Assembly (NCBI GenBank): GCA_000002445.1
Contig: CH464491.1
Coordinates: 224,001 to 288,000, forward strand
Source of the DNA: Trypanosoma brucei
Taxonomy: Eukaryota
Direction of reading: 5' to 3'
Length of the DNA stretch: 64,000 bases
Part shown: piece after piece, positions 1 to 64,000 of the stretch
How positions within the stretch are numbered: position 1 is the first letter of the stretch
How the letters are laid out: each line of letters begins with the position of its first letter
Program-made: the position numbers and the translations under genes
Notes under the pieces: generated by a model
Told to the model about the DNA's origin: nothing
Database searches by the model: none
The model's input: only the letters and a program-made list of their open reading frames with translations

Positions 1-512
1 AGGAGCGGCTGCACCAGGATCGTTGCTAATTTAGTTGGATGTGGAGGTAACCGGTGGAAATTTGGTGCAATTGTGTTCCTGGTGGCGAGTGCGCTGTTGA
101 ACTGAATTGCGGTCACGACATTAGGGGATTGTGATCCCAAGCAAGGTTGGTACGTTTCCACCTTTCTTGTTTACGTACTTCCCCCGTTTCTCTTTTGGAC
201 GTTACGTTTTTTTTTTTTCGACTGACCGGTGTTACTTTGTTTTATGCCAAGCTACACGTATGGGGGACTTCTTTTTTCCCCTGTATTGTGCTCTACTGCG
301 CGTGCAGCTAGCATGTGTCACCCGTATGTCTGCACCTCTTTGCACTACGCCACTGCTCTTTTACTTACCTTGCCGTCACTCAACTCTTCTTTACCCCCTT
401 TTTTTTTCTTTATTGCTTTCCTTCCTTCGCTGCGCCTGCGCACTTCTTCTTGTGTTTCATATTTACGGAAGTTGTCGTTGAAACCACCTATACCTATACT
501 ATTTCGCATAAG

Positions 513-1046
513 ATGTCATACAGGCCCCACCACGCAACTGTACCCACCAATCCCAAGGTGTACTTTGATGTGAGCATTGCAGGTCAGGCAGCCGGCCGCA
601 TCACCTTTGAGCTCTTCGCTGACGCCGTACCAAAGACGGCGGAGAACTTCCGTGCGTTATGCACTGGTGAGAAGGGCTTCGGGTACGCCGGCAGCGGCTT
701 TCATCGCATCATTCCGCAATTCATGTGCCAAGGTGGTGACTTCACTCGCCACAATGGCACAGGCGGCAAGTCCATCTATGGTGAAAAGTTCCCCGATGAA
801 AGCTTCGCCGGAAAGGCGGGTAAACACTTCGGCGCTGGCACGCTTTCCATGGCCAACGCTGGCCCCAACACGAACGGTTCCCAGTTCTTCATTTGCACGG
901 CTCCCACTCAGTGGCTTGACGGCAAACACGTCGTCTTCGGTCAGGTGCTTGAAGGCATGGACGTCGTCAAGGCAATGGAAGCTGTCGGCTCGCAAGGGGG
1001 AAGCACAAGCAAGCCCGTCAAGATTGACTCGTGCGGCCAACTATAA
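513..1046 (+). CDS. CYPA: Cyclophilin A-type peptidyl-prolyl cis-trans isomerase (177 aa). The true ATG is at 513. The track ORF 315..1046 includes a non-coding pyrimidine-rich leader.
   Basis: The translation MSYRPHH...[27 protein letters not shown]...[33 protein letters not shown]...[13 protein letters not shown]...KHVVFGQV carries the canonical cyclophilin motifs throughout. A polypyrimidine tract at 340-430 precedes the ATG. Confidence 0.95.
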
Positions 1047-1949
1047 GAAGAGCACGTAGAGGCGTGCACATGCAACATGAAATTACGCTCCGATCCCACT
1101 GCTTCCCTCCCCTCCCCGTACTGATACACGCACAGACGAACACCGACTAATTTTTTTTTTCCCTCAAGAAGTGCAAGTTGAAAAGGGGAAAAGCAAGCAG
1201 TAAAAGGGACAAAGGAGATTATTAAAAGCAGAGGAGCAAATAAAAAAAAAAGAAATGAATAAGCAAAAGAAAATGTCTGGCTTCCAAATGAAAAAGGAAA
1301 GAAGAAAACATATGGATCGTCATATTCTTTGAGGACGGTTTGCTGGAGAAAAGAAGAAATAAATGACAATTTCTTATGGTTAAAGAAAAAGAAGAAGAAA
1401 GAAACAGAAGATAGAGAATTGTCATAAATAAGTGAAAGATGGGAGGGGACAAAGTAATTAAGTGGGAGTCATACTGCGGGGAATACCACAAGGGGAAAAA
1501 TGCTAGGGATGAAACGAAACAAAAAAAAATGTATGAGGGCAAACTCACCTTAACCCCTAAAGAAACTGATGCTAGTGTGCTATGTACTCCTTTCAACCTT
1601 ATGTACCCCTTGTATTTGCGCTCTTCTCTATTATTTTCTTTTTTTTTTTTACTTGTGTATTTTGTGTCACCTGCACCTTCTGCGTCACGCCATATGGACG
1701 TCGTTATACAGCTCCTTTGTGCGCTCGGCAGCTATCGGTTTTTGAACCGCAACGAGCAACCAAAAAATAGGACTAACAAGAATTTGTACAAGCACTGAAG
1801 GGCAAAGTGCTTAGGTTAGATTGAGTGCATACACTCATCCACCAAGGAGGGAGAAAATAATTAACAAAAGGTGAAGAAACGAAAAGGAGAGAAGGAGGGA
1901 AAGAAGAGCAGTTAGTGTGTTAAGTGAAGAAAACAGATTAAAGAGGAAA

Positions 1950-2030
1950 AATATTTTTGTTTTGTTTGATTTATTATCCGTTCGCTGCTACAGTGTACTT
2001 TATTATTATCATTATTATTTTTATTATTGG
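1950..2030 (+). promoter_or_regulatory. Polypyrimidine tract and AG region, the likely trans-splicing acceptor signal for the downstream gene (ATG 2081).
   Basis: There is an about 80-nt run of T/C (tttgttttgtttgatttattatccgttcgctgc...ttattattatcattattatttttattattgg) just upstream of the first ATG. This is the standard kinetoplastid pre-mRNA processing signal (established knowledge). Confidence 0.5.
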
Positions 2031-2080
2031 AAGTTGTTCAAACCTCAGAGGGTGTAACAACTTCACCGGGAACGGGCAAT

Positions 2081-5000
2081 ATGAAGAAACTCAGATCATT
2101 TCTTCCCTGGGTTTGTGGTGTCTCATGTGGTGCTGCGGTTCCCTGCCACTCGTCCCGATGCACGTCAACGCTCGCTAGCACCTCATGGCACGGCAGAGAT
2201 TCGAATGCGCCTTCACACCGTCAACAAGCGTGCCTTTCATCAACTGAAAAGAGACTCCGACGCTCGGGCGAAAAGTTGGCGCGGCGTAGTACTTCCGCAG
2301 TGCTTATTAAAATAGCTGATCTCTCGTCAACGTTACCACCGCAGGGAATTCGGTGCTGCGAGGACTTGGAGGGGGCTCCGCTTAATACAGATGACCGGTT
2401 GCAGGTGTTGCTCAACACATGCATAAGTACCCCATCCGCTGAGTTGTATGAAGAATTAATAAGATCCAGTGCTGCACTCTACAGGAGCTCAGCCGCGCAG
2501 CACTGGGGTTTCTACGCCCGGGTGTTGGCAAACTATGGTGTGCAGTGCTTGGTAGATCAGAACACTGGGAAGGCAGTTGAGGTTCTCCGGAAAGCTATTG
2601 AAATAATTTCCTTCTTCGAGGCTGATACCGCTGTTCTACACCTCCGTGTCCTTCTGGCTAATGCTGCGGCGTGTGAGGGTCAGTACTTCGCTGCACTGTG
2701 TGAATACGAGTCGTGTCTTGCGGTGATGCGGGACTTTCCTGTGGAATCGTCACTGCGGCAACTCGTTTCTGGATCCGAGATGTATATGCCTCTTAGCCGA
2801 AGTTATATCAATGAAGACTACGATCGGTTTCTAGAGGATGAAGAGGTGGTCCTTCGTGCTTTGGGGCAGGGCCAAAAACAGGCGGATGCGTGTGTTGACA
2901 AAGCGGAGAAAGCCCGTGTCGCAATGACTATGGCTCGTTTGCAGCGAAGGCGAGGAGAGAAAGACGCAAGCCTGACGCTGTACACCTCGGCGCTTCGTAT
3001 GTTGCTTGGTGCTCACAACCCAGATTTGGAGATCCAAGTACTGCATGATATTGGTCTTCTGTTGTGTTTTGAGGTGCTAGACGTCACGCAGGGTCTACCG
3101 TACTTGCAAGCTGCAGCTGAGATGGCGTGCGACAGAGCACGCGTGGAGCTAAACGGCCCCAACTCTGATCAGGGCGAGAGCGGACCGAGTCACAGCAGCT
3201 ACCCACTGGTGCGTACAAATATGGAGAAGGGGCTGCGCGCTCGCCGTGCTGTGTTAGCCCTAGTCGACACAGCTGTTTGTTATGCAGAAAATGATGAGGT
3301 GGGGAAGTCGCTAGGGTTCTTTGAGGAGGCAAAGTCACTGATGACGGAATGTGGAATGCAAGAACACTCCGCGTGGATTTGTATGAAGTACGCGGACGCA
3401 CTTTCCAGCGCCTCGCTCCTTGATGCAGCTATACGCATCTACCTTGATGCCATGGACACAATTCGCCTTACGGAAATAAGTGGTGAGAAGATGCAGCTGG
3501 CATGTATGGGGATGGGAATGTATTTGACGCAGTCGGAAGTGGAAGGTCGTCTGGCACACTGTTTTCAAACCCGTGTAGGGGATTACCGGCGTGCTTGTGT
3601 GCATTACTGCCAAAGCATCCGACGGTGCGGGGTGGCGGTTCGCTGCCCATTCCAAGTTTCACAGGAAGGCAAAACACTGGCGGAGGAGGAAATAGATCCA
3701 GAAACCTTGTGCTGGATGCTTGAGAAGTATGCCGACTGCTGTGTGCGTGTCGGAAACGTTAAGATTGCTAAGGAGGTTTTAGAGCACCGCGTGCGTGTGG
3801 AGCAAGGTGTGGGGACACCATGTGCTGCAGCACTGTTGCATCTTGCCGAATTACACTCCAACGATAACGTTCCCAGAGCTATCGAGCTTTACACTCGCAT
3901 TCTATCACTCCCCCAAGATGCAGTGGAACCGGATACACTGCTTCAGTCGGCGTACAATTTTATCGCAGTTTGCTACCAATCGAAGGACGAGGACTTTGAG
4001 GCGGGACTTTCTAACGTGCAGTGTTCCCAATCCTCTGGTCAGGGCGATATGGTCGATGAAAATACACCGACTTCCAGTGAGCTAGCGCCAGTGGATTACG
4101 AGAATTCCATTATTGCAACATTCAAGAAGTCGGCTAACGTTATATTAGCTAGTCACACCGTTAACAAGACGAAGCTGTGTACAAATCGCGATGACGAACT
4201 GAAGACTCTTATGGCTCTTAGTCGTGCTGGTTTCTTTTGTCAGCGTCGTGGCTATGAATCAGGTGCGGAGGAGCTGTATCGGCTTGCAGTAGACTACGCA
4301 CGGCTGACTGACGTGAAATGTAAGGAATATTCCCGCGAACTTGCCGTTATGCTCGCAAACTACGCCACCGTTGTTGTGCACAAGGATACCGAGTTGGCCA
4401 AGAAACTGTATGAGGAAGCCGTAGCAACGTGCCCAACCGATGAGAACGTGTCGAATGCGGCTGCTTCCTTCTTTGTTCTGACGGCAAACTATGCGGAGGG
4501 TCGTGCGTGTATTGAGCGCCTTGTAGCAGCAACAACCACTAATGCTGTACTTCAGGGGTTATATGGGAAACTAGCATGGTTGGGTGTGGTTTGTTGGGAT
4601 GAACTTTTGCATGAGGAGCGCCTTCTTTGCTTAAAACATATGCTCTTTGCGTTAGGAACAGAGTCTGATGCGGTCGTTGCAGTCACTGCCAAATCGCAAC
4701 CAAACCCATTTGCGGGCCCTCTTCCGGAGGATTTTAAGCAGCGGCTGCTTCGTGGTGTTACGATATCGAATGATCAAGAGACGGTGAGTCTTGCTTGTTA
4801 CATAGCGCAAACGAAACTGTTTCATGAGGGGAGGTTTATCAACTCATGTTATAAAGTGGCACTAAAGCGATTCCCTCAAGGTGCAACCATTCTGGTAAAC
4901 TATGCGAAGTTCTGCGGTGATTACAATGCTGTAGTTCTCGCTCGCAAGTACTATGCTAAGGCTTTTGCTTTGTCACACACCGATCTGCGCATCACTGAAT

Positions 5001-5749
5001 GCTACGCTCACTATCTAGCATTTTTGAACGGAGGGGAGCGTCAGAGAAGTGAGCACCGACAGGTTGTTTGTGGGGAAAGTTTAGTGCGTTTCCAGGTGGA
5101 GCGGAGCGCCCTTGTAACGTGCGCTATACAGCACGCCCAGTCGCTTACACTCTATGGTAATTATGTGGCAACGAGCATGCCGTCACCAAGTGTTCCAGTA
5201 GTTTCCTTTGAAGAAGCCCTGCGGCTGAATCCTGCCGACTCCCGCGCAACTTCCTTGTACTGTTCATTCTTATCCAACGTGTATGGTAGCGCGTTGGACA
5301 TGAAGAAGAATCCTGAGGCGAAGGAGCAGCTTGCCCGGAAGGTGACAGACTGTTATCTCAGTTGCCTGAAACTGCAACCGCATTCCGTGGCCGTACTGAC
5401 GGGGTTGGGGAGTATCTATATTGACCTTGGGGGGCGGTTCGAAGATGCGGTGAGGGTATTGGAAAGAGCACGACAGCTTAGCCCCAACAACCCGACAGTG
5501 CACCGTCTCCTTTGTACGGCTTTTCATGAGGAGTGGGTGAGGGAACAGCAGTCTGAAACAACGCTGACGAACAAACGTCTTCAGTGGTTACTTACCACTA
5601 CACACAAGCTATATGAGGCTACCATTGCACTAGAGCCAACCAACAGTGTGGTATTGGCAAGGTATTGTCAATTTGCGCATCACGGTCTTCAGGATAATGC
5701 CCTGGCCACTCAGCTGATGCAGCGTTTGCGTGAGCTTTCAAGAGAGTAG
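2081..5749 (+). CDS. Large hypothetical protein (about 1222 aa) with TPR-like helical repeats. The first in-frame ATG is at 2081. The track start 2027 is a TTG.
   Basis: There is a continuous 3.7-kb ORF. It contains several TPR-like segments (for example ...LGSIYIDLGGRFEDAVRVLERARQLSPNNP...) and a long polyY tract at 1950-2030 immediately upstream. I have no confident family assignment. Confidence 0.7.
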   Translation: MKKLRSFLPWVCGVSCGAAVPCHSSRCTSTLASTSWHGRDSNAPSHRQQACLSSTEKRLRRSGEKLARRSTSAVLIKIADLSSTLPPQGIRCCEDLEGAPLNTDDRLQVLLNTCISTPSAELYEELIRSSAALYRSSAAQHWGFYARVLANYGVQCLVDQNTGKAVEVLRKAIEIISFFEADTAVLHLRVLLANAAACEGQYFAALCEYESCLAVMRDFPVESSLRQLVSGSEMYMPLSRSYINEDYDRFLEDEEVVLRALGQGQKQADACVDKAEKARVAMTMARLQRRRGEKDASLTLYTSALRMLLGAHNPDLEIQVLHDIGLLLCFEVLDVTQGLPYLQAAAEMACDRARVELNGPNSDQGESGPSHSSYPLVRTNMEKGLRARRAVLALVDTAVCYAENDEVGKSLGFFEEAKSLMTECGMQEHSAWICMKYADALSSASLLDAAIRIYLDAMDTIRLTEISGEKMQLACMGMGMYLTQSEVEGRLAHCFQTRVGDYRRACVHYCQSIRRCGVAVRCPFQVSQEGKTLAEEEIDPETLCWMLEKYADCCVRVGNVKIAKEVLEHRVRVEQGVGTPCAAALLHLAELHSNDNVPRAIELYTRILSLPQDAVEPDTLLQSAYNFIAVCYQSKDEDFEAGLSNVQCSQSSGQGDMVDENTPTSSELAPVDYENSIIATFKKSANVILASHTVNKTKLCTNRDDELKTLMALSRAGFFCQRRGYESGAEELYRLAVDYARLTDVKCKEYSRELAVMLANYATVVVHKDTELAKKLYEEAVATCPTDENVSNAAASFFVLTANYAEGRACIERLVAATTTNAVLQGLYGKLAWLGVVCWDELLHEERLLCLKHMLFALGTESDAVVAVTAKSQPNPFAGPLPEDFKQRLLRGVTISNDQETVSLACYIAQTKLFHEGRFINSCYKVALKRFPQGATILVNYAKFCGDYNAVVLARKYYAKAFALSHTDLRITECYAHYLAFLNGGERQRSEHRQVVCGESLVRFQVERSALVTCAIQHAQSLTLYGNYVATSMPSPSVPVVSFEEALRLNPADSRATSLYCSFLSNVYGSALDMKKNPEAKEQLARKVTDCYLSCLKLQPHSVAVLTGLGSIYIDLGGRFEDAVRVLERARQLSPNNPTVHRLLCTAFHEEWVREQQSETTLTNKRLQWLLTTTHKLYEATIALEPTNSVVLARYCQFAHHGLQDNALATQLMQRLRELSRE

Positions 5750-6572
5750 ATCGTCGACCCCTCCAATCTTTTTGTTTGTTGCTTGATCATGTTTCTCACA
5801 AGCCCATTTGTTTCTGTCGGTGAAGGAGTGCTCGAAGCGGATGAGGCTAACTTTCCCATTTTATGTTTGTTTTCTTCTTTTTTAAGTGTCTACTTGTTTT
5901 TGTAAGCTCCGAGCGACATTCTTAGAATCCGAAAGAAAAATGGCTGTCGAGGGACGACCTTTTTTTTTTTTTATGCGACGTGTATTATTTGTACCACAAC
6001 AATACTTTTTTCTTTTTGAACACGACTTGTACCGTTCGAGGCCCTACCATACGTGTATATATGTATATATGTATACATCCATATACCTGTAGTGATGTAC
6101 GGTCCTTCTTACTTTTCGTATGGTGAGGTGCGTTATATAAGGATATATTACGTGCCACCACCAGAAATTTCTTTATTTGTACCAACATTAATCACGATGA
6201 TCATCATAACTATAATCATAAGCTACGGGCATGTGTGCCTGTTTATGTTCTGTGGTAGTGGTGGTTGTGGAAAGTGTGCGTCCATGCATTTCAGTGTGTC
6301 TTTTCCTGAAAGAGAGGACTGTTTGCACCATATTTTTTTTTCTGTCCTTGATCTCTCCGCCACTCATACTTGCCCTCTGCTCCAACTTTTTTCCACTTCT
6401 TTGCGGTATGCACTTCGTAACGTAGAAGAACCATTGTTTTTTTGTTTTTTGCAATCAATTTCATTTTAGTTTTTACGGGGGAAAAAGGGATTCTGCAAGG
6501 TTGTTTGGGACGAGTTATTAAGCGTGGTTTTGAACATTCGGACACGAGATTTCAACAACAAAAAAGGATAAT

Positions 6573-7814
6573 ATGAACAAGATTAGTGCTACCGGTGTTC
6601 TTGTGGAGCTGGACGGCGATGAGATGACCCGCGTGATTTGGAAGAAGATCAAAGAAACTCTCATCTTTCCGTTTGTTAATGTCCCTATCGAGTACTACGA
6701 CTTGAGTATGGAGAATAGGGATAAGACGGAGGATCGTGTGACAGTTGAGGCGGCATATGCTATCAAAAAACATGGAGTTGGAGTAAAATGCGCAACCATT
6801 ACACCCGATGAAGCGCGAGTAAAGGAGTTCAACCTCAAGAAAATGTGGAGGAGTCCCAACGGGACAATCCGAACCATTTTGGGTGGCACAGTCTTTCGCG
6901 AGCCCATTATATGCAGTAATGTTCCCCGACTCGTCACAACATGGAAAAAGCCTGTCGTTATCGGGAGACACGCGTTCGGTGATCAATACAGCGCCACAGA
7001 TGCCGTTGTTAAGGAGCCGGGAACATTTGAGATGCGTTTCATACCCGCCAACGGCGGGGAACCGAAGGTTTACAAGGTGTTTGATTACAAATCAGGAGGT
7101 GTTATGATGGGAATGTACAACACCGATGACAGCATACGGGATTTTGCCAGGAGCTGCTTTGAGTTTGCCCTCGCCAGGAAGTGGCCTCTGTATCTTTCCA
7201 CGAAGAACACCATACTGAAGCATTACGATGGGCGTTTCAAGGACATTTTCGCGGAGATGTACAAGGCCTTGTACGAAACTAAGTTCAAAACTTGTGGCAT
7301 TTTCTACGAACACCGCCTAATTGATGATATGGTTGCTCACTGTATGAGGAGTGAAGGCGGATACGTGTGGGCCTGCAAGAACTACGATGGCGATGTCCAG
7401 TCGGACAGTTTGGCTCAAGGATTCGGGTCCCTCGGGATGATGACTTCCATTCTCATGACGCCGGACGGAAAAACAGTTGAGGTTGAGGCTGCTCATGGCA
7501 CCGTCACGCGGCATTATCGGGACTATCAAAAGGGTAAAGAAACGAGCACGAACCCCGTGGCTTCCATATTTGCATGGACTCGCGCCCTTGCACACCGGGC
7601 TCGCGTGGACAACAACAACACGCTCCTGGAGTTTACCCAGCGACTTGAGGATGTCATCATCGCCACTATTGAAGCGGGCGCCATGACGGAGGACCTCGCC
7701 ATTTGTATAAAGGGTGAGAAGAATGTTGTTCGTGCGGACTACTTAAATACCGACGAGTTTATCGACGCGGTTTCGCAGAGGTTGAAAGTGGCAATGCAGA
7801 AAAGCAAAGTGTAG
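6573..7814 (+). CDS. IDH: NADP-dependent isocitrate dehydrogenase (eukaryotic IDH1/2 type, 413 aa). The C-terminus ends in -SKV.
   Basis: Its full length is alignable by eye to NADP-IDH: ...[18 protein letters not shown]...[12 protein letters not shown]...[17 protein letters not shown]...GRHAFGDQY...[11 protein letters not shown]...GTVTRHYR.... There is a clean ATG at 6573 and an A-rich 5' leader. Confidence 0.95.
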
Positions 7815-9020
7815 TCCGGGACCTGAGCGCAACCAGCTATTTGGTTCTCTGCGTCGTGAGTTATGGCACAACATCTGAGCAATTACAGAATGTGTCTTGG
7901 AAGTGCTTATGTTTCGACTGCACAGTTTGTTCGTGCTCGCAAGATCGTAATATGAACCTACGCAGGTTCCTTTCTTTCTTTGAGCATGGATATGTGCTCC
8001 CTCTTCAATGTGACTCCGTTGGCACCACATCATTTCTATTTATTTTGCATTTGCGCGGGACATAATGTGTCACTGCTGCATACGAAAGCACTGTTTGGTG
8101 GTGTAAGGGATTGGACCGATGATGGGGTGTTTTTTTGTTTGTGTCGAAGGGTATTGTAAGGGAGTTTTTTTTCTTTATTTGTTGATTTCTCTATTTTTTC
8201 CCCCTTCCTTCTATTATCTACAGTTGTTAACTAGTTTGTTTTCTCTTTAATATTTTATGTTTGTTCTCGAAGCAAATGTGGTAGATTTCCATAGGGGCAG
8301 CATCGCCGGTTGTTATATATTTCCCTTTTGTCGCTCCCCCTCAGCCAACCCGAAGCTACGGATGGGTACCAAAAGTGTGGAGTAAAGATGAAAGTGTGAA
8401 GGGTGGTGGCATCCTTAAGTCAGCGCTTGCTGGCACCGTATGCGACTCCTTTCCTTTCCATTGTTATTTGTGTCCCTTCGCTCACCTTCCCCTCCGAAAA
8501 AAAAAAAAACGTTTAAATATTTAATGCAATCGATTTTTCTTTTGGGTTTCTTACAAAGGTATGCTTCTTGATTTTGTTTGTTTTTACTACTTTAAAAAAA
8601 CGGTGTCTTCCTTCCGACTAGGGAAGGGGAGAAGAGTTGGTGCGTGCGGCTGCATGAGTAAAACGGTACCGGGACCGGGCTCTCTAATAGACATGAGGGA
8701 GGTCAATGGCACATTCGCATATATATATCATTTTATCTTTTAACACTATGGGGGTTTATTTTCGTTTTTGAAGCTGAGCATGCGTGGGAAAATGAGGCGG
8801 TGGGGGAGGAGATTCCTTGAAGTCGCTTTCGTCATGTGCTATCCGCAAGACTCTTTGAGGGGTCAGTTTCCGAGGGAGACAGATAACAACATCATCATAA
8901 TGTACTCAACCACACACACAAAAAGCAATAACTCATTGCACCCTTTCATTTTCTTTTCCACCTCGACCGATCTCTCTCTAATTCACGGCTCGTGTTGTGT
9001 TTATGTGACAGTAGGAGGGA

Positions 9021-12000
9021 ATGGAGGTGTTCGATCTGGCGGCCTTTCGCACTAGGATGAATGATGTGGAGAGGGATGTCAGGGTAATGGCATTGTTTGA
9101 CCTCCAACAGGCGTTGAAGTCGACCGTTTTTAAACCCGACAGCGTAACGTTAAGTAAAATAGTAGAGTATGTTACGACGTGCTTTGCACAGAGCGAACCT
9201 TGTAGGGAAGTTCGATGCAATGCAATAAGACTTGTCCCACAGCTACTCCTTTTGTCCGGTGAGAAGGACCAGGAACGTTTAGTATCGCTCCTCTGCACAA
9301 GTTCCACTTCACAAAGGGCGCGTTTCGGCGAGAAAGGGTATTCGGAGCTGCACGACAGCGCCGCTCGTGCCCTCAAACTGGCTTGCGAGTGCATGTCTTC
9401 AAAGGCCCGAGCAGACGTCGAGAGTTGGCAGCGTCTGGTGCCTGTTGCACGGAAGATCGCCGACGCACTGTCATCTGCGTTGGAGAAGGGAGTGGAGGGA
9501 GTTGTTAGGGAGGGGATATACGACTGCATTGGGGTCCTCATATATCCGTTTGGTAGGGTATTCATATGTGATGTTGGTTGTGTTTTGACCAAAAACGCTT
9601 TGGCCGATGTCCATCACACGGGCCAGTTGCGTAGACGTGCTATTAGTTTCCTATCGTTAGCATCTCCGTTTCTTTCGGAGGATCTGTTCGATGCCGTTTT
9701 TGAAGTTGGAGTCCGCGGGTTACGGGAGGGAAATCACCGTGGTGCGGTCGTCATGCCTTATTTACAGTTGTACGAAGGTTTGGTTAAGGGTTGCCCATCA
9801 CGTGCGAAGACGGGTGCACTCGAAACTATGAAATTCCTCACCGACGGACTCAGTGCACGTTTAAGTCACGAAAGCGCGGATGCGGATGCATTCGATGACG
9901 ATGATTACGAAGTGTGTGACGCTACAGTGCGGCTGATGCACTTGATGGTTTGTCAGTATTCCAAGGAACTGGCTACCATCCATTGTGCTCTTTTTGTCCA
10001 AGCACTAGAGATTGCCAGGTTTGATCCCAATTACTGCGACAACATGGGGGGCCTTGATGGTTGCGATTCGTCGGATGCATCCGGGTTGTATTTCACGGAG
10101 GACGATACGGACATGTCGTGGAGACTGCGGATGTGGGCAGCTCGATTACTTGCGTTATTGATTGAACTGTCTCCCTTTTCCACGGAATTAACACATCAGC
10201 TAGGTTGTGAGGTCTTATCCTTAATTGGGGACCGTGTGGAGGAGGTTCAACTTGCCGCTATTCATTTCGTTGACACCGTCATCCAGAGTTCGAGGGGTGC
10301 ATCTGTTTGTACATCGCTGTTGCTGTTTCTGCAGGGTGCAATCGACCCTTTGTTAGGTGCTCTGAACACCCGAGAGCCGAAGGTAGTTGTTGCGGCTGCC
10401 AAAGCGCTCCAGAACCTTTTCTATTTCCACTGGAGCGTTTTCACGACGGAGGTGTGCCGCGCACATGACATTGTGGATAAGTTGTTAAAGGCCCACCTGA
10501 CTGGTAAGGAATATGCGGTCGTTGAGCTTACCGCGCTCGCTGTGCGCATGTTGGAGGGTACCTCTCATGGCCAACCAAATATTAAGTTGGTTACCAAGCT
10601 CCTGGATACAGTTTACGCGGCGGTAGATGCGTATGTGTGCGGTGGGATTGGTCAAATTGTTGTTTGCTCGGTGAAGGCCATGGCGCATACCTCCGGACTT
10701 GCGGGCGCTGCTTACTGTGAAAGGTGCATGGAGCTTTACATATCACTCGCGCTGAACGCCAATTTCGGTGGTGAACTGATTTCCTCCGCTGTTGAGGCAA
10801 CCAGGCACTGTATGTCTACGTTTGCGGCATCACTGTCTGTGGACTACTTTCGGCGTTGCGGAGGGCGTTTAGTGGTGCTATCGGAGGGAAGGCAAGTTGC
10901 CATTCGTTTGCTGAAGGATTTGACGGCTTCCGTGCCGGCGGCTCAGCTCCAACCCCAGGAGCTGGAACGACTGAGTAATAGTATCGGAAGGCAAGACCGT
11001 GCGGTGCAGCAACACATTGTGTCCATTGTGTGCAACGCTCTTGATAACAGCGGCCAACTTACCGCGGAAACGTTGGAGGATATGTTCGAGTTTGCGCGGT
11101 CAAACTCTCTAAAAAGTGGTGATCGTTTGTTGGTTCAAGCAACGCTCGAGATGTTGGAGAAGATTTGTAGGAGGTTCTCCAATTTAGGTGGACGAATAGT
11201 GGACCAACTGCTTCCAACCGTTTGGGAGATATTATCGTCCGCACCAAAATGCGCTGGTCATCACCCCTTGCTGCTTGTGAGAGGCACCGCGGTGCTGATC
11301 CGCTCGCTGCACCAGATGCTGGAGCCCGCGCAGCGTTCTGACTTGGTTGAACAAACACTTCGGTACGTTTCCCGGTCGAAGTTTCGTGAAACGAGTAGTG
11401 AGATACTAAGAGGTGTAGCATCGGTAGACGAAGGCATACTCGAGAGGGTTGGTTCACTCATGTCTGGGGACGATTCGCTTCTCTGCATTTGTGTGGGTAC
11501 CATAGGAATGTCCGTACCGCTGCCCGATATGTGGGAGGCACGGCTTTTTAGATTTCTTTCGTCCACCGGTGCCGAGAACTTAGGTTCTGTTGTGCCTCTG
11601 GCTGTGGGTCGTGCTGTCTCGAATGCACAAAATCGTTCTCTCATGGAGCGGGTTGTAGAATCAGCAACGAGAAACACAGGCGGTGCAGCTTTATTTTGGA
11701 GGGCGATCCATGAGGCTGCACTCACCACGGTAGCTGGGGCAGAATTATCTCCCTTTAGTGATCCGTTCTTCTGCAAGGGCGTCGTAGAAAAGCTTATGGA
11801 AAATCTGCTCGAGGATGATACGGAGACTGCTGCCACCGTTTTGGGAAGTTTTGCTCCGTTTGTCCGTGATTATCTGATTGACATAACGGCAACTCATTTG
11901 AGCGATGAGTTGGACTCCAAGAAGGCTGTGTGCATAACTGTGCAGCGTTATTTGCTCTCGAGTGTCAAAAATACCGATGAATGCCCCAGGTTGGTGAGCG

Positions 12001-12683
12001 CTATTGAGAGGGCTTTGCGTTGTCTCAGTCGCAAGGCAGATTTAAGGGTTCGATTTGCCGCACTTCAACTTTTCGCCACGCTCCTCTCGGTGAAACCACA
12101 TCTTCTTATTGGTTCGTATGTTCGAGATGTGGTGTACCCATGCGTCCTTGAAGAGTTGTTAGAGGACCCCACTCTCGTGCTCGCCATCAACCTTGGAAGT
12201 TGTACTCACAGGGAGGACAGGGGAAAAGAGATGCGGAAGTTGGCGTTTGAGTGCGTTTCAATGCTGCTCCGTGATGCGGAAGACCGGGGAAAGGAAAGTA
12301 TCCTGGAATACTGTGGCCGCTATGAGGAACTTGGCCGATGTCTTGTTCATGCTTGCGGACCGAGAGGAGGGGGAGAGACAGACGGAGACATAAACACTAA
12401 GGCAATGGACCTCATTGTGCGGTTTCTACGACTTTGCCCGTCATCACCCTGCGACGGTTCTCAGGTGATGGTTTTGTACGAAAAGCTCAAGATGGCGCTA
12501 GGGGTGGACATTGAGCGCACTGCTCAAGACGCCTCCAAGAAGCAACTCTTGAAGAGGCAAGCACTCAACTGCATCATGTGTCTTAGTGAGTGGCCACCTT
12601 TCTCATGTCACCCACAGTGGCAGTCGCTCGTTTTACTCGCTCAACAAAATCCGCTGTTGCCAGAAGCAATCAAAGTGACGTGA
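9021..12683 (+). CDS. CAND1: CAND1/TIP120 homologue (cullin-associated NEDD8-dissociated protein 1), a HEAT-repeat protein of 1220 aa.
   Basis: The N-terminus ...ERDVRVMALFDLQQALK... matches CAND1 ...DKDFRFMATNDLMTELQ.... There is a central acidic stretch with DPNY...DDTDMSW (CAND1: DPNYNYDD...DDDDMSW). The C-terminal RKLAFEC matches CAND1 RKAAFEC. The length (about 1220-1230 aa) and all-helical repeat character agree. Confidence 0.75.
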   Translation: MEVFDLAAFRTRMNDVERDVRVMALFDLQQALKSTVFKPDSVTLSKIVEYVTTCFAQSEPCREVRCNAIRLVPQLLLLSGEKDQERLVSLLCTSSTSQRARFGEKGYSELHDSAARALKLACECMSSKARADVESWQRLVPVARKIADALSSALEKGVEGVVREGIYDCIGVLIYPFGRVFICDVGCVLTKNALADVHHTGQLRRRAISFLSLASPFLSEDLFDAVFEVGVRGLREGNHRGAVVMPYLQLYEGLVKGCPSRAKTGALETMKFLTDGLSARLSHESADADAFDDDDYEVCDATVRLMHLMVCQYSKELATIHCALFVQALEIARFDPNYCDNMGGLDGCDSSDASGLYFTEDDTDMSWRLRMWAARLLALLIELSPFSTELTHQLGCEVLSLIGDRVEEVQLAAIHFVDTVIQSSRGASVCTSLLLFLQGAIDPLLGALNTREPKVVVAAAKALQNLFYFHWSVFTTEVCRAHDIVDKLLKAHLTGKEYAVVELTALAVRMLEGTSHGQPNIKLVTKLLDTVYAAVDAYVCGGIGQIVVCSVKAMAHTSGLAGAAYCERCMELYISLALNANFGGELISSAVEATRHCMSTFAASLSVDYFRRCGGRLVVLSEGRQVAIRLLKDLTASVPAAQLQPQELERLSNSIGRQDRAVQQHIVSIVCNALDNSGQLTAETLEDMFEFARSNSLKSGDRLLVQATLEMLEKICRRFSNLGGRIVDQLLPTVWEILSSAPKCAGHHPLLLVRGTAVLIRSLHQMLEPAQRSDLVEQTLRYVSRSKFRETSSEILRGVASVDEGILERVGSLMSGDDSLLCICVGTIGMSVPLPDMWEARLFRFLSSTGAENLGSVVPLAVGRAVSNAQNRSLMERVVESATRNTGGAALFWRAIHEAALTTVAGAELSPFSDPFFCKGVVEKLMENLLEDDTETAATVLGSFAPFVRDYLIDITATHLSDELDSKKAVCITVQRYLLSSVKNTDECPRLVSAIERALRCLSRKADLRVRFAALQLFATLLSVKPHLLIGSYVRDVVYPCVLEELLEDPTLVLAINLGSCTHREDRGKEMRKLAFECVSMLLRDAEDRGKESILEYCGRYEELGRCLVHACGPRGGGETDGDINTKAMDLIVRFLRLCPSSPCDGSQVMVLYEKLKMALGVDIERTAQDASKKQLLKRQALNCIMCLSEWPPFSCHPQWQSLVLLAQQNPLLPEAIKVT

Positions 12684-12998
12684 TGTGGGAGAGTGACGTA
12701 GCACGATCGTTTGTAGCATGTTTTTTTAAATTCGTTCCTTTCCGTGTGTGACAAGTGTTGTCTAGTGTGTATCGCTCGGTTCTGGTCGCGCTTGCATATA
12801 AGCTAGCAATATCGCAATTTCTTTGTCATTTATTGCGTCCCCCCTTTTCCCTCTTGAAACAGTGTCACTCGAGTGCGATCCTCTACTGCCTTTTTTTATT
12901 CGTTGTGAGGATTCTTCTCTTTCTCTCTTATTTACCGTTCTGGCTAGCTGTTGTGCACATCCACTATTTTTTTTTGAAGTGTGTGGGAGGCTCACGGC

Positions 12999-14309
12999 AT
13001 GCGTACAGGGCGCCTGTTGAGGTGCTTGGGGAATGAACTTAGTGTACCCTTGGGTTCTCACACTGCCGTACTCAGTAGGGTTTTTTGCCCAAAGATTCAG
13101 TCGCCCGAGCTGGCGTCCTTGGCTGTGGAGACAATTGAGGTGATACCGCAGCTTGACCTCCTTCACACGGTGGCGGTGCTAGATATATTCTCGCGTCATG
13201 GGATTCGTCATGAGCCGCTCATGCTTGGTTGCTTATGGAAGGTTTTCAAAGCTGAACCACCGACCAGTTTGTGTCAGGGACACGCGAGCCTGATGCAGGG
13301 TTTTGCTGTCCGTACGGCAACTGCTTTTCGCATTATGTGTCAGCATGGGTTAGTTCATGATCCCCAGCTTGTAGCTATTGCCCTCGGGCGGTGCACTGAA
13401 TGCGCCCCGCACATGACATTAGGTAGTGTCGTTGACGTGTACGAAGCTGTGAAGGAATGGGATCGGAAGTTTTTTAGCATTGCCGAGGCTGCTTTGCACT
13501 CGGGGGGCGCGTCTGAAGAGCAAATGGATGACGTCTCCAGTGACTCTCCCACTTTATTTTCAAGTCAGCCAAATATGATGGATGTTTTGTGCGGCGAGTT
13601 GGAGTCCCGCCTCATCTCGGTGGCGCGGGAGGATTATGAAGCCTCCGTTCAGGATGCGGAAAGGTTGCTGGGGTCACTTGCTGCCGTGGGAGTTGCAACT
13701 GGTGATGTTGTTTTAGCACTTTGTCAGCTGATCAAGCCCCTAAAAGTGACGGCTGATTCACTGTTGAAGATGATGGTGAGTTTACACCAAGTCCACATGC
13801 GAGTCGTGGACGTACTGGATTACAATGCCAATGACTGGGACATTCAATCGGCCCGAAGGGAACTCGTGAGGACACTCACAGCTAAACTTTTGTCACTACG
13901 GTCTCGGGGGAGCTTCGCCCGTCATTGCGATCGGCAGTTGGTGGTAGGGTTTCGAAGACTGTTTGAAAAGTATCCGGCACTCGCGGATGATGCACCTCAG
14001 CTGTGGGATGCGGTGCGCGCCGTCCGTGTGCCGCAGAAAGAAGTCATGAAAATGAATGAACCTTGTCGATTCCTTGGCGGTGAGTTGTTCAAGGGTAAAT
14101 ACGCTGTGAAGGTGAAACCTGTCACAACAAGTGCGGCGGAGGTGGAGCGGTTTGTTCCGCCGCAATTTAAGACGTGGAGCGGACCCTCTGTGGGGAACAA
14201 TCGTCACAAGAGTCCGAAGACACCGCGTGTGGTGGGTTTTGGAGTCCAGAAGATTTCAAAAGACTACATCAAGATGAAGCGAAAAAAGTTCGCCCCCAGC
14301 GTATGGTAG
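12999..14309 (+). CDS. Hypothetical protein (about 436 aa) with a possible N-terminal mitochondrial presequence. The first ATG is at 12999. The track start 12981 is GTG.
   Basis: The ORF is continuous. A polyY tract at 12840-12980 lies upstream. The N-terminus MRTGRLLRCLGNELSVPLGSHTAVLSRVF is Arg/Leu/Ser-rich and non-acidic. No family was recognised. Confidence 0.6.
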   Translation: MRTGRLLRCLGNELSVPLGSHTAVLSRVFCPKIQSPELASLAVETIEVIPQLDLLHTVAVLDIFSRHGIRHEPLMLGCLWKVFKAEPPTSLCQGHASLMQGFAVRTATAFRIMCQHGLVHDPQLVAIALGRCTECAPHMTLGSVVDVYEAVKEWDRKFFSIAEAALHSGGASEEQMDDVSSDSPTLFSSQPNMMDVLCGELESRLISVAREDYEASVQDAERLLGSLAAVGVATGDVVLALCQLIKPLKVTADSLLKMMVSLHQVHMRVVDVLDYNANDWDIQSARRELVRTLTAKLLSLRSRGSFARHCDRQLVVGFRRLFEKYPALADDAPQLWDAVRAVRVPQKEVMKMNEPCRFLGGELFKGKYAVKVKPVTTSAAEVERFVPPQFKTWSGPSVGNNRHKSPKTPRVVGFGVQKISKDYIKMKRKKFAPSVW

Positions 14310-14630
14310 GGCACTGGCCGGATGATGGGATGCCCGTTCGGATGCATAGTGCTTTCTGTAGCCTTTGCTACGTGTGCGTGGTGGAATTCTAGTTTTCTTT
14401 CGTGTTTTGCCGTAACGTCCGCTATGGTTTCGTATTTTTTGTTGTTGTGTCGTATGCGCCATTGCCTTTACCATGTTGGTGTCACTTTCATTGCTTATTG
14501 TTCTCTTCGCGTTTGTATTTGTTTCATTGTCTCAATTTGCGGAGGAATCACACAGACGCACACGTAACGTGGTGTGTGCTGGATTACTTGTCCCCAAGCA
14601 TTAGACAGTGGCGTCGTCTCAGTAGTAGGA

Positions 14631-16853
14631 ATGCCTCACAAGGAGGCTGAGGTCGGTACTCTCGGATTTAAGACTCCCGCGCGTAGGTCCAGATGCATCG
14701 GCGACCAGGGATTTCATTCGGCCACGAAGCCCTGGGTATCGCCCCATTCATTAGTTAAGGTGAGCCCTAGGTTAAGGGTCCCATCCACTTCTAGGTTACC
14801 TGCACTTGCGGAGGCTCCCGTATTTCCTCGTGCCCTTGTCCCATCCAAAGCGCTAGGTCCAGTTGCAATATCAAAGGCCCCCCTTGCGGCACAGTTGGAA
14901 GCTTTTGTGCGCCGTGAATATAAGATTTATTCCACCGGGAACCGCGATTGCACGCATGTGGACACCTTGCACATAGTGAGGGAGGCCTTTTCGGTCTTCC
15001 TGGAACACTTCTCAGAATATAGAGAGGTGCTATCTCTCATCCGCGACGAGTACGAGGCGGCATTCCAGGAGCTCCTTAGTGAGGTTAAGCGCCTCCGAGC
15101 TGTTGAGTTGGAGACAAGCAGTGACCGTAGTGTGCACGCGATGGAGATGTTAAAACAGCGGGAGGCCTTTAAGTCGATTGTTAGCAATCACTATGCTCAA
15201 CTTCAGGCAACTGAAGGGATAGTTCATTCCCTGCGCGACCAAATTACTTCGTATGAAGAGTCTAACGAAACGCTACGAGCCCAACTGAAGAAGGCGAAGG
15301 AAGAAACCCGGGAGGCTACGGATACATCCAAATTGTTAACAAAGTCCATGATTGAGGAGGCCGCTCGTAACTCTCAGCTCCTTGCGGCGCGCACGGCAAA
15401 TGAGAGGGAAATAGGTCGCTTGAAGGTTCAAGTGGATATGGTGAGGGAAGAACTGAAGGATGTGGAGAGCAGATACACCGCACTTTTGGAGAAAACACTA
15501 TGCACTGGTGGGCCGGATACGATTTTCAAGGGTAAAGACGTGCGAGCTAAGAAGAAACTTGATCAAGAATGCGAGCAGGAAGCGAAGAAGAAGCTTGAAG
15601 AATCTGAAGAGAATGCGAGACAGAAGGCATCTGAGGAGGAGGAAAGAAGGAATCGGGATAACGCTTACTTTGCTCTCATTAATGAGCGCATTGACGAATT
15701 ACTCCTCGAGCGGGAGCAGTTAAAGCAGCAGTTGGCTGACGCACTTGCGAGCCGTTGCGCTTCTGCCTGCGGTAGTGGTGGGGGTGGTCGGCCTGCAAGC
15801 ACCTCCCGCGCAAGAAGGTTCTCCGCAGATCCAGGAGCTCTGGAGAATGACCGACGACTTGTAGAGGGTGATGCCACCTACAGTAGGTTGATTGCTGCAT
15901 GGTTACGGGAGGAGCAGATGACGGGTGCTGAGTTAGACCGACTTGATGTGCTGATACCCCCTGGTGCGTCAGAGGATCATCCATTTGGGTTTTTAAAAGC
16001 TACCCTCCCCGTTCGAAATCGGTACCTGAAGAGGGAGGACACCATAGATATGTTGAACAGTTGGTGGGGGTTCCGGCGGAATTCGTTTGATTCGTCGATA
16101 AAACATCACTTTATGTGTTGGTTGCAAAAAACAACTGGATCTGAGTCAGGTGCGCAGGAATTAGGTGTGAACATAGTTCACGTCTGCGAGCACAACATTT
16201 ATGATCCCGATTGTCGTGCATTTCTCTTAATATTTCGAGAGTGTGTACCTGAAGACGTTGTTCATGCGTGGACGAAAGATATAGCGTATTTCGAGGAGCT
16301 ATGCCGTGAGTCTATGAGTGCTCACCGTTTCGTCCGCTGCTCAGTACTTTATGATAAACTCCGGAACAAATTACAAGAAAAGACGTATTTGAACATGCTA
16401 GAATTGCGCCTTTACCTCTGGCGTAACAGCGATGCGAATGGAATGATCTCCGTTGATTTTCTCTTTAGGAAAGACTCTCGCTTTCTGTACTTACTGAAGA
16501 AGCAGCTGCTCAGAGAGGTGGAGGAGTTCACTCTGCGGGTGGTTGAGGCAATTCGCTCAGTTGCCCTCGACGCAGATACCGTAAAGCTTCAAGATGTAGT
16601 AAACGCACTTAGCGCTCAGGATCCCGGTATTCCACAGGGCACGCTGCGCCGTCTGGTGGCGGAGGCAACTCAACTAACTTCTATGGATGTTGCTACGTGT
16701 GGAGTGGACTTCACCGTACGATTGCGGCCCCTTATCTACCGGTTCCGAAGCGCCGTTTTATTGAGGCGGGTAACGCCTCCTGTTGATACAAGTCAGCTGA
16801 ATCCAAATATATTTGACGCGAAGGCAATTGTTGAAGAAGCAGAGGAGGTGTAG
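14631..16853 (+). CDS. Hypothetical coiled-coil protein (about 740 aa). The first ATG is at 14631. The track start 14574 is GTG.
   Basis: The long ORF has a central heptad-like, charged segment (...LRAQLKKAKEETREATD...REIGRLKVQVDMVREELKDVESRYTALLEK...EEERRNRDNAYFALINERIDELLLEREQLKQQLAD...). A pyrimidine-rich leader at 14390-14570 lies upstream. Confidence 0.6.
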   Translation: MPHKEAEVGTLGFKTPARRSRCIGDQGFHSATKPWVSPHSLVKVSPRLRVPSTSRLPALAEAPVFPRALVPSKALGPVAISKAPLAAQLEAFVRREYKIYSTGNRDCTHVDTLHIVREAFSVFLEHFSEYREVLSLIRDEYEAAFQELLSEVKRLRAVELETSSDRSVHAMEMLKQREAFKSIVSNHYAQLQATEGIVHSLRDQITSYEESNETLRAQLKKAKEETREATDTSKLLTKSMIEEAARNSQLLAARTANEREIGRLKVQVDMVREELKDVESRYTALLEKTLCTGGPDTIFKGKDVRAKKKLDQECEQEAKKKLEESEENARQKASEEEERRNRDNAYFALINERIDELLLEREQLKQQLADALASRCASACGSGGGGRPASTSRARRFSADPGALENDRRLVEGDATYSRLIAAWLREEQMTGAELDRLDVLIPPGASEDHPFGFLKATLPVRNRYLKREDTIDMLNSWWGFRRNSFDSSIKHHFMCWLQKTTGSESGAQELGVNIVHVCEHNIYDPDCRAFLLIFRECVPEDVVHAWTKDIAYFEELCRESMSAHRFVRCSVLYDKLRNKLQEKTYLNMLELRLYLWRNSDANGMISVDFLFRKDSRFLYLLKKQLLREVEEFTLRVVEAIRSVALDADTVKLQDVVNALSAQDPGIPQGTLRRLVAEATQLTSMDVATCGVDFTVRLRPLIYRFRSAVLLRRVTPPVDTSQLNPNIFDAKAIVEEAEEV

Positions 16854-17504
16854 GATCGACTGGCACCGTGGTGTAGTAGGCGGTTATAACGTATTTCTTC
16901 AGTACCTCTTCTACTTTGATCTGTATTGTACCTTTCAGTTCTTTTGCCTCCCTTCACTGATTGTCTGTTGGTTTTTGCCACCTTACGTGTGATGTTATCG
17001 AGAAACATGTCATTTTTGCTGTCTTCCTCTATTCTGCGTTGACGCATATCGAGGAAGGCTTTAACTTTTTCTTTTACGTTTTTTCTTGGACGTATTTTCC
17101 TTTGTTTGCTGTCAAAGCGGAGCAATTCATTGAATCCACCATGCGTTTTGTTACTCCATATTTACCTTTATATGCCTATATCTATCTATCTATATATATA
17201 TATGCATATATTTTTACTCACTGCTCGAGGTGTAGTAGCTGATCACCTGTGGTGACCACGAAGGTGGAGGGCGAATAAAAAAAAAGGAGAGATGGAGGCA
17301 GTGGAAACGTGATATTGTGCCTCGTAACATCTGTGTTGCGTTCCAAACCACTGCCTTTCCATCATTTTGCCACCGTTATGTTCGTTCATTCCTTCACTCC
17401 TTTGTTACTTCATTTCTATATTTAGTGTGCGTTGGTGGTTGGTTTGGTATGAGGAACGTGTGTTTGTATGAGCGTTTGTAGGTACCATGTATAGGTGTAC
17501 TGTA

Positions 17505-17540
17505 TTTCTATTGTCTAACCTCTTTTTTTTTTTTTGTACA
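17505..17540 (+). promoter_or_regulatory. T15 homopolymer / polypyrimidine tract in the intergenic region upstream of the KREPB5-like gene.
   Basis: ctctttttttttttttgtacagg, which is a T-run followed by AG. It is a candidate splice-acceptor polyY tract and is also a polyadenylation-guiding element for the upstream gene. Confidence 0.4.
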
Positions 17541-17857
17541 GGTGGTGACCAGGCTGTTGTATTTCGTTTTTGCTTGGTGTTGACGGTTGTTTACACTTTC
17601 TTGTCTCCTCTTGTTTTCATCTCTGTGAGACTGTTGAGTACTAGTTGTTTGTGACGGTGACGCGGAGTTTATTTCCCCCTTTCATTTTGTTAACTATCGC
17701 CTGATTCGGTGAGCAACAGTAACGCCCAATACCTTCACTCTTCACGTGCTAACTGCATGAGTGGCAATGTCCTAATGAATGGGGAGTTGTAACTCGGAGT
17801 TGTGTAGATGTGTTATTGGAATTTTTCTTTTGATGTTGCTTTGCTGGTGTGAGGTGA

Positions 17858-19069
<1,212 letters not shown>

Positions 19070-19620
19070 CGTTGAAGCGTGATTCACTCCGTAGCCGCCT
19101 TATGTGCGTGTGTGCTTGTTGGGGGGTGGGGCTTGGGGCGTGGTCAGTCTCCATTCCCTTACGTATTGTGTTGTTGTGTGTACATTACGCGTTTATTTCC
19201 TCAAGTCGAAACGAAACCAAGAGGGGGTGGGGGTGCATCAGACAGAAAGGGGAAGCAACATGGAGAATTGCGAACAAGGAGCGGATTGAGAGGGGAAAGA
19301 AAGGAGTTTGCCAATTGTTCTAGGCACATTCGTCGCGTGGGCAGCAACAAGGGTTGTGTGTGAGTGCACATTCGTAATCACAACCATACGCTCCCCCTAT
19401 CTGCTTCTTCGTTTACCTACTCTTTGCACAATTCCAGCACAGGGTAAGTGTGATAGCAATACCAGGGAGAAAAACAAAAAAAAAACAATAGAGTTAAAGG
19501 AGAGAAGCAGAAAGAAACGGCAAAAAGGGACAGCGTTAGACTGACTGCCAATAATAAAAGAATTTAATAACAAAACAATTAGCAAGGTTGTAAAAGAAAA
19601 TAATAATAAAAAAAGTAATA

Positions 19621-21036
19621 ATGCAGGAAGGCCAACTGTTTCAGTCGATGATGAGCGTGAACTTTTTGACAGATCGTCCCGTGTCGCCTATCAGCTCTGC
19701 GTCCACTGCAGAGGTGACAGCGGGACATGATATCTCGACAATTAATCGTACACTTGACGCTTCTTTCATGTATGACGACGGGGCACTGATGGACTTCGAT
19801 TCGAAGCACTGGATTCGGGTGACACGTCTGGACCCGAGCACATCGAGCAAGACGTTGCGGCAAATGTTTTACCCTTATGGCGGTGATGAGGCCTTCGTTA
19901 TATGGGACAACGCGGTGGTTGGGTACGTCGGCTTTGACAACCACTTCATGGCGGAGCTCGCTGTGGAGAAGATGAATACATTCATTCCTTGTCGCCAGGC
20001 GCAAGCTCTTTGCGTACGTCCTGCGTCGATGGACGAAGTTGTTCTCGCGAGGAGCGCTGTTTCCTCAGGTCAAGAAAGCATCGTTCCGCTCTTGTACTCG
20101 GATTGTCCTATCAAGTGCATTGTGCAGGTTATTGAGGGACACAGACAGCCAAGTTACTGCGCAATGGAACTGGTTGAAGAGGTGAAGCGCGCGCCTCGCT
20201 CGTTGTTTGCTCGTGTTTCAGAAACTTTAAGCCAACTCAAGGCGAATTCCTTCTTAGTTGAGGAGTTTCGGGAGGCCCTCGTTCGGAATCTGCTTCTTCA
20301 CATTTTCGAGGAGGATCACACAGATACTAAGGCGAACTGTGGTGTGCTTCTTGGGGAACTCTTCTGTTCCGGTTTTCTGACCGGCGACCCCTTCCAAATT
20401 GCCTCTGGCATTCTCCAGCGTGGCGTGAAGTCCATTGGGCAGATTGACAATGTGTGTGCTGTGGCGCATGCTTGTGCGTCGTTGCCGTTTGCTATGTCAA
20501 AGGCTTCTTTCTGGGCTCTGGTCGGCCAGTTGTCTCTACAAACTGAGGAGCCTCTGCGGTCCGCTCTGCGGGGGCACATTCGCCGTTTCCATCAAAGCAC
20601 GGAGTTCATTTCGCCCAAACCGACTGCTAACGCGCCGCTGCCAACGGCAGACAGAGCTGCGTCATCATTTCCAGGTTTGAAAATGCGAACTGTGTACGTT
20701 TCTCACCTTCCCGCTTCAATGCCTCAGCGCACTTTTATGGACCTTCTAACTTCATGTGGAGGTGTAAACAAAGTTCGCGTTTGCCGCGGGAAGGGTTACA
20801 CAACCCTTTTTGCCTTCGTGGAGATGGCCACCGCCGACGGTGTGGCGGCTGCTCTACGTCTCGGCCGAGCAAACGTTCTTGGCTGCAACATCCGCCTGCA
20901 GATGGCACGCAATCCGATTCAGGATTCCCAGTCTGATGATGCAGTTATTAACGCGAACGGTACAGTCGCCTGCGAATGCCTCTTTGGACGTCATGGGGGC
21001 ACATTGGGCGATGTGGCAAGCGACAAGGGGTACTAA
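19621..21036 (+). CDS. RNA-binding protein with RRM domain(s), 471 aa.
   Basis: There is a clean ATG at 19621. The C-terminal RRM is ...RTVYVSHLPASMPQRTFMDLLTSCGGVNKVRVCRGKGYTTLFAFVEMATADGVAAALRLG...NIRLQMARN. An earlier RRM-like block is ...IRVTRLDPSTSSKTLRQMFYPYGGDEAFVIWDNAVVGYVGFDNHFMAELAVEKMN.... Confidence 0.7.
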   Translation: MQEGQLFQSMMSVNFLTDRPVSPISSASTAEVTAGHDISTINRTLDASFMYDDGALMDFDSKHWIRVTRLDPSTSSKTLRQMFYPYGGDEAFVIWDNAVVGYVGFDNHFMAELAVEKMNTFIPCRQAQALCVRPASMDEVVLARSAVSSGQESIVPLLYSDCPIKCIVQVIEGHRQPSYCAMELVEEVKRAPRSLFARVSETLSQLKANSFLVEEFREALVRNLLLHIFEEDHTDTKANCGVLLGELFCSGFLTGDPFQIASGILQRGVKSIGQIDNVCAVAHACASLPFAMSKASFWALVGQLSLQTEEPLRSALRGHIRRFHQSTEFISPKPTANAPLPTADRAASSFPGLKMRTVYVSHLPASMPQRTFMDLLTSCGGVNKVRVCRGKGYTTLFAFVEMATADGVAAALRLGRANVLGCNIRLQMARNPIQDSQSDDAVINANGTVACECLFGRHGGTLGDVASDKGY

Positions 21037-22830
21037 CATTTAAACAAATAGAATTTCCATACAAAAAGCAAAGCCTTCTTTCCATAAACATCCAGACCAT
21101 AGATATGAGATACATACAGAACAAGTGCACGAACCCATTTGTATGCACTCGGGGGAAAGCAACTAATCACATGAGATCCATGCATGAACTCACTTGTATA
21201 TGTGCATAATGGGTTTGTTTACACACTTAACTCGTTCATTCAATTTTTTCTGTTTGGTCCTGTTGCGGTCATCGCCGGTCGTAATATTGCGTTTCTTTCT
21301 TCCCCTTTGTTGAAACTATGGCTTCTCCCCTTTTCTTGATGGTGAAGGAACGAATAAGGGAGTGCGGGGGAGACGATCAAGCACTATTAACGAAGATACG
21401 GCAGCCGAAAAGAGCTGCTTTTCTCTTCATCCTGGTCCACTCTGTTTTTTGTCATATTTTTGGCGATCAACTGCTGCGCCACAGTGCTTGTTGTTATTTC
21501 CCCTCTTTGCTTTCTCCCGCTTCATGTGTTTGATTTCCTCTTCTCTTTTGCTCTCCTAGCGTTATTTGTTGTTATTTTTATGCGGGTGTTGAGTATTATG
21601 ATAAACGCGCCGCGTGGCATAGAATGTAAACACACATACAGAGAAAACAAAGCAAATCAACGGTGCATCGCTCTCAGGTTTGTGTGTTGGACTCACAATA
21701 ATGTTTTTGACCCTCTTTTTTTCGCGTTTTACTAATCTGAATTCCGATTATTATTTTTCGCTTACCTGCCCTCTCACATGTACTTCTTTTTTTTTTTAAT
21801 TTAACTTTTTAAAAGTGGTTTCATTGCTATTGTTGTTATTTACTGGTGATATTTTTCCCGTCCCCAATCGTTTCTTTCCTCGTTTCGCCTCCTCAGAATT
21901 GAGAAACGAATGGAAGAAAACTCAAGCACGGCAGAATGGCAAATGTTGAAACATAATTACGTATATTTAAGTATATATCTATAGAAAGAGGGAGAAAAAG
22001 GGGGAAAAGGCAAAAAAAGAGAGGGCGAACGTGGTGCATTTCGCGGAAAGGCTGGGAGAGTGAACCTCAAAACGTGTCTGTGCTTGTGTGTGGAAGTTAG
22101 GAGGCCGTTTCTAGTCACAAAGGTTGCAGCTGCTATGAGGGAAATACATGTGGGCAACACGGAATTAAAGAAGGAAAGAGGGGCTCTAAATGCGTTGAAA
22201 AGGACAGGAAAGAAATTTTAAAAATTGCGCATTTCTGTTTTCTTTTCCTCATTTTCTTTTTGCGAAAGAAAAGCATATGCGGGCAATGCGTTTGATATTG
22301 CATGCGTAACAGGTGTTTATATATGCATGTGTGTATAAGGCGGGACACGGGGAATGGGGGAAAATGAAAGGTAGTGAGAGAGAAGAGGAAAGGGGTAATG
22401 GAGAGAAATACAAGCGAAATATGACACAACGGGGTGCAGGTTCTATGGTAACAGCAGAAAGACGCGCACCCCTCGCTCAAATAATAGCAACCCTTCCTCA
22501 TTTTCTATTTACATTTTATCCTCCTCTTTTACCTTTGCTTTGCTAGTTTTAATGATTTGTTTCTCCCCTTGCTGAGGCCGCATTTCAGCTTTCACATTTT
22601 TCTGCCAGTTTAATCCCAGGACCCACTGTCCGACCTCTACACGCCTGCTGTGGTACTGTTGACGTTTCTTTACCCTTCGGAGGAAGTACGTTTGGCTGTG
22701 TTTAAATGTTTGTTTTCCTTCCCCTTCCCCTATCATTCCTTTTCACTTCCTCATTTTTATCCTTTGCTATTGTGGTACGCGGGAACATCTTGTTGCCTCA
22801 TCACCATTGGACTCCCTCCCTTTAAAGCTG

Positions 22831-24804
22831 ATGATTAGGGTGCCCTCCCGCTGGCCATGCTCGTCATCACCCGTCGCCCTTGTGCAAGTTAATGACGACT
22901 TCGTGGCAATATGTGGCGTGGTTTCATCAGATGAAGAATTAGCATCGTGGGAGCTGGACTGTAGCATAACATTAAATCGTCAGGTAGCCGAGAGGGTCAC
23001 TGCACAGGATTTCTCACCTGCGGGGACTCATGAGGTATGCTTCATCGGTCCTTCAAAGCAAACTAAAAGACGATTTGTGGAGGTTCCCGTCCATCCAGGT
23101 GGCGGGGGTGACACTCTTCGAGTATTGACGCCACTTAGCACGTATGAGGCCAAAACAGTTTTGCTTGAGGGCCCTCGAGTAAGTACACCTGGTTTTATGG
23201 AACGACTTTTTGCCTCGCTAGTTGGACGGTACGTAGTCGTTGATTGTGACGTCATGACACAAGAAGGATTACAGTTTCGCGTAAAAGACGCTGAGCTGAA
23301 GAGAGGGTATCGTGGCCTGGCGTTGGTGGGTTCAACAGCCCGTGTAAAACTGAATCAGAGGTCTGCTAAATATTTTTGGCCAAGCGATGTGCTCGTTGGA
23401 TTGGAGGAGCAGGCACAGGAGCTAAGAACAGTGATGCAAGCCATGCTACAGTCCCCAGGGCGTTGGCTAGGTGTTTCTCTTCATGATTCGTCCGGCTGCG
23501 AGGCCCTGACAGTTGTTCGCAAGTGCGTAGCTGACGCAAACGGAACGCTGGTGTGGTGGTCCCCATCGTCTGTTTACGGTCAGGGAGGGGACTATTGTGC
23601 AAGTCGACTCATTGTGCTGTGTATACCTGACATGGATGAGGTCTTCCCATCTTCGGACAGTTCGTTGGCGGGTCTGACCGTGCGGCTGCTGCGAGGAAGC
23701 ATCGACAGTTTGTTGAATAGCGGTTCTAGCGAGAAACCTGCCCTGGTGTTGGTCGGCATCACTAAGAATGAAATCATTGGAGTGGCAAACTCGCTCTTTG
23801 CCGCAAAGATATCGTTTGAATTTCCTGACGTCGACAAGCGGGCTGTCCTTCTGGCACATGTTCGCGGGGGCGATAGGATGGACCATATGAGTGAAGCGCA
23901 CACGCTTGTTGGCCTTTCCCGCTCCGAAGTCCTGGACGCGGCGCGACGGCAACCCCGATCTCGTGGCCCTCTCAATAAAGTTTTGCGGTGGTCGGACATT
24001 GGCGGTCTCGACGATGTGAAGGATCGCTTACACCGCGCTTTGATCCTCCCTCAACTGGAGCCTGGGCTGTTTGCCCGTTTTGGTCTGACACCCCCTCGTG
24101 GGATACTTTTGTACGGTCCACCGGGATGCGCTAAAACGAGTTTAGTTAAAGCATTGTGCTCGGAGGGATGCTTCTCTTTTATTTATCTTGACTTCGCGGG
24201 GCTCATCAGCGCATATGTTGGAGAATCTGAACGGATATTGCGTGATGCGTTTCACCGGGCAGCTCGCCAGGCACCATGCATTGTTTTTTTTGATGAGGTC
24301 GATGCTATTGGTGGAAAGCGCGCGATGAATTCCCGCGACGGTGATCAGGCACGGCTCCTTTCAACCCTCCTTACGGAGATGGACGGGTTTTCTTCATCTA
24401 ACGGGGTATGTTTTGTCGGTGCCACTAATACACCACATCAGATTGATGCTGCCCTGCTTCGTCCCGGTAGGTTCGACTATCTCGTGTATGTTCCGCTTCC
24501 GCCCCTGGGAGACCGGCGCAGGGTTCTATCGCTTGTGCTTGGAAACACAACGGCGGATCTCGACAAACTTGCCCGCGTCACCGAGGGCTTCAGCGGGGCT
24601 GATCTCCCGGCGCTTGCAACGAGTGTCCTTCTGGAGTTGTTGGACGGCACCGATGAGGGTAGCGCTTCGGAGTGCCTAAATGACTCCGAGGCACTAACCC
24701 AACTTCTCGTCTCTCGAGCTGGGGAGTTCCACAAGACCTCATACGATGTTGCGGCGCTTGAGAGGTTTAACAGAGACTGCTCTTCCGACTCGGGAGCTGT
24801 ATGA
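22831..24804 (+). CDS. AAA+ ATPase, classic clade (CDC48/PEX/NVL-like C-terminal AAA domain), about 657 aa. The first ATG is at 22831. The track start 22807 is TTG.
   Basis: The Walker A is LYGPPGCAKTSL, the Walker B is CIVFFDEVDAIG, and the second region of homology is ATNTPHQIDAALLRPGRFDYLVYVPLP. The N-terminal roughly 400 aa lacks intact nucleotide-binding motifs and may be a degenerate D1 or substrate domain. Confidence 0.8.
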   Translation: MIRVPSRWPCSSSPVALVQVNDDFVAICGVVSSDEELASWELDCSITLNRQVAERVTAQDFSPAGTHEVCFIGPSKQTKRRFVEVPVHPGGGGDTLRVLTPLSTYEAKTVLLEGPRVSTPGFMERLFASLVGRYVVVDCDVMTQEGLQFRVKDAELKRGYRGLALVGSTARVKLNQRSAKYFWPSDVLVGLEEQAQELRTVMQAMLQSPGRWLGVSLHDSSGCEALTVVRKCVADANGTLVWWSPSSVYGQGGDYCASRLIVLCIPDMDEVFPSSDSSLAGLTVRLLRGSIDSLLNSGSSEKPALVLVGITKNEIIGVANSLFAAKISFEFPDVDKRAVLLAHVRGGDRMDHMSEAHTLVGLSRSEVLDAARRQPRSRGPLNKVLRWSDIGGLDDVKDRLHRALILPQLEPGLFARFGLTPPRGILLYGPPGCAKTSLVKALCSEGCFSFIYLDFAGLISAYVGESERILRDAFHRAARQAPCIVFFDEVDAIGGKRAMNSRDGDQARLLSTLLTEMDGFSSSNGVCFVGATNTPHQIDAALLRPGRFDYLVYVPLPPLGDRRRVLSLVLGNTTADLDKLARVTEGFSGADLPALATSVLLELLDGTDEGSASECLNDSEALTQLLVSRAGEFHKTSYDVAALERFNRDCSSDSGAV

Positions 24805-24952
24805 GAGAACTTCAATATATGAGAGCGTGTATGTTTGGTTGAGGTCCTCCTTTCTTTGTACCGCTTTCTACTATACATCACGAACCATGATACAAGTGGT
24901 GGTATTCTTTCTCTCGTTTTAGCTATTCCTCTCTTCTCTTAGCTCTGTATTA

Positions 24953-25588
24953 ATGGATTGGACTGATCGTGTCCTACTAGAGGATGATAACGATATGGGA
25001 AAAAGCATAGTTAGTCACCATGTGCTGATGAACTGTTCACAGAGGTCAAACATCAAGGACAGTAATGTGCAGACATTATCCACGGAGATGCTCCACTGGG
25101 ATGACTACAGGGAGGCCCATGGAATAAACGATGGTACACCGAAGATGGCAGACACATTTCAAAACGCTTGTGAACCATTATTTCAAGGGCATGTTTGCCG
25201 CTCTGGAGGTAGCACCAAAAGGCTTCTTTCCGTTGCAACGAAACCGGTTCTAGGTGAGGGTGGCGATCGAACATTCTGTTCCGAGATGCAGCACTGGGAT
25301 GACTATAGGGTAAAAAATAATATTCAAGACGGGTCTCCAGCTATGCAGTGTCTTTTTCGTCAATTTGACGGTCATGATATGTTCATTCTGGACAGTGGGT
25401 GGAAACTGTTAACGCTGAAACAAATGTGTATTACCTCGACGCGGCAGGCGTATGGTGCAAGCGTTAACCAGCGTGTTTCAGAGATGGTTCGATGGGAGGA
25501 GTCTCAAAACCAGCAAGGGATAAATTGCTTCCCAGCTAGCGGATCTGCAGAGGCAGTTAGTGCCATAACACCTTACAACAGTGGGTGA
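24953..25588 (+). CDS. Small hypothetical protein (211 aa) with an internally duplicated ~21-aa motif.
   Basis: The ATG at 24953 sits right after a polyY tract (24890-24950). The two motif copies are EMLHWDDYREAHGINDGTPKM and EMQHWDDYRVKNNIQDGSPAM, about 80 aa apart. It lies on the + strand in the polycistron and is of uncertain function. Confidence 0.5.
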   Translation: MDWTDRVLLEDDNDMGKSIVSHHVLMNCSQRSNIKDSNVQTLSTEMLHWDDYREAHGINDGTPKMADTFQNACEPLFQGHVCRSGGSTKRLLSVATKPVLGEGGDRTFCSEMQHWDDYRVKNNIQDGSPAMQCLFRQFDGHDMFILDSGWKLLTLKQMCITSTRQAYGASVNQRVSEMVRWEESQNQQGINCFPASGSAEAVSAITPYNSG

Positions 25589-25750
25589 CTACGGAAATTC
25601 TTTTCCCCCCTCTTCCCCTTATTTTGTCGTTCACAATCCTGATTTGCTCCTCGGAATTTCTCTTTGGATTGCTAAGGTGGCTCCCCTTACCTTATTGTTG
25701 TTGTTTTGCTCGCCGCTATCAAGTGACTTCCTTAGTGTACTTAGTCCCTC

Positions 25751-28700
25751 ATGAGCGCAGGATTCGGAGGTGGTTTTGGCCAACCGGCAGCAACGGGATT
25801 TGGTCAGCAGCCTACCGGTGGTTTTGGGCAAGCACCGCAGGGTGGGGCGTTTGGCCAGGTTGCTCCAGCGGCTACTGGTTTTGGTCAGCCCTCTCAGAGT
25901 GCTGTCACCGGAGGTTTCGGGCAGACAAATACTGGTGGTTTCGGACAACCTGCAGCAACTGGTTTCGGTCAACCTGCTCAGGGTGCTGTCACCGGAGGTT
26001 TCGGGCAGACAAATACTGGTGGTTTCGGACAACCTGCAGCAACTGGTTTCGGTCAACCTGCTCAGAGTGCTGTCACCGGAGGTTTCGGGCAGACAAATAC
26101 TGGTGGTTTCGGTCAGCCTGCTCAGGGTGGGTTTGGCCAGACAGCGGCAGCGGCTAACGCCTTTGGACAGGCGGGCCCCTCAGGTGGCTTCGGGCAGACA
26201 AATACTGGTGGATTCGGCCAGCAGTCCAACAGTGGGTTTGGTCAAGCTGGTCGGGGCGCGACAGCCGGATTTGGGCAGCCCGGAACTGGTTTTGGTCAAC
26301 CAGCTACCGGAGGATTCGGTCAAGCAACTTCTGCCTCTCCATTTGGACAAGCAGCGGCAGGCCGCGGTGTTGGTGGTGGTTTTGGTACTGCGGCTGGCAC
26401 AGTTGGTGGTTTTGGGCAGCCTGCTGCGACGGGTGGTTTCGGTCAAACGGCAACTACAGGTGGATTCGGGCAGCCTGCTCAGGGAGCTGCAGCTGGTGGT
26501 TTTGGTCAACCAGCTACCGGAGGATTCGGTCAAGCAACTTCTGCCTCTCCATTTGGACAAGCAGCGGCAGGCCGCGGTGTTGGTGGTGGTTTTGGTACTG
26601 CGGCTGGTACAGTTGGTGGTTTTGGGCAGCCTGCTGCGCCGGGTGGTTTCGGTCAAACGGCAACTGCAGGTGGATTCGGGCAGCCCGCTCGGGGAGCTGC
26701 AGCTGGTGGTTTTGGTCAACCAGCTACCGGAGGATTCGGTCAGGCAACTTCTGCCTCTCCATTTGGACAAGCAGCGGCAGGCCGCGGTGTTGGTGGTGGT
26801 TTTGGTACTGCGGCTGGCACAGTTGGTGGTTTTGGGCAGCCTGCTGCGACGGGCGGTTTCGGTCAAACGGCAACTACAGGTGGATTCGGCCAGCCTGCTC
26901 AGGGAGCAAATACTTTCGGACAGGGGACTCCTTCGGCTGGTGGTTTTGGGCAGGCCGGTCGAGGCGTGACTGGAGGCTTCGGTCAAACTGGCGTGACCGG
27001 TGGTTTCGGGCAAACGGCAACTACAGGCGGATTTGGCCAACCTGCTCAGGGGGCTGCAACCGGTGGTTTTGGTCAAGCTGGTCGGGGCGCAGCGGACGGA
27101 TTTGGTCGACCTGCTCAGGGAGCTGCAGCTGGTGGTTTTGGTCAACCAGCTACCGGAGGATTCGGTCAAGCAACTTCTGCCTCTCCATTTGGACAAGCAG
27201 CGGCAGGCCGCGGTGTTGGTGGTGGTTTTGGTACTGCGGCTGGCACAGTTGGCGGTTTTGGGCAGCCTGCTGCGCCGGGTGGTTTCGGTCAAACGGCAAC
27301 TACAGGTGGATTCGGCCAGCCCGGTCGGGGAGCTGCAGCTGGTGGTTTTGGTCAACCAGCTACCGGAGGTCTAGGGCTCGCGGGCGGAAGTGGTTTTGGC
27401 GCTGCTGCCGGCGCTGGTGGGTTTGGGCAGCAAAGCACTGCTTCCCCGTGGGGTGGTGGTGCCACCCCTGCGGCACCTGTCGATGTGTCTCTCCTGAACC
27501 TTCCGGAGTTTGCCGACAAGCCTTATGGCAACGTTTTACTCTTTGCGCCTGAGAAGCCACCAAAAAAACCAATTTCAGTTGGTCATACACCATCTCCAGC
27601 TGCCCCCTTCAACCCCATCTCGGTACCACGTTACCAACAAAGGATACCGGTGGGTATCCCAGCACCCACAGTGTCCGCTAACGTGAAGCTTCAACCTACG
27701 CCTTTTTCAACCTCAGCCTTATCCTCAGTGGAGCTTCGTGAATTGTTGAACGCTTCAAAAGTTAACTTGGGGGTATCCGATGATGTCCAAAAAATCGACT
27801 CACCGAAGGTCTCGCGGGTGGTGGCAGCTGGTGAGAAGCCGCCTTCACATGATGCGGCGGTCTTTGCGCCTGTGTGCTCAAAAGAGGAGTATATACTGGA
27901 TCCACCTCTAGCCACACTACAGGGGCTTGCGGTTCGACAGTTGCAGGAGGTTTATGGTTTTAGTGTTTACCGCCGGGATGGTAAGTGCTCCGTTCACTTT
28001 CTTGAGCCTGTGAACCTTGTTCGATGTGATATCGCTGAGATCGTTGAGCTTCGTCCTAGTGGTGAAGTTAAGCTTTATCCATGTGTGCAAAACCCTCCCT
28101 CCATCGGCCAAGGTCTCAATGTGAAAGCTCGTGTAACCGTGAACGGTGTTATTGGGACGACAAGCAACGACCTTCTTATCCGCTGCCAGAAAGAAGGTAA
28201 CAGATTTGAGTCTTACGATGTGAACACGGGGACGTGGGTTTACGTGATGAATGTTGGCGACGATGGTCAAAATGAATATGACGATGCTGACCGCGAAGTT
28301 GACATAGTCGAGACTGATACGCAGGTCCAAGATGGTGAGCAGTTTCCTGTTGCCAATGATATTGCTGACGGCGGGGTGCGTGCTATTTCCCAGCTGGACA
28401 CATGTGCCCAATTGAAAAGGTCTGATCCACCGTCACCACCATTTCTACAACAGCAGCAGCAGGTGCCCGTATTGCACCAAAATGAAGCGGTTTCAGCATT
28501 GTCGTTTTCACGGTATGCCCCATTTGACGATCAGTCTCTTATTCTTCCGCAACGCACGCAGAGGGTGTCTGTGCTGCGACAAGCTGTGCACCGCCCTGCT
28601 GCGGATACAACCTCGGGGATCTCCGACTTCGAACTGCCGTACACGCTTCCCAGCCCCAAGAAAACCCCTCTCTGTGAGCGGAAGGGCCCGTTGGTCGTGA

Positions 28701-30412
28701 AGGAACCCTACGCGAAGGCACACGGGCCTGTTTACGTTGTGAAGAGGGAGGACAGTAAGATGTACGAAATGAATGCAAGCGTGGTTTCGCGGGGCGCAAT
28801 GGCAAGTCTGAGTCGGAGTTTCCGATGTGGGTGGTGCACCGGAGGGCGTCTGGTTGCCCCAATGTTCGCCTGGGTTCGTGACGGGACAGAGAGTAGGCAT
28901 TCTGTGGATGAAGTTCTCGGCTCGCGAGTGGTTATGTCAACTGTTTACTTTGCCCATGCAACAAGTAAGCACTACTTGCAGAGTTGCGCCATATCAGTAC
29001 TGCGCGCGCTGTGTCGGCACGCGCACAGGGTGGATGCCTCTTCGGACAAGGAAGGCTTTTTCCCGCTTCTGGAGCTAGGATTGTGCCGAGACACCGGCTC
29101 CACCTCCCTTTCGACCGAAAAGTTACGTGAGGTTATCGCTGCTGTCGATGCCGTTCGTTTCGACGGAGCTTCTGCAGTGGGGGAGTCCACGGCACGGCAA
29201 GCCAAAACAATTCTTTCTCTACTCGATGCCCTTTATGGATTGCCTGATGCCGACGAGGCAGACAAAAATGCCATTACTGAGAGGCGTTACCTCACTCAAC
29301 TGCGGAGGCGGAACCTGAATTCGTGGTTGAAGACGGAGCTGGAATATATGGATTTGTGGACCGACCTGGACGTGGATGCGAACCCATCGCAAAAGTTACT
29401 TCGGAAGTTGCTGTGCGGCAAGCTACGGGAGGCCTCGTCTGTGGCGAAGGCATTGGGGAGCACAGAACTTTCACGCGTTGTAGGAATATGTGGAGAGGGG
29501 AACCATTTTGGGAGCTACGTGCAGACGTCCGACAATAGTTGCATAGACGAAGCACTTGGCATCCGGGAGCGTGTGGTGAGCCTCCTCTCTGGTATTGTTG
29601 AGCCTTTTGTCTCTCAGCCCCAGTACGCGTGGGCTGAGGACGAAAAGGGTGGCCGCACCGTTGCGAAGGTGCCATTGGCAGCAACATGGAAGCAGTTGCT
29701 GGGAGTATTTGCCTTCTACGGCTGCACACCTGACAGCTCCGCGGAGGAGACAATTGACTGTTTTCTCAAACGGCTTCGAGCACCAACCTCACGTCGTGAG
29801 AATTCCTTTCCTCCATACGCTGAACGTATCTCAGCTGACAAACTAGGAACAGGTCGCGGTCGGAGTTTCGTTTCCCTCGGGGAGTGGTTTCCTGATGCCG
29901 CGCTGAGCCTGTTGGAGGGTTTCGCGATGGGTGTGGCTCCCGCCGCCACTGCACTTCATCCACATTCATCAAGTTACTGTGCAACGGATTACTTGACACC
30001 ATTCATAATTATAGTAAGTGTCCGTGCTTTGAAGTTACAGCGCACAGACACCTATGACGACGCTGAAACAAAAGCACTTCTGGGGTTTGCCGCAGCGCTG
30101 GAGTGTCTTAGTGATGCGTGGTTCTGGGCTTTACTGCCGCTCCATATGATAGTTGACGACAAGTGCCGGGCTGTGGCTGTTGAGCAGTGTTTGCGCCGTA
30201 ACGCCCACCGGTTCCAGGGAGGGGCGTGCCGCACCAACACGGACTACGTACATTTGGCAGAGCTGTTGAAAATTAATGCTCGGCTGTTAGATGTGGAGAT
30301 GCTGTTAGAGAAAGTCCCGGCAGATGCACCTGTGAATGCGCCAAGCATTCGCACTCACTCGTCTCTGCAGGAAGCGCTTCACCGTTTCAGTCGGGGGTTT
30401 ACAAAGAGATGA
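25751..30412 (+). CDS. NUP158: FG-repeat nucleoporin of the Nup98-96 fusion type (TbNup158-like), 1553 aa. It has N-terminal GGFGQ repeats, a central Nup98-type autoproteolytic-domain fold, and a Nup96-like alpha-helical C-terminal region.
   Basis: The first 550 aa are almost entirely GGFGQ(P/T)A repeats. They are followed by ...GFSVYRRDGKCSVHFLEPVNLVRCDIAEIVEL...GQGLNVKARVTVNGV...NTGTWVYV, which aligns with the human Nup98 autoproteolytic domain (...GEGLNRKAEVTLDGV...ETGSWVFKVSHFSKY). After that comes a large helical domain. There is an ATG at 25751. Confidence 0.85.
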   Translation: MSAGFGGGFGQPAATGFGQQPTGGFGQAPQGGAFGQVAPAATGFGQPSQSAVTGGFGQTNTGGFGQPAATGFGQPAQGAVTGGFGQTNTGGFGQPAATGFGQPAQSAVTGGFGQTNTGGFGQPAQGGFGQTAAAANAFGQAGPSGGFGQTNTGGFGQQSNSGFGQAGRGATAGFGQPGTGFGQPATGGFGQATSASPFGQAAAGRGVGGGFGTAAGTVGGFGQPAATGGFGQTATTGGFGQPAQGAAAGGFGQPATGGFGQATSASPFGQAAAGRGVGGGFGTAAGTVGGFGQPAAPGGFGQTATAGGFGQPARGAAAGGFGQPATGGFGQATSASPFGQAAAGRGVGGGFGTAAGTVGGFGQPAATGGFGQTATTGGFGQPAQGANTFGQGTPSAGGFGQAGRGVTGGFGQTGVTGGFGQTATTGGFGQPAQGAATGGFGQAGRGAADGFGRPAQGAAAGGFGQPATGGFGQATSASPFGQAAAGRGVGGGFGTAAGTVGGFGQPAAPGGFGQTATTGGFGQPGRGAAAGGFGQPATGGLGLAGGSGFGAAAGAGGFGQQSTASPWGGGATPAAPVDVSLLNLPEFADKPYGNVLLFAPEKPPKKPISVGHTPSPAAPFNPISVPRYQQRIPVGIPAPTVSANVKLQPTPFSTSALSSVELRELLNASKVNLGVSDDVQKIDSPKVSRVVAAGEKPPSHDAAVFAPVCSKEEYILDPPLATLQGLAVRQLQEVYGFSVYRRDGKCSVHFLEPVNLVRCDIAEIVELRPSGEVKLYPCVQNPPSIGQGLNVKARVTVNGVIGTTSNDLLIRCQKEGNRFESYDVNTGTWVYVMNVGDDGQNEYDDADREVDIVETDTQVQDGEQFPVANDIADGGVRAISQLDTCAQLKRSDPPSPPFLQQQQQVPVLHQNEAVSALSFSRYAPFDDQSLILPQRTQRVSVLRQAVHRPAADTTSGISDFELPYTLPSPKKTPLCERKGPLVVKEPYAKAHGPVYVVKREDSKMYEMNASVVSRGAMASLSRSFRCGWCTGGRLVAPMFAWVRDGTESRHSVDEVLGSRVVMSTVYFAHATSKHYLQSCAISVLRALCRHAHRVDASSDKEGFFPLLELGLCRDTGSTSLSTEKLREVIAAVDAVRFDGASAVGESTARQAKTILSLLDALYGLPDADEADKNAITERRYLTQLRRRNLNSWLKTELEYMDLWTDLDVDANPSQKLLRKLLCGKLREASSVAKALGSTELSRVVGICGEGNHFGSYVQTSDNSCIDEALGIRERVVSLLSGIVEPFVSQPQYAWAEDEKGGRTVAKVPLAATWKQLLGVFAFYGCTPDSSAEETIDCFLKRLRAPTSRRENSFPPYAERISADKLGTGRGRSFVSLGEWFPDAALSLLEGFAMGVAPAATALHPHSSSYCATDYLTPFIIIVSVRALKLQRTDTYDDAETKALLGFAAALECLSDAWFWALLPLHMIVDDKCRAVAVEQCLRRNAHRFQGGACRTNTDYVHLAELLKINARLLDVEMLLEKVPADAPVNAPSIRTHSSLQEALHRFSRGFTKR
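25911..26110 (+). repeat. An 84-bp (28-codon) FG repeat, about 3 copies, within the nucleoporin gene.
   Basis: gaggtttcgggcagacaaatactggtggtttcgg recurs at 25911, 25995 and 26079. The encoded unit is GGFGQTNTGGFGQPAATGFGQPAQ(G/S)AVT. Confidence 0.9.
26291..27370 (+). repeat. A 210-bp (70-codon) higher-order FG repeat within the nucleoporin gene. There are four near-identical copies (starts 26291, 26501, 26711, 27137) plus a partial fifth (27347).
   Basis: The exact 50-nt string tttggtcaaccagctaccggaggattcggtcaagcaacttctgcctctcc recurs at those positions. The encoded unit is FGQPATGGFGQATSASPFGQAAAGRGVGGGFGTAAGTVGGFGQPAATGGFGQTATTGGFGQPAQGAAAGG. Confidence 0.9.
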
Positions 30413-31705
30413 GAACAGTGGAAGGCAAACAGAGGTTGGAAATATAGGGTGATGCGAAGGTGACGAGGGTTGGTGAATGAAAAGGATGTTGGGAATATAA
30501 ATATTGAAGAGAAGAAATTAAGGAGTCAAAATAGAGCGGAAAGATGTCTCGTCGGTTTGTATGCTGCGGACACTCGACGGTCATTGTGCTAGGTAGCTTT
30601 GTAGGGAAGACATGCTACAGCCAATGGCACGTGCGGTGAGTGTGGTGTCAGGACGGTGGTAAGGGAGGAAGAAAATAATAATATAAGGCGACGGTGAAAT
30701 GGATGGTTGACCGACCCCGCGACTATCCTGTTGCTGAACATATTTATGCAGTGCGGAGAAAACTGTAGACCGCTTCCTCACTGTAATGTTAGTGTCATCA
30801 ACGCACTCTTACTGTTTTAAAGTGTCGTATGCAACGGTGCGTGGTGGTGTGTTTGACGACTTAATGTGCCGGATGTTTGTATTGCGAACTACTTGATTTT
30901 ATCTTTAACCTTAGAGCTACAACGTTTTTTTTCTTTCTCCTCCTTTCCTTTTCATCTATCTGTAGAGTACATATGGGAGGAAAGGGTTAAATGTGTATTT
31001 TTAAATTTTGTATTCGCCTGGGAGCAGTTGTTAATTGTGATGGGGTCGCGCAAATTTTCATGGCATAAGTCACTTCTCCGCCGTGTAGGTCTCAACCGTC
31101 CGACAATGAGGAGTACACGATGCGACTTTGTGGGGCTTAAGGTGTACGTTATGTCTTACCTCGCTTCAGGCGTTAGTTGCAGACTTCGAAGGCGCAGATA
31201 AAGGGATGTGAATGCCATTCTGCAGCTTCAATAACCGTTTCACCTTCTTTAATGCACAAATACGTGGCGGTGACAGCGGCGAGACGGAAGGGGATACATA
31301 CAGATGAAACCCTGCTGTTTATTGTTTTTTTTTTCGCACTGCGTGTGATGATTGGCGTGTAGATGTTACTTTGGGCGGTGACGCCCGTGTTTGTCTCCAT
31401 TGTGTTCCATTTCATTCCACTTTTGTAAACTTTTTCCTTTTTGCTCTTTTTGTTGACCTTTTCATTTGGGGTCGGAAGGGTTCCGCCTGGCTTGGGGCGG
31501 TAGTGGTTTTTCGGGGTGGTGGGTTGAATTCGACCAAATTGACACACAAAAAGGGAGGAAGTCAAAAGGGTGAGGGAAGCCAGGCGGGGAGGGGACATAA
31601 AAAATTTCAATTCGGTGAACACCGTGTACGTGTGTAAGTTTGAGTGTGAGGAACAAAAACATTTGCAACGTTTCGCAGCATTCTTGAAGAGTTCTCTTAG
31701 TGGTA

Positions 31706-31729
31706 AGTGTGTGTGTGTGTGTGTCTGTG
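31706..31729 (+). repeat. (GT)n microsatellite, about 10 units.
   Basis: gtgtgtgtgtgtgtgtgtctgtg. It lies at the 5' end of the track ORF but upstream of the first ATG (31742). Confidence 0.9.
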
Positions 31730-31741
31730 GGCGAGGGTGGA

Positions 31742-33706
31742 ATGTTCTTCACACATGGGCCGTCCTTTTCGCTTCGGTATCAAAATAGTGGACGGATTGG
31801 GGATGTCCATGTATTCATGAAGAACCTCTACCGCTTTTGGGTCTACAAGGGCCTCTGGTTCTCGTGCTTGGCGTCCTTGGTGGACTTTCTTAATAGCGTT
31901 GTCGTGTTCTGTCTCGTGGTATTCCTCACAACAGTGTTTGATTGGCCGGTTGCGGCCGCCTGCGACGAGGTGAGCTGTGGAACCGTAACCTTAACCCATC
32001 ACATGCGCTTGCCCACCGAACGCGGTGCGAGTCATGTTCTACTTTGCTTGATTTTGTTGGTTTCCTCGGCTGCGTCGGCAACTTACGAGTTTTTGAAGTT
32101 TCTGGAGACATGTAGTTTGCAAATGGAAACCGAGAGGATGGTGCGCGTTATTGTTGATACGGGGTATACCAGTCCCTTTCACCGTTTGGCGCACATTTGG
32201 AGGCGTATGCGAGTCCAATCGGATGGGCACGAGGAGCTTCCTGATCACGGGCTCCCCTTTATCGGTAACATGGCGTGGGGTGACTTTCTTGACGAAGTTT
32301 GCGCCCGGATTCAGAGGGATCGCTCCTTTGGTGTGATTGAGCACAAAGAGTTTGATAGCCTTCGCGCCGTCCAAGCTCTTATGGTTTATGAGAACTACTT
32401 CATTACGTTCCACCAACACGGTATCTTGGAGCGGGGAGCACTGAAATACGCAGATGAAAATGTTATCAGGATGCTTATCCGCAGCCTGTTTGATGAATTC
32501 AGCACATTAGTTCGAGGCAAGGACCACGTGACACTCTTACGTTGGAAGGTCGTAAAGTACCTGGTGGTGTATGCTCTTTTTTATCCATTTGTTGTAGCCC
32601 ACTTCCTTCTTCGCGTTTTGGTCAAGAATGCTGCCATGGTGCGCACTGATTGGGGAGGTTATATGACGAAGGACTGGAACAAACGTGCCCTCTGGACGTT
32701 TAGTCTGTACAACGAAGTACCGCATGTGTTGTCTGCGAGGATTGCGAGTGGACGGCAAATTGTGATGGAAATGATCTGCAGACTTAAACCCCATTCCAGT
32801 GGTAAGCGCTTCGTGTGCCGCGTAGCCTCTGGGATCATCCTTGTCTTACTAAGTTTGTCACTGGTAAATACGTCGTTGTTGGTTTCGGGAAATTTGTGTG
32901 GCATTCCACTTCTTTGGTGGCTCACAGGTTCTATCGCAGCATTTTCTGTGTGCAACGAAACCCCACCAGTAGAGCGGGAGTACAATTACTTGCCTGACCT
33001 TGAAAGACTTGTCAAGCAGTTGCACTACAGTCAAGAGGAGTGGAATCACTCTGGGGAGTCATTCTACAGTGCCGTCACTTGGGACTTTTTAGAAAGTCGG
33101 TTTTCTGTTATTATCAGTGACATTGCTCGGACGTTGTTTATGCCGTGCATTCTTCTCGGCCTTTTGTTTGACGGTAGTTTGCCTGCCCTTATGGAGTGTG
33201 TGCAGTCAGAGTCTGTGCGCGTGGATGGGTTAGGTTCTGTTGCACGAGAAGCGGCATTTGACTTTCAGCTCCTTGGTGATGGTAATGACTACCCTCTGGC
33301 TTACCATCTTAGTGAGAAACTTCTCAAATCGATCGCTAGCTTCTCCGCTATCTACCCCAAGTGGATGTTGAAGCACATGCCTGACGCGGTGCCACCAGCT
33401 GATCAATCTGGAGGTAGTGCAACTTCAGGCGCACTAGACATTTTAGTGACGAAGCTGCGCAATAGAGTCGATGCAGAAACAGAAATGCAAGTGCTGGGTG
33501 ACCCGTCGGTGAGCGCGTTGGGCGTGGTAAACTCAGAAGCTGAGATTACTCGCAGTTCAGCGCTACTTGGTAAAGGCACTGCGCACGAACGGGAGCAACT
33601 GTTCGTCTCGCATATGATGCAATCAATCTATGCTTCGAAGAGCTTCGGTATCGATTCTCGCACTCTTAGGACTGCTAAAGAAGGGAGAGAGGGATGCGGG
33701 ACATAA
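31742..33706 (+). CDS. Hypothetical multi-pass membrane protein (about 654 aa). The first ATG is at 31742. The track start 31700 is GTG.
   Basis: There are at least six strongly hydrophobic segments (VVVFCLVVFLTTVF, LLCLILLVSSAASA, YLVVYALFYPFVVAHFLL, IILVLLSLSLVNTSLLV, PLLWWLTGSIAAFSV, ILLGLLFDG). The ORF is continuous, and a (GT)n tract lies in the extreme 5' region. Confidence 0.6.
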   Translation: MFFTHGPSFSLRYQNSGRIGDVHVFMKNLYRFWVYKGLWFSCLASLVDFLNSVVVFCLVVFLTTVFDWPVAAACDEVSCGTVTLTHHMRLPTERGASHVLLCLILLVSSAASATYEFLKFLETCSLQMETERMVRVIVDTGYTSPFHRLAHIWRRMRVQSDGHEELPDHGLPFIGNMAWGDFLDEVCARIQRDRSFGVIEHKEFDSLRAVQALMVYENYFITFHQHGILERGALKYADENVIRMLIRSLFDEFSTLVRGKDHVTLLRWKVVKYLVVYALFYPFVVAHFLLRVLVKNAAMVRTDWGGYMTKDWNKRALWTFSLYNEVPHVLSARIASGRQIVMEMICRLKPHSSGKRFVCRVASGIILVLLSLSLVNTSLLVSGNLCGIPLLWWLTGSIAAFSVCNETPPVEREYNYLPDLERLVKQLHYSQEEWNHSGESFYSAVTWDFLESRFSVIISDIARTLFMPCILLGLLFDGSLPALMECVQSESVRVDGLGSVAREAAFDFQLLGDGNDYPLAYHLSEKLLKSIASFSAIYPKWMLKHMPDAVPPADQSGGSATSGALDILVTKLRNRVDAETEMQVLGDPSVSALGVVNSEAEITRSSALLGKGTAHEREQLFVSHMMQSIYASKSFGIDSRTLRTAKEGREGCGT

Positions 33707-34007
33707 CAACTTGAATTGTTATAATGTCTTCCGCGCTTGTTGAAAAGCGGTTACTGTGGAATGCACTAGGATGTTATCCTAAGTAATTGTCGGAATTGGA
33801 ATTACACGTTTGGCATCGTTCTTCTTATTTGCCGTGCGCACTACTGTGGGTGTTTAGTTCAGGCGATGATTCGTTATACTTCTCCTCTCTGCCCTTATTT
33901 TCTATTGCTTACCGTGGGTGTATCTCTATGCCGCTCTAGACTTCTTGTCATTCTTTCCTTTATTCCACCTTATTGCTGTTGTTAAGGTGCGAGGGTTCCC
34001 GTAACCT

Positions 34008-34433
34008 ATGGATTTATTAGGAAGCCAAATCGCTGCCGCACTTGAGGAAGGTAGCAGGAAGAGAAAAAGAGACGTGGAGGAGGGCTGTTCAGCGCTCGTT
34101 AGCCACGTTAATAGTACGTTGGACGTCATTACGACGGATGTCCGGAACACACTCACGGAGCAGCATTGTGAAATGGAGGAACGGGTCAATAGATTGATGA
34201 AAATGGCAGGTGATTTTGCGACAGCAGTGGACACATGGCAAAAGAAGGCATCTGATTCCGTCTGTGCGGTGGAGAGCCAGCAACAACTGCTGTGGGAATT
34301 ACTACAAGACGTGGAGAAACGCGCCCAAGAGAGGAAGAAGGAGATGTTAAAGCGGCAGGAGCAAAGAATGGAAGAGTTACGCACAATGTTGCTGGAGAGA
34401 ATACAAAAAGCAGAGGCGAGTATGCAGCTGTAG
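34008..34433 (+). CDS. Small coiled-coil hypothetical protein (141 aa).
   Basis: There is an ATG at 34008. The C-terminal half is highly charged and helical (...QQQLLWELLQDVEKRAQERKKEMLKRQEQRMEELRTMLLERIQKAEASMQL). I prefer it to the overlapping antisense ORF 33926..34504 because all other genes are on the + strand and that ORF reads as low-complexity antisense. Confidence 0.45.
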   Translation: MDLLGSQIAAALEEGSRKRKRDVEEGCSALVSHVNSTLDVITTDVRNTLTEQHCEMEERVNRLMKMAGDFATAVDTWQKKASDSVCAVESQQQLLWELLQDVEKRAQERKKEMLKRQEQRMEELRTMLLERIQKAEASMQL

Positions 34434-34821
34434 GTGGTGGGACCCCTGGAGACCCCTCTTCCTTCCCAGCCCCATGCTCGTGACGGCCGTTCAGCTTCCA
34501 GCACAAAACCACAGTTTTTCCGAGTCGGTGACCTTAATTGTTTCTTTCTGCCACACGATTATTGTCTTCGCATATAGAGTTATCAGTTAGTTGTTTCTAT
34601 TTTTTTGCAGGCTTCCTTCTATGTAACTGTATGGTAGGCGTATTATTCCTCTTTTTTTCCCTAAACACAAGAAAATGGAGAACTGGGACGAGTCAAGTCA
34701 CTCATTTGTCCTGAGTTTGTTAGCGTGTTTCTTCCATGATTTTTGCTTCTTTTTTTCTTTCGGTTTTTTTTGTTAAAGGGTTGATTATCGGAAGGCCAAC
34801 GTTTTTTCCACTGTTTAGCGT

Positions 34822-35937
34822 ATGCGCCGCTTTGTTTCCCAACAAGACGGAAAAGCTACGGCGCTATGGACTAATTTGCCGCATGCAAGGGTTTCTTCCG
34901 CTTTCTTTTCATCGCTGACACACGAGTCTCGTGTCGTGCAATCCGTTACTTGCGTTAGGCGTGTGTTGGCACCTCCGACTCCCTCCATATATCCTGCATT
35001 TCGTAATACATTTAAGAGCACCAAACGATGGCAGGGAAGCACAACTTCAGCAGGTGGGGATTATTACAAACTGCTTGGCGTCAAGCCGGATGCGTCGCAA
35101 GATGAAATAAAAGCGGCCTATAAGAAATTGGCACTAGAGTTCCACCCAGACCGAAATCACGACCCTGGTGCAGAGGAGATGTTCAAGAACATTTCCGAAG
35201 CGTACAACATTATTGGGAATAAAACAAGGCGGAAGGAGTACGACATGCAACGTAGGGCAGAAACGTCTAATGCTGGTAGCGCGAGGAGCTCATACCATCC
35301 AGGAGGGGCCGCGTATCATAGCCCGCCGGGCTATCAACACATCTCAAAAGAGGAGGCAGACAAGATCTTCCGCGATTTGTTTGGTGGAATGCGCGTAGAC
35401 CAGATATTCCGCGACTTTGAAGAAATGCAACGTGGGACTAGGAGCGGTGGTCGTTCCGGGTTCCCGCAAGAGTTCGGTGCCGCGGATTGTTCGTTTCGAC
35501 CATCATTCAGGAGTGAGTCAACGCGAGTGTACACCGATGGGCTCGGTAACCGTATGGAGGAACGCACCTTTACGGATTCTCACGGTAACACATACACCGT
35601 TCATACAACAACTAGCGAGCAGCCGAACGCCAGCATGAACCAGCGGGCGGAGGATTATTACAGCGGACATGCAAGTAACAGTGGCGGTGGGCGATTTCGT
35701 ATGGGAAACTCTTCCTTCAGGGTGACCCCACGAGATGCGGCAAATGATTTTGGAGCAAATTATTTCGGGATTAGAACTCACGGAAGGCATCCCGCCGTGG
35801 CGATGATGATACTTGTGGCGTGGTCCATAGTGCTCGGCACACTTCTCTTCGCGACGCTTGCGTTTTTTGTCTCGCACCCATTCTTTACTTTCGCGGTTCT
35901 GTTTTTAATACTTTTGAAGCGGATGCGCCTTTTTTGA
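34822..35937 (+). CDS. DnaJ (J-domain) protein with a C-terminal transmembrane anchor, 371 aa.
   Basis: The J domain ...DYYKLLGVKPDASQDEIKAAYKKLALEFHPDRNHDPGAEEMFKNISEAYNIIGNKTRRKEYD contains the HPD motif. There is an N-terminal basic extension of about 80 aa (MRRFVSQQ...). There is a C-terminal hydrophobic stretch AVAMMILVAWSIVLGTLLFATLAFFVSHPFFTFAVLFLILL. Confidence 0.85.
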   Translation: MRRFVSQQDGKATALWTNLPHARVSSAFFSSLTHESRVVQSVTCVRRVLAPPTPSIYPAFRNTFKSTKRWQGSTTSAGGDYYKLLGVKPDASQDEIKAAYKKLALEFHPDRNHDPGAEEMFKNISEAYNIIGNKTRRKEYDMQRRAETSNAGSARSSYHPGGAAYHSPPGYQHISKEEADKIFRDLFGGMRVDQIFRDFEEMQRGTRSGGRSGFPQEFGAADCSFRPSFRSESTRVYTDGLGNRMEERTFTDSHGNTYTVHTTTSEQPNASMNQRAEDYYSGHASNSGGGRFRMGNSSFRVTPRDAANDFGANYFGIRTHGRHPAVAMMILVAWSIVLGTLLFATLAFFVSHPFFTFAVLFLILLKRMRLF

Positions 35938-36687
35938 GAACTGTGTTTGTGGGACTTGCTCCTTTTATATTCCTATGCACGACACCACTTGTGGATATGG
36001 GGTGCCTTTATCTATTTGTTGTTGTTGTTGTTCGAACGTGCTGGTTTCTGTCTGTTGTGTGTGTTGGATCAAGTTTCTTCCCCCGAAGGTCTTCCAGCAC
36101 GGAAGGTGTTTTTTGTTCCTCCGTACTTGGCTGGGTACCTCTTTGCGAAGTATCACCACCTATCGTGTTCGTCACTCTTCACTGACTATACGGGCGTTTC
36201 CTGTTTGGTTGTTAGTGCTTTCCTCTCCTTCGCTTTGTCTTTCATTCGTCTATTTTGTATGTATGTGTGTCTGTCTCCTTCAAGGTCAGGAAGGTGTTTC
36301 TTTTCTGTGTCCTTACAGTTTCTTTTTACTTTTCCAACTTTTCCAATTTTGACACCCAAACCTAAACGTTCGGCCTTTCATATGTTCGTGCACTCTACGT
36401 TTGCCCATGTATGTGTCATATCAAGCTGTTGCGCTCGTGAGTGAACAAGTCAAACCTAAGAAAAAATAAAGCCGAAAACACCTACTCGAAGGACGCAGGG
36501 TCAGCATCATCGACTCGTGGCAAAATAATCTACCATATTTACAGACGCAGGGGATCGTATTGTACAAACATAATACGGAGAAAAGTATATAAAAAGAAGC
36601 CACCCACATATAAATAAATATACATTTCGTGTTGGCATACGTGCATTGCCCATCATCATCACTATTATTATTATTATTGTGTGAACA

Positions 36688-37689
36688 ATGAGTGCTGCCG
36701 GCGTTAAGAGCGGGAACGGATGCATCGCAGACACTCCTATTGTCGTGGTTGGCGCTTGCTTTGTGGACTACGTCGCCTACGTTGATCACCTTCCACAGGT
36801 TGGGGAATCGCTCAGGTGTCGCAGTTTCAGCAAAGGTTTTGGTGGTAAAGGCTCTAACCAGGCCGTCTGCGCTGGACGTCTGGGAGCATCCGTTTCAATG
36901 GTGGGCGCTGTGGGAACTGATGGCGATGGTGCGGATTACATCGCGAACTTCCAAAGGAATGGCGTCCAGGTGTCGAATGTTTACCGAATGGAAAACACCT
37001 CAACGGGGCTCGCGATGATCTTTGTTGATTCCACTACGTCCCACAATGAAATAGTGTTTTCGCCCAACGCCACCGGTGCCCTTACAGTGGATTATCTCCG
37101 TAAGCAGTCCGATAACTACAACAATTTTTTCGGCCCCAAGTGTCGCTACATCATTTTACAGAACGAAATTCCAGTTGAAACAACGCTTGACGTGCTTAAG
37201 GAGGCCCATACACGCGGTATTTACACTGTCTTCAACGCTGCCCCCGCTCCTTCGGCGGACGAGGTGGCTGTTGTTAAGCCTTTTCTTTCATATGTGTCAC
37301 TGTTTTGCGTGAATGAGGTGGAGGCATCGATGATCACTGGTATTGACGTGAAAGACACCCAGTCCGCCATCCTTGCTACGGAGGAAATGCAGAAGTTGGG
37401 TGCACACAGTGTTGTAACGACTCTCGGAGGAAACGGCTACGTTATTGGCGAGAAGGGCAAACCACCACGACACTTGCCCAGTATCACTGTGAAGGCTGTG
37501 GATTCCACTGGTGCTGGCGACTGCTTCGTTGGTGCCATGGTGTTTTATCTGTCGATGGGCAAATCCCTCGAGGAGTCCTGCAAGAGGGCGAATATGATTG
37601 CGGCAATCAGTGTTCAGCGGCCAGGCACCCAATCGTCCTATCCCACACTTGACGAGCTGCCTGCTGAGGTGAAGGAATGCAAAATATAG
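36688..37689 (+). CDS. Ribokinase (PfkB family carbohydrate kinase), 333 aa.
   Basis: There is an N-terminal GG-type motif (...VVVGACFVDYV...FGGKGSNQAV) and the C-terminal PfkB signature DSTGAGDCFVGAMVFYL. The length and layout are typical of ribokinase. Confidence 0.85.
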   Translation: MSAAGVKSGNGCIADTPIVVVGACFVDYVAYVDHLPQVGESLRCRSFSKGFGGKGSNQAVCAGRLGASVSMVGAVGTDGDGADYIANFQRNGVQVSNVYRMENTSTGLAMIFVDSTTSHNEIVFSPNATGALTVDYLRKQSDNYNNFFGPKCRYIILQNEIPVETTLDVLKEAHTRGIYTVFNAAPAPSADEVAVVKPFLSYVSLFCVNEVEASMITGIDVKDTQSAILATEEMQKLGAHSVVTTLGGNGYVIGEKGKPPRHLPSITVKAVDSTGAGDCFVGAMVFYLSMGKSLEESCKRANMIAAISVQRPGTQSSYPTLDELPAEVKECKI

Positions 37690-37858
37690 GACGCACGTGT
37701 GGATTGAGACGTTGTTGTGTGGCGGGAATCAGATTCGTTCCCAAGGAAATAAGTATGGAGGTAGAAGAACAGCCACCCCCGCTTGTACTAATTAAGTAAG
37801 AATGATATCGAGGTAAAGTCCACCTTGGGAATGAGTTTATGTATGTGTGCATGTGTGC

Positions 37859-37882
37859 ATGTGTGTGTGTGTGGGGGGGGGA
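37859..37882 (+). repeat. (GT)n followed by a G9 homopolymer.
   Basis: catgtgtgtgtgtgtggggggggatg in the intergenic region downstream of ribokinase. Confidence 0.85.
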
Positions 37883-39362
37883 TGTGGAAGGATGCCACCA
37901 GTGACGCAAAATTAAAAAAAAATACGCACATGTAAATATGGATGTATTCGTGTGCATGTATACGCGTACATAACTGCGTTTCCAAGTGAGTGGAAAAATG
38001 AAAGAGGAAACACAACAGGAAGTATGTGTATAGTATTTTATTTTTGTACATGTACCGATCCCCTCGTAAGGGCAGAGTTTGTGCGTATCGAAGGGGTGTG
38101 GTGAGGAGGTGGTGGACGATCGCAAAGTGAGGACGAAGGGTGAAGCGTATGGGTGCTCTACTGTTTTCCCTTTCTTTTTTCTTGTTTTGGACAACTGAAA
38201 GGATTTTCTATGTCGTTGTTATTGCTACACTGTAAGACATGGGAGGTTCTTTGTACTTACTGAAAACGGTAATTTAATTTTAGCGAATTCATTTTTTCTT
38301 TGTTCTTTTTTTTTACCTTTTGGATAATATCGTTGGCATCAATATCATCATCATCATTATTAATATTATTAGTTTTGCTGGTTACCGCCTTGATATGTCA
38401 CCTTAAAGGTAAATACCATTAAATGTGGTGTGCCCACACGGAAGGCACTGAGCCCTTCACGGGATGAATGCCAATTGGGAGTAGTTACTCAGATATGTTT
38501 GATGCTTAACCGTATTGCACGCGAAATGGCGAGAGGAATGGTTTCATTCGGTACAGTTGCCCCGAAAACTGTCTGGTGTGTGGGCGCGTCACGTCTCGCA
38601 ATTTCCCCCCTCGTTCCCACTTTTTTTCCATTTCAATGATTGTTTTGTGTGTTTTTTTTTTTTACAACCCATTTACTGCCGGCCATATGAAGCTGTGGGT
38701 TTAATATGATTCCGAGGCAGTTGGAGTGGGAGTTGGGGAAGTGGGACACATTTTCTCTATACTTCGGCTTTCAGCCGTCTGCGTTCGCCAGACTTTCTTG
38801 TGTTTTGAGTGTGCTGAATCTGAATCCGAAAGTGTTATTTTGTCGATTTGTACTATCGATTAGCGATACCAATGCTAGCCGTATTATTATTATTATTACT
38901 TTTTCCATCCTTTCTTTGTTCTCCTTTTTTTGTTTGTAAAATTTCTCCTCTTGTTGTTGCTGGCGCTCTTGCGTTATCCCATTAAAAGTGTGAAGATTGT
39001 GCTTACGTCCTATCGTCCATTTGTTTCGCATCAGCAGTAAGGACGAAGGAAGGAAAAAAATAAGTAAAGCAGAAGATATATTTACAAGTAACTCTGGAGG
39101 AACAAGAGAAAGCGTGAGAGAGAACGACAACGCCGCTTGCACGCGGAGGAAAAAAAGGGCGAAAAGTTATTCATATTTGAGAAGAAGCTAGAAAGCAAAG
39201 GAAGACACAATACACGTTTTCTTTTAACCCCTTTTCACCTCTACCACCTTCTCTCACCAGCTCAGCCAACACGCGCCTCCGACTCTACTCTACTTTATCC
39301 TGGTCTGCCCTGTGGACAGGTAGCGTAACGACTGATTCTTGTGATATAACGTCTTGCACATT

Positions 39363-41297
39363 ATGAGCGGATATGGCGAATCTATGCATTCACTAAGAGA
39401 ACCCGTTTCACCCTGCCCACGCCGCAGGTCTCTGGCGTCCACCCCTTTGGAAAGGCAGCGCTCGTACTCGCGCGGGGGCATGGTGGGTTCGCCGGTCCCT
39501 GATGATATGTCTTTTACGCTGTCGCCGCTACCGTATTTCCCCAAACGGACCCGTAGTGTTACATTTGAAGAAAGCGATGAAGTCCCTGTACGTGAGGAGC
39601 GACCATACTACTCATGGGACGACCGACACGGTTTGTCGGACAAGCGAGGATTCGACGATAATGGCGCAGCAGTAGCGGTACGAGACGGTGGGGAGGAATG
39701 CCATTATGCTCGCAGTGGCGCTGCTGGGAGGCGTGAGGAGGGGGATCAACGGTACCGTCCGTTTGTTGTGGCAGGCACAACATTTAAAATCCCACGCTCA
39801 CGTTCTCAAAGTCGCCAACACCGCGAAGCTGAAGAAAAATTGGCGATGTCGACCTTTTCCTATCCTGAAATAAGGAAGGTGGAGGACTTCTGTACTCAAC
39901 TATTAAGGCCCTTAGAGGAAAATGAGCCACCGCAGCGAGAGGGGTATAGAGGTGCCCATACAAATGAAGGAGTTAATGCTGGAAATGATGCGGGCCAACC
40001 ACCAGAGATTACTCCTATCCGGAAAGCAAAAGCGACACTCAAGTCTGGGTTAAAGACCGATTACGTGAGTCGTGCTAATTGTGACTTACAGAGAACAGTC
40101 GCTGATCATTTGCCTCGCAGGAGGGGACGCTCAAATAAAAGAGAAGCTTCCAGGCCGAAGGAAGAAGAATCTGGAGAGGAAGGGTACTCCATGGAGGCAA
40201 GCGTGGCACCGCATGAAGCGAAACAAAAGACCACCAGATGTGTAACTACTGCAACTCCACAGTGTGGTGTCGGTGTAGGGGGCGCTTCGCGAAGGCGCAC
40301 GCGGTGCGAGTCAGTGGAGGAAGGTGTTGTGCATTCCACTACCCAAAAATGCATTCATGTGATAGATATCCACAACGCGGAGGAGGAAATCAAATCCCTT
40401 CCAACGGAAATTACGGCCACTGTGAGTTGCGTTGTGAAGGGGCTGCTGGACGACCTTTCCAACCAGAGTTTCCCTATTATAATTAAACCGTGCAAGAGCG
40501 GGGGACTGAAGCAAGTGGAGGTTCATTTGGTTGATGGAATGGGTGACGAGGAACATGGGGACTGGATGCCGCAAAGGGTTGTGGCAAGTGCTCCGCAAAA
40601 CCGTAAAAGGGCGCCACAGAAACGTGCAGCCGAAAGGTCTGTTCCGTCAGTCAGTTGTAAGAAAGAGTCATCCGCCACACCTCTTGTTGCGCCTGAGGTT
40701 GTCCCTGTAGCAAAAAGAAGTCTTCCGCGTCCTGCTGCGCCTCCACTGATTGATGAGTTGAATGGGGGTGAAGAGCCGGTGCTACTTCGCCGGTCTGGAA
40801 CTATGCAGAAACGGCCTGCTCGCTCCGTTTCCTACATTTCAGTCGATACCGATGACATGGCAGAGGCAAACGAAACTTCCGCCACTGTGCGACGACCACA
40901 ATCGGCTCCCAAAAGCACAACCACCACAACACGAAGGTGTCGCAAAGCATCTGCCACCGCAGTGGAAGCCCCAACGTGTCATCCACCGCTCAGTAACGTT
41001 ACTCACAGCTCCCCGATCCCGCCGGACCCATTTTTGGCTACAGAAGAGGATCTCGAATCCATTGTTGAGGAGCCTGTCACTCTCCGCCGGAACGGGCACC
41101 TCAACAAACCCACCTCTGATTGGAATAGCTTCGCTAATGACGACTCCGACGTATTAGACAATTTTCTTGTGAAGTTCGTTCCAGAAAATGCTGGTTTAAT
41201 GCTTGCAAGAGCTAACATATGCACGAGGAAGGGGCGTAGAAAAACCAGAGGAGCGGCGTTGAGCCTCCCCCCAAGTATTGGGGGGAGAACGCGGTGA
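39363..41297 (+). CDS. Hypothetical low-complexity (Ser/Arg/Pro/Glu-rich, probably disordered) protein of about 644 aa. The first ATG is at 39363. The track start 39354 is TTG.
   Basis: The ORF is long and continuous, with biased composition and many RS/SP/RRx motifs that look like phosphoacceptor sites. A polyY and T-rich leader at 38850-38945 lies upstream. Confidence 0.55.
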   Translation: MSGYGESMHSLREPVSPCPRRRSLASTPLERQRSYSRGGMVGSPVPDDMSFTLSPLPYFPKRTRSVTFEESDEVPVREERPYYSWDDRHGLSDKRGFDDNGAAVAVRDGGEECHYARSGAAGRREEGDQRYRPFVVAGTTFKIPRSRSQSRQHREAEEKLAMSTFSYPEIRKVEDFCTQLLRPLEENEPPQREGYRGAHTNEGVNAGNDAGQPPEITPIRKAKATLKSGLKTDYVSRANCDLQRTVADHLPRRRGRSNKREASRPKEEESGEEGYSMEASVAPHEAKQKTTRCVTTATPQCGVGVGGASRRRTRCESVEEGVVHSTTQKCIHVIDIHNAEEEIKSLPTEITATVSCVVKGLLDDLSNQSFPIIIKPCKSGGLKQVEVHLVDGMGDEEHGDWMPQRVVASAPQNRKRAPQKRAAERSVPSVSCKKESSATPLVAPEVVPVAKRSLPRPAAPPLIDELNGGEEPVLLRRSGTMQKRPARSVSYISVDTDDMAEANETSATVRRPQSAPKSTTTTTRRCRKASATAVEAPTCHPPLSNVTHSSPIPPDPFLATEEDLESIVEEPVTLRRNGHLNKPTSDWNSFANDDSDVLDNFLVKFVPENAGLMLARANICTRKGRRKTRGAALSLPPSIGGRTR

Positions 41298-41505
41298 GTG
41301 TGTAGAAGTGCATCATCATTTTTGTTTATTGATAATTCCCCTCTTTTTAAAATGTTCTGGTGGAGGGGACAACGAGCAAGGGAAGGTCATAGTGTTAAGT
41401 GATAACAATAAGTCTCTGCATTAACATGGAGCTGGGGGGATTTATATGATTACTGAAGTTCACGAGGTAGATTGAAAGGCGCAAAAGGATGTTTGGAATG
41501 AGGTG

Positions 41506-41534
<29 letters not shown>
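41506..41534 (+). repeat. (CA)n microsatellite, about 14 units.
   Basis: There is a direct run of acacac... in the intergenic region. Confidence 0.9.
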
Positions 41535-41536
<2 letters not shown>

Positions 41537-43368
41537 CGTATACGTGTATAAAAGAGGAAGTGTTATGCATGGCGCTGTTGAAGAGAAGAGAAGTTGGCGA
41601 TCATTCGAAAGCAAATTGTAGAAGCGCAGGCGGAAGGTGCTGACACAACTGCCATTAGTGGGAGCAGCTTGCTTCATATTCTTATCATTGTTTCCGTTCC
41701 GCCGGTTGTGGATAACACTTCTTGCCATTCTTTCCTTGTTTTTTGTGTGCGTTCACCCCACCGTTCTACTATTATTATTATTATTTCCTTTTTTGCGTGT
41801 TTTATTTTATTGTTTTCTCACTTGATCTTAGAGACCCACACTTTTGCTTCCTTTGGTTTGTGTGTGTGTTTTGAAAAAAAAAAAAGACCACTAGATAACT
41901 TAGTCTGCTTATGCGTGCATTAGTGTACGTGTTTGCAATCCCTTTTGATTTCGGTTTTCTTTTTTTTAATTTTGTTTTGTACCACGACACCTTGCGTATT
42001 CTTCGCGAGGACTTCTTTTTTTTGTTGTTGTTCATCCACCCCCATCAATCTCAGTGAATTTTTCTTCTGTAGCAATAACGGTGATAGAAATTATTATTAA
42101 ACATTTTGTTTCACCGGAGTGAGACTGGAGAATGCGAAGATGGGGAAGAGGAACTTCATGTATGGTACCGGAGGGCGATGTATTCCCCAGTTGTGGGTGC
42201 GTTACAATTTCCCCTTCTCTCTTACATGCGCATTCACTCCCCTGTTTGTTTGTATTTATTTTTGTGTCGTGTCATTAAGTTGAGGAAGAAAAAGGAAGAG
42301 AGAAGGGAGGATGGAGGGGCAAAGCATAAATAGCATTCGAATGGACTTTTGATGAAAGTTTGAGGAATTGTTAGATTAAGAAAAAAAGGGGGGGGGTACA
42401 ACACAGTTGGCGAGACAGGAAAGAGTGTGAGGTGGAGGTGAAAATATAAAGTAAATAAATAAATAATTTACCAAATTGGTCTATGAAGATGTGCTTTGCA
42501 CACTAACTCCTAAGATGGCTGATTGTGTTCGAGGGTGGGTGGGGGGATGGTACCGATGCTGATAAGGAGAGAGAAACGGATGGTAATTATACGAAAACCC
42601 CAGGGAAATGGAGAATATTGCTCCTCATCTGTTGTTAGAGCGTACCGGAGGAAGCTCCGTTAAGCGGTGCTAGTGTGTATTTTTGTAGCTTGTGACGCGT
42701 ATCAGCAGCGACAGTAGTTAATTAAAAAAAGAAAAAAAACAATGGAAAAAAGCGAGTGGAAGAGAAGAAGGGGCAGTTGTTCACTGGCGGTGAGCGAGCG
42801 CGTCTGTGCGCGAAGGCCGGTCTTGATTTCCCCTAATTCTTCTTTTTCTTTTAACAGTCACATGAAACTCCTTCTCTCTTTCTCCCTGCAAAGTGGAAAA
42901 AAAAACAAATAAACGCGACCTTTTAGACAGGCACCGTCGGTTGCCCCCTGCGTGGTGCCTATTAACACAATATGCCATGTCGCGCTCCAAGATTTCACCT
43001 TTAGATGTTCACGAGGCTATATGAGCACTTGTTCAAAATATATATTTCACACTACACAATCCTGCCCATCCTTTTTGTCGTTTTATTTTGTTTCTCCCTC
43101 ATCATTTACTTTCATTTGTGTTTGAACGTCTCCCCTTTTCGACTTGTTCCACCGCCGATAGACTGTCGTGTTGCCCCCACCTGTGCACGTGGTTGGCTTA
43201 CTTCGGTTACTCGATTATGTTATGCTATTTTATCTGCATATCAATTTATTTATTTTTAACCCTACAAAGCTGACGCCTTGTAGTTGCGACTGCGCTTGTT
43301 GGTTGGTGGGGGTAGCGGACCTGCTTAATAGAGGTAGCGATTTTAAAGGGAGGGGTGTGAGGCGTCTC

Positions 43369-44931
43369 ATGTCAGTTGCGCCGCCGGTCTCGGCGTCGTC
43401 AACGCAGTCCTCCTCTTTGTCAGAATCTGTGGCACTGCTCGTCCCTAAACAACTGCGACGGGTTTTATCGCGTGGTGGCGCCGAGGTGGTTGTCGAAAAG
43501 CGTACCGCAGGGAAGAAGCGGATGTTTGTGAACATTCCTGACGAATATGACCGAGAGGAAGGATGCCGTCGACATGCTTCTCATGCTGATGTGCACCGGC
43601 GGGCTCTTGAAGATTTGAGGTGGGCTCGGGAGACACTTTGGAATGACGAACGACTCCAACCCTATTTGTATACCTCAGATCACTTGACATGGCCTCCATT
43701 GACGCAATTGGCAAGTATGGTTAACCTGGCGTGGTCTGCGAGGGAAACAGACGCTGTGCCTGATCATTCTGCCGTCAGTGCGCTGAAAAAAGCGCTTGGT
43801 ATTATTCGACATGAGCTTCTTTACACAGGTTTGCACCCACTAAGGGAGGAGGCTCTTGCAGGGCAGCTGCTGGCGTTCACGTCAGAGGATGGCAATATCT
43901 CCGCATCTGGTAGTACATTACATGCAGTTGGTGGGTCAGAAGCACGATTCGGGGATACCGTGTGGTCCCTAGAACTGCACACTCCTTCTTTCAATATCGA
44001 CGATGTGCTGCGACTCTCTCTTACTGCGCGTATGCAGAAGGCGTGCATGGACGCTCTGCCGATCGGCCTTGCACCTGCTACCGTTGGGAACACATGGTCG
44101 GCAGTTTTGGCTGCGCACCGTCAAGCGGAGGAGAGGAGTTATCCAGGGCTTTTTCACAGCGTTCCACATTGTATTACATTGTTTGATGCTGAGGCTGCAC
44201 ATGTGGCGCGGATGGTTAGCGAAGCCGCTATCCAGGGGCGGCGTGTGCGGTTGCGTGTTGGTGTGTACCTCACAATGGTTCAGCGAAATGAGTTGTATGT
44301 ACTGTCAGGATCTTCTGCTTTAGGTGACGCTACTGACGATGAGTCGGAACTCCGTACCTCATTTGAAAGGGCGACGGGACGAAGCTATAAAGTGTGCCAG
44401 TCGTCGGGACTACTCTTGCGGATTCGTGGGAAAGAGGAGATTGAAGACGCTCTTCGGCTGCGCTTCCTGGGCCCCCTGGCTTCAAAGCATGAGCTTCTTG
44501 AGACTGCAACCCTTACCTCTCGTATTAGCAGTACGCATGTTGTAGTTAAGCATAATCCATTTGTTGTGATCCATGGTCCACGTGTTGCTGAGGGGTTTCC
44601 AGAGAATGCTGCAGCTCGCTCTGAGCTATTGGGTCTGCTTTCTTCGCGTGAAAGCACGGCCTCAAGTGGTCCCGCCCGGTTGGCCGTTGCGGAGGCCACA
44701 CCGTTAACAGTTCATGCGACTTCCGTTACACTCACCGGGGAGGACTTGCGGCAAGGCGTTGACGACGCGGTGTTGAAAACACTGTCTTCTGGACCCATGC
44801 CGAGGAGTGAATTGGCAGTACATTCGAATATGGCTCGTTTTCGTGACGCACCAAATTTCGAGGTGATGCTGAAGGACTCACTCAAGAGGATTGCTGAGTA
44901 CCATGGTAGAAAGTACCGTTTGAAGGAGTGA
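43369..44931 (+). CDS. Hypothetical protein (about 520 aa). ATG 43369 is the first ATG after the polypyrimidine tract and AG splice acceptor at 43212-43268. The track start 43168 is GTG, and the in-frame Met at 43222 lies inside that polyY tract.
   Basis: The ORF is continuous to 44931. The N-terminus is MSVAPPVSASSTQSS.... No recognisable family. The pyrimidine tract at 43212-43268 reads as a trans-splice signal rather than coding sequence. Confidence 0.55.
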   Translation: MSVAPPVSASSTQSSSLSESVALLVPKQLRRVLSRGGAEVVVEKRTAGKKRMFVNIPDEYDREEGCRRHASHADVHRRALEDLRWARETLWNDERLQPYLYTSDHLTWPPLTQLASMVNLAWSARETDAVPDHSAVSALKKALGIIRHELLYTGLHPLREEALAGQLLAFTSEDGNISASGSTLHAVGGSEARFGDTVWSLELHTPSFNIDDVLRLSLTARMQKACMDALPIGLAPATVGNTWSAVLAAHRQAEERSYPGLFHSVPHCITLFDAEAAHVARMVSEAAIQGRRVRLRVGVYLTMVQRNELYVLSGSSALGDATDDESELRTSFERATGRSYKVCQSSGLLLRIRGKEEIEDALRLRFLGPLASKHELLETATLTSRISSTHVVVKHNPFVVIHGPRVAEGFPENAAARSELLGLLSSRESTASSGPARLAVAEATPLTVHATSVTLTGEDLRQGVDDAVLKTLSSGPMPRSELAVHSNMARFRDAPNFEVMLKDSLKRIAEYHGRKYRLKE

Positions 44932-45328
44932 GCTTTTATTGCAGTGGTAATAAAAGCGGGTGCTGAAAACCAAAAAAAGATATCAGTAGGAATTGAGGGC
45001 CTCACTAGGCATTCCCCTAAGCCGCTTGATTGCCAACTATCTTCGTGACATTGCGGTGACGCGACGAAAATAACGGCGTTGTAGGGTTGCCGGTGAGGTG
45101 GCCATCCCCTCCACCCTGTAAATGAAATGAGCCCAGTACGGTCGGCTGCCGTTTCCACTTCACAACACTCTTGTAGGGGAGGGGACAAAGCTGATTATCC
45201 TTTTTCTCCAGTAAGATGCACACCTTTTTCGCCTCGGTCTCTTTTTCCTCTTTCCTTTTACTCGCCCTTGCTGTTATCGTGCCCCTCTGGTTGTGCTTTG
45301 ATATGGTTGTGTTTTTTTTTGCATGTAT

Positions 45329-45354
45329 GCATATATATATATATATATATATAT
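45329..45354 (+). repeat. (AT)n microsatellite, about 13 units, upstream of the Brix gene.
   Basis: gcatatatatatatatatatatatattcg. Confidence 0.9.
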
Positions 45355-45595
45355 TCGTTGTTCTCTTCTTTTTGTGCCCTACCGCTAAACTCTGAAGTAA
45401 TCCCCCCTTCCGTATTTGTGGCACGTAATACCCCTCGCTGCTGTGGAATTCAAGAAAAAAAAAGAGGGATACGGGATTCGTTTGTTTGCGTGTGCCTCTG
45501 TTTTGGCTTCCCCTTCTTTAACACTTTCCCTTCCAAGCGGCAAGGAAGTGAGGCAGTTGGGGAGGTGTGTGGAGTGAGACGTACTATTGTAGCAA

Positions 45596-46591
45596 ATGGG
45601 AAAAGGTGCGCGCACTAAACGTAGCGCCGGGCCTGTAGTGAAGAGGCAGCGGCATGAGGTTAGGCACCGTGCGACTGAGGTTGACCCGGCGTTAGTGGAA
45701 CGATATCGTAGTACGCGACAACCGGTAAAAAAGAGTCAGTTGTTTGAGGAACTGAGGGAACAAACAAAAGATGCGAAACGGTTCCGACGTGAGGCGCGTG
45801 AGAGGGAGCGGAAGGTTCTCAAGGAGAACGCCCCTGCGAAGCCGATTCCCAAAACAAAGGAGCGTATGCGGCTCCCCGACGTCACGTTTGTGGAGGATAA
45901 AAATGATGCTGAGATTTTGCGTGATGAGGCGGATGATGAATTTGCGTCGTACTTTAAGGAAGGCCGCAAGCCGAAGATTCTCATTACAACCGGTGAGCAC
46001 CCGTGTTTTCGAACCAAATTGTTTGTCAAGGAGGCGCTCTGGTTGTTTCCTAATTCCATCTACCGACCACGTAAGAAATACAACTTGAAGGAGATTACTC
46101 AGTTTTGTATCAACCGTGAATTCACGGATTTGATAGTTGTGACTGATCGTCTGAAAGAACCTTACAATCTAATCATTTCACACTTACCTGAGGGACCCAC
46201 GGCAATGTTTCGGGTATCAAACTTCATGACACACGCGCAGTTGAAAGATCCAGCACCGCGAACGGAGCACTATCCCGAACTTATTTTCAAGAACTTTGAC
46301 ACGCGATTGGGTCGTCGTATCAACCGCCTCTTAGAATGTTTGTTCCCGGCAACGCGTGACTATGAGGGTCGTGCTGTGGCGACCTTTCACAATCAGCGTG
46401 ATTACATATTTATGCGTACCCACCGTTACATCTTTGACAGTTTAGATGCCGTGCGCATTCAGGAAATGGGGCCACGCTTTACTCTTAGGCTTCTGTCGTT
46501 GCAGTCCGGAACATTTGACACACAGTTCGGGGAGTACGAGTGGTTCCGCAAGAAGGAACATGATGACGACAAGCTGGAGTGGTACCTCTAA
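45596..46591 (+). CDS. Brix-domain ribosome biogenesis protein (RPF1/IMP4-like), 331 aa.
   Basis: It has a basic N-terminus, then ...KPKILITTGEHPCFRTKLFVKEALWLFPNSIYRPRKKYNLKEITQFCINREFTDLIVVTDRLKEPYNLIISHLPEGPTAMFRVSNF...GPRFTLRLLSLQSGTFDT..GEYEW. These are the conserved Brix landmarks, including the C-terminal sigma-70-like motif. Confidence 0.75.
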   Translation: MGKGARTKRSAGPVVKRQRHEVRHRATEVDPALVERYRSTRQPVKKSQLFEELREQTKDAKRFRREARERERKVLKENAPAKPIPKTKERMRLPDVTFVEDKNDAEILRDEADDEFASYFKEGRKPKILITTGEHPCFRTKLFVKEALWLFPNSIYRPRKKYNLKEITQFCINREFTDLIVVTDRLKEPYNLIISHLPEGPTAMFRVSNFMTHAQLKDPAPRTEHYPELIFKNFDTRLGRRINRLLECLFPATRDYEGRAVATFHNQRDYIFMRTHRYIFDSLDAVRIQEMGPRFTLRLLSLQSGTFDTQFGEYEWFRKKEHDDDKLEWYL

Positions 46592-46875
46592 GGACTTGGT
46601 ATGACAGGGCGACATCTTTATTGTGTGTGCGTGGAAGGGTCACTGCCATCACGAGTAAATATATTAATGAGGGTTTGGTGGGTGAGGGGCGTCGCGGTAA
46701 GGGGCTTGCAGCGGTGGAACAGTATCCCTCCCCCCCCCCAAAAAAAGGAAAAATAACTGCATCTCCCTTTGACATTGAGTGTGCACAGCGGGTCTCTGTT
46801 TGTTTGCATGAACCGGAGTTCCTCCTTTCAACGAGCACTTTCGACCGGTTTGATGCTTCTTCAGGCACCCTTCTG

Positions 46876-46876
<1 letters not shown>

Positions 46877-46904
<28 letters not shown>
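46877..46904 (+). repeat. (TA)n microsatellite, about 14 units, downstream of the Brix gene.
   Basis: ctgctatatatatatatatatatatatatatacattt. Confidence 0.9.
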
Positions 46905-46907
<3 letters not shown>

Positions 46908-47122
46908 TTAGTTGCAGCACACACCAACCCGAAGCCACACATGTTGTACACATCGCTTGAATAACCAGTTACGGTTTACTAAAAGCCCCCTTATGCTATT
47001 CACTTTTGTTGTTTTCTGCTACAACTGTTGTTGCTCACTCCCGATTAACACGGTTTTCTTCCACATGTAGAACGAGAGGAGGCACTGAGGAGGAGGGTTT
47101 CCAGAAAGGAAGGTGATTCACT

Positions 47123-48586
47123 ATGTATTCTTCAGACAGGGTTCGGACCGTCATGGAGCAGCTCGCTTCTATGAATCCATACACGAACGCAAAAAGTTTA
47201 CCCGAAGTCCCGCGTCCCGACGAGTTATCGATTCCACGGAAGCTTTCTTCACGCCTTCAGATTCCGTATGTTCAGAATATACTCAACTCACTTTCGTACA
47301 ATTTTCTTCCTAATACATTTTTTTGTCTTGAGAAACACCGGTCGCTGCAGAGCATTCTTTTTACCTCGAAAGAAATCCTCGCAGAGGCGCTTCCGATCCG
47401 TTGCCTTGAAGCTACATTTGTGGGACTCTATCTCACACAGGATCTGAAGGATGTTGACCGCATTCCCCTTTCGTTTAAATCGCGTGCGAAGGGGCGTGCA
47501 TATCATCATATTGTTCTCGTAATACGCTGCAATTCCATGTACGGGGCGGTGGGACTTAGTCGGAAGTCCACACTTATGGACAAACCCCTAATTTACAATG
47601 GTCTTTACCAACTAATTATGGAGTACAAAAAGCAGTACGAGGCAATAGGACACGAACTGGTGGACTTCAAGTTGGGATTATGTGTCAATCATAAGCGAGA
47701 TTCGCGGAAAGCCCCGTGCTGGCGCTACATAGCGGTTAAACTTGGTAGGTCGACCGCTCCTTCGACTTCCACATCTCCACGCCCACAGGAACAGCAAGAA
47801 GAGGTAAGTACGAATGAGGTCGATGTATCACTTATATCTAATAGTGGGGGTTGTAGCTGTGGGGACGGCATTGAAAAAATGTTGAAATGTTATTCAGATT
47901 TGCTTTGTAGGCTCTCAGAAGAATATGACAACCTTTTGACATCCTATTCACGTGGAGCATCGAACAATAATCAACAGGTGTGCTTGAAAGACCTACACGA
48001 CATGGATAATAGCTCCGCAAAGGTGGAGAATAGGAGAAGGTTGGAGGAGCTACGTCAGGGTCGCTCGCCGTGCGGTTCTGTTGGAACGCGGTGCAAGAAA
48101 CGCAGCGCGTCCCGGTCGGTTTCGAAGAAGCGCGCGGTATCCCAAAATGATGTACCGTCGACAGATAGGTCAAGGGTGGTTAGGCTTTCTTCCGCAGTTG
48201 CTACCAAGAAAACTGCTCGAAGAGAAAAGGCTGCTGCTGCAAACTATCGACAGCCCGCAGCGTCTGACCTTAAACAACCCCGTGAGTTTTCGTCTGCGTC
48301 AGGCGAGAAAGGTGATGGCCAGTTACCGCACGTTTCTAGGGGTACTAATGGCAATATATCCCCAGAGCGAGCGTGCCGGGCGGCAGAGGAAGGGTGCGCT
48401 GCGAACCCTGGGGAAGAGGTTACGGGAGAGCGTCAGAGTGTGCGTAATCCACTCTTATCTCTGGCACTCCCACTGTTGGATTCGAAAGGTGGTGAGTTAG
48501 GCCTGACAACTTGCCAGGCAACTGACCGCTGGATGTTGCCAAATTCAGCAAAGGGTGCCAATATTAACGATGTGGGCCGATCGTAG
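47123..48586 (+). CDS. VASH: Vasohibin-like tubulin tyrosine carboxypeptidase (transglutaminase-like Cys protease fold) with a long low-complexity C-terminal tail, 487 aa.
   Basis: ...EALPIRCLEATFVGLYLTQ...RIPLSFKS...YHHIVLVIRCNSMYGAVGLSRKSTLMDKPL...GLCVNH aligns with the vasohibin core (EALPIKCLEAVILGIYLTN...RFPISFKT...FRHIVLGV...YGALGMSRREDLMYKP...KLGQSVSHD). The catalytic Cys (PIRCLEA) and His (YHHIVL) are conserved. Confidence 0.7.
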   Translation: MYSSDRVRTVMEQLASMNPYTNAKSLPEVPRPDELSIPRKLSSRLQIPYVQNILNSLSYNFLPNTFFCLEKHRSLQSILFTSKEILAEALPIRCLEATFVGLYLTQDLKDVDRIPLSFKSRAKGRAYHHIVLVIRCNSMYGAVGLSRKSTLMDKPLIYNGLYQLIMEYKKQYEAIGHELVDFKLGLCVNHKRDSRKAPCWRYIAVKLGRSTAPSTSTSPRPQEQQEEVSTNEVDVSLISNSGGCSCGDGIEKMLKCYSDLLCRLSEEYDNLLTSYSRGASNNNQQVCLKDLHDMDNSSAKVENRRRLEELRQGRSPCGSVGTRCKKRSASRSVSKKRAVSQNDVPSTDRSRVVRLSSAVATKKTARREKAAAANYRQPAASDLKQPREFSSASGEKGDGQLPHVSRGTNGNISPERACRAAEEGCAANPGEEVTGERQSVRNPLLSLALPLLDSKGGELGLTTCQATDRWMLPNSAKGANINDVGRS

Positions 48587-49679
48587 TTTTGTGTTTGTGA
48601 TCACTCCCAGCGGCAAAGGGTGTGTGTGTGTGTGTGCGAGGTGTGCGTGTAGAATGTCCTCTTAATTCTCTTCATTTCATCGTTTACACTTCTTTGCTGC
48701 TTTGTATCTTTAATTATGATAGGCGACGGCAGAGGATTAACGGCCTGATGGGTGTTGTGGCGCCAGTTCTTAGAGGAGGGGTTGTTTACATGGTCGTTTT
48801 TTTTTTTTTTGGACGTTTGGCGGAGAAACTCCCAATCAGAGGAATGTATGGATGGACGCGGCCTGTATTTTATGTGATGCGGTCACCGGATTACCTTCTT
48901 GCATCTTCTTCGTATTTTTCTGAAGGTCTTAGGGGACCGCCGAGTCGTTTGTACCTTTTTATTTTTATATGTTAACTCCGTGTTATGTCAAATCTTTACC
49001 TTTCGAACACTTCGTCATTCTTTTTTTCTTTTTTTCACTGATAACCCAATTATCATTCTGCTTAACGGCGCTCCTCGGCTCCACTCCTCGTTTTGCTTTC
49101 GTCCACCTCTCCTTTCGCTTCCTTTTTAGTTTGTTTGAGTTCACCGTCAGGAGCTTACCGCTGTGGTGGAGGGGCGGAACTGCAGTGGAAGAAACTTGAT
49201 AGCACTGTCCTATTAGTGAATACTAAATTATTGTTTTTACCTCGTATTCGAAAAAAAAAGGTATGAGGAACGTGGGTTACCTTGGAGACATGTGAGGACG
49301 CAATGAAGTGAAACACGATCCCAAGAAATGATGAATAAGGGATGAATAAAAACGCCTGGAGTAAGGGGTTTATCACCTGCTGCTGTTTCACTCTCTTCAA
49401 GCGGTAGGGTTTTTTTTCTTTTTACTTTTACCTCTTGTTGTTCCTTCTTCAATGTGCCGTCCAACTGATTCCACACCACGTGCATGGGACTTTGCATTTA
49501 TCATGCATCTCCTTTTAAATTTCCCTCACGTTGTGGTTCTCTTTCCCTTCTTCTTTGTTGTGTTGTGTTGTGCCCATCTTCCTTTGTTACTAAGTTGATC
49601 AGCGTCTTCTTTCTTTTTGTGTTTTTGTGTGTGTGTTTAGTTGTTACCGCAACTGCCTGGTTGTACAAGACACCGGCGA

Positions 49680-51734
49680 ATGACAACGCATTGGGTTCGT
49701 GACTATGGGGCAATAGTGACTAGTGCGGCAACGTTCTTTCTATGTGCTTCGTATCAGAGAGTACTTCTGCGTCATGGCGATGCTTTAATCCCCAGCGAAA
49801 AGAAGGAAAAAGGAGGAGCGACATCGTCGTTCTTTCGTGAGTTCATGCAGGTTGCCAGAATAGCACTACCCACTGTTTGGTGCAAGGAAGCTTTGGGTAC
49901 TTTTGTTTTTGTCTTACTCTTCTTTGTTTTGGCGGTGATTCGGGCACTAACGTCCGAAGCAAACGGCAGGGTGTTGAAGTCGATGACGGAGGGGACGGGT
50001 GGAACCCGTCTGCGCAACTTCACGCACACCTTACTTCTTCGTACGGCGCTTCACTTGTTGTCGTCTGTTTGTAGCAGTTGTGTGGAGCACCTTCGAACAT
50101 GGTTGATAGGTTGCTACCGTGTGAGACTTAGTAAGCACTTTCAAGAGCGGTATTACAGCCAGCTTGTGTTTTACAGAGCCGCTGTGATAGATAAGCGGCT
50201 GGAGGCAGTGGACTCGGTAGTCACGACGTATTGCGCTGAATTTGCCGAACATTTTACGGAACTCCCCTATTACTTCGTGCTTCCGGCACTCGGTTCTGCT
50301 ACATCTATGGTCGCCCTCATACGACGGGTTGGTGCCGGTGCATCTGCGGCTGCGTGTGGTTTAGTTTTGGCGTCTGTCCTTCTGATGAAGAAGTTTTCAC
50401 CGCCTTTTGGGAAAATATACGCGTCTCTGCTGTCAAAGGAGGATGCTTACAGAAGAATGCTTTCAAATAGTTTGAGTAATGTAGAAAACATTGCTTTGCA
50501 CAGGGGTGGTGAACACACTAGGAAGAAGCTTGACACCCAACTCGGCGTGCTGAAGGGTTATCTCGATCATTTTGCGCTCTCCCGTGGACACTTTAACCTC
50601 CTTGAACTGTCTTTTGCAACGACGCTGCGCAATATTGCTAGCATTATTGTCTTTGGTGATGCACTGCGAAAAGAGAACAAATCCACGAGTGATATTTATG
50701 TGGAGTTGCTGTACTTGAGGGATCTCAGTAAAAGTGTGACAGACGTTGTGTCAAACTTCCGTGAGATCTCTCACTTATCAACCTATACGCTAAAACTTGC
50801 GGAGTTTGACAGGACACTGAAGGATATTGAGGGGGACACATGCGATACGTTTCCGTGTGTGGCGAGCATACCAGATGTTGGAACGGTTGTTCCAACAGTC
50901 GTTTCTCCTAGCGTACCCATTGCCGGGGCCTTGAGCTTTCCACTTTTTACCTTTACCAATGTGAAGCTGAAAACCCCAACTGGTCACGTGCTTTTCGAGA
51001 ACTTGAATCTTACCATCCAAAACGATCAGGATTGGGTGATTACAGGAAACAATGGGTCAGGTAAGACGTCACTTCTCCGTCTCATATCTGGTCTCTGGCG
51101 GGCCTGCGAAGGAGACATTACAATGAGCAGCTGTGTGAAGTTGTTGTTCGCCCCGCAGGAAAGTTACGTGGTGCCCCATTGCACGCTCGTGGAGCAGATT
51201 CTTTACCCCAAGATTATAACATCTCTGAATGAGGGGGACATTGCATGTATAAAGGAAGCCATTAGTCTCGCCGGTGCCGAGTCTGTTGTTGAGGTGCTCG
51301 GCGGCTTTGAGAGTCCGGCAGTGGGCTGCGATCTTTCAAACGTTGATGAAACCTACGATTGGTCTTCCCTGAGCGGTGGGCAGAAACAACGTGTTAATAT
51401 GGCCCGTGTGTTCTACCAAGTCTTGCAAGCGGACCGGAGTCGGGAAATCCCGGTGGTGTTGTTGGATGAGGCTACATCTATGATGGATGACACGGAAGAG
51501 AAAGTGATGCTTAACTTACGGAAACTCAATGCGCGCATGATATCTGTCACGCATCGTGAACAAGTTGTTAAGCACCACACGCACGTGTTGAGAGCCCTTC
51601 CTGGTGGTCGTTGGATGACAACCAAAGTAACCCAATATGTTGGCAGTGACGATGTTGTAACGCAAGGAATCTCTTCGGTTGGTGGGTCCTCCAATGCCGA
51701 AGGTGTGGGAGTTGATTTGCACAGGGGTTTCTAA
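49680..51734 (+). CDS. ABC half-transporter, subfamily D (peroxisomal/glycosomal ALDP-type; GAT-like), about 684 aa. The first ATG is at 49680. The track start 49641 is TTG.
   Basis: The N-terminal transmembrane domain carries the ABCD-typical EAA-like region. The Walker A is GNNGSGKTSLLRLISGLW, the signature is LSGGQKQRVNMARVFY, and the Walker B is VVLLDEATSMMD. The TMD-then-NBD order and length are as in ABCD proteins. Confidence 0.8.
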   Translation: MTTHWVRDYGAIVTSAATFFLCASYQRVLLRHGDALIPSEKKEKGGATSSFFREFMQVARIALPTVWCKEALGTFVFVLLFFVLAVIRALTSEANGRVLKSMTEGTGGTRLRNFTHTLLLRTALHLLSSVCSSCVEHLRTWLIGCYRVRLSKHFQERYYSQLVFYRAAVIDKRLEAVDSVVTTYCAEFAEHFTELPYYFVLPALGSATSMVALIRRVGAGASAAACGLVLASVLLMKKFSPPFGKIYASLLSKEDAYRRMLSNSLSNVENIALHRGGEHTRKKLDTQLGVLKGYLDHFALSRGHFNLLELSFATTLRNIASIIVFGDALRKENKSTSDIYVELLYLRDLSKSVTDVVSNFREISHLSTYTLKLAEFDRTLKDIEGDTCDTFPCVASIPDVGTVVPTVVSPSVPIAGALSFPLFTFTNVKLKTPTGHVLFENLNLTIQNDQDWVITGNNGSGKTSLLRLISGLWRACEGDITMSSCVKLLFAPQESYVVPHCTLVEQILYPKIITSLNEGDIACIKEAISLAGAESVVEVLGGFESPAVGCDLSNVDETYDWSSLSGGQKQRVNMARVFYQVLQADRSREIPVVLLDEATSMMDDTEEKVMLNLRKLNARMISVTHREQVVKHHTHVLRALPGGRWMTTKVTQYVGSDDVVTQGISSVGGSSNAEGVGVDLHRGF

Positions 51735-53177
51735 CCAAAGCGTGTGTGAAGAGCATAAAAGTAAGTCACGGCAGGAGCACATCGCATGTTTCGCTTTGTT
51801 GTGGTTTTCTTGTGAGATAAATAATTTCCCCTACCATCGGAATGGGTTACTTATAAAATTTTGTAATACTTAACACTTATATTTGTAAATGCCATGTGCC
51901 TCCCTATTGTGTGTGTGTGTGTGTTTCTAAAAAATTATTTTGGTATTGATGGTAGTAGTCGCACTGGCGTGTTTTTTAAAATGTTGAATAAGATCTGTGC
52001 AAGTGGAGGTGAACAAGGGCTTAGAACTTATGTATATTGAGGATACCTTGCTCTTTTACGCGCCTTTTGTACTTGCCGTCCCCTCTCTCCCGACCCTCGT
52101 CATGTTTTACCGGAGGCCTTGGAACATATGGAGCAAGCGGTGACGTTGCTGACTTGGGTGTTAAAAAAAAAGGAAGTATACAAAAGTGTAACTAAGTTGT
52201 TAGAGGGATGATACTTGAAGGAGTAGCGAAGGCACTGGAGAGGTTAAGGGGAAAAATTTTTTCGTTCGTCACCATATCAGTACTACGTGCTTATGTATTC
52301 CTACATATACAATGCGTTGTAGCCAGGTGATTGGTCGACTTGAGGTCGGAATGGATGCACGGGAAAGATTGGTTGTATGTAAGTCTGCGTGTTAACTTTT
52401 TTAGGGGATCCTGTGGAAGGGATAAACTATTCATAGCGCCCCCCCCCAAAAAAAAAGTGTTATACACCTTTCTGTTTAATATTTTTACATGAAAAAGATT
52501 AGAGGAAGTTTTCCTTAACTTGTAAGTGCTGAATAACCTCCTGCCATTCTATGAGCGAGTCCGACGTTGTACAAATGTACAAGAGCATTTTGTCTATCAT
52601 TTCCTTTCCTTACATTTTATCCTTTTGGTATGGGATAGGTAGGGCGCTGACTGTTCGTAGGAGGGACCGCTTAAAGTGTATGCGTTGGGCTATGCCGTGC
52701 TTGATTTTTCACACCACTACGGTTTTGGCTGTGTTATAGCTTTTTCTAAAGTCAAACCAGACACAACATTTTTTATTTTATGTTTTTTTTTGATCCATTT
52801 GTTTATGCTCAAAGTGAGTTGAATCCACTTTTCCACTTTCCCCCATTTTCACTTGGCAGGCTGTGGAGTCTGGTGGTTCCAAATGGCCTATTTCGTGTGT
52901 GTGGGACTTATACCTCAATTAAAATAGGAGAGGTAAACATGCACACGCACACACACGCATACCTATATATATGCGTGTGTACGTGTGTGTTCCCCTTGCT
53001 CCCGGGTGTTTTCACCGGTCACTTACTGTAGGTACGTCGTTCATTCTCCTTCCCCCACCTTCTAGCGGTGGTTGTAATATTCGTTGCCTTCTCTTTCCCT
53101 TTTTTGAACATTGCTTTTTTTTTTTCTCACTGGTGTGGATGTGAATAACCGCAGCAACACCTATCAGGGGGTGGAGT

Positions 53178-54815
53178 ATGACGAACAGAGAAAACACGTG
53201 GGTTCACGTTGGGGAATCGCCACTTTTTCAGTTTCGCGTCAAGAATATTACCACCATCTCTTTCATACGTCTTCAATGTAGTCCACGTGACGATGTCCTT
53301 ACCCCCTTGAAAGACAGTTGCATTACTCTCTGGGCAAAATATTCCCCTTATGTGAGGACTGCGGATGGTGTGCTCTGTGATCTTCCCCCGTATGTTGTTG
53401 CATCTTTCAGATTCGACGAGACGGGCGAGGCGGTTTCGTCGGCACTTGCGTGGGTGTTACAAGAGGGATCGGCTGTTACGATTTGTGTCGCAACTGACAC
53501 GGGTGTCCCGGAGGTTCTGAGAGACGATGCGGCGGAGAGGTCTGCTGCTGCGCCTTGGGCTGCGTCGTATGGGTTAGGATGTAACATCAGTGTTTCACTT
53601 TTTGGGACGGAAAAACTGAGGGACTACTACCTGTCATCTTGGAGGCCCCTGTTGGTCTACCGGTGGTTCGAGCTGAAGGATTGTGTTCGTGAGGCAACTA
53701 TTCTACCATCGCGGTACAGGGGTCCGCTAACACCAAACAGTACTTTAAAGTTTCGTAAACGCCGTTTTCTACACGGTGGTGTGCGGGAGGCTAAATGCAT
53801 TTCTTCATGTGGTAATTACGTGCTTTGGGCAGATGGAACCATGGGACCCGCTGGCGAGGTGGTTCCGTACTGGAGGCGATTTGCGCCAGCGAGGGTGGAC
53901 AAGCGTGTTCGAGTGCGCGCCTTTCCTCATCGTTTTGCTGACATTGTTGGTGAGGTGCCCTTCGGTTGCATGGTCGAAGCCATTGGCAAGAAGGTTGACC
54001 CCTCGACACGTGAGGAATACGTGTTGCTTGTCTTGGGGGTACTCCCAAACGCGGCGTCATTGGCTGAGGCGTATGAGTTAACATACATTGAAACTGGCAA
54101 GTGGATCTGGGGGTGGTCAAAAATTGCGACGAGGAACGGCATGGTCTTGTTGGTAGAGGTTAGCGACACGTGCGGTGCCACCGCCGAAGGCCAAATGTGG
54201 GTTGAACACTTGCCGGAACCCGCGTTTTACACATCGGCTAGTGACGACCGCCGCGTCCGTATCCGTCGGGGACCGTCGTTACATGACGACGTCGTTGGGC
54301 ATCTGGAGCGCAACGAGGTAAAACTAGCTGTCGCTTTGTGGCACCCCGTCGATGGAGCTATCTGCGGGGCGATCCCTTCGGAGGACGTAAATAACACAAA
54401 TAGTGATCATGGAGCGGGACCACGGGGTGAGAAAGTACCTCAGAGTGTTCTGCACCACTTTGTGGAGTGGGAAAGTGGGGGATTTTCGCTTTTGCGGAAC
54501 AACGACCGTGTCTACCTCGTCGCCGTAGAACTAAGAAAAGAACCGCGCCACTTTCCTGTTTGTCCTCGACCGGAGCCACAGTCTCCGGAAATCATATCCA
54601 TTTCAAGAAAGCGGGCGCGAGCGGAGTCCCCCGTTAGTGAAGCAAGCGAAAAAGCAAAAGCAGATGCACCCAGCTCGCAGTTATGGAGCCCCTCAATGCT
54701 ACCAGAAGCGGTTACTATGGGGCTGAAGTCCGGACGTGTGCGATTGGAGGATCTGCCAACCATTGAATCTGCCGGAGGATCATGTGGGTCATTATCTTCC
54801 TTTGAGGGTGACTAA
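53178..54815 (+). CDS. Hypothetical protein (545 aa).
   Basis: There is an ATG at 53178 after a polyY tract (53040-53120). It is a continuous ORF in the polycistron orientation. No family was recognised. Confidence 0.55.
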   Translation: MTNRENTWVHVGESPLFQFRVKNITTISFIRLQCSPRDDVLTPLKDSCITLWAKYSPYVRTADGVLCDLPPYVVASFRFDETGEAVSSALAWVLQEGSAVTICVATDTGVPEVLRDDAAERSAAAPWAASYGLGCNISVSLFGTEKLRDYYLSSWRPLLVYRWFELKDCVREATILPSRYRGPLTPNSTLKFRKRRFLHGGVREAKCISSCGNYVLWADGTMGPAGEVVPYWRRFAPARVDKRVRVRAFPHRFADIVGEVPFGCMVEAIGKKVDPSTREEYVLLVLGVLPNAASLAEAYELTYIETGKWIWGWSKIATRNGMVLLVEVSDTCGATAEGQMWVEHLPEPAFYTSASDDRRVRIRRGPSLHDDVVGHLERNEVKLAVALWHPVDGAICGAIPSEDVNNTNSDHGAGPRGEKVPQSVLHHFVEWESGGFSLLRNNDRVYLVAVELRKEPRHFPVCPRPEPQSPEIISISRKRARAESPVSEASEKAKADAPSSQLWSPSMLPEAVTMGLKSGRVRLEDLPTIESAGGSCGSLSSFEGD

Positions 54816-54879
54816 AGAAAAGGGTACACCCATAGGAGGGCTGCTTTAAGTAAATATTCGTAAAAGCACCTCGCTCATG

Positions 54880-54925
54880 CCCTTTCTTTTGGGAATTTTT
54901 TAATAAACATTTTTTTTTTACAAGT
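54880..54925 (+). promoter_or_regulatory. Polypyrimidine tract plus AG upstream of the ClpGM6-like ORF.
   Basis: ccctttcttttgggaattttttaataaacatttttttttttacaag is followed by an A-rich 5' leader of about 270 nt and the ATG at 55198. Confidence 0.45.
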
Positions 54926-55197
54926 TCTAACTGCATCGTTACGCTGTGACCCAACAATCATCATCGGAAGGCGGATAAGTCGTACACTGCGTAGTGTGCA
55001 AAAACAAAACGAGAAAGAAGTAAAGTCATTCAAAAATAGTTTAAAAAATTTGCATTATCTCATAGCCAGTCTCAATTTCACAAAAAAGAAAGTAAAGAAA
55101 CAATTCAAGGGAATCAAAAAGAGAACGCAAGAAAATATAGAGACGATATTGACACGCAATACACTCGCAACGTCTTTGTGTGCGAGTCACCATAAAC

Positions 55198-58100
55198 ATG
55201 GCGTGTCAAGAGGTAAATAGTGAAGTTCCTGACAGCGATGTAGTTTTCCATGACACCATTTTTATGAGAAACAACAAACACGTCTCGGAGCAATGGATTC
55301 GTATTGGCGAATTGTACCCCAATGGTGCGAAGGAATCATTGCTCCCGGAGACGTTTGCACGCGAACAGTTCGGACAAGGAAGTCACTATGAGTGCTTCAT
55401 GCTTTCTGCCCTCGCCACTTTAGTAAAATTCCCCGACATCATTCGGAACTGCTTCGTGTCGAGGAATGTGCGGCGTGACGGGAGGTACACTTTTCAGTTC
55501 TTTCGTGACAAGGAATGGGTGAAGGTTGAAATTGATGACTCTGTTATGCTTGAGGATGATGAAGTTTTGTTCATCCGATCACCCACTAGTCATTGGTGGC
55601 CGCTACTGTTTGAGAAGGCTTATGCGAAATTCTACACCAGCTACGACAATTTGGAGGGTTGTACCTTACAGGAGGCGTACCATGACTTAACTGGCAACCC
55701 CGTGCTCAACATCCCCATGGACGCGAGGCTTGCCAAGGCTGCAGGTGTGGATGTGACTGGAGGTCAGTATTGGCTTGACCTCGCACAGAAGCTGCAATCC
55801 GGCCAGTTTGTTGGTTCGCTGCTGACGAGGGAAACGGACCTTGAGTCGATGGGTTTGCAGAGTGAGCAACAATACGGGATACTAGAGATTTTTTCGCTAA
55901 CTGGGACATCATCTGTAAGCGACATTGTGATTCACCTATACAACCCATTCGAGGACGAGGAATTCACGTACAAAGGCCCGCTGAACAGTAAGGACACGGA
56001 GTGGACCCCCAAACTCCGTGAAAAGTATAACGTGGATGATACGCACTCCATATTTCTTCCGCTACACGTTGCCCTGAAGATCGTAAATTCGGTGCAACTT
56101 TGCTACATATCCCCTATTGATGGTGACGCGACGTATTTTGATGATGAGTGGAAGGGTGAAACTGCGGGAGGGAACCCCACGAGTGTAACATGGCGCAAGA
56201 ACCCCCTATACTGCGTCAGGAACGCTGGGATCAACCCCGTGGAACTGGTTGTCGTGATTAAGCAGAAGGATCAACGTCATCTTTGGACATCAGAAGATGA
56301 TGAACTGATGTACAAAAGGTGTGGCATTGTTGTTGTTCAGAGTACCACAGTCACACAAATACCGACATATTTTGTAACAGGGAACAATCACAAAGCAATA
56401 CACAAGAGTTTGTTCCTAAACTCTCGTGAAGTGTCCAGTTTCGTTCGGATACCACCTAATTCCTTGTGCTACCTTGTACCTTCTTGCATGAAGAAGGGAG
56501 CGGAGAGTGCATTTACGCTCGCACTGTACCGGATGAAGCACCAAAATTATACGGAGTTCAATGTTAGTCGACTTGCTCTGCCGAAATTGCTGTGGCACAA
56601 TCCTATCCAAGAGAAACTCCAACTTCAAATGTTCACAAAGGATAGAAGGGATTTTTACGTCGATATACCCACTGACATTCACATTTTGATGCATCAAGAA
56701 AAACCGTTTGTAAGTGAGAAGACCGGTGGTGATGCTATGGTTCAGGATTACGTTGGTGTCTACCTTTATGATGACACGGACCGTAAGATTGGAGGTGTGC
56801 ACGCTGCGACGAATTTCAGGGAAACAAGTGTCTTGCATCGCCTTCCTCGTAGTGGTCGTTATGCTATTTCAATTACGTGTCCCCGGGCAAGTGGTGAAGT
56901 ACCCATTGCTCTCACAATTGTTGGTTCTCCTGATGCTAATGTTCGTATTGTTGAGGCTCCTGATGATGCCTCCATGTTTGATGATGAGGATGATATTGCA
57001 GAGGGTGATGAGGATGCTACTGTTTCTAATCCCATTGACTACATTCCTGTTGCTGGTGGAGGGCAGGTGTTCACTGAGGTACCCGATAGTACGGTCCCAT
57101 TTGAAGATAAACGTTTCATGGTTGATAATAAGATTATGACGAATGAACCGTGGATCCACATTGGTGACCTTTATCCTGAGGGAAAGACGCGCTCACTTTT
57201 GCCGGAGCGTCTGAGTCGTGAGCAGTTTGAGCAGGGTGAACACTTCGAGTGCTGTTGTCTGACCGCTTTTGCAGCGCTGGTGGAGCACCACCCCAACGTA
57301 ATTCGTGACGCGTTTGTGACGAAGGCTGTACGACGTGACGGACGGTACACGTTCCGGTTCCACCGCTACGGTCAGTGGGTGAAGGTGGAGATTGATGATC
57401 GTATTCCCCTTCTTGGTGGGAAAACTTTATTCTGTCGATCATCTGATGGTTATTGGTGGCCACTACTACTAGAGAAGGCGTATGCTAAGTTCTACACACT
57501 ATACCAAAATATTGAGGGATGTACGCTGCGGGAACTGTTTTACGACCTAACAGGGCTTCCTGTGCTTAGCATTCCGATGGAGTTGAAACTCGCGAAGGCT
57601 GTACTGTGTGATGTTGATGATGTGAGTTTTTGGGTTGAGCTCAGTGAGGGTCTGAAGGATTGTGCGTGTGCTGCCGTTGCACGCCCCGGTTTCGATGACA
57701 CCCTTGGTTTGTCCAATGGGCAAGAGTACGCTGTCCTTGATGTGGTATCGTTAACGGATGGTGAGGCCTCTTCCATATCTGATCTTGTTGTAAAACTTCA
57801 TAATCCGTTTCTGGAGACTGAGTACAAAGGCCCTATGAATGCAAGCGATGCTGCGTGGTCGTCTGAGCTGCGTACCCGTCTATGTCCGGAGCGACGGGAT
57901 ACTATCTACATTCCCGTGGAAGTTTTCTGCAATGCATTTCTCACTGTGGAGAAAGTTATGGTGCGTGGTCTTATTGTTCCCGGGTGGCAATTCAACAGTG
58001 AATGGGGTGAGGGCACGAACGGTGGCAATCCAACACTTGTGACGTGGCGTGAGAACCCCATTTACGTTGTGCAGAACACTGCGGATACCCCGTTACAGAT

Positions 58101-61100
58101 TATTGCAATGATTGGGCAACCTGATCAGCGTCGCGTGCTACACCTTCTCCCCGAGCAAGAGGTAAACTACGTTCAATGTGGGTTGTCGCTTGCCAAGAGT
58201 ATTAAGGGTGAATCGATCCCGACATACTTGCTGACACCCAATAGTCATGTTTTGATTCATAAGGGCCGTTTCTTTTCTTACCGTGAAGTAGCTGATGTTA
58301 TTGTTGTTCCGGGGAATAGCCTCACTTTTCTCGTTCCAAGCGCGATGTTTCGTGACAAAACGAAGTTTCTTCTCTCGTACTGGTACTCTAGTGCGAACGA
58401 CAGGAACAGTGTTACAATTGAGCGTCTTAATTTGGGTGTTGCGCGGCATCTTCCAGCCATTGCCCATCTCACTGTCAAAGAGAGGGTGAGGGAGCAAGTG
58501 GATTTTATTGTCGATGTTCCCACTGACGTTCATATCCTTCTTCGTCAAGAAAAACCCTGCCACGGTGACAGTGTTTCAAATGCCTTGACAGATGATTTTC
58601 TTGCCATGTATTTGTATAATTCTGAAGATGATCAACTCAGTGGTGTTGTGACCGCGACCAACTACAGGGAGATGGGAATAGTTCATCACCTCTCCGAAGG
58701 GGGGAGATATGTAATTTACGTTGTTTGCCCTCGTGCTGAGGGTGAGGTTCCTTTGAGAATAGAAATTGTCGCTATGCAGTCGGCCCAGGTTCGCACAGTG
58801 GAAGCATTACCCTTGTGCAAATCAATCTTGCAGGTGGAAAAAGAGCTAAAGCTGAGTACTGGGTCCTTGCCATACTCACCACTCCTTATAAGCGAAGGGG
58901 ATCTCAAAAATTTCTCGGGGCGACTATCGGACAACTCTATGCGGTTGGAGAGTTCCAGTGACCCTGACTTATCTTTCCTTGGAGCCGAGGTGGAAGGAAT
59001 TCCCACCCTGGATCTCACTCTGATGAGCGACTCTTCATTTTCTGAGATGGCACGTGAGCGCATGCAATTAAAGCGGGATCCCATTGCTAATGCGAGTCGT
59101 TTGGCTGAGGTTGAAGATAGTATGGTGGCACGTGCGAATGCTATTGCCAAGGAAATGCATTTGAGAGAGCGGCGATATCTGAACCCTGAGCCTGAGGGTG
59201 TCCCCCTTGAGTTGCTTCCTTTAAACGAGGACGAAGTTGTGAGTGAGAAGGAGGACCGCCTCCGTGCGCTGAATCGTAAGGAGCAGAAGGACGAGAAACT
59301 GTTACGGAGTCTTGAGGACGTGATAGCGGACCGTGTACACGAGATCGCGAGGGAGCTGAAGGTGAGTGAACGTGATCTGTTCCTTGATCCCACTCCAGGA
59401 GGTTTCCCTGTAGCGCAGCTTCCGCTGGACGAAGACGATGTGTTTCATTCACTCGAAGTGGAGCGACTGCAACTGCGACTGCGTCAGGATTCCCTTGCTA
59501 GCAAAGAAAGAATTGCTGAACTGGAAAACATGATGAATTGTAGGACTACGGAGCTCATCGACAAAATGAAAGAAGAGATTAGGAAGTTTCTTGACCCCAC
59601 CCCACTAGGAATACCACTTGAAGAACTAAAACTGGACGAACACGACAATTATGTTGCAAAAGAGATAAGCCTAATTGGAATGATAAGAAAAGGGAAAAAA
59701 GAATCACAGGAAGCAATTTCAATTCGGGAACAGTTACTTCAAATAGAATACGCTGTTGCCAAGGAACACTTAAACAACTTTAGGATACAGTACCTCGGAG
59801 ACGACATTGAGGGTCGCCAACCGAACGAATTAAACTTAGAAGAAGAAGAAACTTATATGCAGATGGAGAGAAAATTGATTGAATACTACAACAGTAATCA
59901 ACGTAACAGCGAAGAAGCGCAGAAAATAAGAGTAAATCTACTTCACAAAGCTACAAAAGCATCAAAGCATTTAAATCGATCCGAGAGAAAAAACTACATT
60001 AAGAGAGACAGACTCGAGATTTCAATATCAAACATTCCGCTTGATGACAACGAACAGTTCACAACATTAGAAGCGGAACGAATAAGAAAAAAAAGAAATA
60101 AAAAAAATTCAGAGGTTGAACAAATAGAAATGGAACTCAACAATATAGCACAACAGCTAGCTAAACTGAAAGCATCCGATAGCCGCAGCTTCCTTGATCC
60201 TATGCCAGAAGGAGTGCCGTTGAGTGAGCTTGAATTGGACAAGGATGAGAAGTTCAGCACCATGGAAGAGGAGCGTCGTAAGCTTATTGCTGAGGATCGT
60301 GAAGATAATGCAACACGCATTGCTGAATTAGAAGCAGCAATGAACGAGTATTCACATGAGCTTGCTAAACTGAAAGCATCCGATAGCCGCAGCTTCCTTG
60401 ATCCTATGCCAGAAGGAGTGCCGTTGAGTGAGCTTGAATTGGATAAGGATGAGAAGTTCAGCACCATGGAAGAGGAGCGTCGTAAGCTTATTGCTGAGGA
60501 TCGTGAAGGTAATGCTGCGCGCATTGCTGAATTAGAAGCAGCAATGAACGAGCATTCACATGAGCTTGCTAAACTGAAAGCATCCGATAGCCGCAGCTTC
60601 CTTGATCCTATGCCAGAAGGAGTGCCGTTGAGTGAGCTTGAATTGGATAAGGATGAGAAGTTCAGCACCATGGAAGAGGAGCGTCGTAAGCTTATTGCTG
60701 AGGATCGTGAAGATAATGCAACACGCATTGCTGAATTAGAAGCAGCAATGAACGAGTATTCACATGAGCTTGCTAAACTGAAAGCATCCGATAGCCGCAG
60801 CTTCCTTGATCCTATGCCAGAAGGAGTGCCGTTGAGTGAGCTTGAATTGGATAAGGATGAGAAGTTCAGCACCATGGAAGAGGAGCGTCGTAAGCTTATT
60901 GCTGAGGATCGTGAAGGTAATGCTGCACGCATTGCTGAACTAGAAGCTGCAATGAACGAGCATTCACATGAGCTTGCTAAACTGAAAGCATCCGATAGCC
61001 GCAGCTTCCTTGATCCTATGCCAGAAGGAGTGCCGTTGAGTGAGCTAGGATTGGATAAGGATGAGAAGTTCAGCACCATGGAAGAGGAGCGTCGTAAGCT

Positions 61101-64000
61101 TATTGCTGAGGATCGTGAAGGTAATGCAACACGCATTGCTGAATTAGAAGCAGCAATGAACGAGCATTCACATAAGCTTGCTAAACTGAAAGCATCCGAT
61201 AGCCGCAGCTTCCTTGATCCTATGCCAGAAGGAGTGCCGTTGAGTGAGCTTGAATTGGATAAGGATGAGAAGTTCAGCACCATGGAAGAGGAGCGTCGTA
61301 AGCTTATTGCTGAGGATCGTGAAGGTAATGCTGCACGCATTGCTGAACTAGAAGCTGCAATGAACGAGCATTCACATGAGCTTGCTAAACTGAAAGCATC
61401 CGATAGCCGCAGCTTCCTTGATCCTATGCCAGAAGGAGTGCCACTAAGTGAGCTTGAATTGGATAAGGATGAGAAGTTCAGCACCATGGAAGAGGAGCGT
61501 CGTAAGCTTATTGCTGAGGATCGTGAAGGTAATGCTGCACGCATTGCTGAATTAGAAGCAGCAATGAACGAGCATTCACATGAGCTTGCTAAACTGAAAG
61601 CATCCGATAGCCGCAGCTTCCTTGATCCTATGCCAGAAGGAGTGCCGTTGAGTGAGCTTGAATTGGACAAGGATGAGAAGTTCAGCACCATGGAAGAGGA
61701 GCGTCGTAAGCTTATTGCTGAGGATCGTGAAGGTAATGCTGCACGCATTGCTGAATTAGAAGCAGCAATGAACGAGCATTCACATGAGCTTGCTAAACTG
61801 AAAGCATCCGATAGCCGCAGCTTCCTTGATCCTATGCCAGAAGGAGTGCCGTTGAGTGAGCTTGAATTGGATAAGGATGAGAAGTTCAGCACCATGGAAG
61901 AGGAGCGTCGTAAGCTTATTGCTGAGGATCGTGAAGGTAATGCTGCACGCGTTGCTGAACTAGAAGCTGCAATGAACGAGCATTCACATGAGCTTGCTAA
62001 ACTGAAAGCATCCGATAGCCGCAGCTTCCTTGATCCTATGCCAGAAGGAGTGCCGTTGAGTGAGCTAGGATTGGATAAGGATGAGAAGTTCAGCACCATG
62101 GAAGAGGAGCGTCGTAAGCTTATTGCTGAGGATCGTGAAGGTAATGCTGCACGCATTGCTGAACTAGAAGCAGCAATGAACGAGCATTCACATGAGCTTG
62201 CTAAACTGAAAGCATCCGATAGCCGCAGCTTCCTTGATCCTATGCCAGAAGGAGTGCCGTTGAGTGAGCTTGAATTGGATAAGGATGAGAAGTTCAGCAC
62301 CATGGAAGAGGAGCGTCGTAAGCTCATTGCTGAGGATCGTGAAGGTAATGCTGCACGCATTGCTAGACTTGAGGAGAGGATGAACGAACTTTCCCGTGAA
62401 CTCGCAAGAATGAAGTTGAAGGATCGCAGCTTCCTTGATCCTATGCCAGAAGGAGTGCCACTAAGTGAGCTTGAATTGGATAAGGATGAGAAGTTCAGCA
62501 CCATGGAAGAGGAGCGTCGTAAGCTCATTGCTGAGGATCGTGAAGGTAATGCAACACGCATTGCTGAATTAGAAGCAGCTATGAACGAGCATTCACATGA
62601 GCTTGCTAAACTGAAAGCATCCGATAGCCGCAGCTTCCTTGATCCTATGCCAGAAGGAGTGCCGTTGAGTGAGCTTGAATTGGATAAGGATGAGAAGTTC
62701 AGCACCATGGAAGAGGAGCGTCGTAAGCTCATTGCTGAGGATCGTGAAGGTAATGCAACACGCATTGCTGAATTAGAAGCAGCAATGAGCGAGCATTCAC
62801 ATGAGCTTGCTAAACTGAAAGCATCCGATAGCCGCAGCTTCCTTGATCCTATGCCAGAAGGAGTGCCACTAAGTGAGCTTGAATTGGATAAGGATGAGAA
62901 GTTCAGCACCATGGAAGAGGAGCGTCGTAAGCTTATTGCTGAGGATCGTGAAGGTAATGCTGCACGCATTGCTGAACTAGAAGCAGCTATGAACGAGCAT
63001 TCACATGAGCTTGCTAAACTGAAAGCATCCGATAGCCGCAGCTTCCTTGATCCTATGCCAGAAGGAGTGCCGCTAAGTGAGCTTGAATTGGATAAGGATG
63101 AGAAGTTCAGCACCATGGAAGAGGAGCGTCGTAAGCTTATTGCCGAGGATCGTGAAGGTAATGCTGCACGCATTGCTGAACTAGAAGCAGCGATGAACGA
63201 GCATTCACATGAGCTTGCTAAACTGAAAGCATCCGATAGCCGCAGCTTCCTTGATCCTATGCCAGAAGGAGTGCCGTTGAGTGAGCTTGAATTGGACAAG
63301 GATGAGAAGTTCAGCACCATGGAAGAGGAGCGTCGTAAGCTTATTGCTGAGGATCGTGAAGGTAATGCTGCACGCATTGCTGAACTAGAAGCAGCAATGA
63401 ACGAGCATTCACATGAGCTTGCTAAACTGAAAGCATCCGATAGCCGCAGCTTCCTTGATCCTATGCCAGAAGGAGTGCCGTTGAGTGAGCTTGAATTGGA
63501 TAAGGATGAGAAGTTCAGCACCATGGAAGAGGAGCGTCGTAAGCTTATTGCTGAGGATCGTGAAGGTAATGCTGCACGCATTGCTGAACTAGAAGCAGCA
63601 ATGAACGAGCATTCACATGAGCTTGCTAAACTGAAAGCATCCGATAGCCGCAGCTTCCTTGATCCTATGCCAGAAGGAGTGCCGTTGAGTGAGCTAGGAT
63701 TGGATAAGGATGAGAAGTTCAGCACCATGGAAGAGGAGCGTCGTAAGCTTATTGCTGAGGATCGTGAAGGTAATGCAGCACGCATTGCTGAACTAGAAGC
63801 AGCAATGAACGAGCATTCACATGAGCTTGCTAAACTGAAAGCATCCGATAGCCGCAGCTTCCTTGATCCTATGCCAGAAGGAGTGCCGTTGAGTGAGCTT
63901 GAATTGGATAAGGATGAGAAGTTCAGCACCATGGAAGAGGAGCGTCGTAAGCTTATTGCTGAGGATCGTGAAGGTAATGCTGCACGCATTGCTGAATTAG
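55198..64000 (+). CDS. ClpGM6: Giant calpain-like protein with two tandem calpain-type cysteine-protease-like domains followed by a 68-aa (204-bp) tandem repeat array (ClpGM6 / GM6-antigen type). It is 5'-partial only in the sense that the ORF runs off the window end. More than 2,930 codons are open.
   Basis: It is not in the supplied ORF track (no stop in the window). There is an ATG at 55198 after an A-rich leader and polyY tract (54880-54925). I translated frame 1 from 55198 by hand and found no stop to 64000. The two homologous about 640-aa units begin ...WIRIGELYPNGAKESLLPE...QGSHYECFMLSAL...RDGRYTFQFF...WWPLLFEKAYAKFYTSY... and ...WIHIGDLYPEGKTRSLLPE...QGEHFECCCLTAF...RDGRYTFRFH...WWPLLLEKAYAKFYTLY.... 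These are the calpain domain II landmarks (QGxxGDCW -> QGxHxECx; WVxLLEKAYAK). Then come about 19 near-identical 68-aa repeats (...ELAKLKASDSRSFLDPMPEGVPLSELELDKDEKFSTMEEERRKLIAEDREGNAARIAELEAAMNEHSH...). Confidence 0.85.
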   Translation, partial: MACQEVNSEVPDSDVVFHDTIFMRNNKHVSEQWIRIGELYPNGAKESLLPETFAREQFGQGSHYECFMLSALATLVKFPDIIRNCFVSRNVRRDGRYTFQFFRDKEWVKVEIDDSVMLEDDEVLFIRSPTSHWWPLLFEKAYAKFYTSYDNLEGCTLQEAYHDLTGNPVLNIPMDARLAKAAGVDVTGGQYWLDLAQKLQSGQFVGSLLTRETDLESMGLQSEQQYGILEIFSLTGTSSVSDIVIHLYNPFEDEEFTYKGPLNSKDTEWTPKLREKYNVDDTHSIFLPLHVALKIVNSVQLCYISPIDGDATYFDDEWKGETAGGNPTSVTWRKNPLYCVRNAGINPVELVVVIKQKDQRHLWTSEDDELMYKRCGIVVVQSTTVTQIPTYFVTGNNHKAIHKSLFLNSREVSSFVRIPPNSLCYLVPSCMKKGAESAFTLALYRMKHQNYTEFNVSRLALPKLLWHNPIQEKLQLQMFTKDRRDFYVDIPTDIHILMHQEKPFVSEKTGGDAMVQDYVGVYLYDDTDRKIGGVHAATNFRETSVLHRLPRSGRYAISITCPRASGEVPIALTIVGSPDANVRIVEAPDDASMFDDEDDIAEGDEDATVSNPIDYIPVAGGGQVFTEVPDSTVPFEDKRFMVDNKIMTNEPWIHIGDLYPEGKTRSLLPERLSREQFEQGEHFECCCLTAFAALVEHHPNVIRDAFVTKAVRRDGRYTFRFHRYGQWVKVEIDDRIPLLGGKTLFCRSSDGYWWPLLLEKAYAKFYTLYQNIEGCTLRELFYDLTGLPVLSIPMELKLAKAVLCDVDDVSFWVELSEGLKDCACAAVARPGFDDTLGLSNGQEYAVLDVVSLTDGEASSISDLVVKLHNPFLETEYKGPMNASDAAWSSELRTRLCPERRDTIYIPVEVFCNAFLTVEKVMVRGLIVPGWQFNSEWGEGTNGGNPTLVTWRENPIYVVQNTADTPLQIIAMIGQPDQRRVLHLLPEQEVNYVQCGLSLAKSIKGESIPTYLLTPNSHVLIHKGRFFSYREVADVIVVPGNSLTFLVPSAMFRDKTKFLLSYWYSSANDRNSVTIERLNLGVARHLPAIAHLTVKERVREQVDFIVDVPTDVHILLRQEKPCHGDSVSNALTDDFLAMYLYNSEDDQLSGVVTATNYREMGIVHHLSEGGRYVIYVVCPRAEGEVPLRIEIVAMQSAQVRTVEALPLCKSILQVEKELKLSTGSLPYSPLLISEGDLKNFSGRLSDNSMRLESSSDPDLSFLGAEVEGIPTLDLTLMSDSSFSEMARERMQLKRDPIANASRLAEVEDSMVARANAIAKEMHLRERRYLNPEPEGVPLELLPLNEDEVVSEKEDRLRALNRKEQKDEKLLRSLEDVIADRVHEIARELKVSERDLFLDPTPGGFPVAQLPLDEDDVFHSLEVERLQLRLRQDSLASKERIAELENMMNCRTTELIDKMKEEIRKFLDPTPLGIPLEELKLDEHDNYVAKEISLIGMIRKGKKESQEAISIREQLLQIEYAVAKEHLNNFRIQYLGDDIEGRQPNELNLEEEETYMQMERKLIEYYNSNQRNSEEAQKIRVNLLHKATKASKHLNRSERKNYIKRDRLEISISNIPLDDNEQFTTLEAERIRKKRNKKNSEVEQIEMELNNIAQQLAKLKASDSRSFLDPMPEGVPLSELELDKDEKFSTMEEERRKLIAEDREDNATRIAELEAAMNEYSHELAKLKASDSRSFLDPMPEGVPLSELELDKDEKFSTMEEERRKLIAEDREGNAARIAELEAAMNEHSHELAKLKASDSRSFLDPMPEGVPLSELELDKDEKFSTMEEERRKLIAEDREDNATRIAELEAAMNEYSHELAKLKASDSRSFLDPMPEGVPLSELELDKDEKFSTMEEERRKLIAEDREGNAARIAELEAAMNEHSHELAKLKASDSRSFLDPMPEGVPLSELGLDKDEKFSTMEEERRKLIAEDREGNATRIAELEAAMNEHSHKLAKLKASDSRSFLDPMPEGVPLSELELDKDEKFSTMEEERRKLIAEDREGNAARIAELEAAMNEHSHELAKLKASDSRSFLDPMPEGVPLSELELDKDEKFSTMEEERRKLIAEDREGNAARIAELEAAMNEHSHELAKLKASDSRSFLDPMPEGVPLSELELDKDEKFSTMEEERRKLIAEDREGNAARIAELEAAMNEHSHELAKLKASDSRSFLDPMPEGVPLSELELDKDEKFSTMEEERRKLIAEDREGNAARVAELEAAMNEHSHELAKLKASDSRSFLDPMPEGVPLSELGLDKDEKFSTMEEERRKLIAEDREGNAARIAELEAAMNEHSHELAKLKASDSRSFLDPMPEGVPLSELELDKDEKFSTMEEERRKLIAEDREGNAARIARLEERMNELSRELARMKLKDRSFLDPMPEGVPLSELELDKDEKFSTMEEERRKLIAEDREGNATRIAELEAAMNEHSHELAKLKASDSRSFLDPMPEGVPLSELELDKDEKFSTMEEERRKLIAEDREGNATRIAELEAAMSEHSHELAKLKASDSRSFLDPMPEGVPLSELELDKDEKFSTMEEERRKLIAEDREGNAARIAELEAAMNEHSHELAKLKASDSRSFLDPMPEGVPLSELELDKDEKFSTMEEERRKLIAEDREGNAARIAELEAAMNEHSHELAKLKASDSRSFLDPMPEGVPLSELELDKDEKFSTMEEERRKLIAEDREGNAARIAELEAAMNEHSHELAKLKASDSRSFLDPMPEGVPLSELELDKDEKFSTMEEERRKLIAEDREGNAARIAELEAAMNEHSHELAKLKASDSRSFLDPMPEGVPLSELGLDKDEKFSTMEEERRKLIAEDREGNAARIAELEAAMNEHSHELAKLKASDSRSFLDPMPEGVPLSELELDKDEKFSTMEEERRKLIAEDREGNAARIAEL
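60150..64000 (+). repeat. A 204-bp (68-codon) tandem repeat array, about 19 copies in the window and continuing past the window end. It is in-frame coding sequence of the ClpGM6-like gene.
   Basis: The string cttgctaaactgaaagcatccgatagccgcagc recurs at 60361, 60565, 60769 ... 63823 with an exact spacing of 204 bp. One unit (about 62341-62541) is 201 bp and diverged. There are a few recurrent SNVs between units. Confidence 0.95.

What the first reader, a model, noticed from the sequence alone, without database searches (positions are those of the whole stretch)
25751..27500. FG-nucleoporin repeat region contains nucleotide-identical higher-order repeats (210 bp x4.5 and 84 bp x3)
Beyond the expected degenerate GGFGQ periodicity, there are long blocks that are identical at the DNA level. 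These are the 70-codon unit at 26291, 26501, 26711, 27137 and 27347 (partial), and the 28-codon unit at 25911, 25995 and 26079. Such identity implies recent expansion or ongoing concerted evolution. The FG-domain length is therefore likely to be polymorphic between strains and alleles and to be under-represented in short-read assemblies. The spurious long ORFs in other frames and strands (25770..26969 +, 26180..27355 -, 25631..26056 -) are by-products of this repetition.
Basis: seen in the sequence. Interest (0 to 1): 0.5.

Follow-up and report, generated by a model that had tools for sequence, protein, structure and literature searches.

The report
Repeat blocks in trypanosome nucleoporin Nup158
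The flagged stretch is the already characterised FG-repeat domain of the Trypanosoma brucei nuclear-pore protein TbNup158, and its near-identical 210-bp and 84-bp DNA blocks are real but ordinary products of repeat duplication and gene conversion.

Summary
The window is T. brucei brucei TREU927 chromosome 11. ORF 25751-30412(+) is an exact match to TbNup158 (XP_828191.1), the uncleaved Nup98-96 orthologue.

The repeats are real but not strictly identical:
- Four 210-nt units (26291, 26501, 26711, 27137) are 92-98% identical, and a 74-nt core is exact in all four.
- A diverged 216-nt unit (26921-27136) separates units 3 and 4.
- The "partial" fifth unit is only 23 nt.
- The 84-nt array (25874-26121) has 3.0 copies at 95% identity.

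Codon identity at same-residue sites is 93.5%, against about 40% expected, so the DNA identity exceeds what the protein repeat requires.

- Concerted evolution is supported. Strain differences are about 8-fold denser in the FG region, 19 of 20 in-unit SNPs fall on sites that vary between units, and each Trypanosoma species has its own homogenised unit.
- Short-read assemblies do break or collapse here, in all four truncated models checked.
- Length polymorphism is not seen among three complete T. brucei-group assemblies (1553/1553/1552 aa). It is seen in T. cruzi and T. vivax.
- The alternative-frame ORFs are artefacts of stop-codon depletion.

This is a known gene and an ordinary mechanism, so interest is low.

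The parts
25751..30412 (+). TbNup158 gene (Tb11.03.0140), 1553 codons plus stop. It is the uncleaved Nup98-96/Nup145 orthologue.
   Evidence: ORF, translation. The product equals P0014 (XP_828191.1, T. b. brucei TREU927) exactly. Pfam Nup96 scores 5.8e-28 and Nucleoporin2/S59 scores 3e-15. Named TbNup158 in PMC2742445.
25751..27493 (+). FG-repeat domain, about 581 aa with 58 FG motifs, mostly GGFGQ. Composition is G 34%, A 19%, Q 11%, T 10%, F 10%. The only charged residues are 10 Arg and 2 Asp.
   Evidence: PMC2742445 gives the FG (GGFGQ) region as residues 5-550. PMC4283134 used residues 1-565 with 58 FG motifs and found that the domain phase-separates.
25874..26121 (+). 84-nt (28-codon) tandem array, 3.0 copies at 95% identity. 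The protein unit is TGFGQPAQ(S/G)AVTGGFGQTNTGGFGQPAA.
   Evidence: TRF, family D3. A 35-nt core is exact three times. Units 25911 and 25995 differ at 1 of 84 positions.
26291..26920 (+). Three tandem 210-nt (70-codon) units at 26291, 26501 and 26711, each with seven FG motifs. The last 13 nt of unit 3 diverge.
   Evidence: Pairwise identity is 91.9-97.6%. The 74-nt core is exact in every unit. Codon identity is 93.5% against 38-43% expected.
26921..27136 (+). Diverged 216-nt unit between units 3 and 4, about 70-75% identical to the others over 144 alignable nt. It contains its own 27-nt and 36-nt sub-repeats.
   Evidence: Alignment. TRF rows 26963-27015 and 27032-27151.
27137..27369 (+). Fourth 210-nt unit (27137-27346) plus the first 23 nt of a further unit. 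Window 27116-27325, i.e. 210 nt equivalent to this unit, is missing from the T. equiperdum OVI contig.
   Evidence: 97% identity to units 1 and 2. Searches show the exact 210-nt gap, flanked by the duplicated string CAGGGAGCTGCAGCTGGTGGTTTTGGTCAACCAGCTACCGGAGG.
27884..28243 (+). Nup98-type S59 beta-sandwich domain (aa 712-831). It lacks the catalytic His-Phe/Tyr-Ser/Thr tripeptide.
   Evidence: Pfam. In the alignment to yeast Nup116 CTD, 'GTWVYVMNV' aligns with 'GTYVFIVNH', so Val-Gly-Asp sits where H-F-S is expected. PMC2742445 and PMC4758718 report no cleavage.
29393..30289 (+). Nup96-type alpha-solenoid domain (aa 1215-1513).
   Evidence: Pfam PF12110, 98 bits.
25770..26969 (+). Spurious 399-codon ORF in frame +1 of the FG domain (Leu/Val/Arg-rich). 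Not a gene.
   Evidence: Listed. Frame +1 has 4 stops in the 1680-nt FG region, against 18 in the next 1680 nt of the same gene.
26180..27355 (-). Spurious 391-codon antisense ORF (Thr/Ser/Arg-rich). Not a gene.
   Evidence: Listed. One antisense frame has 2 stops against 19 in the adjacent non-repeat sequence. Every gene called around the orthologous loci is on the + strand.
25631..26056 (-). Spurious 141-codon antisense ORF over the start of the FG domain.

Best explanation
The region encodes the intrinsically disordered, cohesive GGFGQ-type FG domain of TbNup158. TbNup158 is the T. brucei Nup98-96/Nup145 orthologue and stays uncleaved as part of the outer ring of the nuclear pore.

The 210-nt and 84-nt blocks are multi-repeat units of 7 and 3 FG motifs. 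I infer that they were duplicated as blocks by homology-driven unequal exchange or replication slippage. This happened in the T. brucei lineage, after it split from the other sampled Trypanosoma species and before the brucei, gambiense and equiperdum lineages separated. Since then, short-tract gene conversion between the units has kept shuffling the few variant sites, which is concerted evolution.

Selection appears to act on bulk properties, not on the sequence of any single repeat. These properties are a domain of about 520-580 residues, about 53-58 FG motifs, and almost no charge apart from sparse Arg in AGRG context. Units can therefore turn over freely.

Shown here: the gene identity, the repeat anatomy, the excess codon identity, the pattern of SNPs coinciding with between-unit variants, the species-specific units, and the assembly breaks.
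Inferred: the recombination mechanism and the selective constraint.
Taken from the literature: the barrier function.
For: Identity:
- The product is an exact match to XP_828191.1, with Pfam S59 and Nup96 domains.
- PMC2742445, PMC4758718 and PMC4283134 describe TbNup158. They report a GGFGQ FG domain, no autoproteolysis, outer-ring (TbNup89 complex) membership, and an FG domain (residues 1-565) that phase-separates at about 300 nM.

Duplication at the DNA level:
- Exact repeat blocks reach 134 nt, against at most 35 nt in 500 shuffles that preserve the protein.
- Codon identity at same-residue sites between units is 93.5%. The expectation from FG-domain codon usage is 37.7%, and GFGQ motifs at non-homologous positions give 43%.

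Age:
- The same four units and the same unit-3 junction are present in TREU927, DAL972 and T. equiperdum IVM-t1.

Ongoing exchange:
- Strains differ at 20-25 sites in the 1700-nt FG part and at 4-5 sites in the remaining 2962 nt.
- Of 20 strain SNPs inside the four units, 17 have both alleles present at the same offset of another unit. Nineteen lie on the 19 of 210 offsets that already vary between units in TREU927.
- In DAL972, unit 3 carries the unit-2 haplotype across offsets 32-185 but keeps its own junction. This looks like a conversion tract of at least 154 nt.

Turnover between species:
- T. cruzi has a 159-nt unit (x6.5, 86% matches) and T. melophagium a 111-nt unit (x4.6, 98%).
- Units are 92-100% identical within a species and 43-62% identical between species.
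- FG-domain length (524-581 aa) and FG count (53-58) stay similar in the complete models.

Length changes in whole repeats:
- Two T. cruzi assemblies differ by indels of 39, 7, 14, 7 and 14 aa, all within the FG domain.
- The OVI contig lacks exactly one 210-nt unit.
Against: - The SNP pattern could come partly from assembly or consensus artefacts. Reads may have been mis-assigned among 92-98% identical units, or the two alleles of a diploid may have been merged into a mosaic consensus. I could not inspect reads.
- No change in unit number was seen among the three complete T. brucei-group assemblies, so unequal exchange is not frequent on that time scale.
- The constraint on FG number and domain length rests on four species and is a correlation only.
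- The 210-nt gap in OVI lies in a contig that also ends in the array, so collapse by the assembler is at least as likely as a real allele.
Confidence: 0.85

Rival explanations
1. The near-identical blocks, or at least the shuffling of variants between units and strains, are artefacts of assembling a repetitive region. The true locus would have a different number of units or cleanly distinct units.
For: Repeats of this kind clearly defeat assemblers:
- The OVI contig ends in unit 3 and lacks one unit.
- Contigs of T. cruzi marinkellei and T. rangeli end in the FG domain, and T. grayi has an N gap there.
- IVM-t1 carries three 1-nt deletions within 15 nt that look like long-read errors.
- The nearby ClpGM6 repeat in this same reference is documented as collapsed (PMC4121973).
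Against: - Three independently produced assemblies on megabase-scale contigs (5.26, 4.53 and 3.65 Mb) agree on unit number, order and junctions, and all keep an intact 1552-1553-codon frame.
- The array is only about 1.1 kb and the units differ at diagnostic sites, so long Sanger or long-read data can span several units.
- Other species show analogous arrays in chromosome-scale contigs.
Confidence: 0.1
2. The units are kept alike by purifying selection on a specific 70-residue protein module, for example a defined binding site for a transport receptor or a scaffold nucleoporin. Recent duplication or gene conversion would then not be needed.
For: - The 70-aa units are nearly identical as protein.
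- The AGRG motif recurs about once per unit in every species.
Against: - Selection on protein sequence would not preserve synonymous codons, yet 93.5% of same-residue codons are identical against about 40% expected.
- The 70-aa unit is absent from T. cruzi, T. vivax and T. melophagium, which have different units.
- The domain is low-complexity and was shown experimentally to act as a cohesive disordered phase (PMC4283134).
Confidence: 0.04
3. One of the long alternative-frame or antisense ORFs (25770-26969 +, 26180-27355 -) is a real overlapping gene, and the repeat conservation reflects dual coding.
For: ORFs of 399 and 391 codons exist.
Against: - Stop depletion in exactly these frames follows from the restricted GGN-TTY-GGN-CAR codon set.
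- Their products are low-complexity Leu/Val/Arg or Thr/Ser/Arg strings.
- All genes called in this locus and in its orthologues are on the + strand.
- The repeat units differ between species, so these ORFs cannot be conserved.
Confidence: 0.01

Closest known systems
TbNup158 (Tb11.03.0140; XP_828191.1), Trypanosoma brucei nucleoporin
   Same: It is this gene. The 1553-aa product is identical. [quoted passage not shown]
   Different: Nothing differs. The passages I read by term search in three TbNup158 papers do not mention the DNA-level 210-nt and 84-nt higher-order units or their conversion signature. I did not read those papers in full.
Nup98-96 (vertebrates) / Nup145 (yeast) precursor nucleoporins
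   Same: The domain order is the same: a charge-depleted cohesive FG domain, an S59 beta-sandwich, then a Nup96 alpha-solenoid. PDB Nup116, Nup98 and Nup145N domains match at E-values from 3e-5 to 7e-10. The FG domain phase-separates like other Nup98 FG domains (PMC4283134).
   Different: The catalytic H-F/Y-S/T tripeptide is replaced by V-G-D, so the protein is not cleaved. The motif is GGFGQ with Gly/Ala-rich spacers, not GLFG.
Regular higher-order repeats in other nucleoporins and repetitive trypanosome proteins, for example TbNup149 with three near-identical repeated domains and ClpGM6 with 68-aa repeats
   Same: These are tandem coding repeats of high DNA identity that recombination homogenises and assemblers collapse. 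TbNup149 is described in PMC4758718. ClpGM6 lies in this same window at 60155-64000, with 204-nt units, 18.9 copies inside the window and 96% identity.
   Different: The Nup158 array is short (about four units), less perfect (92-98%), and nested inside a more degenerate short-period FG repeat.
Rapid evolution of FG domains with conserved composition (Denning and Rexach 2007, cited in PMC2742445)
   Same: The FG-domain sequence diverges fast while composition and FG density are retained (text).
   Different: That work concerns substitution rates in protein sequence. What is seen here is block duplication and conversion at the DNA level. I know the 2007 paper only from citation and memory and did not read it.

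Membership tests
Nup98-96 / Nup145 nucleoporin family | Nup98-type S59 beta-sandwich (autopeptidase fold) domain | tested here: met
   Pfam PF04096 at 3e-15, 57.1 bits against a cut-off of 28.4, aa 712-831. PDB Nup116, Nup98 and Nup145N domains match at E-values from 3e-5 to 7e-10.
Nup98-96 / Nup145 nucleoporin family | C-terminal Nup96/Nup145C alpha-solenoid domain | tested here: met
   Pfam PF12110 at 5.8e-28, 98.2 bits against a cut-off of 25, aa 1215-1513.
Nup98-96 / Nup145 nucleoporin family | N-terminal charge-depleted FG-repeat domain | tested here: met
   58 FG motifs in 581 aa, with only 10 Arg and 2 Asp as charged residues. It was used as a Nup98-type FG domain in PMC4283134.
Nup98-96 / Nup145 nucleoporin family | Catalytic His-Phe/Tyr-Ser/Thr tripeptide and self-cleavage into Nup98-like and Nup96-like halves | tested here: not met
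   '...GTWVYVMNVGDD' aligns with Nup116 '...GTYVFIVNH', so V-G-D sits where H-F-S is expected. PMC2742445 reports no cleavage by Western blot and mass spectrometry. This is a known feature of the trypanosome orthologue and does not remove it from the family.
Nup98-96 / Nup145 nucleoporin family | Localisation to nuclear pores and membership of the outer-ring complex | not testable with these tools
   Literature only: GFP puncta at the nuclear envelope (PMC2742445) and co-purification with the TbNup89 complex (PMC4758718).
Tandem coding repeats under concerted evolution | Units more alike within a genome than the protein repeat requires (synonymous sites shared) | tested here: met
   Codon identity is 93.5% against 38-43% expected. 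The longest exact repeat is 134 nt against at most 35 nt in shuffles.
Tandem coding repeats under concerted evolution | Units more alike within a species than between species | tested here: met
   92-100% within T. brucei, T. cruzi and T. melophagium, against 43-62% between them. Unit lengths differ: 210, 159 and 111 nt.
Tandem coding repeats under concerted evolution | Variants exchanged between units (gene conversion) since populations split | tested here: inconclusive
   17 of 20 strain SNPs reuse alleles from other units, and DAL972 unit 3 shows a tract of at least 154 nt. Read-level data to exclude mis-assembly or merged alleles were not available.
Tandem coding repeats under concerted evolution | Copy-number polymorphism between strains | tested here: inconclusive
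   Not seen in three complete T. brucei-group assemblies. One 210-nt unit is missing in the OVI short contig, where collapse and real deletion cannot be told apart. Whole-repeat indels are present between T. cruzi and between T. vivax strains.

The most novel reading that the evidence does not exclude
The higher-order units may be more than neutral debris of unequal exchange.

- In every complete Trypanosoma Nup158, essentially the only charged residues in the FG domain are 7-10 arginines.
- Nearly all of these sit in an AGRG(T/A/V/M) context, about one per higher-order unit.
- The FG count stays at 53-58 although unit length and sequence are completely replaced between species.
- The two T. 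cruzi alleles differ by five indels yet both have 57 FG motifs.

The reading not excluded is that selection maintains a super-repeat grammar, with one GRG-type repeat (a possible arginine-methylation or cohesion-tuning site) per block of 4-7 plain GGFGQ repeats. Block duplication and conversion would then be the way this grammar and the total FG valency are kept constant.
Probability: 0.15. Interest if true: 0.4.

Novelty: already known. Interest (0 to 1): 0.15.

Why it matters
- The gene, its FG domain and its function are already described, so nothing changes for nuclear-pore biology.
- The practical value is for annotation. Seven of the twelve full or partial Trypanosoma Nup158 models retrieved lack all or most of the FG domain. 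In each of the four I checked, the cause is a contig end or an N gap inside these repeats, so "short" Nup158 orthologues should not be read as biology.
- The long alternative-frame ORFs here should not be annotated as genes.
- The locus is a compact example of concerted evolution inside a phase-separating disordered domain. With phased long reads it could be used to ask how strongly FG number and domain length are constrained.

Tried and rejected
1. I searched the 5.8-billion-protein collection with the FG domain alone (aa 1-600) to find other alleles or fragments. None of 8000 word-sharing candidates scored E <= 1e-20, so this gave no extra T. brucei alleles. Low-complexity queries are not useful there.
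2. An Rfam scan of the whole window at gathering thresholds found nothing.
3. Three literature searches found nothing relevant. The terms were FG repeat + nucleoporin + concerted evolution; intragenic tandem repeat + nucleoporin; and FG domain + Nup98 + repeat + gene conversion. Absence from this library does not prove the point is unpublished.
4. I considered whether the identity could follow from protein-level constraint. The codon-identity and synonymous-shuffle tests rejected this.
5. I considered overlapping or antisense genes for the long ORFs. Frame-specific stop depletion and low-complexity products rejected this.
6. I did not run structure prediction. The region is a low-complexity disordered domain and a model would be uninformative.
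7. T. congolense, the closest outgroup, could not be used to date the expansion. Its only model (932 aa) starts downstream of the FG domain.
Full report
**What is there**

The flagged interval lies at the 5' end of a 1553-codon ORF, 25751-30412 on the + strand. Its product matches XP_828191.1 of Trypanosoma brucei brucei TREU927 exactly (P0014). Pfam finds a Nup98-96 S59 domain at aa 712-831 (3e-15) and a Nup96 domain at aa 1215-1513 (5.8e-28).

This is TbNup158 (Tb11.03.0140), described by DeGrasse et al. 2009 (PMC2742445) as FG (GGFGQ) 5-550, beta-sandwich 713-851 and alpha-solenoid. It does not self-cleave. In my alignment to the yeast Nup116 C-terminal domain, 'GTWVYVMNV' pairs with 'GTYVFIVNH'. 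Val-Gly-Asp therefore occupies the place of the catalytic His-Phe-Ser, in agreement with PMC2742445 and PMC4758718.

Obado et al. 2016 place it in the outer-ring TbNup89 complex. Schmidt and Görlich 2015 showed that residues 1-565 (58 FG motifs) phase-separate with a critical concentration of about 300 nM (PMC4283134). The neighbours are an AAA ATPase upstream and ATG9 downstream. This order is the same in T. b. gambiense, T. equiperdum, T. cruzi, T. melophagium and T. grayi.

**Checking the observation**

The higher-order repeats are real.

- TRF reports an 84-nt array at 25874-26121 (3.0 copies, 95% matches) and a 210-nt array at 26287-27369 (5.1 copies, 75% matches overall).
- The unit said to start at 27347 shares only 23 nt.
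- Between units 3 and 4 lies a 216-nt diverged unit (26921-27136), about 70-75% identical over 144 alignable nt.
- A 74-nt core (26324-26397) is present exactly four times, with none expected by chance.
- The longest exact blocks are 134, 120, 111 and 110 nt.
- For the 84-nt unit, 25911 and 25995 differ at one base. A 35-nt core is exact three times.

So the wording 'nucleotide-identical' and 'x4.5' overstates the case, but the coordinates and the phenomenon are correct.

**Is the DNA identity more than the protein repeat would give?**

Yes.

- I permuted synonymous codons among identical residues, which keeps the protein sequence unchanged. The longest exact DNA repeat then averages 21 nt, with a maximum of 35 in 500 shuffles, against 134 observed.
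- At sites where two units encode the same residue, 93.5% of codons are identical. The expectation from FG-domain codon usage is 37.7%. The observed value between GFGQ motifs at non-homologous positions is 43%.

The blocks are therefore duplicated DNA, not convergent protein repeats.

**Comparison between strains**

DNA for the same gene was fetched from three assemblies: T. b. gambiense DAL972 (L001), T. equiperdum IVM-t1 (L002) and T. equiperdum OVI (L003).

- The three complete genes have 1553, 1553 and 1552 codons. They share the same four units, the same diverged unit and the same junctions.
- The expansion therefore predates the split of these lineages, and no change in unit number is seen among them.
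- The one-codon difference in IVM-t1 comes from three single-base deletions within 15 nt. These look like long-read errors.
- Substitutions are concentrated in the repeats: 20-25 differences in the first 1700 nt against 4-5 in the remaining 2962 nt.
- Inside the four units, 17 of 20 strain differences have both alleles present at the same offset of another unit.
- Nineteen of those 20 fall on the 19 of 210 offsets that already vary between units in TREU927.
- In DAL972, unit 3 carries the unit-2 haplotype from offset 32 to 185 while keeping its own 3' junction.

This is the pattern expected from short-tract gene conversion between units. It could also arise from reads mis-assigned among near-identical units, or from merging two alleles into one consensus. 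I could not examine reads, so this step is inferred and not shown.

**Short-read assemblies**

- The T. equiperdum OVI contig starts at window position 26864, inside unit 3. It also lacks exactly 210 nt between two copies of a 45-nt duplicated string.
- The T. cruzi marinkellei contig ends 309 nt upstream of its truncated gene model, and the T. rangeli contig 177 nt upstream. Both ends lie in GGFGQ-coding sequence.
- T. grayi has 272 N inside the FG domain.

Seven of the twelve full or partial Trypanosoma models retrieved lack all or most of the FG domain. All four that I examined are truncated by an assembly break in the repeats.

**Other species**

- Each species with a complete model has its own higher-order unit. 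T. cruzi has a 159-nt unit (6.5 copies, 86% matches; a 138-nt version reaches 96%). T. melophagium has a 111-nt unit (4.6 copies, 98%). T. vivax has yet another protein-level arrangement.
- Units are 92-100% identical within a species and only 43-62% identical to the best-matching place in another species.
- Bulk properties stay similar. The FG domain is 524-581 residues with 53-58 FG motifs. The T. vivax Y486 model (471 aa, 46 FG) lacks N-terminal sequence present in the other strain.
- The only charged residues are 7-10 Arg, almost always in AGRG(T/A/V/M) context.
- Two T. cruzi assemblies differ by indels of 39, 7, 14, 7 and 14 residues, all in the FG domain, yet both have 57 FG motifs. Two T. 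vivax models also differ by repeat-sized indels.

Length variation by whole repeats therefore does occur in this gene family, although it was not seen within the T. brucei group.

**Alternative-frame ORFs**

The ORFs at 25770-26969 (+), 26180-27355 (-) and 25631-26056 (-) exist. In the 1680-nt FG region, three of the five non-coding frames have only 4, 1 and 2 stops. The next 1680 nt of the same gene has 13-35 stops per non-coding frame. The predicted products are Leu/Val/Arg-rich or Thr/Ser/Arg-rich low-complexity strings.

**Mechanism and verdict**

The best explanation has three parts:

- block duplication of multi-FG units by unequal exchange or slippage in the T. brucei lineage;
- continued gene conversion among the units;
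- selection acting on domain length, FG valency and charge depletion, not on individual repeat sequences.

The gene and its function are known. Tandem coding repeats under concerted evolution are a familiar phenomenon, and the same window holds a much larger example in ClpGM6. Three term searches of the paper library returned nothing on gene conversion in FG domains, so the conversion signature may be undescribed. It is still not surprising.

I rate interest at 0.15 and classify the feature as already known.

Noticed in passing
window 55198-64000 (+), repeats from 60155 to the window end: An open frame running off the window encodes a calpain-like protein (Pfam Peptidase_C2 2.3e-71, Calpain_III). 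From 60155 it continues as a 204-nt (68-aa) tandem repeat, 18.9 copies at 96% identity. The unit contains the peptides KASDSRSFLDPMPE and ERRKLIAEDREGN that were used to raise anti-ClpGM6 antibody in PMC4121973. This is therefore ClpGM6 (fragment Tb11.57.0008). That paper says the repeat array is collapsed in the reference, with at least 55 repeats by Southern blot.
   Followed up: partly
P0011 (Logan assembly, organism unknown; not in the window): This is a distant Nup158 homologue (32% identity over 54% of the C-terminal query, with Pfam S59 and Nup96). Its N-terminal repeat domain uses GGWGK, GGFGK and GGYG motifs in Ala/Pro-rich spacers and contains Lys. It is a Trp-for-Phe, less charge-depleted variant of a Nup98-type domain.
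   Followed up: no
window 25751-27493 and the orthologous FG domains (P0009, P0016, P0005, P0019): Essentially the only charged residues in the FG domains are 7-10 Arg. Nearly all are in AGRG(T/A/V/M) context, about one per higher-order unit. The motif is conserved across species although the units themselves are not.
   Followed up: partly
L002 (T. equiperdum IVM-t1), equivalent to window 27114-27127: Three single-base deletions within 15 nt give a net loss of one codon and five changed residues (AQGAA becomes VR-SC). This is probably a long-read indel artefact, not a real allele.
   Followed up: partly
P0007, P0010, P0017, P0018 (public annotations, not in the window): Several truncated Nup158 orthologues carry misleading names in public records. 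T. conorhini, T. cruzi marinkellei and one T. cruzi model are called 'ATP-dependent RNA helicase'. Another T. cruzi model is called 'trans-sialidase'. The ones shown carry Pfam S59 and Nup96 domains, and the other two are members of the T. cruzi Nup158 cluster.
   Followed up: no
window 24953-25588 (+): A 211-aa ORF lies immediately upstream of TbNup158. It has no Pfam match but is conserved in position (204-211 aa) in T. b. gambiense, T. equiperdum, T. cruzi and T. melophagium. T. grayi has a 185-aa gene in the same position.
   Followed up: no
whole window: GC skew is positive in almost every 2-kb bin, and all identified genes are on the + strand. This fits a single trypanosome polycistronic transcription unit.
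   Followed up: no

What the first reader, a model, noticed from the sequence alone, without database searches (positions are those of the whole stretch)
47123..48586. Vasohibin-type tubulin detyrosinase with an extended low-complexity tail
The N-terminal 220 aa conserve the vasohibin catalytic core, including Cys (PIRCLEA) and His (YHHIVL). The remaining about 260 aa are Ser/Arg/Ala-rich and unlike metazoan VASH. It lies a few genes upstream of the flagellum and cytoskeleton-associated ClpGM6-like gene, so this locus encodes two cytoskeleton-modifying and associated factors. In trypanosomes the tyrosination state of alpha-tubulin marks new microtubules and the flagellum, so the tail may provide localisation or regulation.
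Basis: partly seen in the sequence, partly recalled or inferred. Interest (0 to 1): 0.6.

Follow-up and report, generated by a model that had tools for sequence, protein, structure and literature searches.

The report
Known trypanosome tubulin detyrosinase TbVASH

Summary

This is TbVASH. Published work shows it is the only tubulin carboxypeptidase of T. brucei, acts on alpha- and beta-tubulin, works without SVBP, and is killed by C94A. The finding is therefore correct but already known.

Two corrections apply. First, the tail is not uniformly low-complexity. After a variable loop (aa 212-244) comes a helical module (aa 245-329) and a basic patch (aa 323-337). Both are conserved in all kinetoplastid VASH proteins and are predicted to pack on the core. 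Only about aa 338-487 is predicted disordered. Second, the gene three places downstream is ClpGM6 itself, but the window is one mixed polycistronic unit, so the proximity has no functional meaning.

The one untested idea is that the module replaces SVBP in cis.

The parts
47123..48586 (+). TbVASH coding sequence (487 codons plus TAG)
   Evidence: The ORF is listed. The product is identical to P0033, which is XP_828199.1 / EAN79087.1 / Q387E4 of T. brucei TREU927.
47123..47755 (+). Catalytic core, aa 1-211 (transglutaminase-like cysteine protease fold)
47402..47404 (+). Catalytic Cys94 (TGC)
   Evidence: It aligns with VASH1 C169 and VASH2 C158 and is invariant in 31 sequences. The published C94A mutant (TGC to GCG) is dead (PMC12714142).
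47507..47509 (+). Catalytic His129
   Evidence: It aligns with VASH1 H204 and VASH2 H193 and is invariant. It lies on the predicted strand E125-136.
47558..47563 (+). Ser146 and Arg147 (third triad residue and a substrate-binding Arg)
   Evidence: They align with VASH2 S210 and R211 and are invariant.
47756..47854 (+). Hypervariable loop, aa 212-244
   Evidence: There is no conservation, and the length runs from about 30 aa to about 760 aa among orthologues. pLDDT is about 41-58. The V228A polymorphism lies here.
47855..48109 (+). Conserved kinetoplastid-specific helical module, aa 245-329 (H246-276, H282-287, H296-311)
   Evidence: L254, L260, D290, E302, N303, R305, R306, S315 and P316 are at least 90% conserved. 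pLDDT is 73-96. The pTM values imply it is packed on the core. A profile of the module finds only VASH proteins among 1.84 billion representatives.
48089..48133 (+). Basic patch RCKKRSASRSVSKKR, aa 323-337 (candidate nuclear localisation signal or microtubule-binding patch)
   Evidence: The KKR is nearly invariant. Residues 323-370 carry 16 K/R against 3 D/E. A putative NLS is reported in the C-terminal extension of LmVASH, and LmVASH is nuclear and on the spindle (PMC11761321).
48134..48583 (+). Predicted disordered distal tail, aa 338-487, with short conserved islands (QLPxV around aa 400-404, LPLLDSK around aa 449-455)
   Evidence: pLDDT is below 50. There are no Pfam or PDB matches. Identity among Trypanosoma species is 0.03-0.38 with small peaks. 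The S390L and I481V polymorphisms lie here.
55198..64000 (+). Context only: 5' part of ClpGM6 (calpain-like domains plus 68-aa GM6 repeats from 60155), running off the window
   Evidence: Peptidase_C2 matches at 238.5 bits, with Calpain_III and DUF7623 repeats. The repeat has a 204-bp period and 18.9 copies. The published antibody peptides KASDSRSFLDPMPE and ERRKLIAEDREGN are both present.

Best explanation
The gene is TbVASH, the single vasohibin of Trypanosoma brucei. It is a transglutaminase-like cysteine carboxypeptidase. [quoted passage not shown] It acts on microtubules and needs no SVBP cofactor. These points are shown by published experiments on this protein. The architecture below is inferred here. 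The catalytic core (aa 1-211) is followed by a hypervariable loop (212-244). Next comes a conserved helical module (245-329) that folds back onto the core; its first helix probably takes the place of metazoan helix alpha7. A conserved basic patch (323-337) is a plausible nuclear-import or microtubule-binding element. The last roughly 150 aa form a disordered tail that carries a few short conserved motifs.
Against: Nothing argues against the identification. For the inferred architecture, model coordinates could not be inspected, so where the module docks on the core is unknown. The alignment used for modelling has only 31 sequences. The module has no detectable sequence similarity to metazoan VASH alpha7, to any PDB chain, or to any Pfam family. 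The roles proposed for the basic patch and the distal tail are guesses.
Confidence: 0.97

Rival explanations
1. It is a vasohibin-like pseudoenzyme or a protease with a different substrate, not a tubulin detyrosinase.
For: Trypanosomatids lack SVBP, which mammalian VASH needs (PMC11761321). The N-terminal region is shorter than in VASH1 and VASH2: only 24 aa precede the aligned part, and there are three predicted helices before alpha5 rather than four.
Against: The catalytic triad and the substrate-groove residues are invariant. Knockout removes all detyrosinated alpha- and beta-tubulin, and the C94A mutant does not rescue (PMC12714142).
Confidence: 0.01
2. The whole C-terminal 276 aa is a featureless low-complexity tail that acts only as a flexible localisation or regulation appendage.
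For: The composition is Ser/Arg/Ala-rich. The tail alone has no Pfam or PDB match. pLDDT is below 50 for aa 341-487. The PNAS paper also calls the extension poorly conserved.
Against: Residues 245-337 are conserved from Trypanosoma to Leishmania and more distant kinetoplastids, with residues that are at least 90% conserved. They are predicted helical at high confidence and, from the pTM values, in one frame with the core. They are kept next to the catalytic domain despite linkers of 30 to 760 aa.
Confidence: 0.15
3. VASH and ClpGM6 form a functionally linked cytoskeletal locus, co-regulated or co-evolved because they are neighbours.
For: ClpGM6 lies three genes downstream on the same strand. 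Both products concern the flagellum or the cytoskeleton.
Against: An ABC half-transporter and an unannotated 545-aa ORF lie between them. Upstream genes include Brix, PfkB, DnaJ, ATG9, Nup98-96, AAA, RRM and isocitrate dehydrogenase. All are on one strand with a constant positive GC skew. This is a typical trypanosomatid polycistronic unit, where gene order is not organised by function (established knowledge of kinetoplastid transcription).
Confidence: 0.03

Closest known systems
TbVASH, Trypanosoma brucei vasohibin (XP_828199.1 / Q387E4; van der Laan et al. 2019 Cell Rep 29:4159; Thein et al. 2025, PMC12714142)
   Same: It is the same protein, identical over all 487 residues. Cys94 in the CLEA motif and its TGC codon are the same as in the published C94A construct.
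   Different: Nothing differs. T. b. gambiense and one Logan assembly differ only at V228A, S390L and I481V.
LmVASH, Leishmania mexicana vasohibin (Corrales et al. 2025, PMC11761321)
   Same: It is the orthologue. The catalytic domain is about 58-60% identical. It is autonomous, acts on alpha- and beta-tubulin, and has the same conserved post-core helical module and basic patch.
   Different: LmVASH is longer (about 620-635 aa), with a much larger variable loop between core and module and different distal-tail motifs (PPLTPRN, SSxSDLFS). It is reported to modify tubulin dimers as well, whereas TbVASH is reported to be restricted to microtubules.
Human and mouse VASH1 and VASH2 in complex with SVBP (for example PDB 6J4S, 6WSL, 6JZC; Zhou et al. 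2019, PMC6642083)
   Different: The mammalian enzymes need SVBP, which bundles with helices alpha1 and alpha2. TbVASH has a shorter N-terminus, no SVBP, and a kinetoplastid-specific helical module after a variable loop. It also cleaves beta-tubulin.

Membership tests
Vasohibin family (Pfam PF14822; transglutaminase-like cysteine peptidases) | Significant match to the family profile above the curated threshold | tested here: met
   The match is 179.6 bits against a cut-off of 24, E = 8.6e-53, over aa 17-211 and profile positions 35-229 of 245.
Vasohibin family (Pfam PF14822; transglutaminase-like cysteine peptidases) | [quoted passage not shown] | tested here: met
   Cys94, His129 and Ser146 sit at a constant offset of 75 from VASH1 and 64 from VASH2 in the phmmer alignments (residue numbers from PMC6642083). 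All three are invariant in 31 sequences.
Vasohibin family (Pfam PF14822; transglutaminase-like cysteine peptidases) | VASH fold: a helical N-terminal domain with Cys at the tip of alpha5, and a C-terminal domain beta1-beta2-beta3-alpha6-beta4-beta5-alpha7 | tested here: met
Vasohibin family (Pfam PF14822; transglutaminase-like cysteine peptidases) | Basic residues of the tubulin-tail groove (VASH2 K135, K157, R211, R212) | tested here: met
   The aligned residues are K71, R93, R147 and K148. R147 is invariant, and K71 and R93 are at least 90% conserved.
Vasohibin family (Pfam PF14822; transglutaminase-like cysteine peptidases) | Tubulinyl-Tyr carboxypeptidase activity | not testable with these tools
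   This is shown in the literature for this protein by knockout, rescue and C94A (PMC12714142). Van der Laan 2019 is cited but is not held in the library.
SVBP-dependent VASH (metazoan type) | An SVBP partner and the alpha1/alpha2 helices that bundle with it | tested here: not met
   Only 24 aa precede the part that aligns with VASH2 residue 94 onwards, and there is one predicted helix (H3-17) where VASH2 has alpha1 and alpha2. The window has no SVBP-like sequence. The literature reports no SVBP homologue in T. brucei or Leishmania. The whole genome could not be scanned here.
SVBP (Pfam CCDC23-like), considered for the tail module | Sequence similarity of the conserved tail module to SVBP | tested here: not met
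   hhalign of module profile A3 against human SVBP gives probability 0.06%. The SVBP sequence was verified against 6J4O_B. The module profile searched against all PDB chains hits neither SVBP nor VASH.
ClpGM6 (downstream neighbour, context only) | Calpain-like domains followed by near-identical 68-aa GM6 repeats | tested here: met
   Peptidase_C2 matches at 238.5 bits, with Calpain_III. The tandem repeat has a 204-bp period at 96% identity. Both published antibody peptides are present.

The most novel reading that the evidence does not exclude
The conserved helical module of the 'tail' (aa 245-329), found only in kinetoplastid-type VASH proteins, is a built-in third subdomain. It packs on the catalytic core and does in cis what SVBP and the missing N-terminal helix do in trans in animals. 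This would explain why trypanosomatid VASH is soluble and fully active on its own. In this reading the adjoining basic patch (aa 323-337) takes the enzyme into the nucleus for spindle detyrosination during closed mitosis.
Probability: 0.25. Interest if true: 0.4.

Novelty: already known. Interest (0 to 1): 0.1.

Why it matters
The gene matters biologically. It controls the tubulin tyrosination state of the trypanosome corset, flagellum and spindle. It cross-talks with polyglutamylation, and its Leishmania orthologue is needed for virulence. All of this is published, so the finding adds nothing new on function. The only added value here is a refined domain map: core, hypervariable loop, conserved helical module, basic patch and disordered tail. 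That map gives a concrete and cheap truncation experiment to test how a vasohibin became independent of SVBP.

Tried and rejected
(1) I guessed the DOI of van der Laan 2019 and fetched an unrelated paper. The correct PubMed id is not held in the library, so that study is cited only through PMC11761321 and PMC12714142.
(2) A search for a TriTrypDB gene identifier linked to vasohibin found nothing. I therefore give only the NCBI and UniProt accessions.
(3) The tail alone (aa 212-487 and 241-487) was searched against Pfam and PDB. It gave no family and only a chance-level hit, E = 0.8.
(4) The tail-module profile was searched against PDB. The best hits were an LXG-domain protein (E = 0.023) and a designed coiled coil, which I judged to be generic helical similarity. 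No VASH or SVBP chain was hit.
(5) hhalign of the module against human SVBP and against a copepod VASH2 gave no similarity. Homology to SVBP is therefore rejected, and equivalence to alpha7 rests only on the structural inference.
(6) P0039 from the representative search is a repeat-driven false positive, with many Pfam 'hits' and no significant stretches.
(7) An operon-like link to ClpGM6 is rejected because the neighbourhood is functionally mixed.
(8) Model coordinates are not exposed by the tools. The docking site of the module could not be examined, and only the pTM arithmetic was available.

Full report
**Observation.**
The window holds an ATG-to-TAG ORF at exactly 47123..48586 on the + strand, encoding 487 aa. 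PIRCLEA is at aa 91-97, with Cys94 encoded by TGC at 47402-47404. YHHIVL is at aa 127-132, with His129 at 47507-47509. The start codon is credible because every orthologue starts within a few residues of it. A polypyrimidine tract followed by AG lies about 50 nt upstream.

**Family test.**
- Pfam Vasohibin (PF14822) matches aa 17-211 with E = 8.6e-53 and 179.6 bits against a gathering score of 24.
- phmmer against PDB sequences finds VASH2 (E = 1.2e-36) and VASH1 (about 2e-31), and essentially nothing else.
- In those alignments Cys94, His129 and Ser146 sit at a constant offset from VASH1 C169/H204/S221 and VASH2 C158/H193/S210. The VASH2 numbering and mutational data come from PMC6642083.
- The groove residues K135, K157, R211 and R212 of VASH2 correspond to K71, R93, R147 and K148.
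- All three triad residues are invariant across 31 sequences, which include a metazoan VASH2.
- An AlphaFold2 model has the VASH secondary-structure order.

**Identity and prior knowledge.**
The protein is identical over its full length to the T. brucei brucei TREU927 entry XP_828199.1 / EAN79087.1 / UniProt Q387E4. That sequence is also found in T. equiperdum. The T. b. gambiense protein differs at three tail positions. This is TbVASH.

From Thein et al. 2025 (PMC12714142):
- Deleting both alleles abolishes detyrosinated alpha- and beta-tubulin.
- The whole cytoskeleton and the axoneme become tyrosinated.
- A re-expressed copy rescues the phenotype.
- A C94A mutant (TGC to GCG in the 'CLEA' motif) is catalytically dead.
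- The authors state that this confirms van der Laan et al. [quoted passage not shown]

From Corrales et al. 2025 (PMC11761321):
- No SVBP homologue exists in T. brucei or Leishmania.
- The single T. brucei vasohibin is an autonomous detyrosinase restricted to microtubules.
- LmVASH localises to the flagellum, nucleus and spindle.
- The C-terminal extension carries a putative nuclear localisation signal and 'may contain specific motifs' for regulation or targeting.

So the function, the cofactor question and even the speculation about the tail are already in print. The primary 2019 paper is not in the library, so I cite it only through these two papers.

**The tail.**
The composition claim is right: Ser 13.4%, Arg 9.4% and Ala 8.7% over aa 212-487. 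The tail is not uniform, and its entropy is only slightly below that of the core. Alignment of kinetoplastid orthologues gives this layout:
- **Hypervariable loop, aa 212-244.** It is not conserved.
- **Conserved block, aa 245-337.** Its consensus is LLxxYxxLLxxISEQY ... CLxDL ... ENxRRL ... SPL ... KKRxAxR ... KKR. L254, L260, D290, E302, N303, R305, R306, S315 and P316 are conserved in at least 90% of sequences.
- **Distal region, aa 338-487.** It is poorly conserved, with only short islands within Trypanosoma: QLPxV near aa 400 and LPLLDSK near aa 450.

AlphaFold2 predicts helices H246-276, H282-287 and H296-311, plus H318-329 in the full-length run. Their pLDDT is 73-96. The loop scores about 41-58, and aa 341-487 score below 50.

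Coordinates are not exposed, so I used the pTM values as a proxy for packing. pTM 0.64 x 487 aa gives about 312 residue-equivalents, and pTM 0.79 x 335 aa gives about 265. Both clearly exceed the 211-aa core, which could contribute at most 0.43 and 0.63 respectively. The model therefore places the module in one rigid frame with the core. This is an inference from predictions built on a shallow 31-sequence alignment.

**Distribution of the module.**
A profile of the module was searched against 1.84 billion representative proteins and returned 15 hits.
- The named ones are trypanosomatid VASH proteins.
- Three of the new ones (P0035, P0037, P0038) carry a Vasohibin domain N-terminal to the module.
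- P0036 lacks the domain but shares its C-terminus with P0037, so it looks like a truncated gene model.
- P0039 is a repeat artefact.
- The linker between core and module ranges from about 30 aa to about 760 aa in P0037, yet the module is retained. This argues that it works together with the catalytic domain.

**The cis-SVBP idea.**
Zhou et al. showed that SVBP bundles with VASH2 helices alpha1 and alpha2. They also showed that VASH2 lacking those helices is soluble without SVBP but only about 20% active. TbVASH has a shortened N-terminus: 24 aa and one helix precede the region that aligns with VASH2 residue 94 onwards. A reasonable hypothesis is that the kinetoplastid module supplies in cis the stabilising or tail-positioning role of alpha1, alpha2 and SVBP. 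The module has no sequence similarity to SVBP: hhalign probability is 0.06%, and the SVBP sequence was verified against 6J4O_B. I give this idea a probability of about 0.25.

The basic patch RCKKRSASRSVSKKR (aa 323-337; 16 K/R against 3 D/E over aa 323-370) is conserved in position. It is a plausible nuclear localisation signal or microtubule-binding element. This fits the reported nuclear and spindle localisation of LmVASH.

**Context.**
The downstream gene starting at 55198 has calpain domains (Peptidase_C2 at 238.5 bits) and a 204-bp (68-aa) tandem repeat from 60155 to the window end. The repeat contains both peptides used to raise the anti-ClpGM6 antibody in Hayes et al. 2014 (PMC4121973). 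It is therefore ClpGM6 itself, not merely 'ClpGM6-like'.

An ABC half-transporter (49641-51734) and an unannotated ORF (53178-54815) lie between VASH and ClpGM6. Upstream genes encode Brix, PfkB, DnaJ, ATG9, Nup98-96, AAA, RRM, TSNAXIP1-like, CAND1-like, isocitrate dehydrogenase and TPR proteins. All are on the + strand with a positive GC skew throughout. This is a normal trypanosomatid polycistronic unit, in which neighbours are not functionally grouped. That statement rests on established knowledge and was not tested here. The proximity carries no information.

**Verdict.**
However, this is the already characterised TbVASH, so novelty is 'already known' and interest is low. The refined tail map and the cis-SVBP hypothesis are the only additions, and they need the structural superposition and truncation experiments listed under next steps.

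Noticed in passing
window 59994-63989 (- strand): A 1331-aa ORF lies antisense to the GM6 repeats of ClpGM6. It is open only because the 204-bp repeat has no stop codon in that frame. Its Pfam 'DUF5581' score (E = 2.6e-23, with no significant stretch) is the sum of repeated weak matches, so this is an artefact and not a gene.
   Followed up: partly
window 55198-64000 (+ strand): The 5' part of ClpGM6 has two calpain-type domains, DUF7623 repeats and at least 18.9 near-identical 68-aa GM6 repeats, and it runs off the window end. Hayes et al. note that this repeat array is collapsed in the reference assembly, so the copy number here is probably an underestimate.
   Followed up: partly
window 46592-47122: The Brix-VASH intergenic region contains a C10A7 run (about 46728-46746) and a (TA)n microsatellite (about 46878-46905). 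It also has a polypyrimidine tract (about 47003-47062) followed by AG about 50 nt before the VASH ATG, which is probably the trans-splice acceptor region.
   Followed up: no
window 25751-30412 (+ strand): This is a Nup98-96-type nucleoporin gene with an autopeptidase S59 domain and a Nup96 domain. Its 5' third has the highest GC content in the window (0.587 at 26-28 kb) and carries long overlapping ORFs on both strands (25770-26969 on + and 26180-27355 on -). That pattern is typical of a biased repeat region, probably FG repeats.
   Followed up: no
window 39354-41297, 43168-44931, 53178-54815, 12981-14309, 17858-19069 (+ strand): Five sizeable ORFs in the same polycistronic unit have no Pfam match at E <= 0.001 or 1e-5. 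They are presumably kinetoplastid-specific hypothetical proteins.
   Followed up: no
P0037 (1619 aa) and P0036 (855 aa): One VASH homologue from public assemblies has a Ser/Pro/Thr-rich insertion of about 760 aa between the catalytic domain and the conserved helical module, followed by a further tail of about 540 aa. P0036 shares its C-terminus but lacks the catalytic domain, so it is probably a truncated gene model. The source organisms were not identified.
   Followed up: partly
TbVASH aa 228, 390 and 481 (window 47804-47806, 48290-48292, 48563-48565): The only differences between this protein and the T. b. gambiense or Logan versions are V228A, S390L and I481V. All three fall in the non-conserved loop or the distal tail, which fits relaxed constraint there and purifying selection on the core and the module.
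   Followed up: yes

What the first reader, a model, noticed from the sequence alone, without database searches (positions are those of the whole stretch)
55198..64000. Largest gene in the window is invisible in the ORF track: a more than 8.8-kb open, tandem-calpain plus GM6-repeat ORF
Frame 1 from the ATG at 55198 stays open to the last base of the window (more than 2,930 codons). Because it has no in-window stop, it is absent from the supplied track. The track instead shows a 1331-aa minus-strand ORF (59994..63989) that is merely the Ser-rich antisense reading of the repeat array. The real product has two homologous about 640-aa calpain-like modules and then at least 19 perfect 68-aa repeats. 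This is the architecture of the trypanosome cytoskeletal calpain-like protein ClpGM6 (the GM6 diagnostic antigen). The gene is certainly much longer than what is seen here.
Basis: partly seen in the sequence, partly recalled or inferred. Interest (0 to 1): 0.8.

Follow-up and report, generated by a model that had tools for sequence, protein, structure and literature searches.

The report
Trypanosoma brucei ClpGM6 gene, N-terminal part
The open frame is real and is the 5' part of the already well-studied Trypanosoma brucei gene ClpGM6 (Tb927.11.1090), a giant inactive-calpain cytoskeletal protein with a 68-residue repeat array, missing from the ORF list only because it runs off the end of the window.

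Summary
Frame 1 from the ATG at 55198 has no stop for 2,934 codons up to base 64000. It is absent from the ORF list only because it runs off the window.

Exact matches of neighbouring genes place the window on chromosome 11 of T. brucei brucei TREU927. The product has:
- two homologous calpain-like modules (43% identical);
- six degenerate 68-aa DUF7623 units;
- 18 full and one partial near-identical units.

Both peptides used to raise the published anti-ClpGM6 antibody occur exactly in the repeat unit. The published RNAi fragment coordinates fit this ORF. The literature states that gene model Tb927.11.1090 is the N terminus of ClpGM6 and Tb927.11.1100 its C terminus.

- The repeats are near-identical, not perfect. 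Nine of 18 match the consensus, one is a divergent 67-aa unit, and nearly every DNA unit differs.
- Both modules keep the catalytic Cys and Asn positions but have Gln in place of His, so this is a pseudoprotease.

The 1,331-aa minus-strand ORF is an antisense by-product of the array.

This gene is already known, so interest is low. One side observation: in T. b. gambiense, a giant downstream paralogue shares the first 3 kb at 98% DNA identity.

The parts
54880..54924 (+). Polypyrimidine tracts (54880-54890 and 54910-54919) followed by an AG at 54923, about 275 nt upstream of the ATG. Putative trans-splice acceptor region.
   Evidence: The sequence shows this directly. Its function is inferred from general knowledge of trypanosomatid trans-splicing signals and was not tested.
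55198..64000 (+). Open reading frame of 2,934 codons with no stop in the window. It is the 5' part of ClpGM6 (gene model Tb927.11.1090, formerly Tb11.57.0008).
55258..56103 (+). Module 1 calpain protease-like core (Peptidase_C2, aa 21-302). Cys66 (55393-55395) and Asn249 (55942-55944) are kept. The His position is Gln224 (55867-55869).
   Evidence: Pfam E = 1.9e-36. PDB calpain alignments. Inter-module alignment. Coordinates.
56140..56529 (+). Module 1 calpain domain III (C2-like beta-sandwich), aa 315-444.
   Evidence: Pfam PF01067, 33.6 bits against a cut-off of 21. All-beta in the AF2 model.
56557..56967 (+). Module 1 second all-beta domain (aa about 454-590). No Pfam hit.
   Evidence: AF2 model with block pLDDT of about 50-90 and only beta strands. 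Foldseek hits include the calpain-7 distal C2-like domain, 2qfe, TMt 0.68, but which of the two beta domains it aligned to is not known.
57127..58806 (+). Module 2 (aa 644-1203), 43% identical to module 1. Peptidase_C2 lies at 57190-57951. Cys685 (57250-57252) and Asn869 (57802-57804) are kept. The His position is Gln842 (57721-57723).
58975..60189 (+). Six degenerate 66-69-aa DUF7623 units (aa 1260-1664) that lead into the array.
   Evidence: Pfam DUF7623, 6 stretches, E = 6.2e-73. Unit boundaries.
60190..64000 (+). Homogenised GM6 array: 18 full units of 68 aa (204 bp) plus a partial unit of 47 aa, cut by the window end. TRF places the array at 60155-64000.
   Evidence: Pfam DUF7623 E = 6.2e-120 on six units. 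Antibody peptides matched exactly.
62230..62430 (+). Variant unit of 67 aa (201 bp) with the divergent tail ...ARLEERMNELSRELARMKLKDRS.
   Evidence: The C-terminal fragments also contain a unit with a divergent tail.
59994..63989 (-). 1,331-aa Ser-rich ORF on the opposite strand. It is an antisense by-product of the array, not a gene.
   Evidence: 34% Ser and no Pfam hit above its cut-off. Repeat variants are less enriched for synonymous changes than in the sense frame. All 21 other long ORFs in the window lie on the + strand.

Best explanation
This is the N-terminal gene model (Tb927.11.1090, formerly Tb11.57.0008) of ClpGM6 of Trypanosoma brucei brucei TREU927, chromosome 11.

ClpGM6 is a giant cytoskeletal protein, reported as over 660 kDa. 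I estimate about 6,300-6,600 aa. [quoted passage not shown] These are followed by six degenerate and then at least 18.7 near-identical 68-aa DUF7623 ('GM6') units.

The modules are not proteases, because the catalytic His is Gln in both. I infer that they act as binding or anchoring domains. Each repeat is predicted, at low confidence, as a helix of about 56 residues plus a Pro-rich linker. I infer that the array forms a long, acidic, largely helical spacer or scaffold.

Published experiments were not tested here. They show that ClpGM6 and FLAM3 depend on each other for stability, and that depleting ClpGM6 shortens the FAZ and converts trypomastigotes to an epimastigote-like shape. The repeat is the GM6 serodiagnostic antigen.

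The gene is missing from the ORF track because it has no stop in the window. The long minus-strand ORF arises because one antisense frame of the 204-bp unit happens to lack stops, and the array repeats that unit 18 times.
For: - **Open frame and start codon:**
- **Domains:** Peptidase_C2 at 1.1e-70 in two stretches, Calpain_III and DUF7623. PDB calpains match at E = 1e-16 to 1e-18. The top Foldseek hits are calpains.
- **Triad status:** Cys and Asn kept, His replaced by Gln. This fits 'lacks the catalytic triad' in PMC4121973.
- **Identity of the gene:** both antibody peptides match exactly. The RNAi fragment nt 4302-4960, described as 'N-terminally of the repeats', ends where TRF starts the array, at nt 4958.
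- **Identity of the organism:** neighbours are exact matches to TREU927 proteins EAN79083.1, EAN79086.1, EAN79087.1 and EAN79089.1. The ribokinase matches TREU927 only.
- **Synteny in T. b. gambiense:** 545-aa gene, N-terminal fragment, assembly gap, then C-terminal fragment.
- **C-terminal fragment in TREU927:** EAN79091.1 starts mid-repeat and ends with a third calpain-like module and a stop.
- **Gene-model statement:** PMC9981465.
- **Function, size and antigen:** PMC4121973, PMC4827413, PMC4541047 and PMC3808341.
- **Coding strand:** 13 of 20 repeat variants are synonymous in the sense frame against 0.21 expected, P = 2e-5.
- **Repeat fold:**
Against: - Nothing contradicts the identification.
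- The protein search returned no T. brucei protein identical to the N-terminal region. The best hits were 64-67% identical, from other species. The link to Tb927.11.1090 therefore rests on peptides, neighbours, synteny and literature, not on a direct accession match.
- Continuity between this ORF and the C-terminal fragment cannot be seen in the window.
- The structural statements are weak. The repeat model has pLDDT 64 and comes from a single sequence. The protease core of module 1 has pLDDT below 50.
- The scaffold and anchor roles of the individual domains are inferred. The papers I read do not demonstrate them.
Confidence: 0.97

Rival explanations
1. The real gene is the 1,331-aa Ser-rich ORF on the minus strand (59994..63989), and the plus-strand frame is open only by accident.
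For: It is the only ORF that the mechanical list reports over the array. Its frame has no stop across the array. Its repeat variants are mildly enriched for synonymous changes: 10 of 20 against 0.27 expected, P = 0.02.
Against: - It has no Pfam hit above a curated cut-off. The sense frame scores DUF7623 at 6.2e-120.
- The sense frame is continuous with 1,260 codons of calpain-like sequence.
- Antibodies raised to sense-frame peptides detect the protein.
- All 21 other long ORFs in the window are on the + strand, as expected for one polycistronic unit.
- In 5,000 shuffles of the unit, about 19% had at least one stop-free frame. A second open frame in a 204-bp unit is therefore unremarkable.
Confidence: 0.01
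2. The ORF is not ClpGM6 but the neighbouring giant calpain/DUF7623 paralogue, which has an almost identical N-terminus.
For: In T. b. gambiense, a 6,131-aa gene about 2.5 kb downstream of the ClpGM6 stop shares window 55246-56531 and 56668-58185 at 98.1% and 98.7% DNA identity.
Against: - The paralogue continues with diverged, non-identical repeats and lacks the homogenised GM6 array.
- The window ORF directly follows the 545-aa gene, as the ClpGM6 N-terminal fragment does in T. b. gambiense. The two are collinear at 99.2% identity over 7.8 kb.
- The window ORF carries the GM6 antibody peptides.
Confidence: 0.01
3. The modules are active calpain proteases, and the protein acts by proteolysis at the FAZ.
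For: The nucleophile Cys (C66, C685) and the Asn (N249, N869) are conserved at the aligned positions. The Peptidase_C2 scores are strong.
Against: - The general-base His is Gln in both modules.
- By eye, the third module in the C-terminal fragment also lacks Cys and His (sequence, no formal alignment).
- The literature regards the protein as catalytically inactive.
- No penta-EF-hand domain was detected.
Confidence: 0.03

Closest known systems
ClpGM6 of Trypanosoma brucei (Tb927.11.1090 + Tb927.11.1100; formerly Tb11.57.0008 + Tb11.47.0036; Hayes et al. 2014, PMC4121973)
   Same: It is the same gene. The strain and locus are established through exact neighbour matches. The 68-aa repeat contains both published antibody peptides. 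It has N-terminal calpain-like domains, lacks a complete catalytic triad, and has no stop codon before the sequence ends inside a repeat.
   Different: Nothing differs in kind. The window shows only the first 2,934 codons. I add that the Cys and Asn positions are retained and only His is replaced (by Gln) in both N-terminal modules. The paper says simply that the triad is lacking.
GM6 antigens of T. vivax, T. congolense and T. evansi (TvGM6, TcoGM6, TeGM6; Pillay et al. 2013, PMC3808341)
   Same: They are orthologous, flagellum-associated calpain-like proteins with a 68-aa repeat, used as invariant serodiagnostic antigens.
   Different: The repeat sequence is only 51-55% identical between TvGM6 and its T. 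b. brucei and T. congolense homologues. Reported copy numbers are far lower: 11 and 9 against about 60. The N-terminal region of the T. congolense protein is 66% identical to this one.
Downstream giant calpain/DUF7623 paralogue (6,131-aa gene call in T. b. gambiense DAL972, FN554974.1, L002 16250 onward)
   Same: It has two near-identical N-terminal calpain-like modules (98% DNA identity), part of the degenerate-repeat linker, and units of about 68 aa of the same Pfam family.
   Different: Its repeats are diverged from one another and are not a homogenised array. It has a different first 15 residues and additional calpain domains interspersed.
Classical calpains (for example human m-calpain, PDB 1kfu) and calpain-7/PalB-type calpains
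   Same: It has a papain-like protease core followed by a C2-like domain III. A second beta-sandwich follows the first, which resembles the tandem C2-like domains of calpain-7 (weak evidence).
   Different: The catalytic His is replaced. There is no penta-EF-hand domain. The module is duplicated in tandem and fused to a repeat array several thousand residues long.

Membership tests
ClpGM6 (T. brucei Tb927.11.1090/1100) | Array of near-identical 68-aa GM6 repeats carrying the published sequence | tested here: met
   The period is 204 bp with 18.9 copies. The peptides KASDSRSFLDPMPE and ERRKLIAEDREGN from PMC4121973 occur 18 and 17 times.
ClpGM6 (T. brucei Tb927.11.1090/1100) | Calpain-like domains N-terminal to the repeats, in the same reading frame | tested here: met
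   Two Peptidase_C2 stretches lie in one uninterrupted frame with the array.
ClpGM6 (T. brucei Tb927.11.1090/1100) | Located on T. brucei chromosome 11 in the expected gene order | tested here: met
   Four upstream ORFs are exact matches to TREU927 proteins on a 5.26-Mb record. The region is collinear with the T. b. gambiense locus at 99.2% over 7.8 kb. The gene-model statement is in PMC9981465.
ClpGM6 (T. brucei Tb927.11.1090/1100) | At least 55 repeats, a C-terminal calpain-like domain and a stop in the same gene | not testable with these tools
   The window ends inside the array. The same strain's C-terminal fragment EAN79091.1 has the expected features. Physical continuity rests on the Southern blots of PMC4121973.
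ClpGM6 (T. brucei Tb927.11.1090/1100) | [quoted passage not shown] | not testable with these tools
   Taken from the literature only.
Calpain family (peptidase C2) as an active protease | Peptidase_C2 catalytic-core fold | tested here: met
   Pfam gives 126 and 115 bits against a cut-off of 23.8. PDB calpains match at E down to 3e-18.
Calpain family (peptidase C2) as an active protease | Complete Cys-His-Asn catalytic triad | tested here: not met
   Cys66/685 and Asn249/869 are aligned to the catalytic residues. The His position is Gln842 in module 2. In module 1 it is Gln224 by the inter-module alignment, or Glu in HMMER's alternative alignment. Neither alignment puts a His there.
Calpain family (peptidase C2) as an active protease | C2-like domain III after the core | tested here: met
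   PF01067 scores 33.6 bits against a cut-off of 21 in module 1. Module 2 has no separate Pfam hit but aligns to module 1 across this region.
Calpain family (peptidase C2) as an active protease | Penta-EF-hand calcium-binding domain (classical calpains only) | tested here: not met
   No EF-hand family appears in the Pfam scans at E up to 1.
Pfam DUF7623 repeat family | Match to PF24610 above the gathering score | tested here: met
   391.9 bits on six array units and 241 bits on the degenerate units, against a cut-off of 27.

The most novel reading that the evidence does not exclude
The first 3 kb of ClpGM6, covering both pseudo-calpain modules, may be kept about 98% identical to the start of the next giant calpain/DUF7623 gene by ongoing gene conversion. 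If so, two giant proteins would share an interchangeable N-terminal 'head' on different repeat 'bodies'. Reagents directed at the ClpGM6 N-terminus, such as 5' tagging or N-terminal antibodies, could then also report on the paralogue. I saw this only in the T. b. gambiense assembly. It could be true of TREU927 as well, or it could partly reflect assembly problems in this repeat-rich region. The papers I read avoid the shared region in their RNAi design but do not discuss it.
Probability: 0.4. Interest if true: 0.25.

Novelty: already known. Interest (0 to 1): 0.1.

Why it matters
For biology, this finding adds little. ClpGM6 was characterised in 2014, its repeat has been a diagnostic antigen since 1992, and the split gene model is documented.

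Its value is methodological, in two ways:
- An ORF track that drops frames running off a window can hide the largest gene present.
- The same track can display a long antisense ORF generated by a tandem repeat.

There is also a small refinement. Only the His of the triad is lost in the two N-terminal modules, and both have the same Gln substitution there. That is consistent with the loss of activity predating the module duplication, though I did not test this.

Tried and rejected
1. **Protein homology search with aa 1-1326.** It returned no T. brucei self-hit, only orthologues at 64-67% identity and the T. b. gambiense C-terminal fragment. It could not give a direct accession for this ORF.
2. 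**Exact look-ups.** The T. b. gambiense 1,870-aa product and the T. equiperdum 378-aa product were not in the collection.
3. **Extending the window in the 3' direction.** The look-up of encoding contigs on the upstream neighbour returned only a T. equiperdum contig broken by 10-N gaps, not the TREU927 chromosome. The stop and the repeat count in this assembly could not be read.
4. **AlphaFold2 of module 1 with a 9-sequence alignment.** The protease core came out at pLDDT below 50. The Foldseek TM-scores are therefore low, and only the ranking is informative, with calpains first.
5. **AlphaFold2 of three repeat units from a single sequence.** The model had pLDDT 64 and pTM 0.37. It supports 'long helix plus linker' but says nothing about how the helices pack.
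6. **Minus-strand ORF as a gene.** Considered and rejected.
7. **Assignment to the downstream paralogue.** Considered and rejected.
Full report
**1. The observation**

Translating 55198-64000 on the + strand gives 2,934 codons and no stop. The nearest upstream in-frame stop is at 55150-55152. No ATG lies between it and 55198, so 55198 is the first possible start. Independent gene calls in T. equiperdum (L001 12021) and T. b. gambiense (L002 4067) begin at the same ATG with identical sequence.

The mechanical ORF list omits ORFs that run off the source. In this region it lists only two minus-strand ORFs, 58716..59393 and 59994..63989. The next largest ORF in the window is 1,553 aa, so this is the largest coding feature present.

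Tandem Repeats Finder reports one array at 60155-64000, with a 204-bp period, 18.9 copies and 96% matches.

**2. Anatomy of the product**

- **Domains found by Pfam.** On aa 1-1651, Pfam finds Peptidase_C2 (E = 1.1e-70, two stretches), Calpain_III and DUF7623.
- **Module 1.** Scanned separately, it has Peptidase_C2 at aa 21-302 and Calpain_III at aa 315-444.
- **Module 2.** It has Peptidase_C2 at aa 665-918.
- **Homology of the modules.** Residues 25-587 align with 644-1203 at 43% identity, E = 9e-163. The module period is about 620 aa.
- **Fold of module 1.** An AlphaFold2 model was poor for the protease core (pLDDT below 50). It gave moderate to good confidence for two consecutive all-beta domains, at aa 310-450 and 454-590. 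Foldseek against the PDB ranked calpain large subunits first and also found the distal C2-like domain of calpain-7.
- **Degenerate repeats.** After module 2 come six degenerate units of 66-69 aa (58975-60189), recognised by Pfam DUF7623 in 6 stretches at E = 6.2e-73.
- **Homogenised array.** From 60190 there are 18 full units and one 47-aa partial unit cut by the window end.

Nine of the 18 units have the consensus protein sequence. The others differ at 1-3 residues. One unit (62230-62430) is 67 aa with a divergent tail. At the DNA level, 23 of the 24 units examined are distinct.

**3. Catalytic residues**

I compared both modules with human m-calpain (1kfu) and calpain-5 (6p3q).

- The nucleophile Cys aligns with C66 in module 1 and C685 in module 2.
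- The Asn aligns with N249 and N869.
- The His aligns with Gln842 in module 2.
- In module 1 the His position is Gln224 by the inter-module alignment. HMMER's alternative alignment puts a Glu there. Neither alignment gives a His.

The residue numbers of the reference calpains come from my own knowledge of those proteins. The alignments themselves are tool output. The modules are therefore calpain-like pseudoproteases. This agrees with the literature statement that ClpGM6 lacks the catalytic triad.

**4. Which strand codes**

- The sense translation of the array hits DUF7623 at E = 6.2e-120. The antisense translation has no hit above any curated cut-off and is 34% Ser.
- Among 20 distinct nucleotide variants across the 17 full-length 204-bp units, 13 are synonymous in the sense frame. 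The expected fraction is 0.21, giving a binomial P of 2e-5.
- In the antisense ORF frame, 10 of 20 are synonymous against 0.27 expected, P = 0.02.
- All 21 long ATG ORFs outside the array are on the + strand. The only other minus-strand ORF of at least 180 aa lies inside a + strand gene. GC skew is positive almost throughout the window. This is the pattern of a single trypanosomatid polycistronic unit.
- In shuffles of the unit, about 19% have at least one stop-free frame. A second open frame in a 204-bp unit is therefore not remarkable, and tandem repetition then inflates it to 1,331 aa.

**5. Identity of the organism and gene**

- **Organism.** Four upstream ORFs are exact matches to T. brucei brucei TREU927 proteins: EAN79089.1, EAN79087.1, EAN79086.1 and EAN79083.1. 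The ribokinase sequence is exact only for TREU927, on a 5,261,801-bp record.
- **Peptides and RNAi coordinates.** Hayes et al. 2014 (PMC4121973) raised their anti-ClpGM6 antibody to KASDSRSFLDPMPE(C) and (C)ERRKLIAEDREGN. Both occur exactly in the unit here, 18 and 17 times. [quoted passage not shown] - **TREU927 C-terminal fragment.** The cluster of the T. b. gambiense C-terminal fragment contains the TREU927 protein EAN79091.1 / XP_828203.1, annotated 'calpain, putative, partial', 1,409 aa. It begins mid-repeat. It has about 7.5 canonical and about 4 degenerate units, a third Peptidase_C2 domain (E = 1.8e-20), a Pro-rich tail and an end.
- **Accession inference.** Its accession is two after the upstream neighbour. 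By inference, EAN79090.1 would be the product of the ORF in this window. I did not check this.

**6. Size of the whole gene**

Southern blots indicate at least 55 repeats. Pillay et al. 2013 give 60 copies for T. b. brucei. A review lists the protein as over 660 kDa.

I joined the 1,664 non-array residues seen here, 55-60 units, and the 895 non-array residues of EAN79091.1. That gives about 6,300-6,640 aa and 713-752 kDa (an estimate). The window therefore shows less than half of the gene.

**7. How it works**

Shown in the literature and not tested here:
- RNAi shortens the FAZ and converts procyclic trypomastigotes to a viable epimastigote-like form.
- FLAM3 and ClpGM6 depend on each other for stability. 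FLAM3 is needed for ClpGM6 localisation, and FLAM3 was found in ClpGM6 immunoprecipitates.

Inferred here:
- The three pseudo-calpain modules (two N-terminal, one C-terminal) act as binding heads.
- The acidic repeat (pI 4.65) is predicted at low confidence as a helix of about 56 residues plus an 11-residue Pro-rich linker. It would form a long scaffold between the heads.
- The near-identity of the units points to concerted evolution of the array. A block of three units (61618-62229) recurs eight units later (63247-63858) with 1-2 differences per unit.

**8. The locus in relatives**

In T. b. gambiense DAL972 the gene is split by a 100-N gap followed by about 220 bp of poor-quality repeat sequence. 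In T. equiperdum it is broken by 10-N gaps. The repeat array defeats short-read assembly, as the literature says.

About 2.5 kb downstream of the ClpGM6 stop in T. b. gambiense lies a 6,131-aa gene. Its first 3 kb is 98.1-98.7% identical in DNA to window 55246-56531 and 56668-58185. It shares part of the degenerate-repeat linker and then continues with diverged 68-aa units. The RNAi hairpins of Hayes et al. start at nt 3069, just past the end of the shared block at nt 2988, and were described as unique in the genome.

**9. Verdict**

The feature is a known, well-characterised gene.

The only additions are small:
- The repeats are near-identical, not perfect.
- The triad is broken at His alone in both N-terminal modules.
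- The N-terminal 3 kb is nearly identical to that of a downstream paralogue in a sister subspecies.

Interest is low.

Noticed in passing
L002 16250-23696 (T. b. gambiense FN554974.1), compared with window 55246-58185: A second giant calpain/DUF7623 gene (6,131-aa call) lies about 2.5 kb after the ClpGM6 stop. Its first 3 kb is 98.1-98.7% identical in DNA to both calpain modules of the window ORF. It then carries diverged, non-homogenised 68-aa repeats. This suggests recent duplication or gene conversion of the N-terminal 'head'.
   Followed up: partly
window 61618-62229 compared with 63247-63858; also 60190/60598 and 60802/61210: The array has internal higher-order structure. Three consecutive units recur eight units later with only 1-2 nt differences each. 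At the start of the array, alternate units are nearly identical or identical (1 and 0 differences). This points to block duplications within the array.
   Followed up: partly
window 62230-62430: A single 67-aa variant unit has a rewritten C-terminal third (ARLEERMNELSRELARMKLKDRS). The C-terminal fragments of TREU927 and T. b. gambiense also contain one unit with a different rewritten tail (…RLERKMGRRVDKLAKLKASYSRS).
   Followed up: no
window 25751-30412 (+), repeats at 25874-27369: A 1,553-aa Nup98-96-type nucleoporin (Nucleoporin2 autopeptidase plus Nup96) has an N-terminal GFGQ (FG) tandem-repeat region. The repeat region generates spurious overlapping ORFs at 25770..26969 (+) and 26180..27355 (-). 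This is the same kind of artefact as the antisense ORF over the GM6 array.
   Followed up: partly
window 1-64000: All 21 long ATG ORFs are on the + strand, and GC skew is positive in 30 of 32 2-kb bins. The whole window lies inside one directional (polycistronic) gene cluster. The genes include ATG9, an AAA ATPase, a TIP120/CAND1-like protein, a TPR protein, ribokinase, a Brix protein, vasohibin and a half-size ABC transporter of the ABC_membrane_2 type.
   Followed up: partly
L002 9679-10000 and L001 13143-16393: Public assemblies of sister taxa break at this gene. T. b. gambiense has a 100-N gap followed by about 220 bp of visibly error-rich repeat sequence. T. equiperdum has four 10-N gaps, and its gene call is only 378 aa.
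   Followed up: yes
window 55198-59175 as protein query: The large protein search returned no T. brucei protein for the N-terminal 1,326 aa, although T. b. gambiense carries a 99%-identical 1,870-aa gene call. An exact look-up of that product also failed. The N-terminal fragment appears to be missing from the protein collection.
   Followed up: partly
window 41506-41534 and 46877-46904: Two perfect dinucleotide microsatellites lie in intergenic regions: (AC)14.5 and (TA)14.
   Followed up: no

What the first reader, a model, noticed from the sequence alone, without database searches (positions are those of the whole stretch)
55198..58900. Both calpain modules look catalytically dead
In classical calpains the catalytic Cys sits in QGxLGDCW and the His in a ...GHAYS... 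motif. Module 1 has QGSHYECFMLSAL (Cys retained, flanking residues altered) but EQQYGILEIFSL where GHAYS should be. Module 2 has QGEHFECCCLTAF and GQEYAVLDVVSL. The His of the triad therefore appears to be lost in both, which predicts a scaffold or cytoskeletal role rather than a protease. This is consistent with the known non-proteolytic behaviour of kinetoplastid calpain-like proteins.
Basis: partly seen in the sequence, partly recalled or inferred. Interest (0 to 1): 0.5.

Follow-up and report, generated by a model that had tools for sequence, protein, structure and literature searches.

The report
Dead calpain domains of trypanosome ClpGM6

Summary
An ORF starts at 55198 (+) and stays open to the window end. 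It encodes two tandem calpain-like modules, 43% identical to each other, followed by 68-aa repeats.

A family profile aligned to human m-calpain (E=5.5e-63) and a 137-domain alignment agree on the catalytic columns:
- Cys105 aligns with C66 and C685 (kept).
- His262 aligns with Q224 and Q842 (lost).
- Asn286 aligns with N249 and N869 (kept).

The His column is His in all 90 domains with an intact triad. It is Gln in 27 of the 29 N-terminal module copies of this protein's close relatives and Arg in the other two. Most side-chain ligands of the two calcium sites in the protease core are also replaced.

An AlphaFold model of residues 1-640 (pLDDT 82) matches m-calpain protease core plus domain III.

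The gene is T. brucei brucei TREU927 ClpGM6 (Tb927.11.1090). The repeats contain both peptides used to raise the published anti-ClpGM6 antibody, and five neighbouring genes match TREU927 proteins exactly.

Hayes et al. 2014 already state that ClpGM6 lacks the catalytic triad, sits in the flagellum attachment zone and controls cell shape. The T. cruzi orthologue was described the same way in 2011.

Verdict: real, correctly interpreted, already known, low interest. My additions are minor: the exact residues, the settled alignment register, the loss of the calcium sites, and a third beta-sandwich in each module.

The parts
55198..64000 (+). 5' part of the ClpGM6 gene (Tb927.11.1090): 2934 codons with no stop, running off the window
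   Evidence: Translation. The repeats contain KASDSRSFLDPMPE and ERRKLIAEDREGN, the antibody peptides of Hayes et al. 2014. Five upstream genes match T. b. brucei TREU927 proteins exactly.
55258..56103 (+). Module 1 calpain protease-core (CysPc) domain, aa 21-302
   Evidence: PF00648 E=1.9e-36. AF2 model pLDDT about 90 over this stretch. Foldseek TM 0.7-0.76, normalised to target length, against calpain protease cores.
55393..55395 (+). C66 (TGC): retained catalytic-position Cys of module 1
   Evidence: Aligns with Cys105 of m-calpain.
55867..55869 (+). Q224 (CAA): Gln in place of the catalytic His in module 1
   Evidence: Aligns with His262. The column is His in 90/90 intact-triad domains and Gln in 27 ClpGM6-type N-terminal modules.
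55942..55944 (+). N249 (AAC): retained catalytic-position Asn of module 1. The Trp that follows in NPW is Phe (F251).
   Evidence: N249 is invariant in alignment A1.
56140..56529 (+). Module 1 calpain domain III (C2-like), aa 315-444
   Evidence: PF01067 E=5.5e-08, 33.6 bits against a cut-off of 21. Aligned with m-calpain domain III.
56605..56952 (+). Module 1 third beta-sandwich, aa about 470-585, with no Pfam family
56953..57117 (+). Acidic linker between modules, predicted disordered from aa 596
   Evidence: pLDDT below 50 for aa 596-640.
57190..57951 (+). Module 2 calpain protease-core domain, aa 665-918
   Evidence: PF00648 E=4.1e-33. 43% identical to module 1 over 567 aa.
57250..57252 (+). 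C685 (TGC): retained catalytic-position Cys of module 2
57721..57723 (+). Q842 (CAA): Gln in place of the catalytic His in module 2
57802..57804 (+). N869 (AAT): retained catalytic-position Asn of module 2, followed by P870 and F871
57994..58800 (+). Module 2 domain III-like region plus third beta-sandwich, aa about 933-1201
   Evidence: Collinear with module 1 domains (BLASTP E=3e-163). Pfam does not call these on its own.
58975..60154 (+). Degenerate 68-aa-type repeats
   Evidence: PF24610 (DUF7623) hits and FL[DG][PA] motif spacing.
60155..64000 (+). Near-perfect 204-bp (68-aa) GM6 repeat array, 18.9 copies inside the window
   Evidence: Tandem Repeats Finder, 96% matches.

Best explanation
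[quoted passage not shown] The head is an ancient tandem duplication of one three-domain module: calpain protease core, C2-like domain III and a second beta-sandwich. Both copies keep the calpain fold, the oxyanion Gln, the nucleophile-position Cys and the Asn. Both have Gln where the general-base His should be, and both have lost most acidic ligands of the two calcium sites that switch classical calpains on. They are therefore pseudoproteases. They most likely act as folded, non-catalytic docking or anchoring domains at the end of a long 68-aa-repeat spacer. Shown here: gene identity, fold, loss of His and loss of the calcium ligands. Published: localisation, RNAi phenotype and mutual dependence with FLAM3. 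Inferred: no proteolysis, and a docking role for the modules.
For: Identity: both antibody peptides occur in the repeats, neighbouring genes match TREU927 exactly, and ClpGM6 = Tb927.11.1090 has N-terminal calpain-like domains before the 68-aa repeats. Domains: Pfam. Fold: AF2 pLDDT 81.8, pTM 0.80; best PDB match m-calpain 3bow_A, E=3e-23 over about 495 columns. Triad: profile alignment to m-calpain, E=5.5e-63; in the 137-domain alignment 90 domains are C-H-N and all 27 C-Q-N domains are at least 42% identical to module 1. Conservation: orthologues in T. cruzi, T. melophagium and L. donovani (both modules), T. congolense (module 2) and T. vivax and Angomonas (module 1) keep the Cys and Asn and lack His at the catalytic column, at 48-71% overall identity, so the protein is under purifying selection. 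Calcium ligands (list from PMC4057710): D96 aligns with Q57/Q676, E175 with H132/Y752, D299 with S264/A882, D321 with T282/R900 and E323 with S284/T902. No EF-hand family is detected. Literature: ClpGM6 lacks the triad, sits in the attachment zone, and its RNAi gives epimastigote-like cells; ClpGM6 and FLAM3 levels depend on each other; the T. cruzi orthologue H49/calpain has a partially conserved triad and no activity in vitro, reported as data not shown.
Against: No enzymatic test of ClpGM6 was found in the papers read. The nucleophile Cys, the oxyanion Gln and the Asn are strictly conserved in both modules, which is more than a purely structural role obviously requires. A review notes that triad substitutions do not always abolish calpain-type activity. 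The tools return no model coordinates, so the geometry of the C66/Q224/N249 site could not be inspected. The docking role of the modules is inference only.
Confidence: 0.9

Rival explanations
1. The modules keep a non-canonical catalytic or chemical activity. The conserved Cys would use another base, for example the clade-specific His three residues upstream (H63/H682 in QGxH[YF]EC) or H132, or these residues would form a metal site.
For: C66/C685, Q60/Q679 and N249/N869 are invariant in all 29 N-terminal module copies. H63 is conserved in 25/29 where 68/90 intact calpains have Leu, and H132 in 27/29 where 55/90 have Glu. A review states that substitutions do not always inactivate.
Against: His is the universal general base in this fold: 90/90 intact-triad domains in the alignment have it. 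The Gly next to the Cys is replaced by a bulky Tyr/Phe, and the Trp of NPW by Phe. The T. cruzi orthologue showed no activity, as data not shown. No T. brucei calpain has shown proteolysis.
Confidence: 0.06
2. The missing His is an alignment artefact: the true catalytic His lies in a shifted register or nearby.
For: MAFFT with one classical calpain gave a different register, H262 with E230/D848. T. rangeli module 1 (EQHYG) and L. donovani module 2 (GRHYA) carry a His one residue after the canonical column.
Against: The shifted register has no His either. With 137 domains, the invariant Tyr (135/137) anchors the strand and His262 falls on Q224/Q842. HMMER pairwise and profile alignments agree. 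Hairpin arithmetic fits this register: in m-calpain H262 + N286 puts the turn at 274, and model strands 225-233 and 243-248 put N249 opposite Q224/Q225. The T. brucei sequence has no His in 222-233 or 840-851.
Confidence: 0.02
3. The region is a decaying pseudogene or an assembly artefact rather than a functional protein domain.
For: The gene lies in a repeat-collapsed region and was annotated as two fragments.
Against: The reading frame is uninterrupted for 2934 codons. There is 54-71% protein identity to orthologues out to Leishmania. The AF2 fold is confident. The protein has been detected by antibody and tagging, and its RNAi gives a phenotype.
Confidence: 0.01

Closest known systems
T. 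brucei ClpGM6 (Tb927.11.1090; formerly Tb11.57.0008 + Tb11.47.0036), Hayes et al. 2014, J Cell Biol (PMC4121973)
   Same: It is this gene. It has the same 68-aa GM6 repeats including both antibody peptides, the same chromosome 11 neighbourhood, and N-terminal calpain-like domains described as lacking the catalytic triad.
   Different: Nothing substantive. In the text I could read, the paper does not name the substituting residues. Here they are C/Q/N in both N-terminal modules and G/C/N in the C-terminal module of the T. b. gambiense fragment.
T. cruzi H49/calpain (Galetovic et al. 2011, PMC3214072)
   Same: Orthologue at 65% identity over the 1270-aa head (P0001). It has 68-aa repeats, sits in the flagellum attachment zone and has a partially conserved triad. 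Both its modules are also C-Q-N.
   Different: The repeat sequence has diverged (the paper reports less than 60% identity) and there are several gene copies in T. cruzi.
Classical calpains (human/rat calpain-1 and -2; PDB 1KFU, 3BOW, 1KXR)
   Same: Same protease-core and domain III fold (Foldseek E=3e-23). The oxyanion Gln, the Cys, the Asn-Pro and the LLEKAYAK helix are conserved.
   Different: His is replaced by Gln. The Trp after the Cys and the Trp of NPW are replaced by Phe or Cys. Calcium-site residues D96, E175, D299, D321 and E323 are replaced. There is no penta-EF-hand domain. Sequence identity is about 20%.
Calpain-7 / PalB-type calpains (CysPc followed by tandem C2-like domains; PDB 2QFE distal C2-like domain)
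T. brucei CAP5.5 / CAP5.5V cytoskeletal calpain-like proteins
   Same: Kinetoplastid calpain-like proteins lacking the C-H-N triad, with structural and microtubule-associated roles (as cited in PMC3214072 and PMC7912814).
   Different: They are described as cytoskeleton-associated proteins rather than 68-aa-repeat attachment-zone proteins. From my own knowledge, not tested here: they are a different paralogue group, single-module, acylated at the N-terminus and located in the subpellicular corset.

Membership tests
Calpain superfamily (MEROPS C2 / CysPc fold) | Significant match to the calpain protease-core profile (PF00648) | tested here: met
   Module 1: 126.1 bits. Module 2: 115.2 bits. Cut-off 23.8.
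Calpain superfamily (MEROPS C2 / CysPc fold) | Three-dimensional fold of protease core plus C2-like domain III | tested here: met
   AF2 model pLDDT 81.8. Foldseek top 40 hits are all calpains; 3bow_A E=3e-23; TM 0.7-0.76 (normalised to target length) against protease cores. Only module 1 was modelled; module 2 follows by 43% identity.
Catalytically competent calpain protease | Intact Cys-His-Asn triad | tested here: not met
   C66/Q224/N249 and C685/Q842/N869. The His column is His in 90/90 intact-triad homologues.
Catalytically competent calpain protease | Acidic calcium ligands of the two protease-core sites (CAPN2 D96, E175; E292, D299, D321, E323) | tested here: not met
   Q57, H132, S264, T282, S284 in module 1; Q676, Y752, A882, R900, T902 in module 2. 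Only the E292 equivalent is kept: E875 in module 2, and E255 in module 1 in the HMMER register only (the deep alignment places T257 there).
Classical calpain (large subunit with penta-EF-hand domain IV) | C-terminal penta-EF-hand domain | tested here: not met
   No EF-hand family in the Pfam scans of aa 1-1801. After domain III there is a beta-sandwich instead.
Catalytically competent calpain protease | Measured proteolytic activity | not testable with these tools
   This needs a biochemical assay. The literature gives only 'data not shown' for the T. cruzi orthologue.
ClpGM6 / kinetoplastid group IV calpain-like proteins (calpain domains flanking tandem repeats) | Central array of near-identical 68-aa GM6 repeats | tested here: met
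   204-bp period, 18.9 copies, 96% matches. Contains the published antibody peptides.
ClpGM6 / kinetoplastid group IV calpain-like proteins (calpain domains flanking tandem repeats) | Calpain-like domains N-terminal to the repeats, at the T. brucei chromosome 11 locus | tested here: met
   Neighbouring proteins are identical to EAN79082-EAN79089 of TREU927. The T. brucei N-terminal fragment itself was not returned by the protein search, so the locus identity rests on the neighbours and the repeats.
ClpGM6 / kinetoplastid group IV calpain-like proteins (calpain domains flanking tandem repeats) | [quoted passage not shown] | not testable with these tools
   Published for ClpGM6.

The most novel reading that the evidence does not exclude
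The pseudo-active site is not a relic. It is a conserved functional pocket, marked in most N-terminal module copies across trypanosomatids by Q..QGxH[YF]EC, HWW, Q-x-Y and NP[FY]. It would bind a specific peptide partner such as FLAM3 or a tubulin tail, or a metal ion, using the retained Cys together with the clade-specific His residues. The two dead proteases would then serve as the ligand-recognition heads that couple ClpGM6 dosage to the length of the flagellum attachment zone.
Probability: 0.12. Interest if true: 0.45.

Novelty: already known. Interest (0 to 1): 0.12.

Why it matters
It matters little as a discovery. Loss of the triad in kinetoplastid calpain-like proteins is credited to Ersfeld et al. 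2005 by the papers I read, and it was stated for this protein in 2014. The value here is confirmation with an explicit residue map (C-Q-N twice, calcium ligands gone), which could guide point-mutant or reversion experiments on a protein that sets trypanosome cell shape. There is also a method lesson: aligning against a single distant outgroup misplaced the His strand by six residues.

Tried and rejected
(1) MAFFT L-INS-i with only human CAPN2 as outgroup aligned His262 with E230/D848. I rejected this after the 137-domain alignment and the HMMER profiles agreed on Q224/Q842.

(2) Ersfeld et al. 2005, the primary classification paper, is not in the library, so its per-gene triad table could not be checked.

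(3) The search for homologous proteins did not return the T. brucei N-terminal fragment itself; the best hit was T. cruzi at 65%. Species and locus were established instead from exact matches of five neighbouring genes and from the antibody peptides.

(5) I considered the 1331-aa ORF on the minus strand (59994-63989). I dismissed it as a stop-free antisense frame of the 204-bp repeat.

(6) Pfam did not call domain III in module 2. I accepted that domain by its collinear 43% identity with module 1.
Full report
**What is there.** An ORF starts at ATG 55198 on the + strand and stays open for 2934 codons to the end of the window. Every ORF of at least 250 aa upstream is on the + strand except one, which lies inside the nucleoporin ORF, as expected for a kinetoplastid polycistronic unit.

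Pfam finds a calpain protease core in aa 21-302 (PF00648, E=1.9e-36) and a calpain domain III in aa 315-444 (PF01067, E=5.5e-08). A second calpain protease core lies at aa 665-918 (E=4.1e-33). From about aa 1260 there are repeats of family DUF7623.

The two modules are 43% identical over 567 aa, so this is an internal tandem duplication of a whole three-domain unit. From nt 60155 the DNA is a 204-bp repeat, 18.9 copies at 96% identity.

**Identity.** The repeats contain KASDSRSFLDPMPE and ERRKLIAEDREGN. These are the two peptides Hayes et al. 2014 used to raise the anti-ClpGM6 antibody (PMC4121973).

Five upstream proteins match T. brucei brucei TREU927 entries EAN79082-EAN79089 exactly. The ribokinase matches only TREU927. 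[quoted passage not shown] The window therefore holds the 5' part of ClpGM6 on chromosome 11.

**The catalytic residues.** Pairwise phmmer against PDB calpains aligns QGSHYEC and QGEHFEC with QGALGDC. It aligns EQQYG and GQEYA with GHAYS, and YNPF and HNPF with RNPW.

A profile built from 18 orthologous sequences (A1) hits human m-calpain at E=5.5e-63 and gives the same columns.

A MAFFT alignment with a single classical calpain shifted the His strand by six residues, putting H262 on E230/D848. I resolved this with an exhaustive HMMER search of 1.84 billion representative proteins and an alignment of 137 protease-core domains. In that alignment:
- The invariant Tyr (135/137) anchors the strand.
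- The column of Q224 is His in 92 domains, Gln in 27 and Cys in 12.
- Human CAPN2 GHAYSV lies on EQQYGI.

Triad types in the alignment:

| Type (Cys/His/Asn columns) | Count | Which domains |
|---|---|---|
| C-H-N | 90 | intact-triad homologues |
| C-Q-N | 27 | all at least 42% identical to module 1, i.e. N-terminal modules of ClpGM6-type proteins |
| C-R-N | 2 | module 2 of L. donovani P0004 and of P0040 |
| G/S/T-C-N | 12 | include the C-terminal modules of the giant ClpGM6-type proteins and of the T. b. gambiense fragment P0007 |

The final map is C66/Q224/N249 for module 1 and C685/Q842/N869 for module 2. The oxyanion Gln is kept (Q60/Q679). The Trp after the Cys is Phe or Cys, and the Trp of NPW is Phe.

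**Calcium switch.** I took the ligand list from PMC4057710. The side-chain ligands of the two protease-core calcium sites are mostly replaced:

| CAPN2 ligand | Module 1 | Module 2 |
|---|---|---|
| D96 | Q57 | Q676 |
| E175 | H132 | Y752 |
| D299 | S264 | A882 |
| D321 | T282 | R900 |
| E323 | S284 | T902 |

Only the E292 equivalent survives: E875 in module 2, and E255 in module 1 in the HMMER register only, because the deep alignment places T257 there. No EF-hand domain is detected. The classical calcium activation mechanism is therefore absent as well.

**Structure.** AlphaFold2 on aa 1-640 with alignment A1 gave pLDDT 81.8 and pTM 0.80. The top 40 Foldseek PDB hits are all calpains. The best is m-calpain 3bow_A at E=3e-23 over about 495 columns. 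Isolated protease cores match at TM 0.7-0.76, normalised to target length.

The model has a hairpin with strands 225-233 and 243-248. This places N249 opposite Q224/Q225, as His262 lies opposite Asn286 in m-calpain, which supports the chosen register.

The tools give no coordinates, so the site geometry itself could not be measured.

**Conservation.** Orthologues from T. cruzi, T. melophagium, T. congolense, T. vivax, T. rangeli, Leishmania, Angomonas and Strigomonas share 48-75% identity with the window protein. Wherever the relevant segment was present in the aligned sequences, it keeps the Cys and the Asn and lacks His at the catalytic column.

Both modules carry Gln. The simplest reading is that His was lost before the duplication, and both events predate the Trypanosoma/Leishmania split.

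Several residues specific to these modules surround the site: H63, Y/F64, Q57, H132 and W133.

**Mechanism.** The best-supported reading is that these are pseudoprotease domains serving as folded, non-catalytic heads of a giant structural protein.

Published work shows three things:
- The amount of ClpGM6 correlates with the length of that zone, and depletion converts trypomastigotes into viable epimastigote-like cells.
- ClpGM6 and FLAM3 levels depend on each other.

[quoted passage not shown] A comparable role for the beta-sandwiches here is plausible, but it is inference.

**Known or new.** This is already known. Hayes et al. 2014 say ClpGM6 'lacks the catalytic triad', citing Ersfeld et al. 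2005. The T. cruzi orthologue was reported with a 'partially conserved' triad and no activity. A 2021 review treats trypanosomatid calpains in general as probably non-proteolytic.

What I add is small:
- The explicit residue identities.
- The settled alignment register.
- The loss of the calcium ligands.
- The three-domain layout of each module.
- The observation that C-Q-N occurs only in this protein's N-terminal modules among the 137 domains sampled.

Interest is low.

Noticed in passing
window 47123-48586 (+): A vasohibin homologue (PF14822, E=8.6e-53; exact match to T. brucei 'Vasohibin, putative'). This is a tubulin-detyrosinase-type cysteine protease family member, 6.6 kb upstream of the dead-calpain cytoskeletal gene. 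Its own catalytic residues were not checked.
   Followed up: partly
window 59994-63989 (-): A 1331-aa ORF on the opposite strand lies entirely inside the 204-bp GM6 repeat array. It is a stop-free antisense frame of the repeat, not evidence of a gene.
   Followed up: partly
[not shown]
   Followed up: yes
P0007 (T. b. gambiense fragment) aa 579-908; also P0039, P0040, P0044 C-terminal modules: The C-terminal calpain module of ClpGM6-type proteins, which lies outside this window, is more degenerate. It has Gly/Ser/Thr at the Cys column, Cys at the His column, and Asn kept. No module of the protein has a full triad.
   Followed up: partly
window 55366-55392, 55591-55599; module 2 57223-57249: Residues specific to the ClpGM6 N-terminal modules are conserved next to the pseudo-active site. 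H63/H682 replace Leu, Y64/F683 replace Gly, Q57/Q676 replace the calcium-site Asp, and H132-W133 replace Glu-Leu. Why a His three residues before the retained Cys is conserved is unexplained.
   Followed up: partly
P0012 (T. rangeli) module 1; P0004 (L. donovani) module 2: These two orthologous modules carry a His one residue after the canonical His column (EQHYG, GRHYA). L. donovani module 2 has Arg at the column itself. Whether this shifted His matters is unknown.
   Followed up: no
window 58975-60154 (+): Between module 2 and the perfect repeats lie degenerate copies of the 68-aa unit. One stretch also matches the cGMP-kinase coiled-coil family PF16808 (E=9.9e-10).
   Followed up: no
window 25751-30412, 31700-33706, 34822-35937, 36688-37689, 45596-46591, 49641-51734 (+): Upstream genes of the same polycistron are a Nup98-96-type nucleoporin, ATG9, a DnaJ protein, ribokinase, a Brix-domain ribosome biogenesis factor and a half-size ABC transporter with the type-2 ABC membrane domain (PF06472). 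The ORFs at 39354-41297, 43168-44931 and 53178-54815 have no Pfam family.
   Followed up: partly
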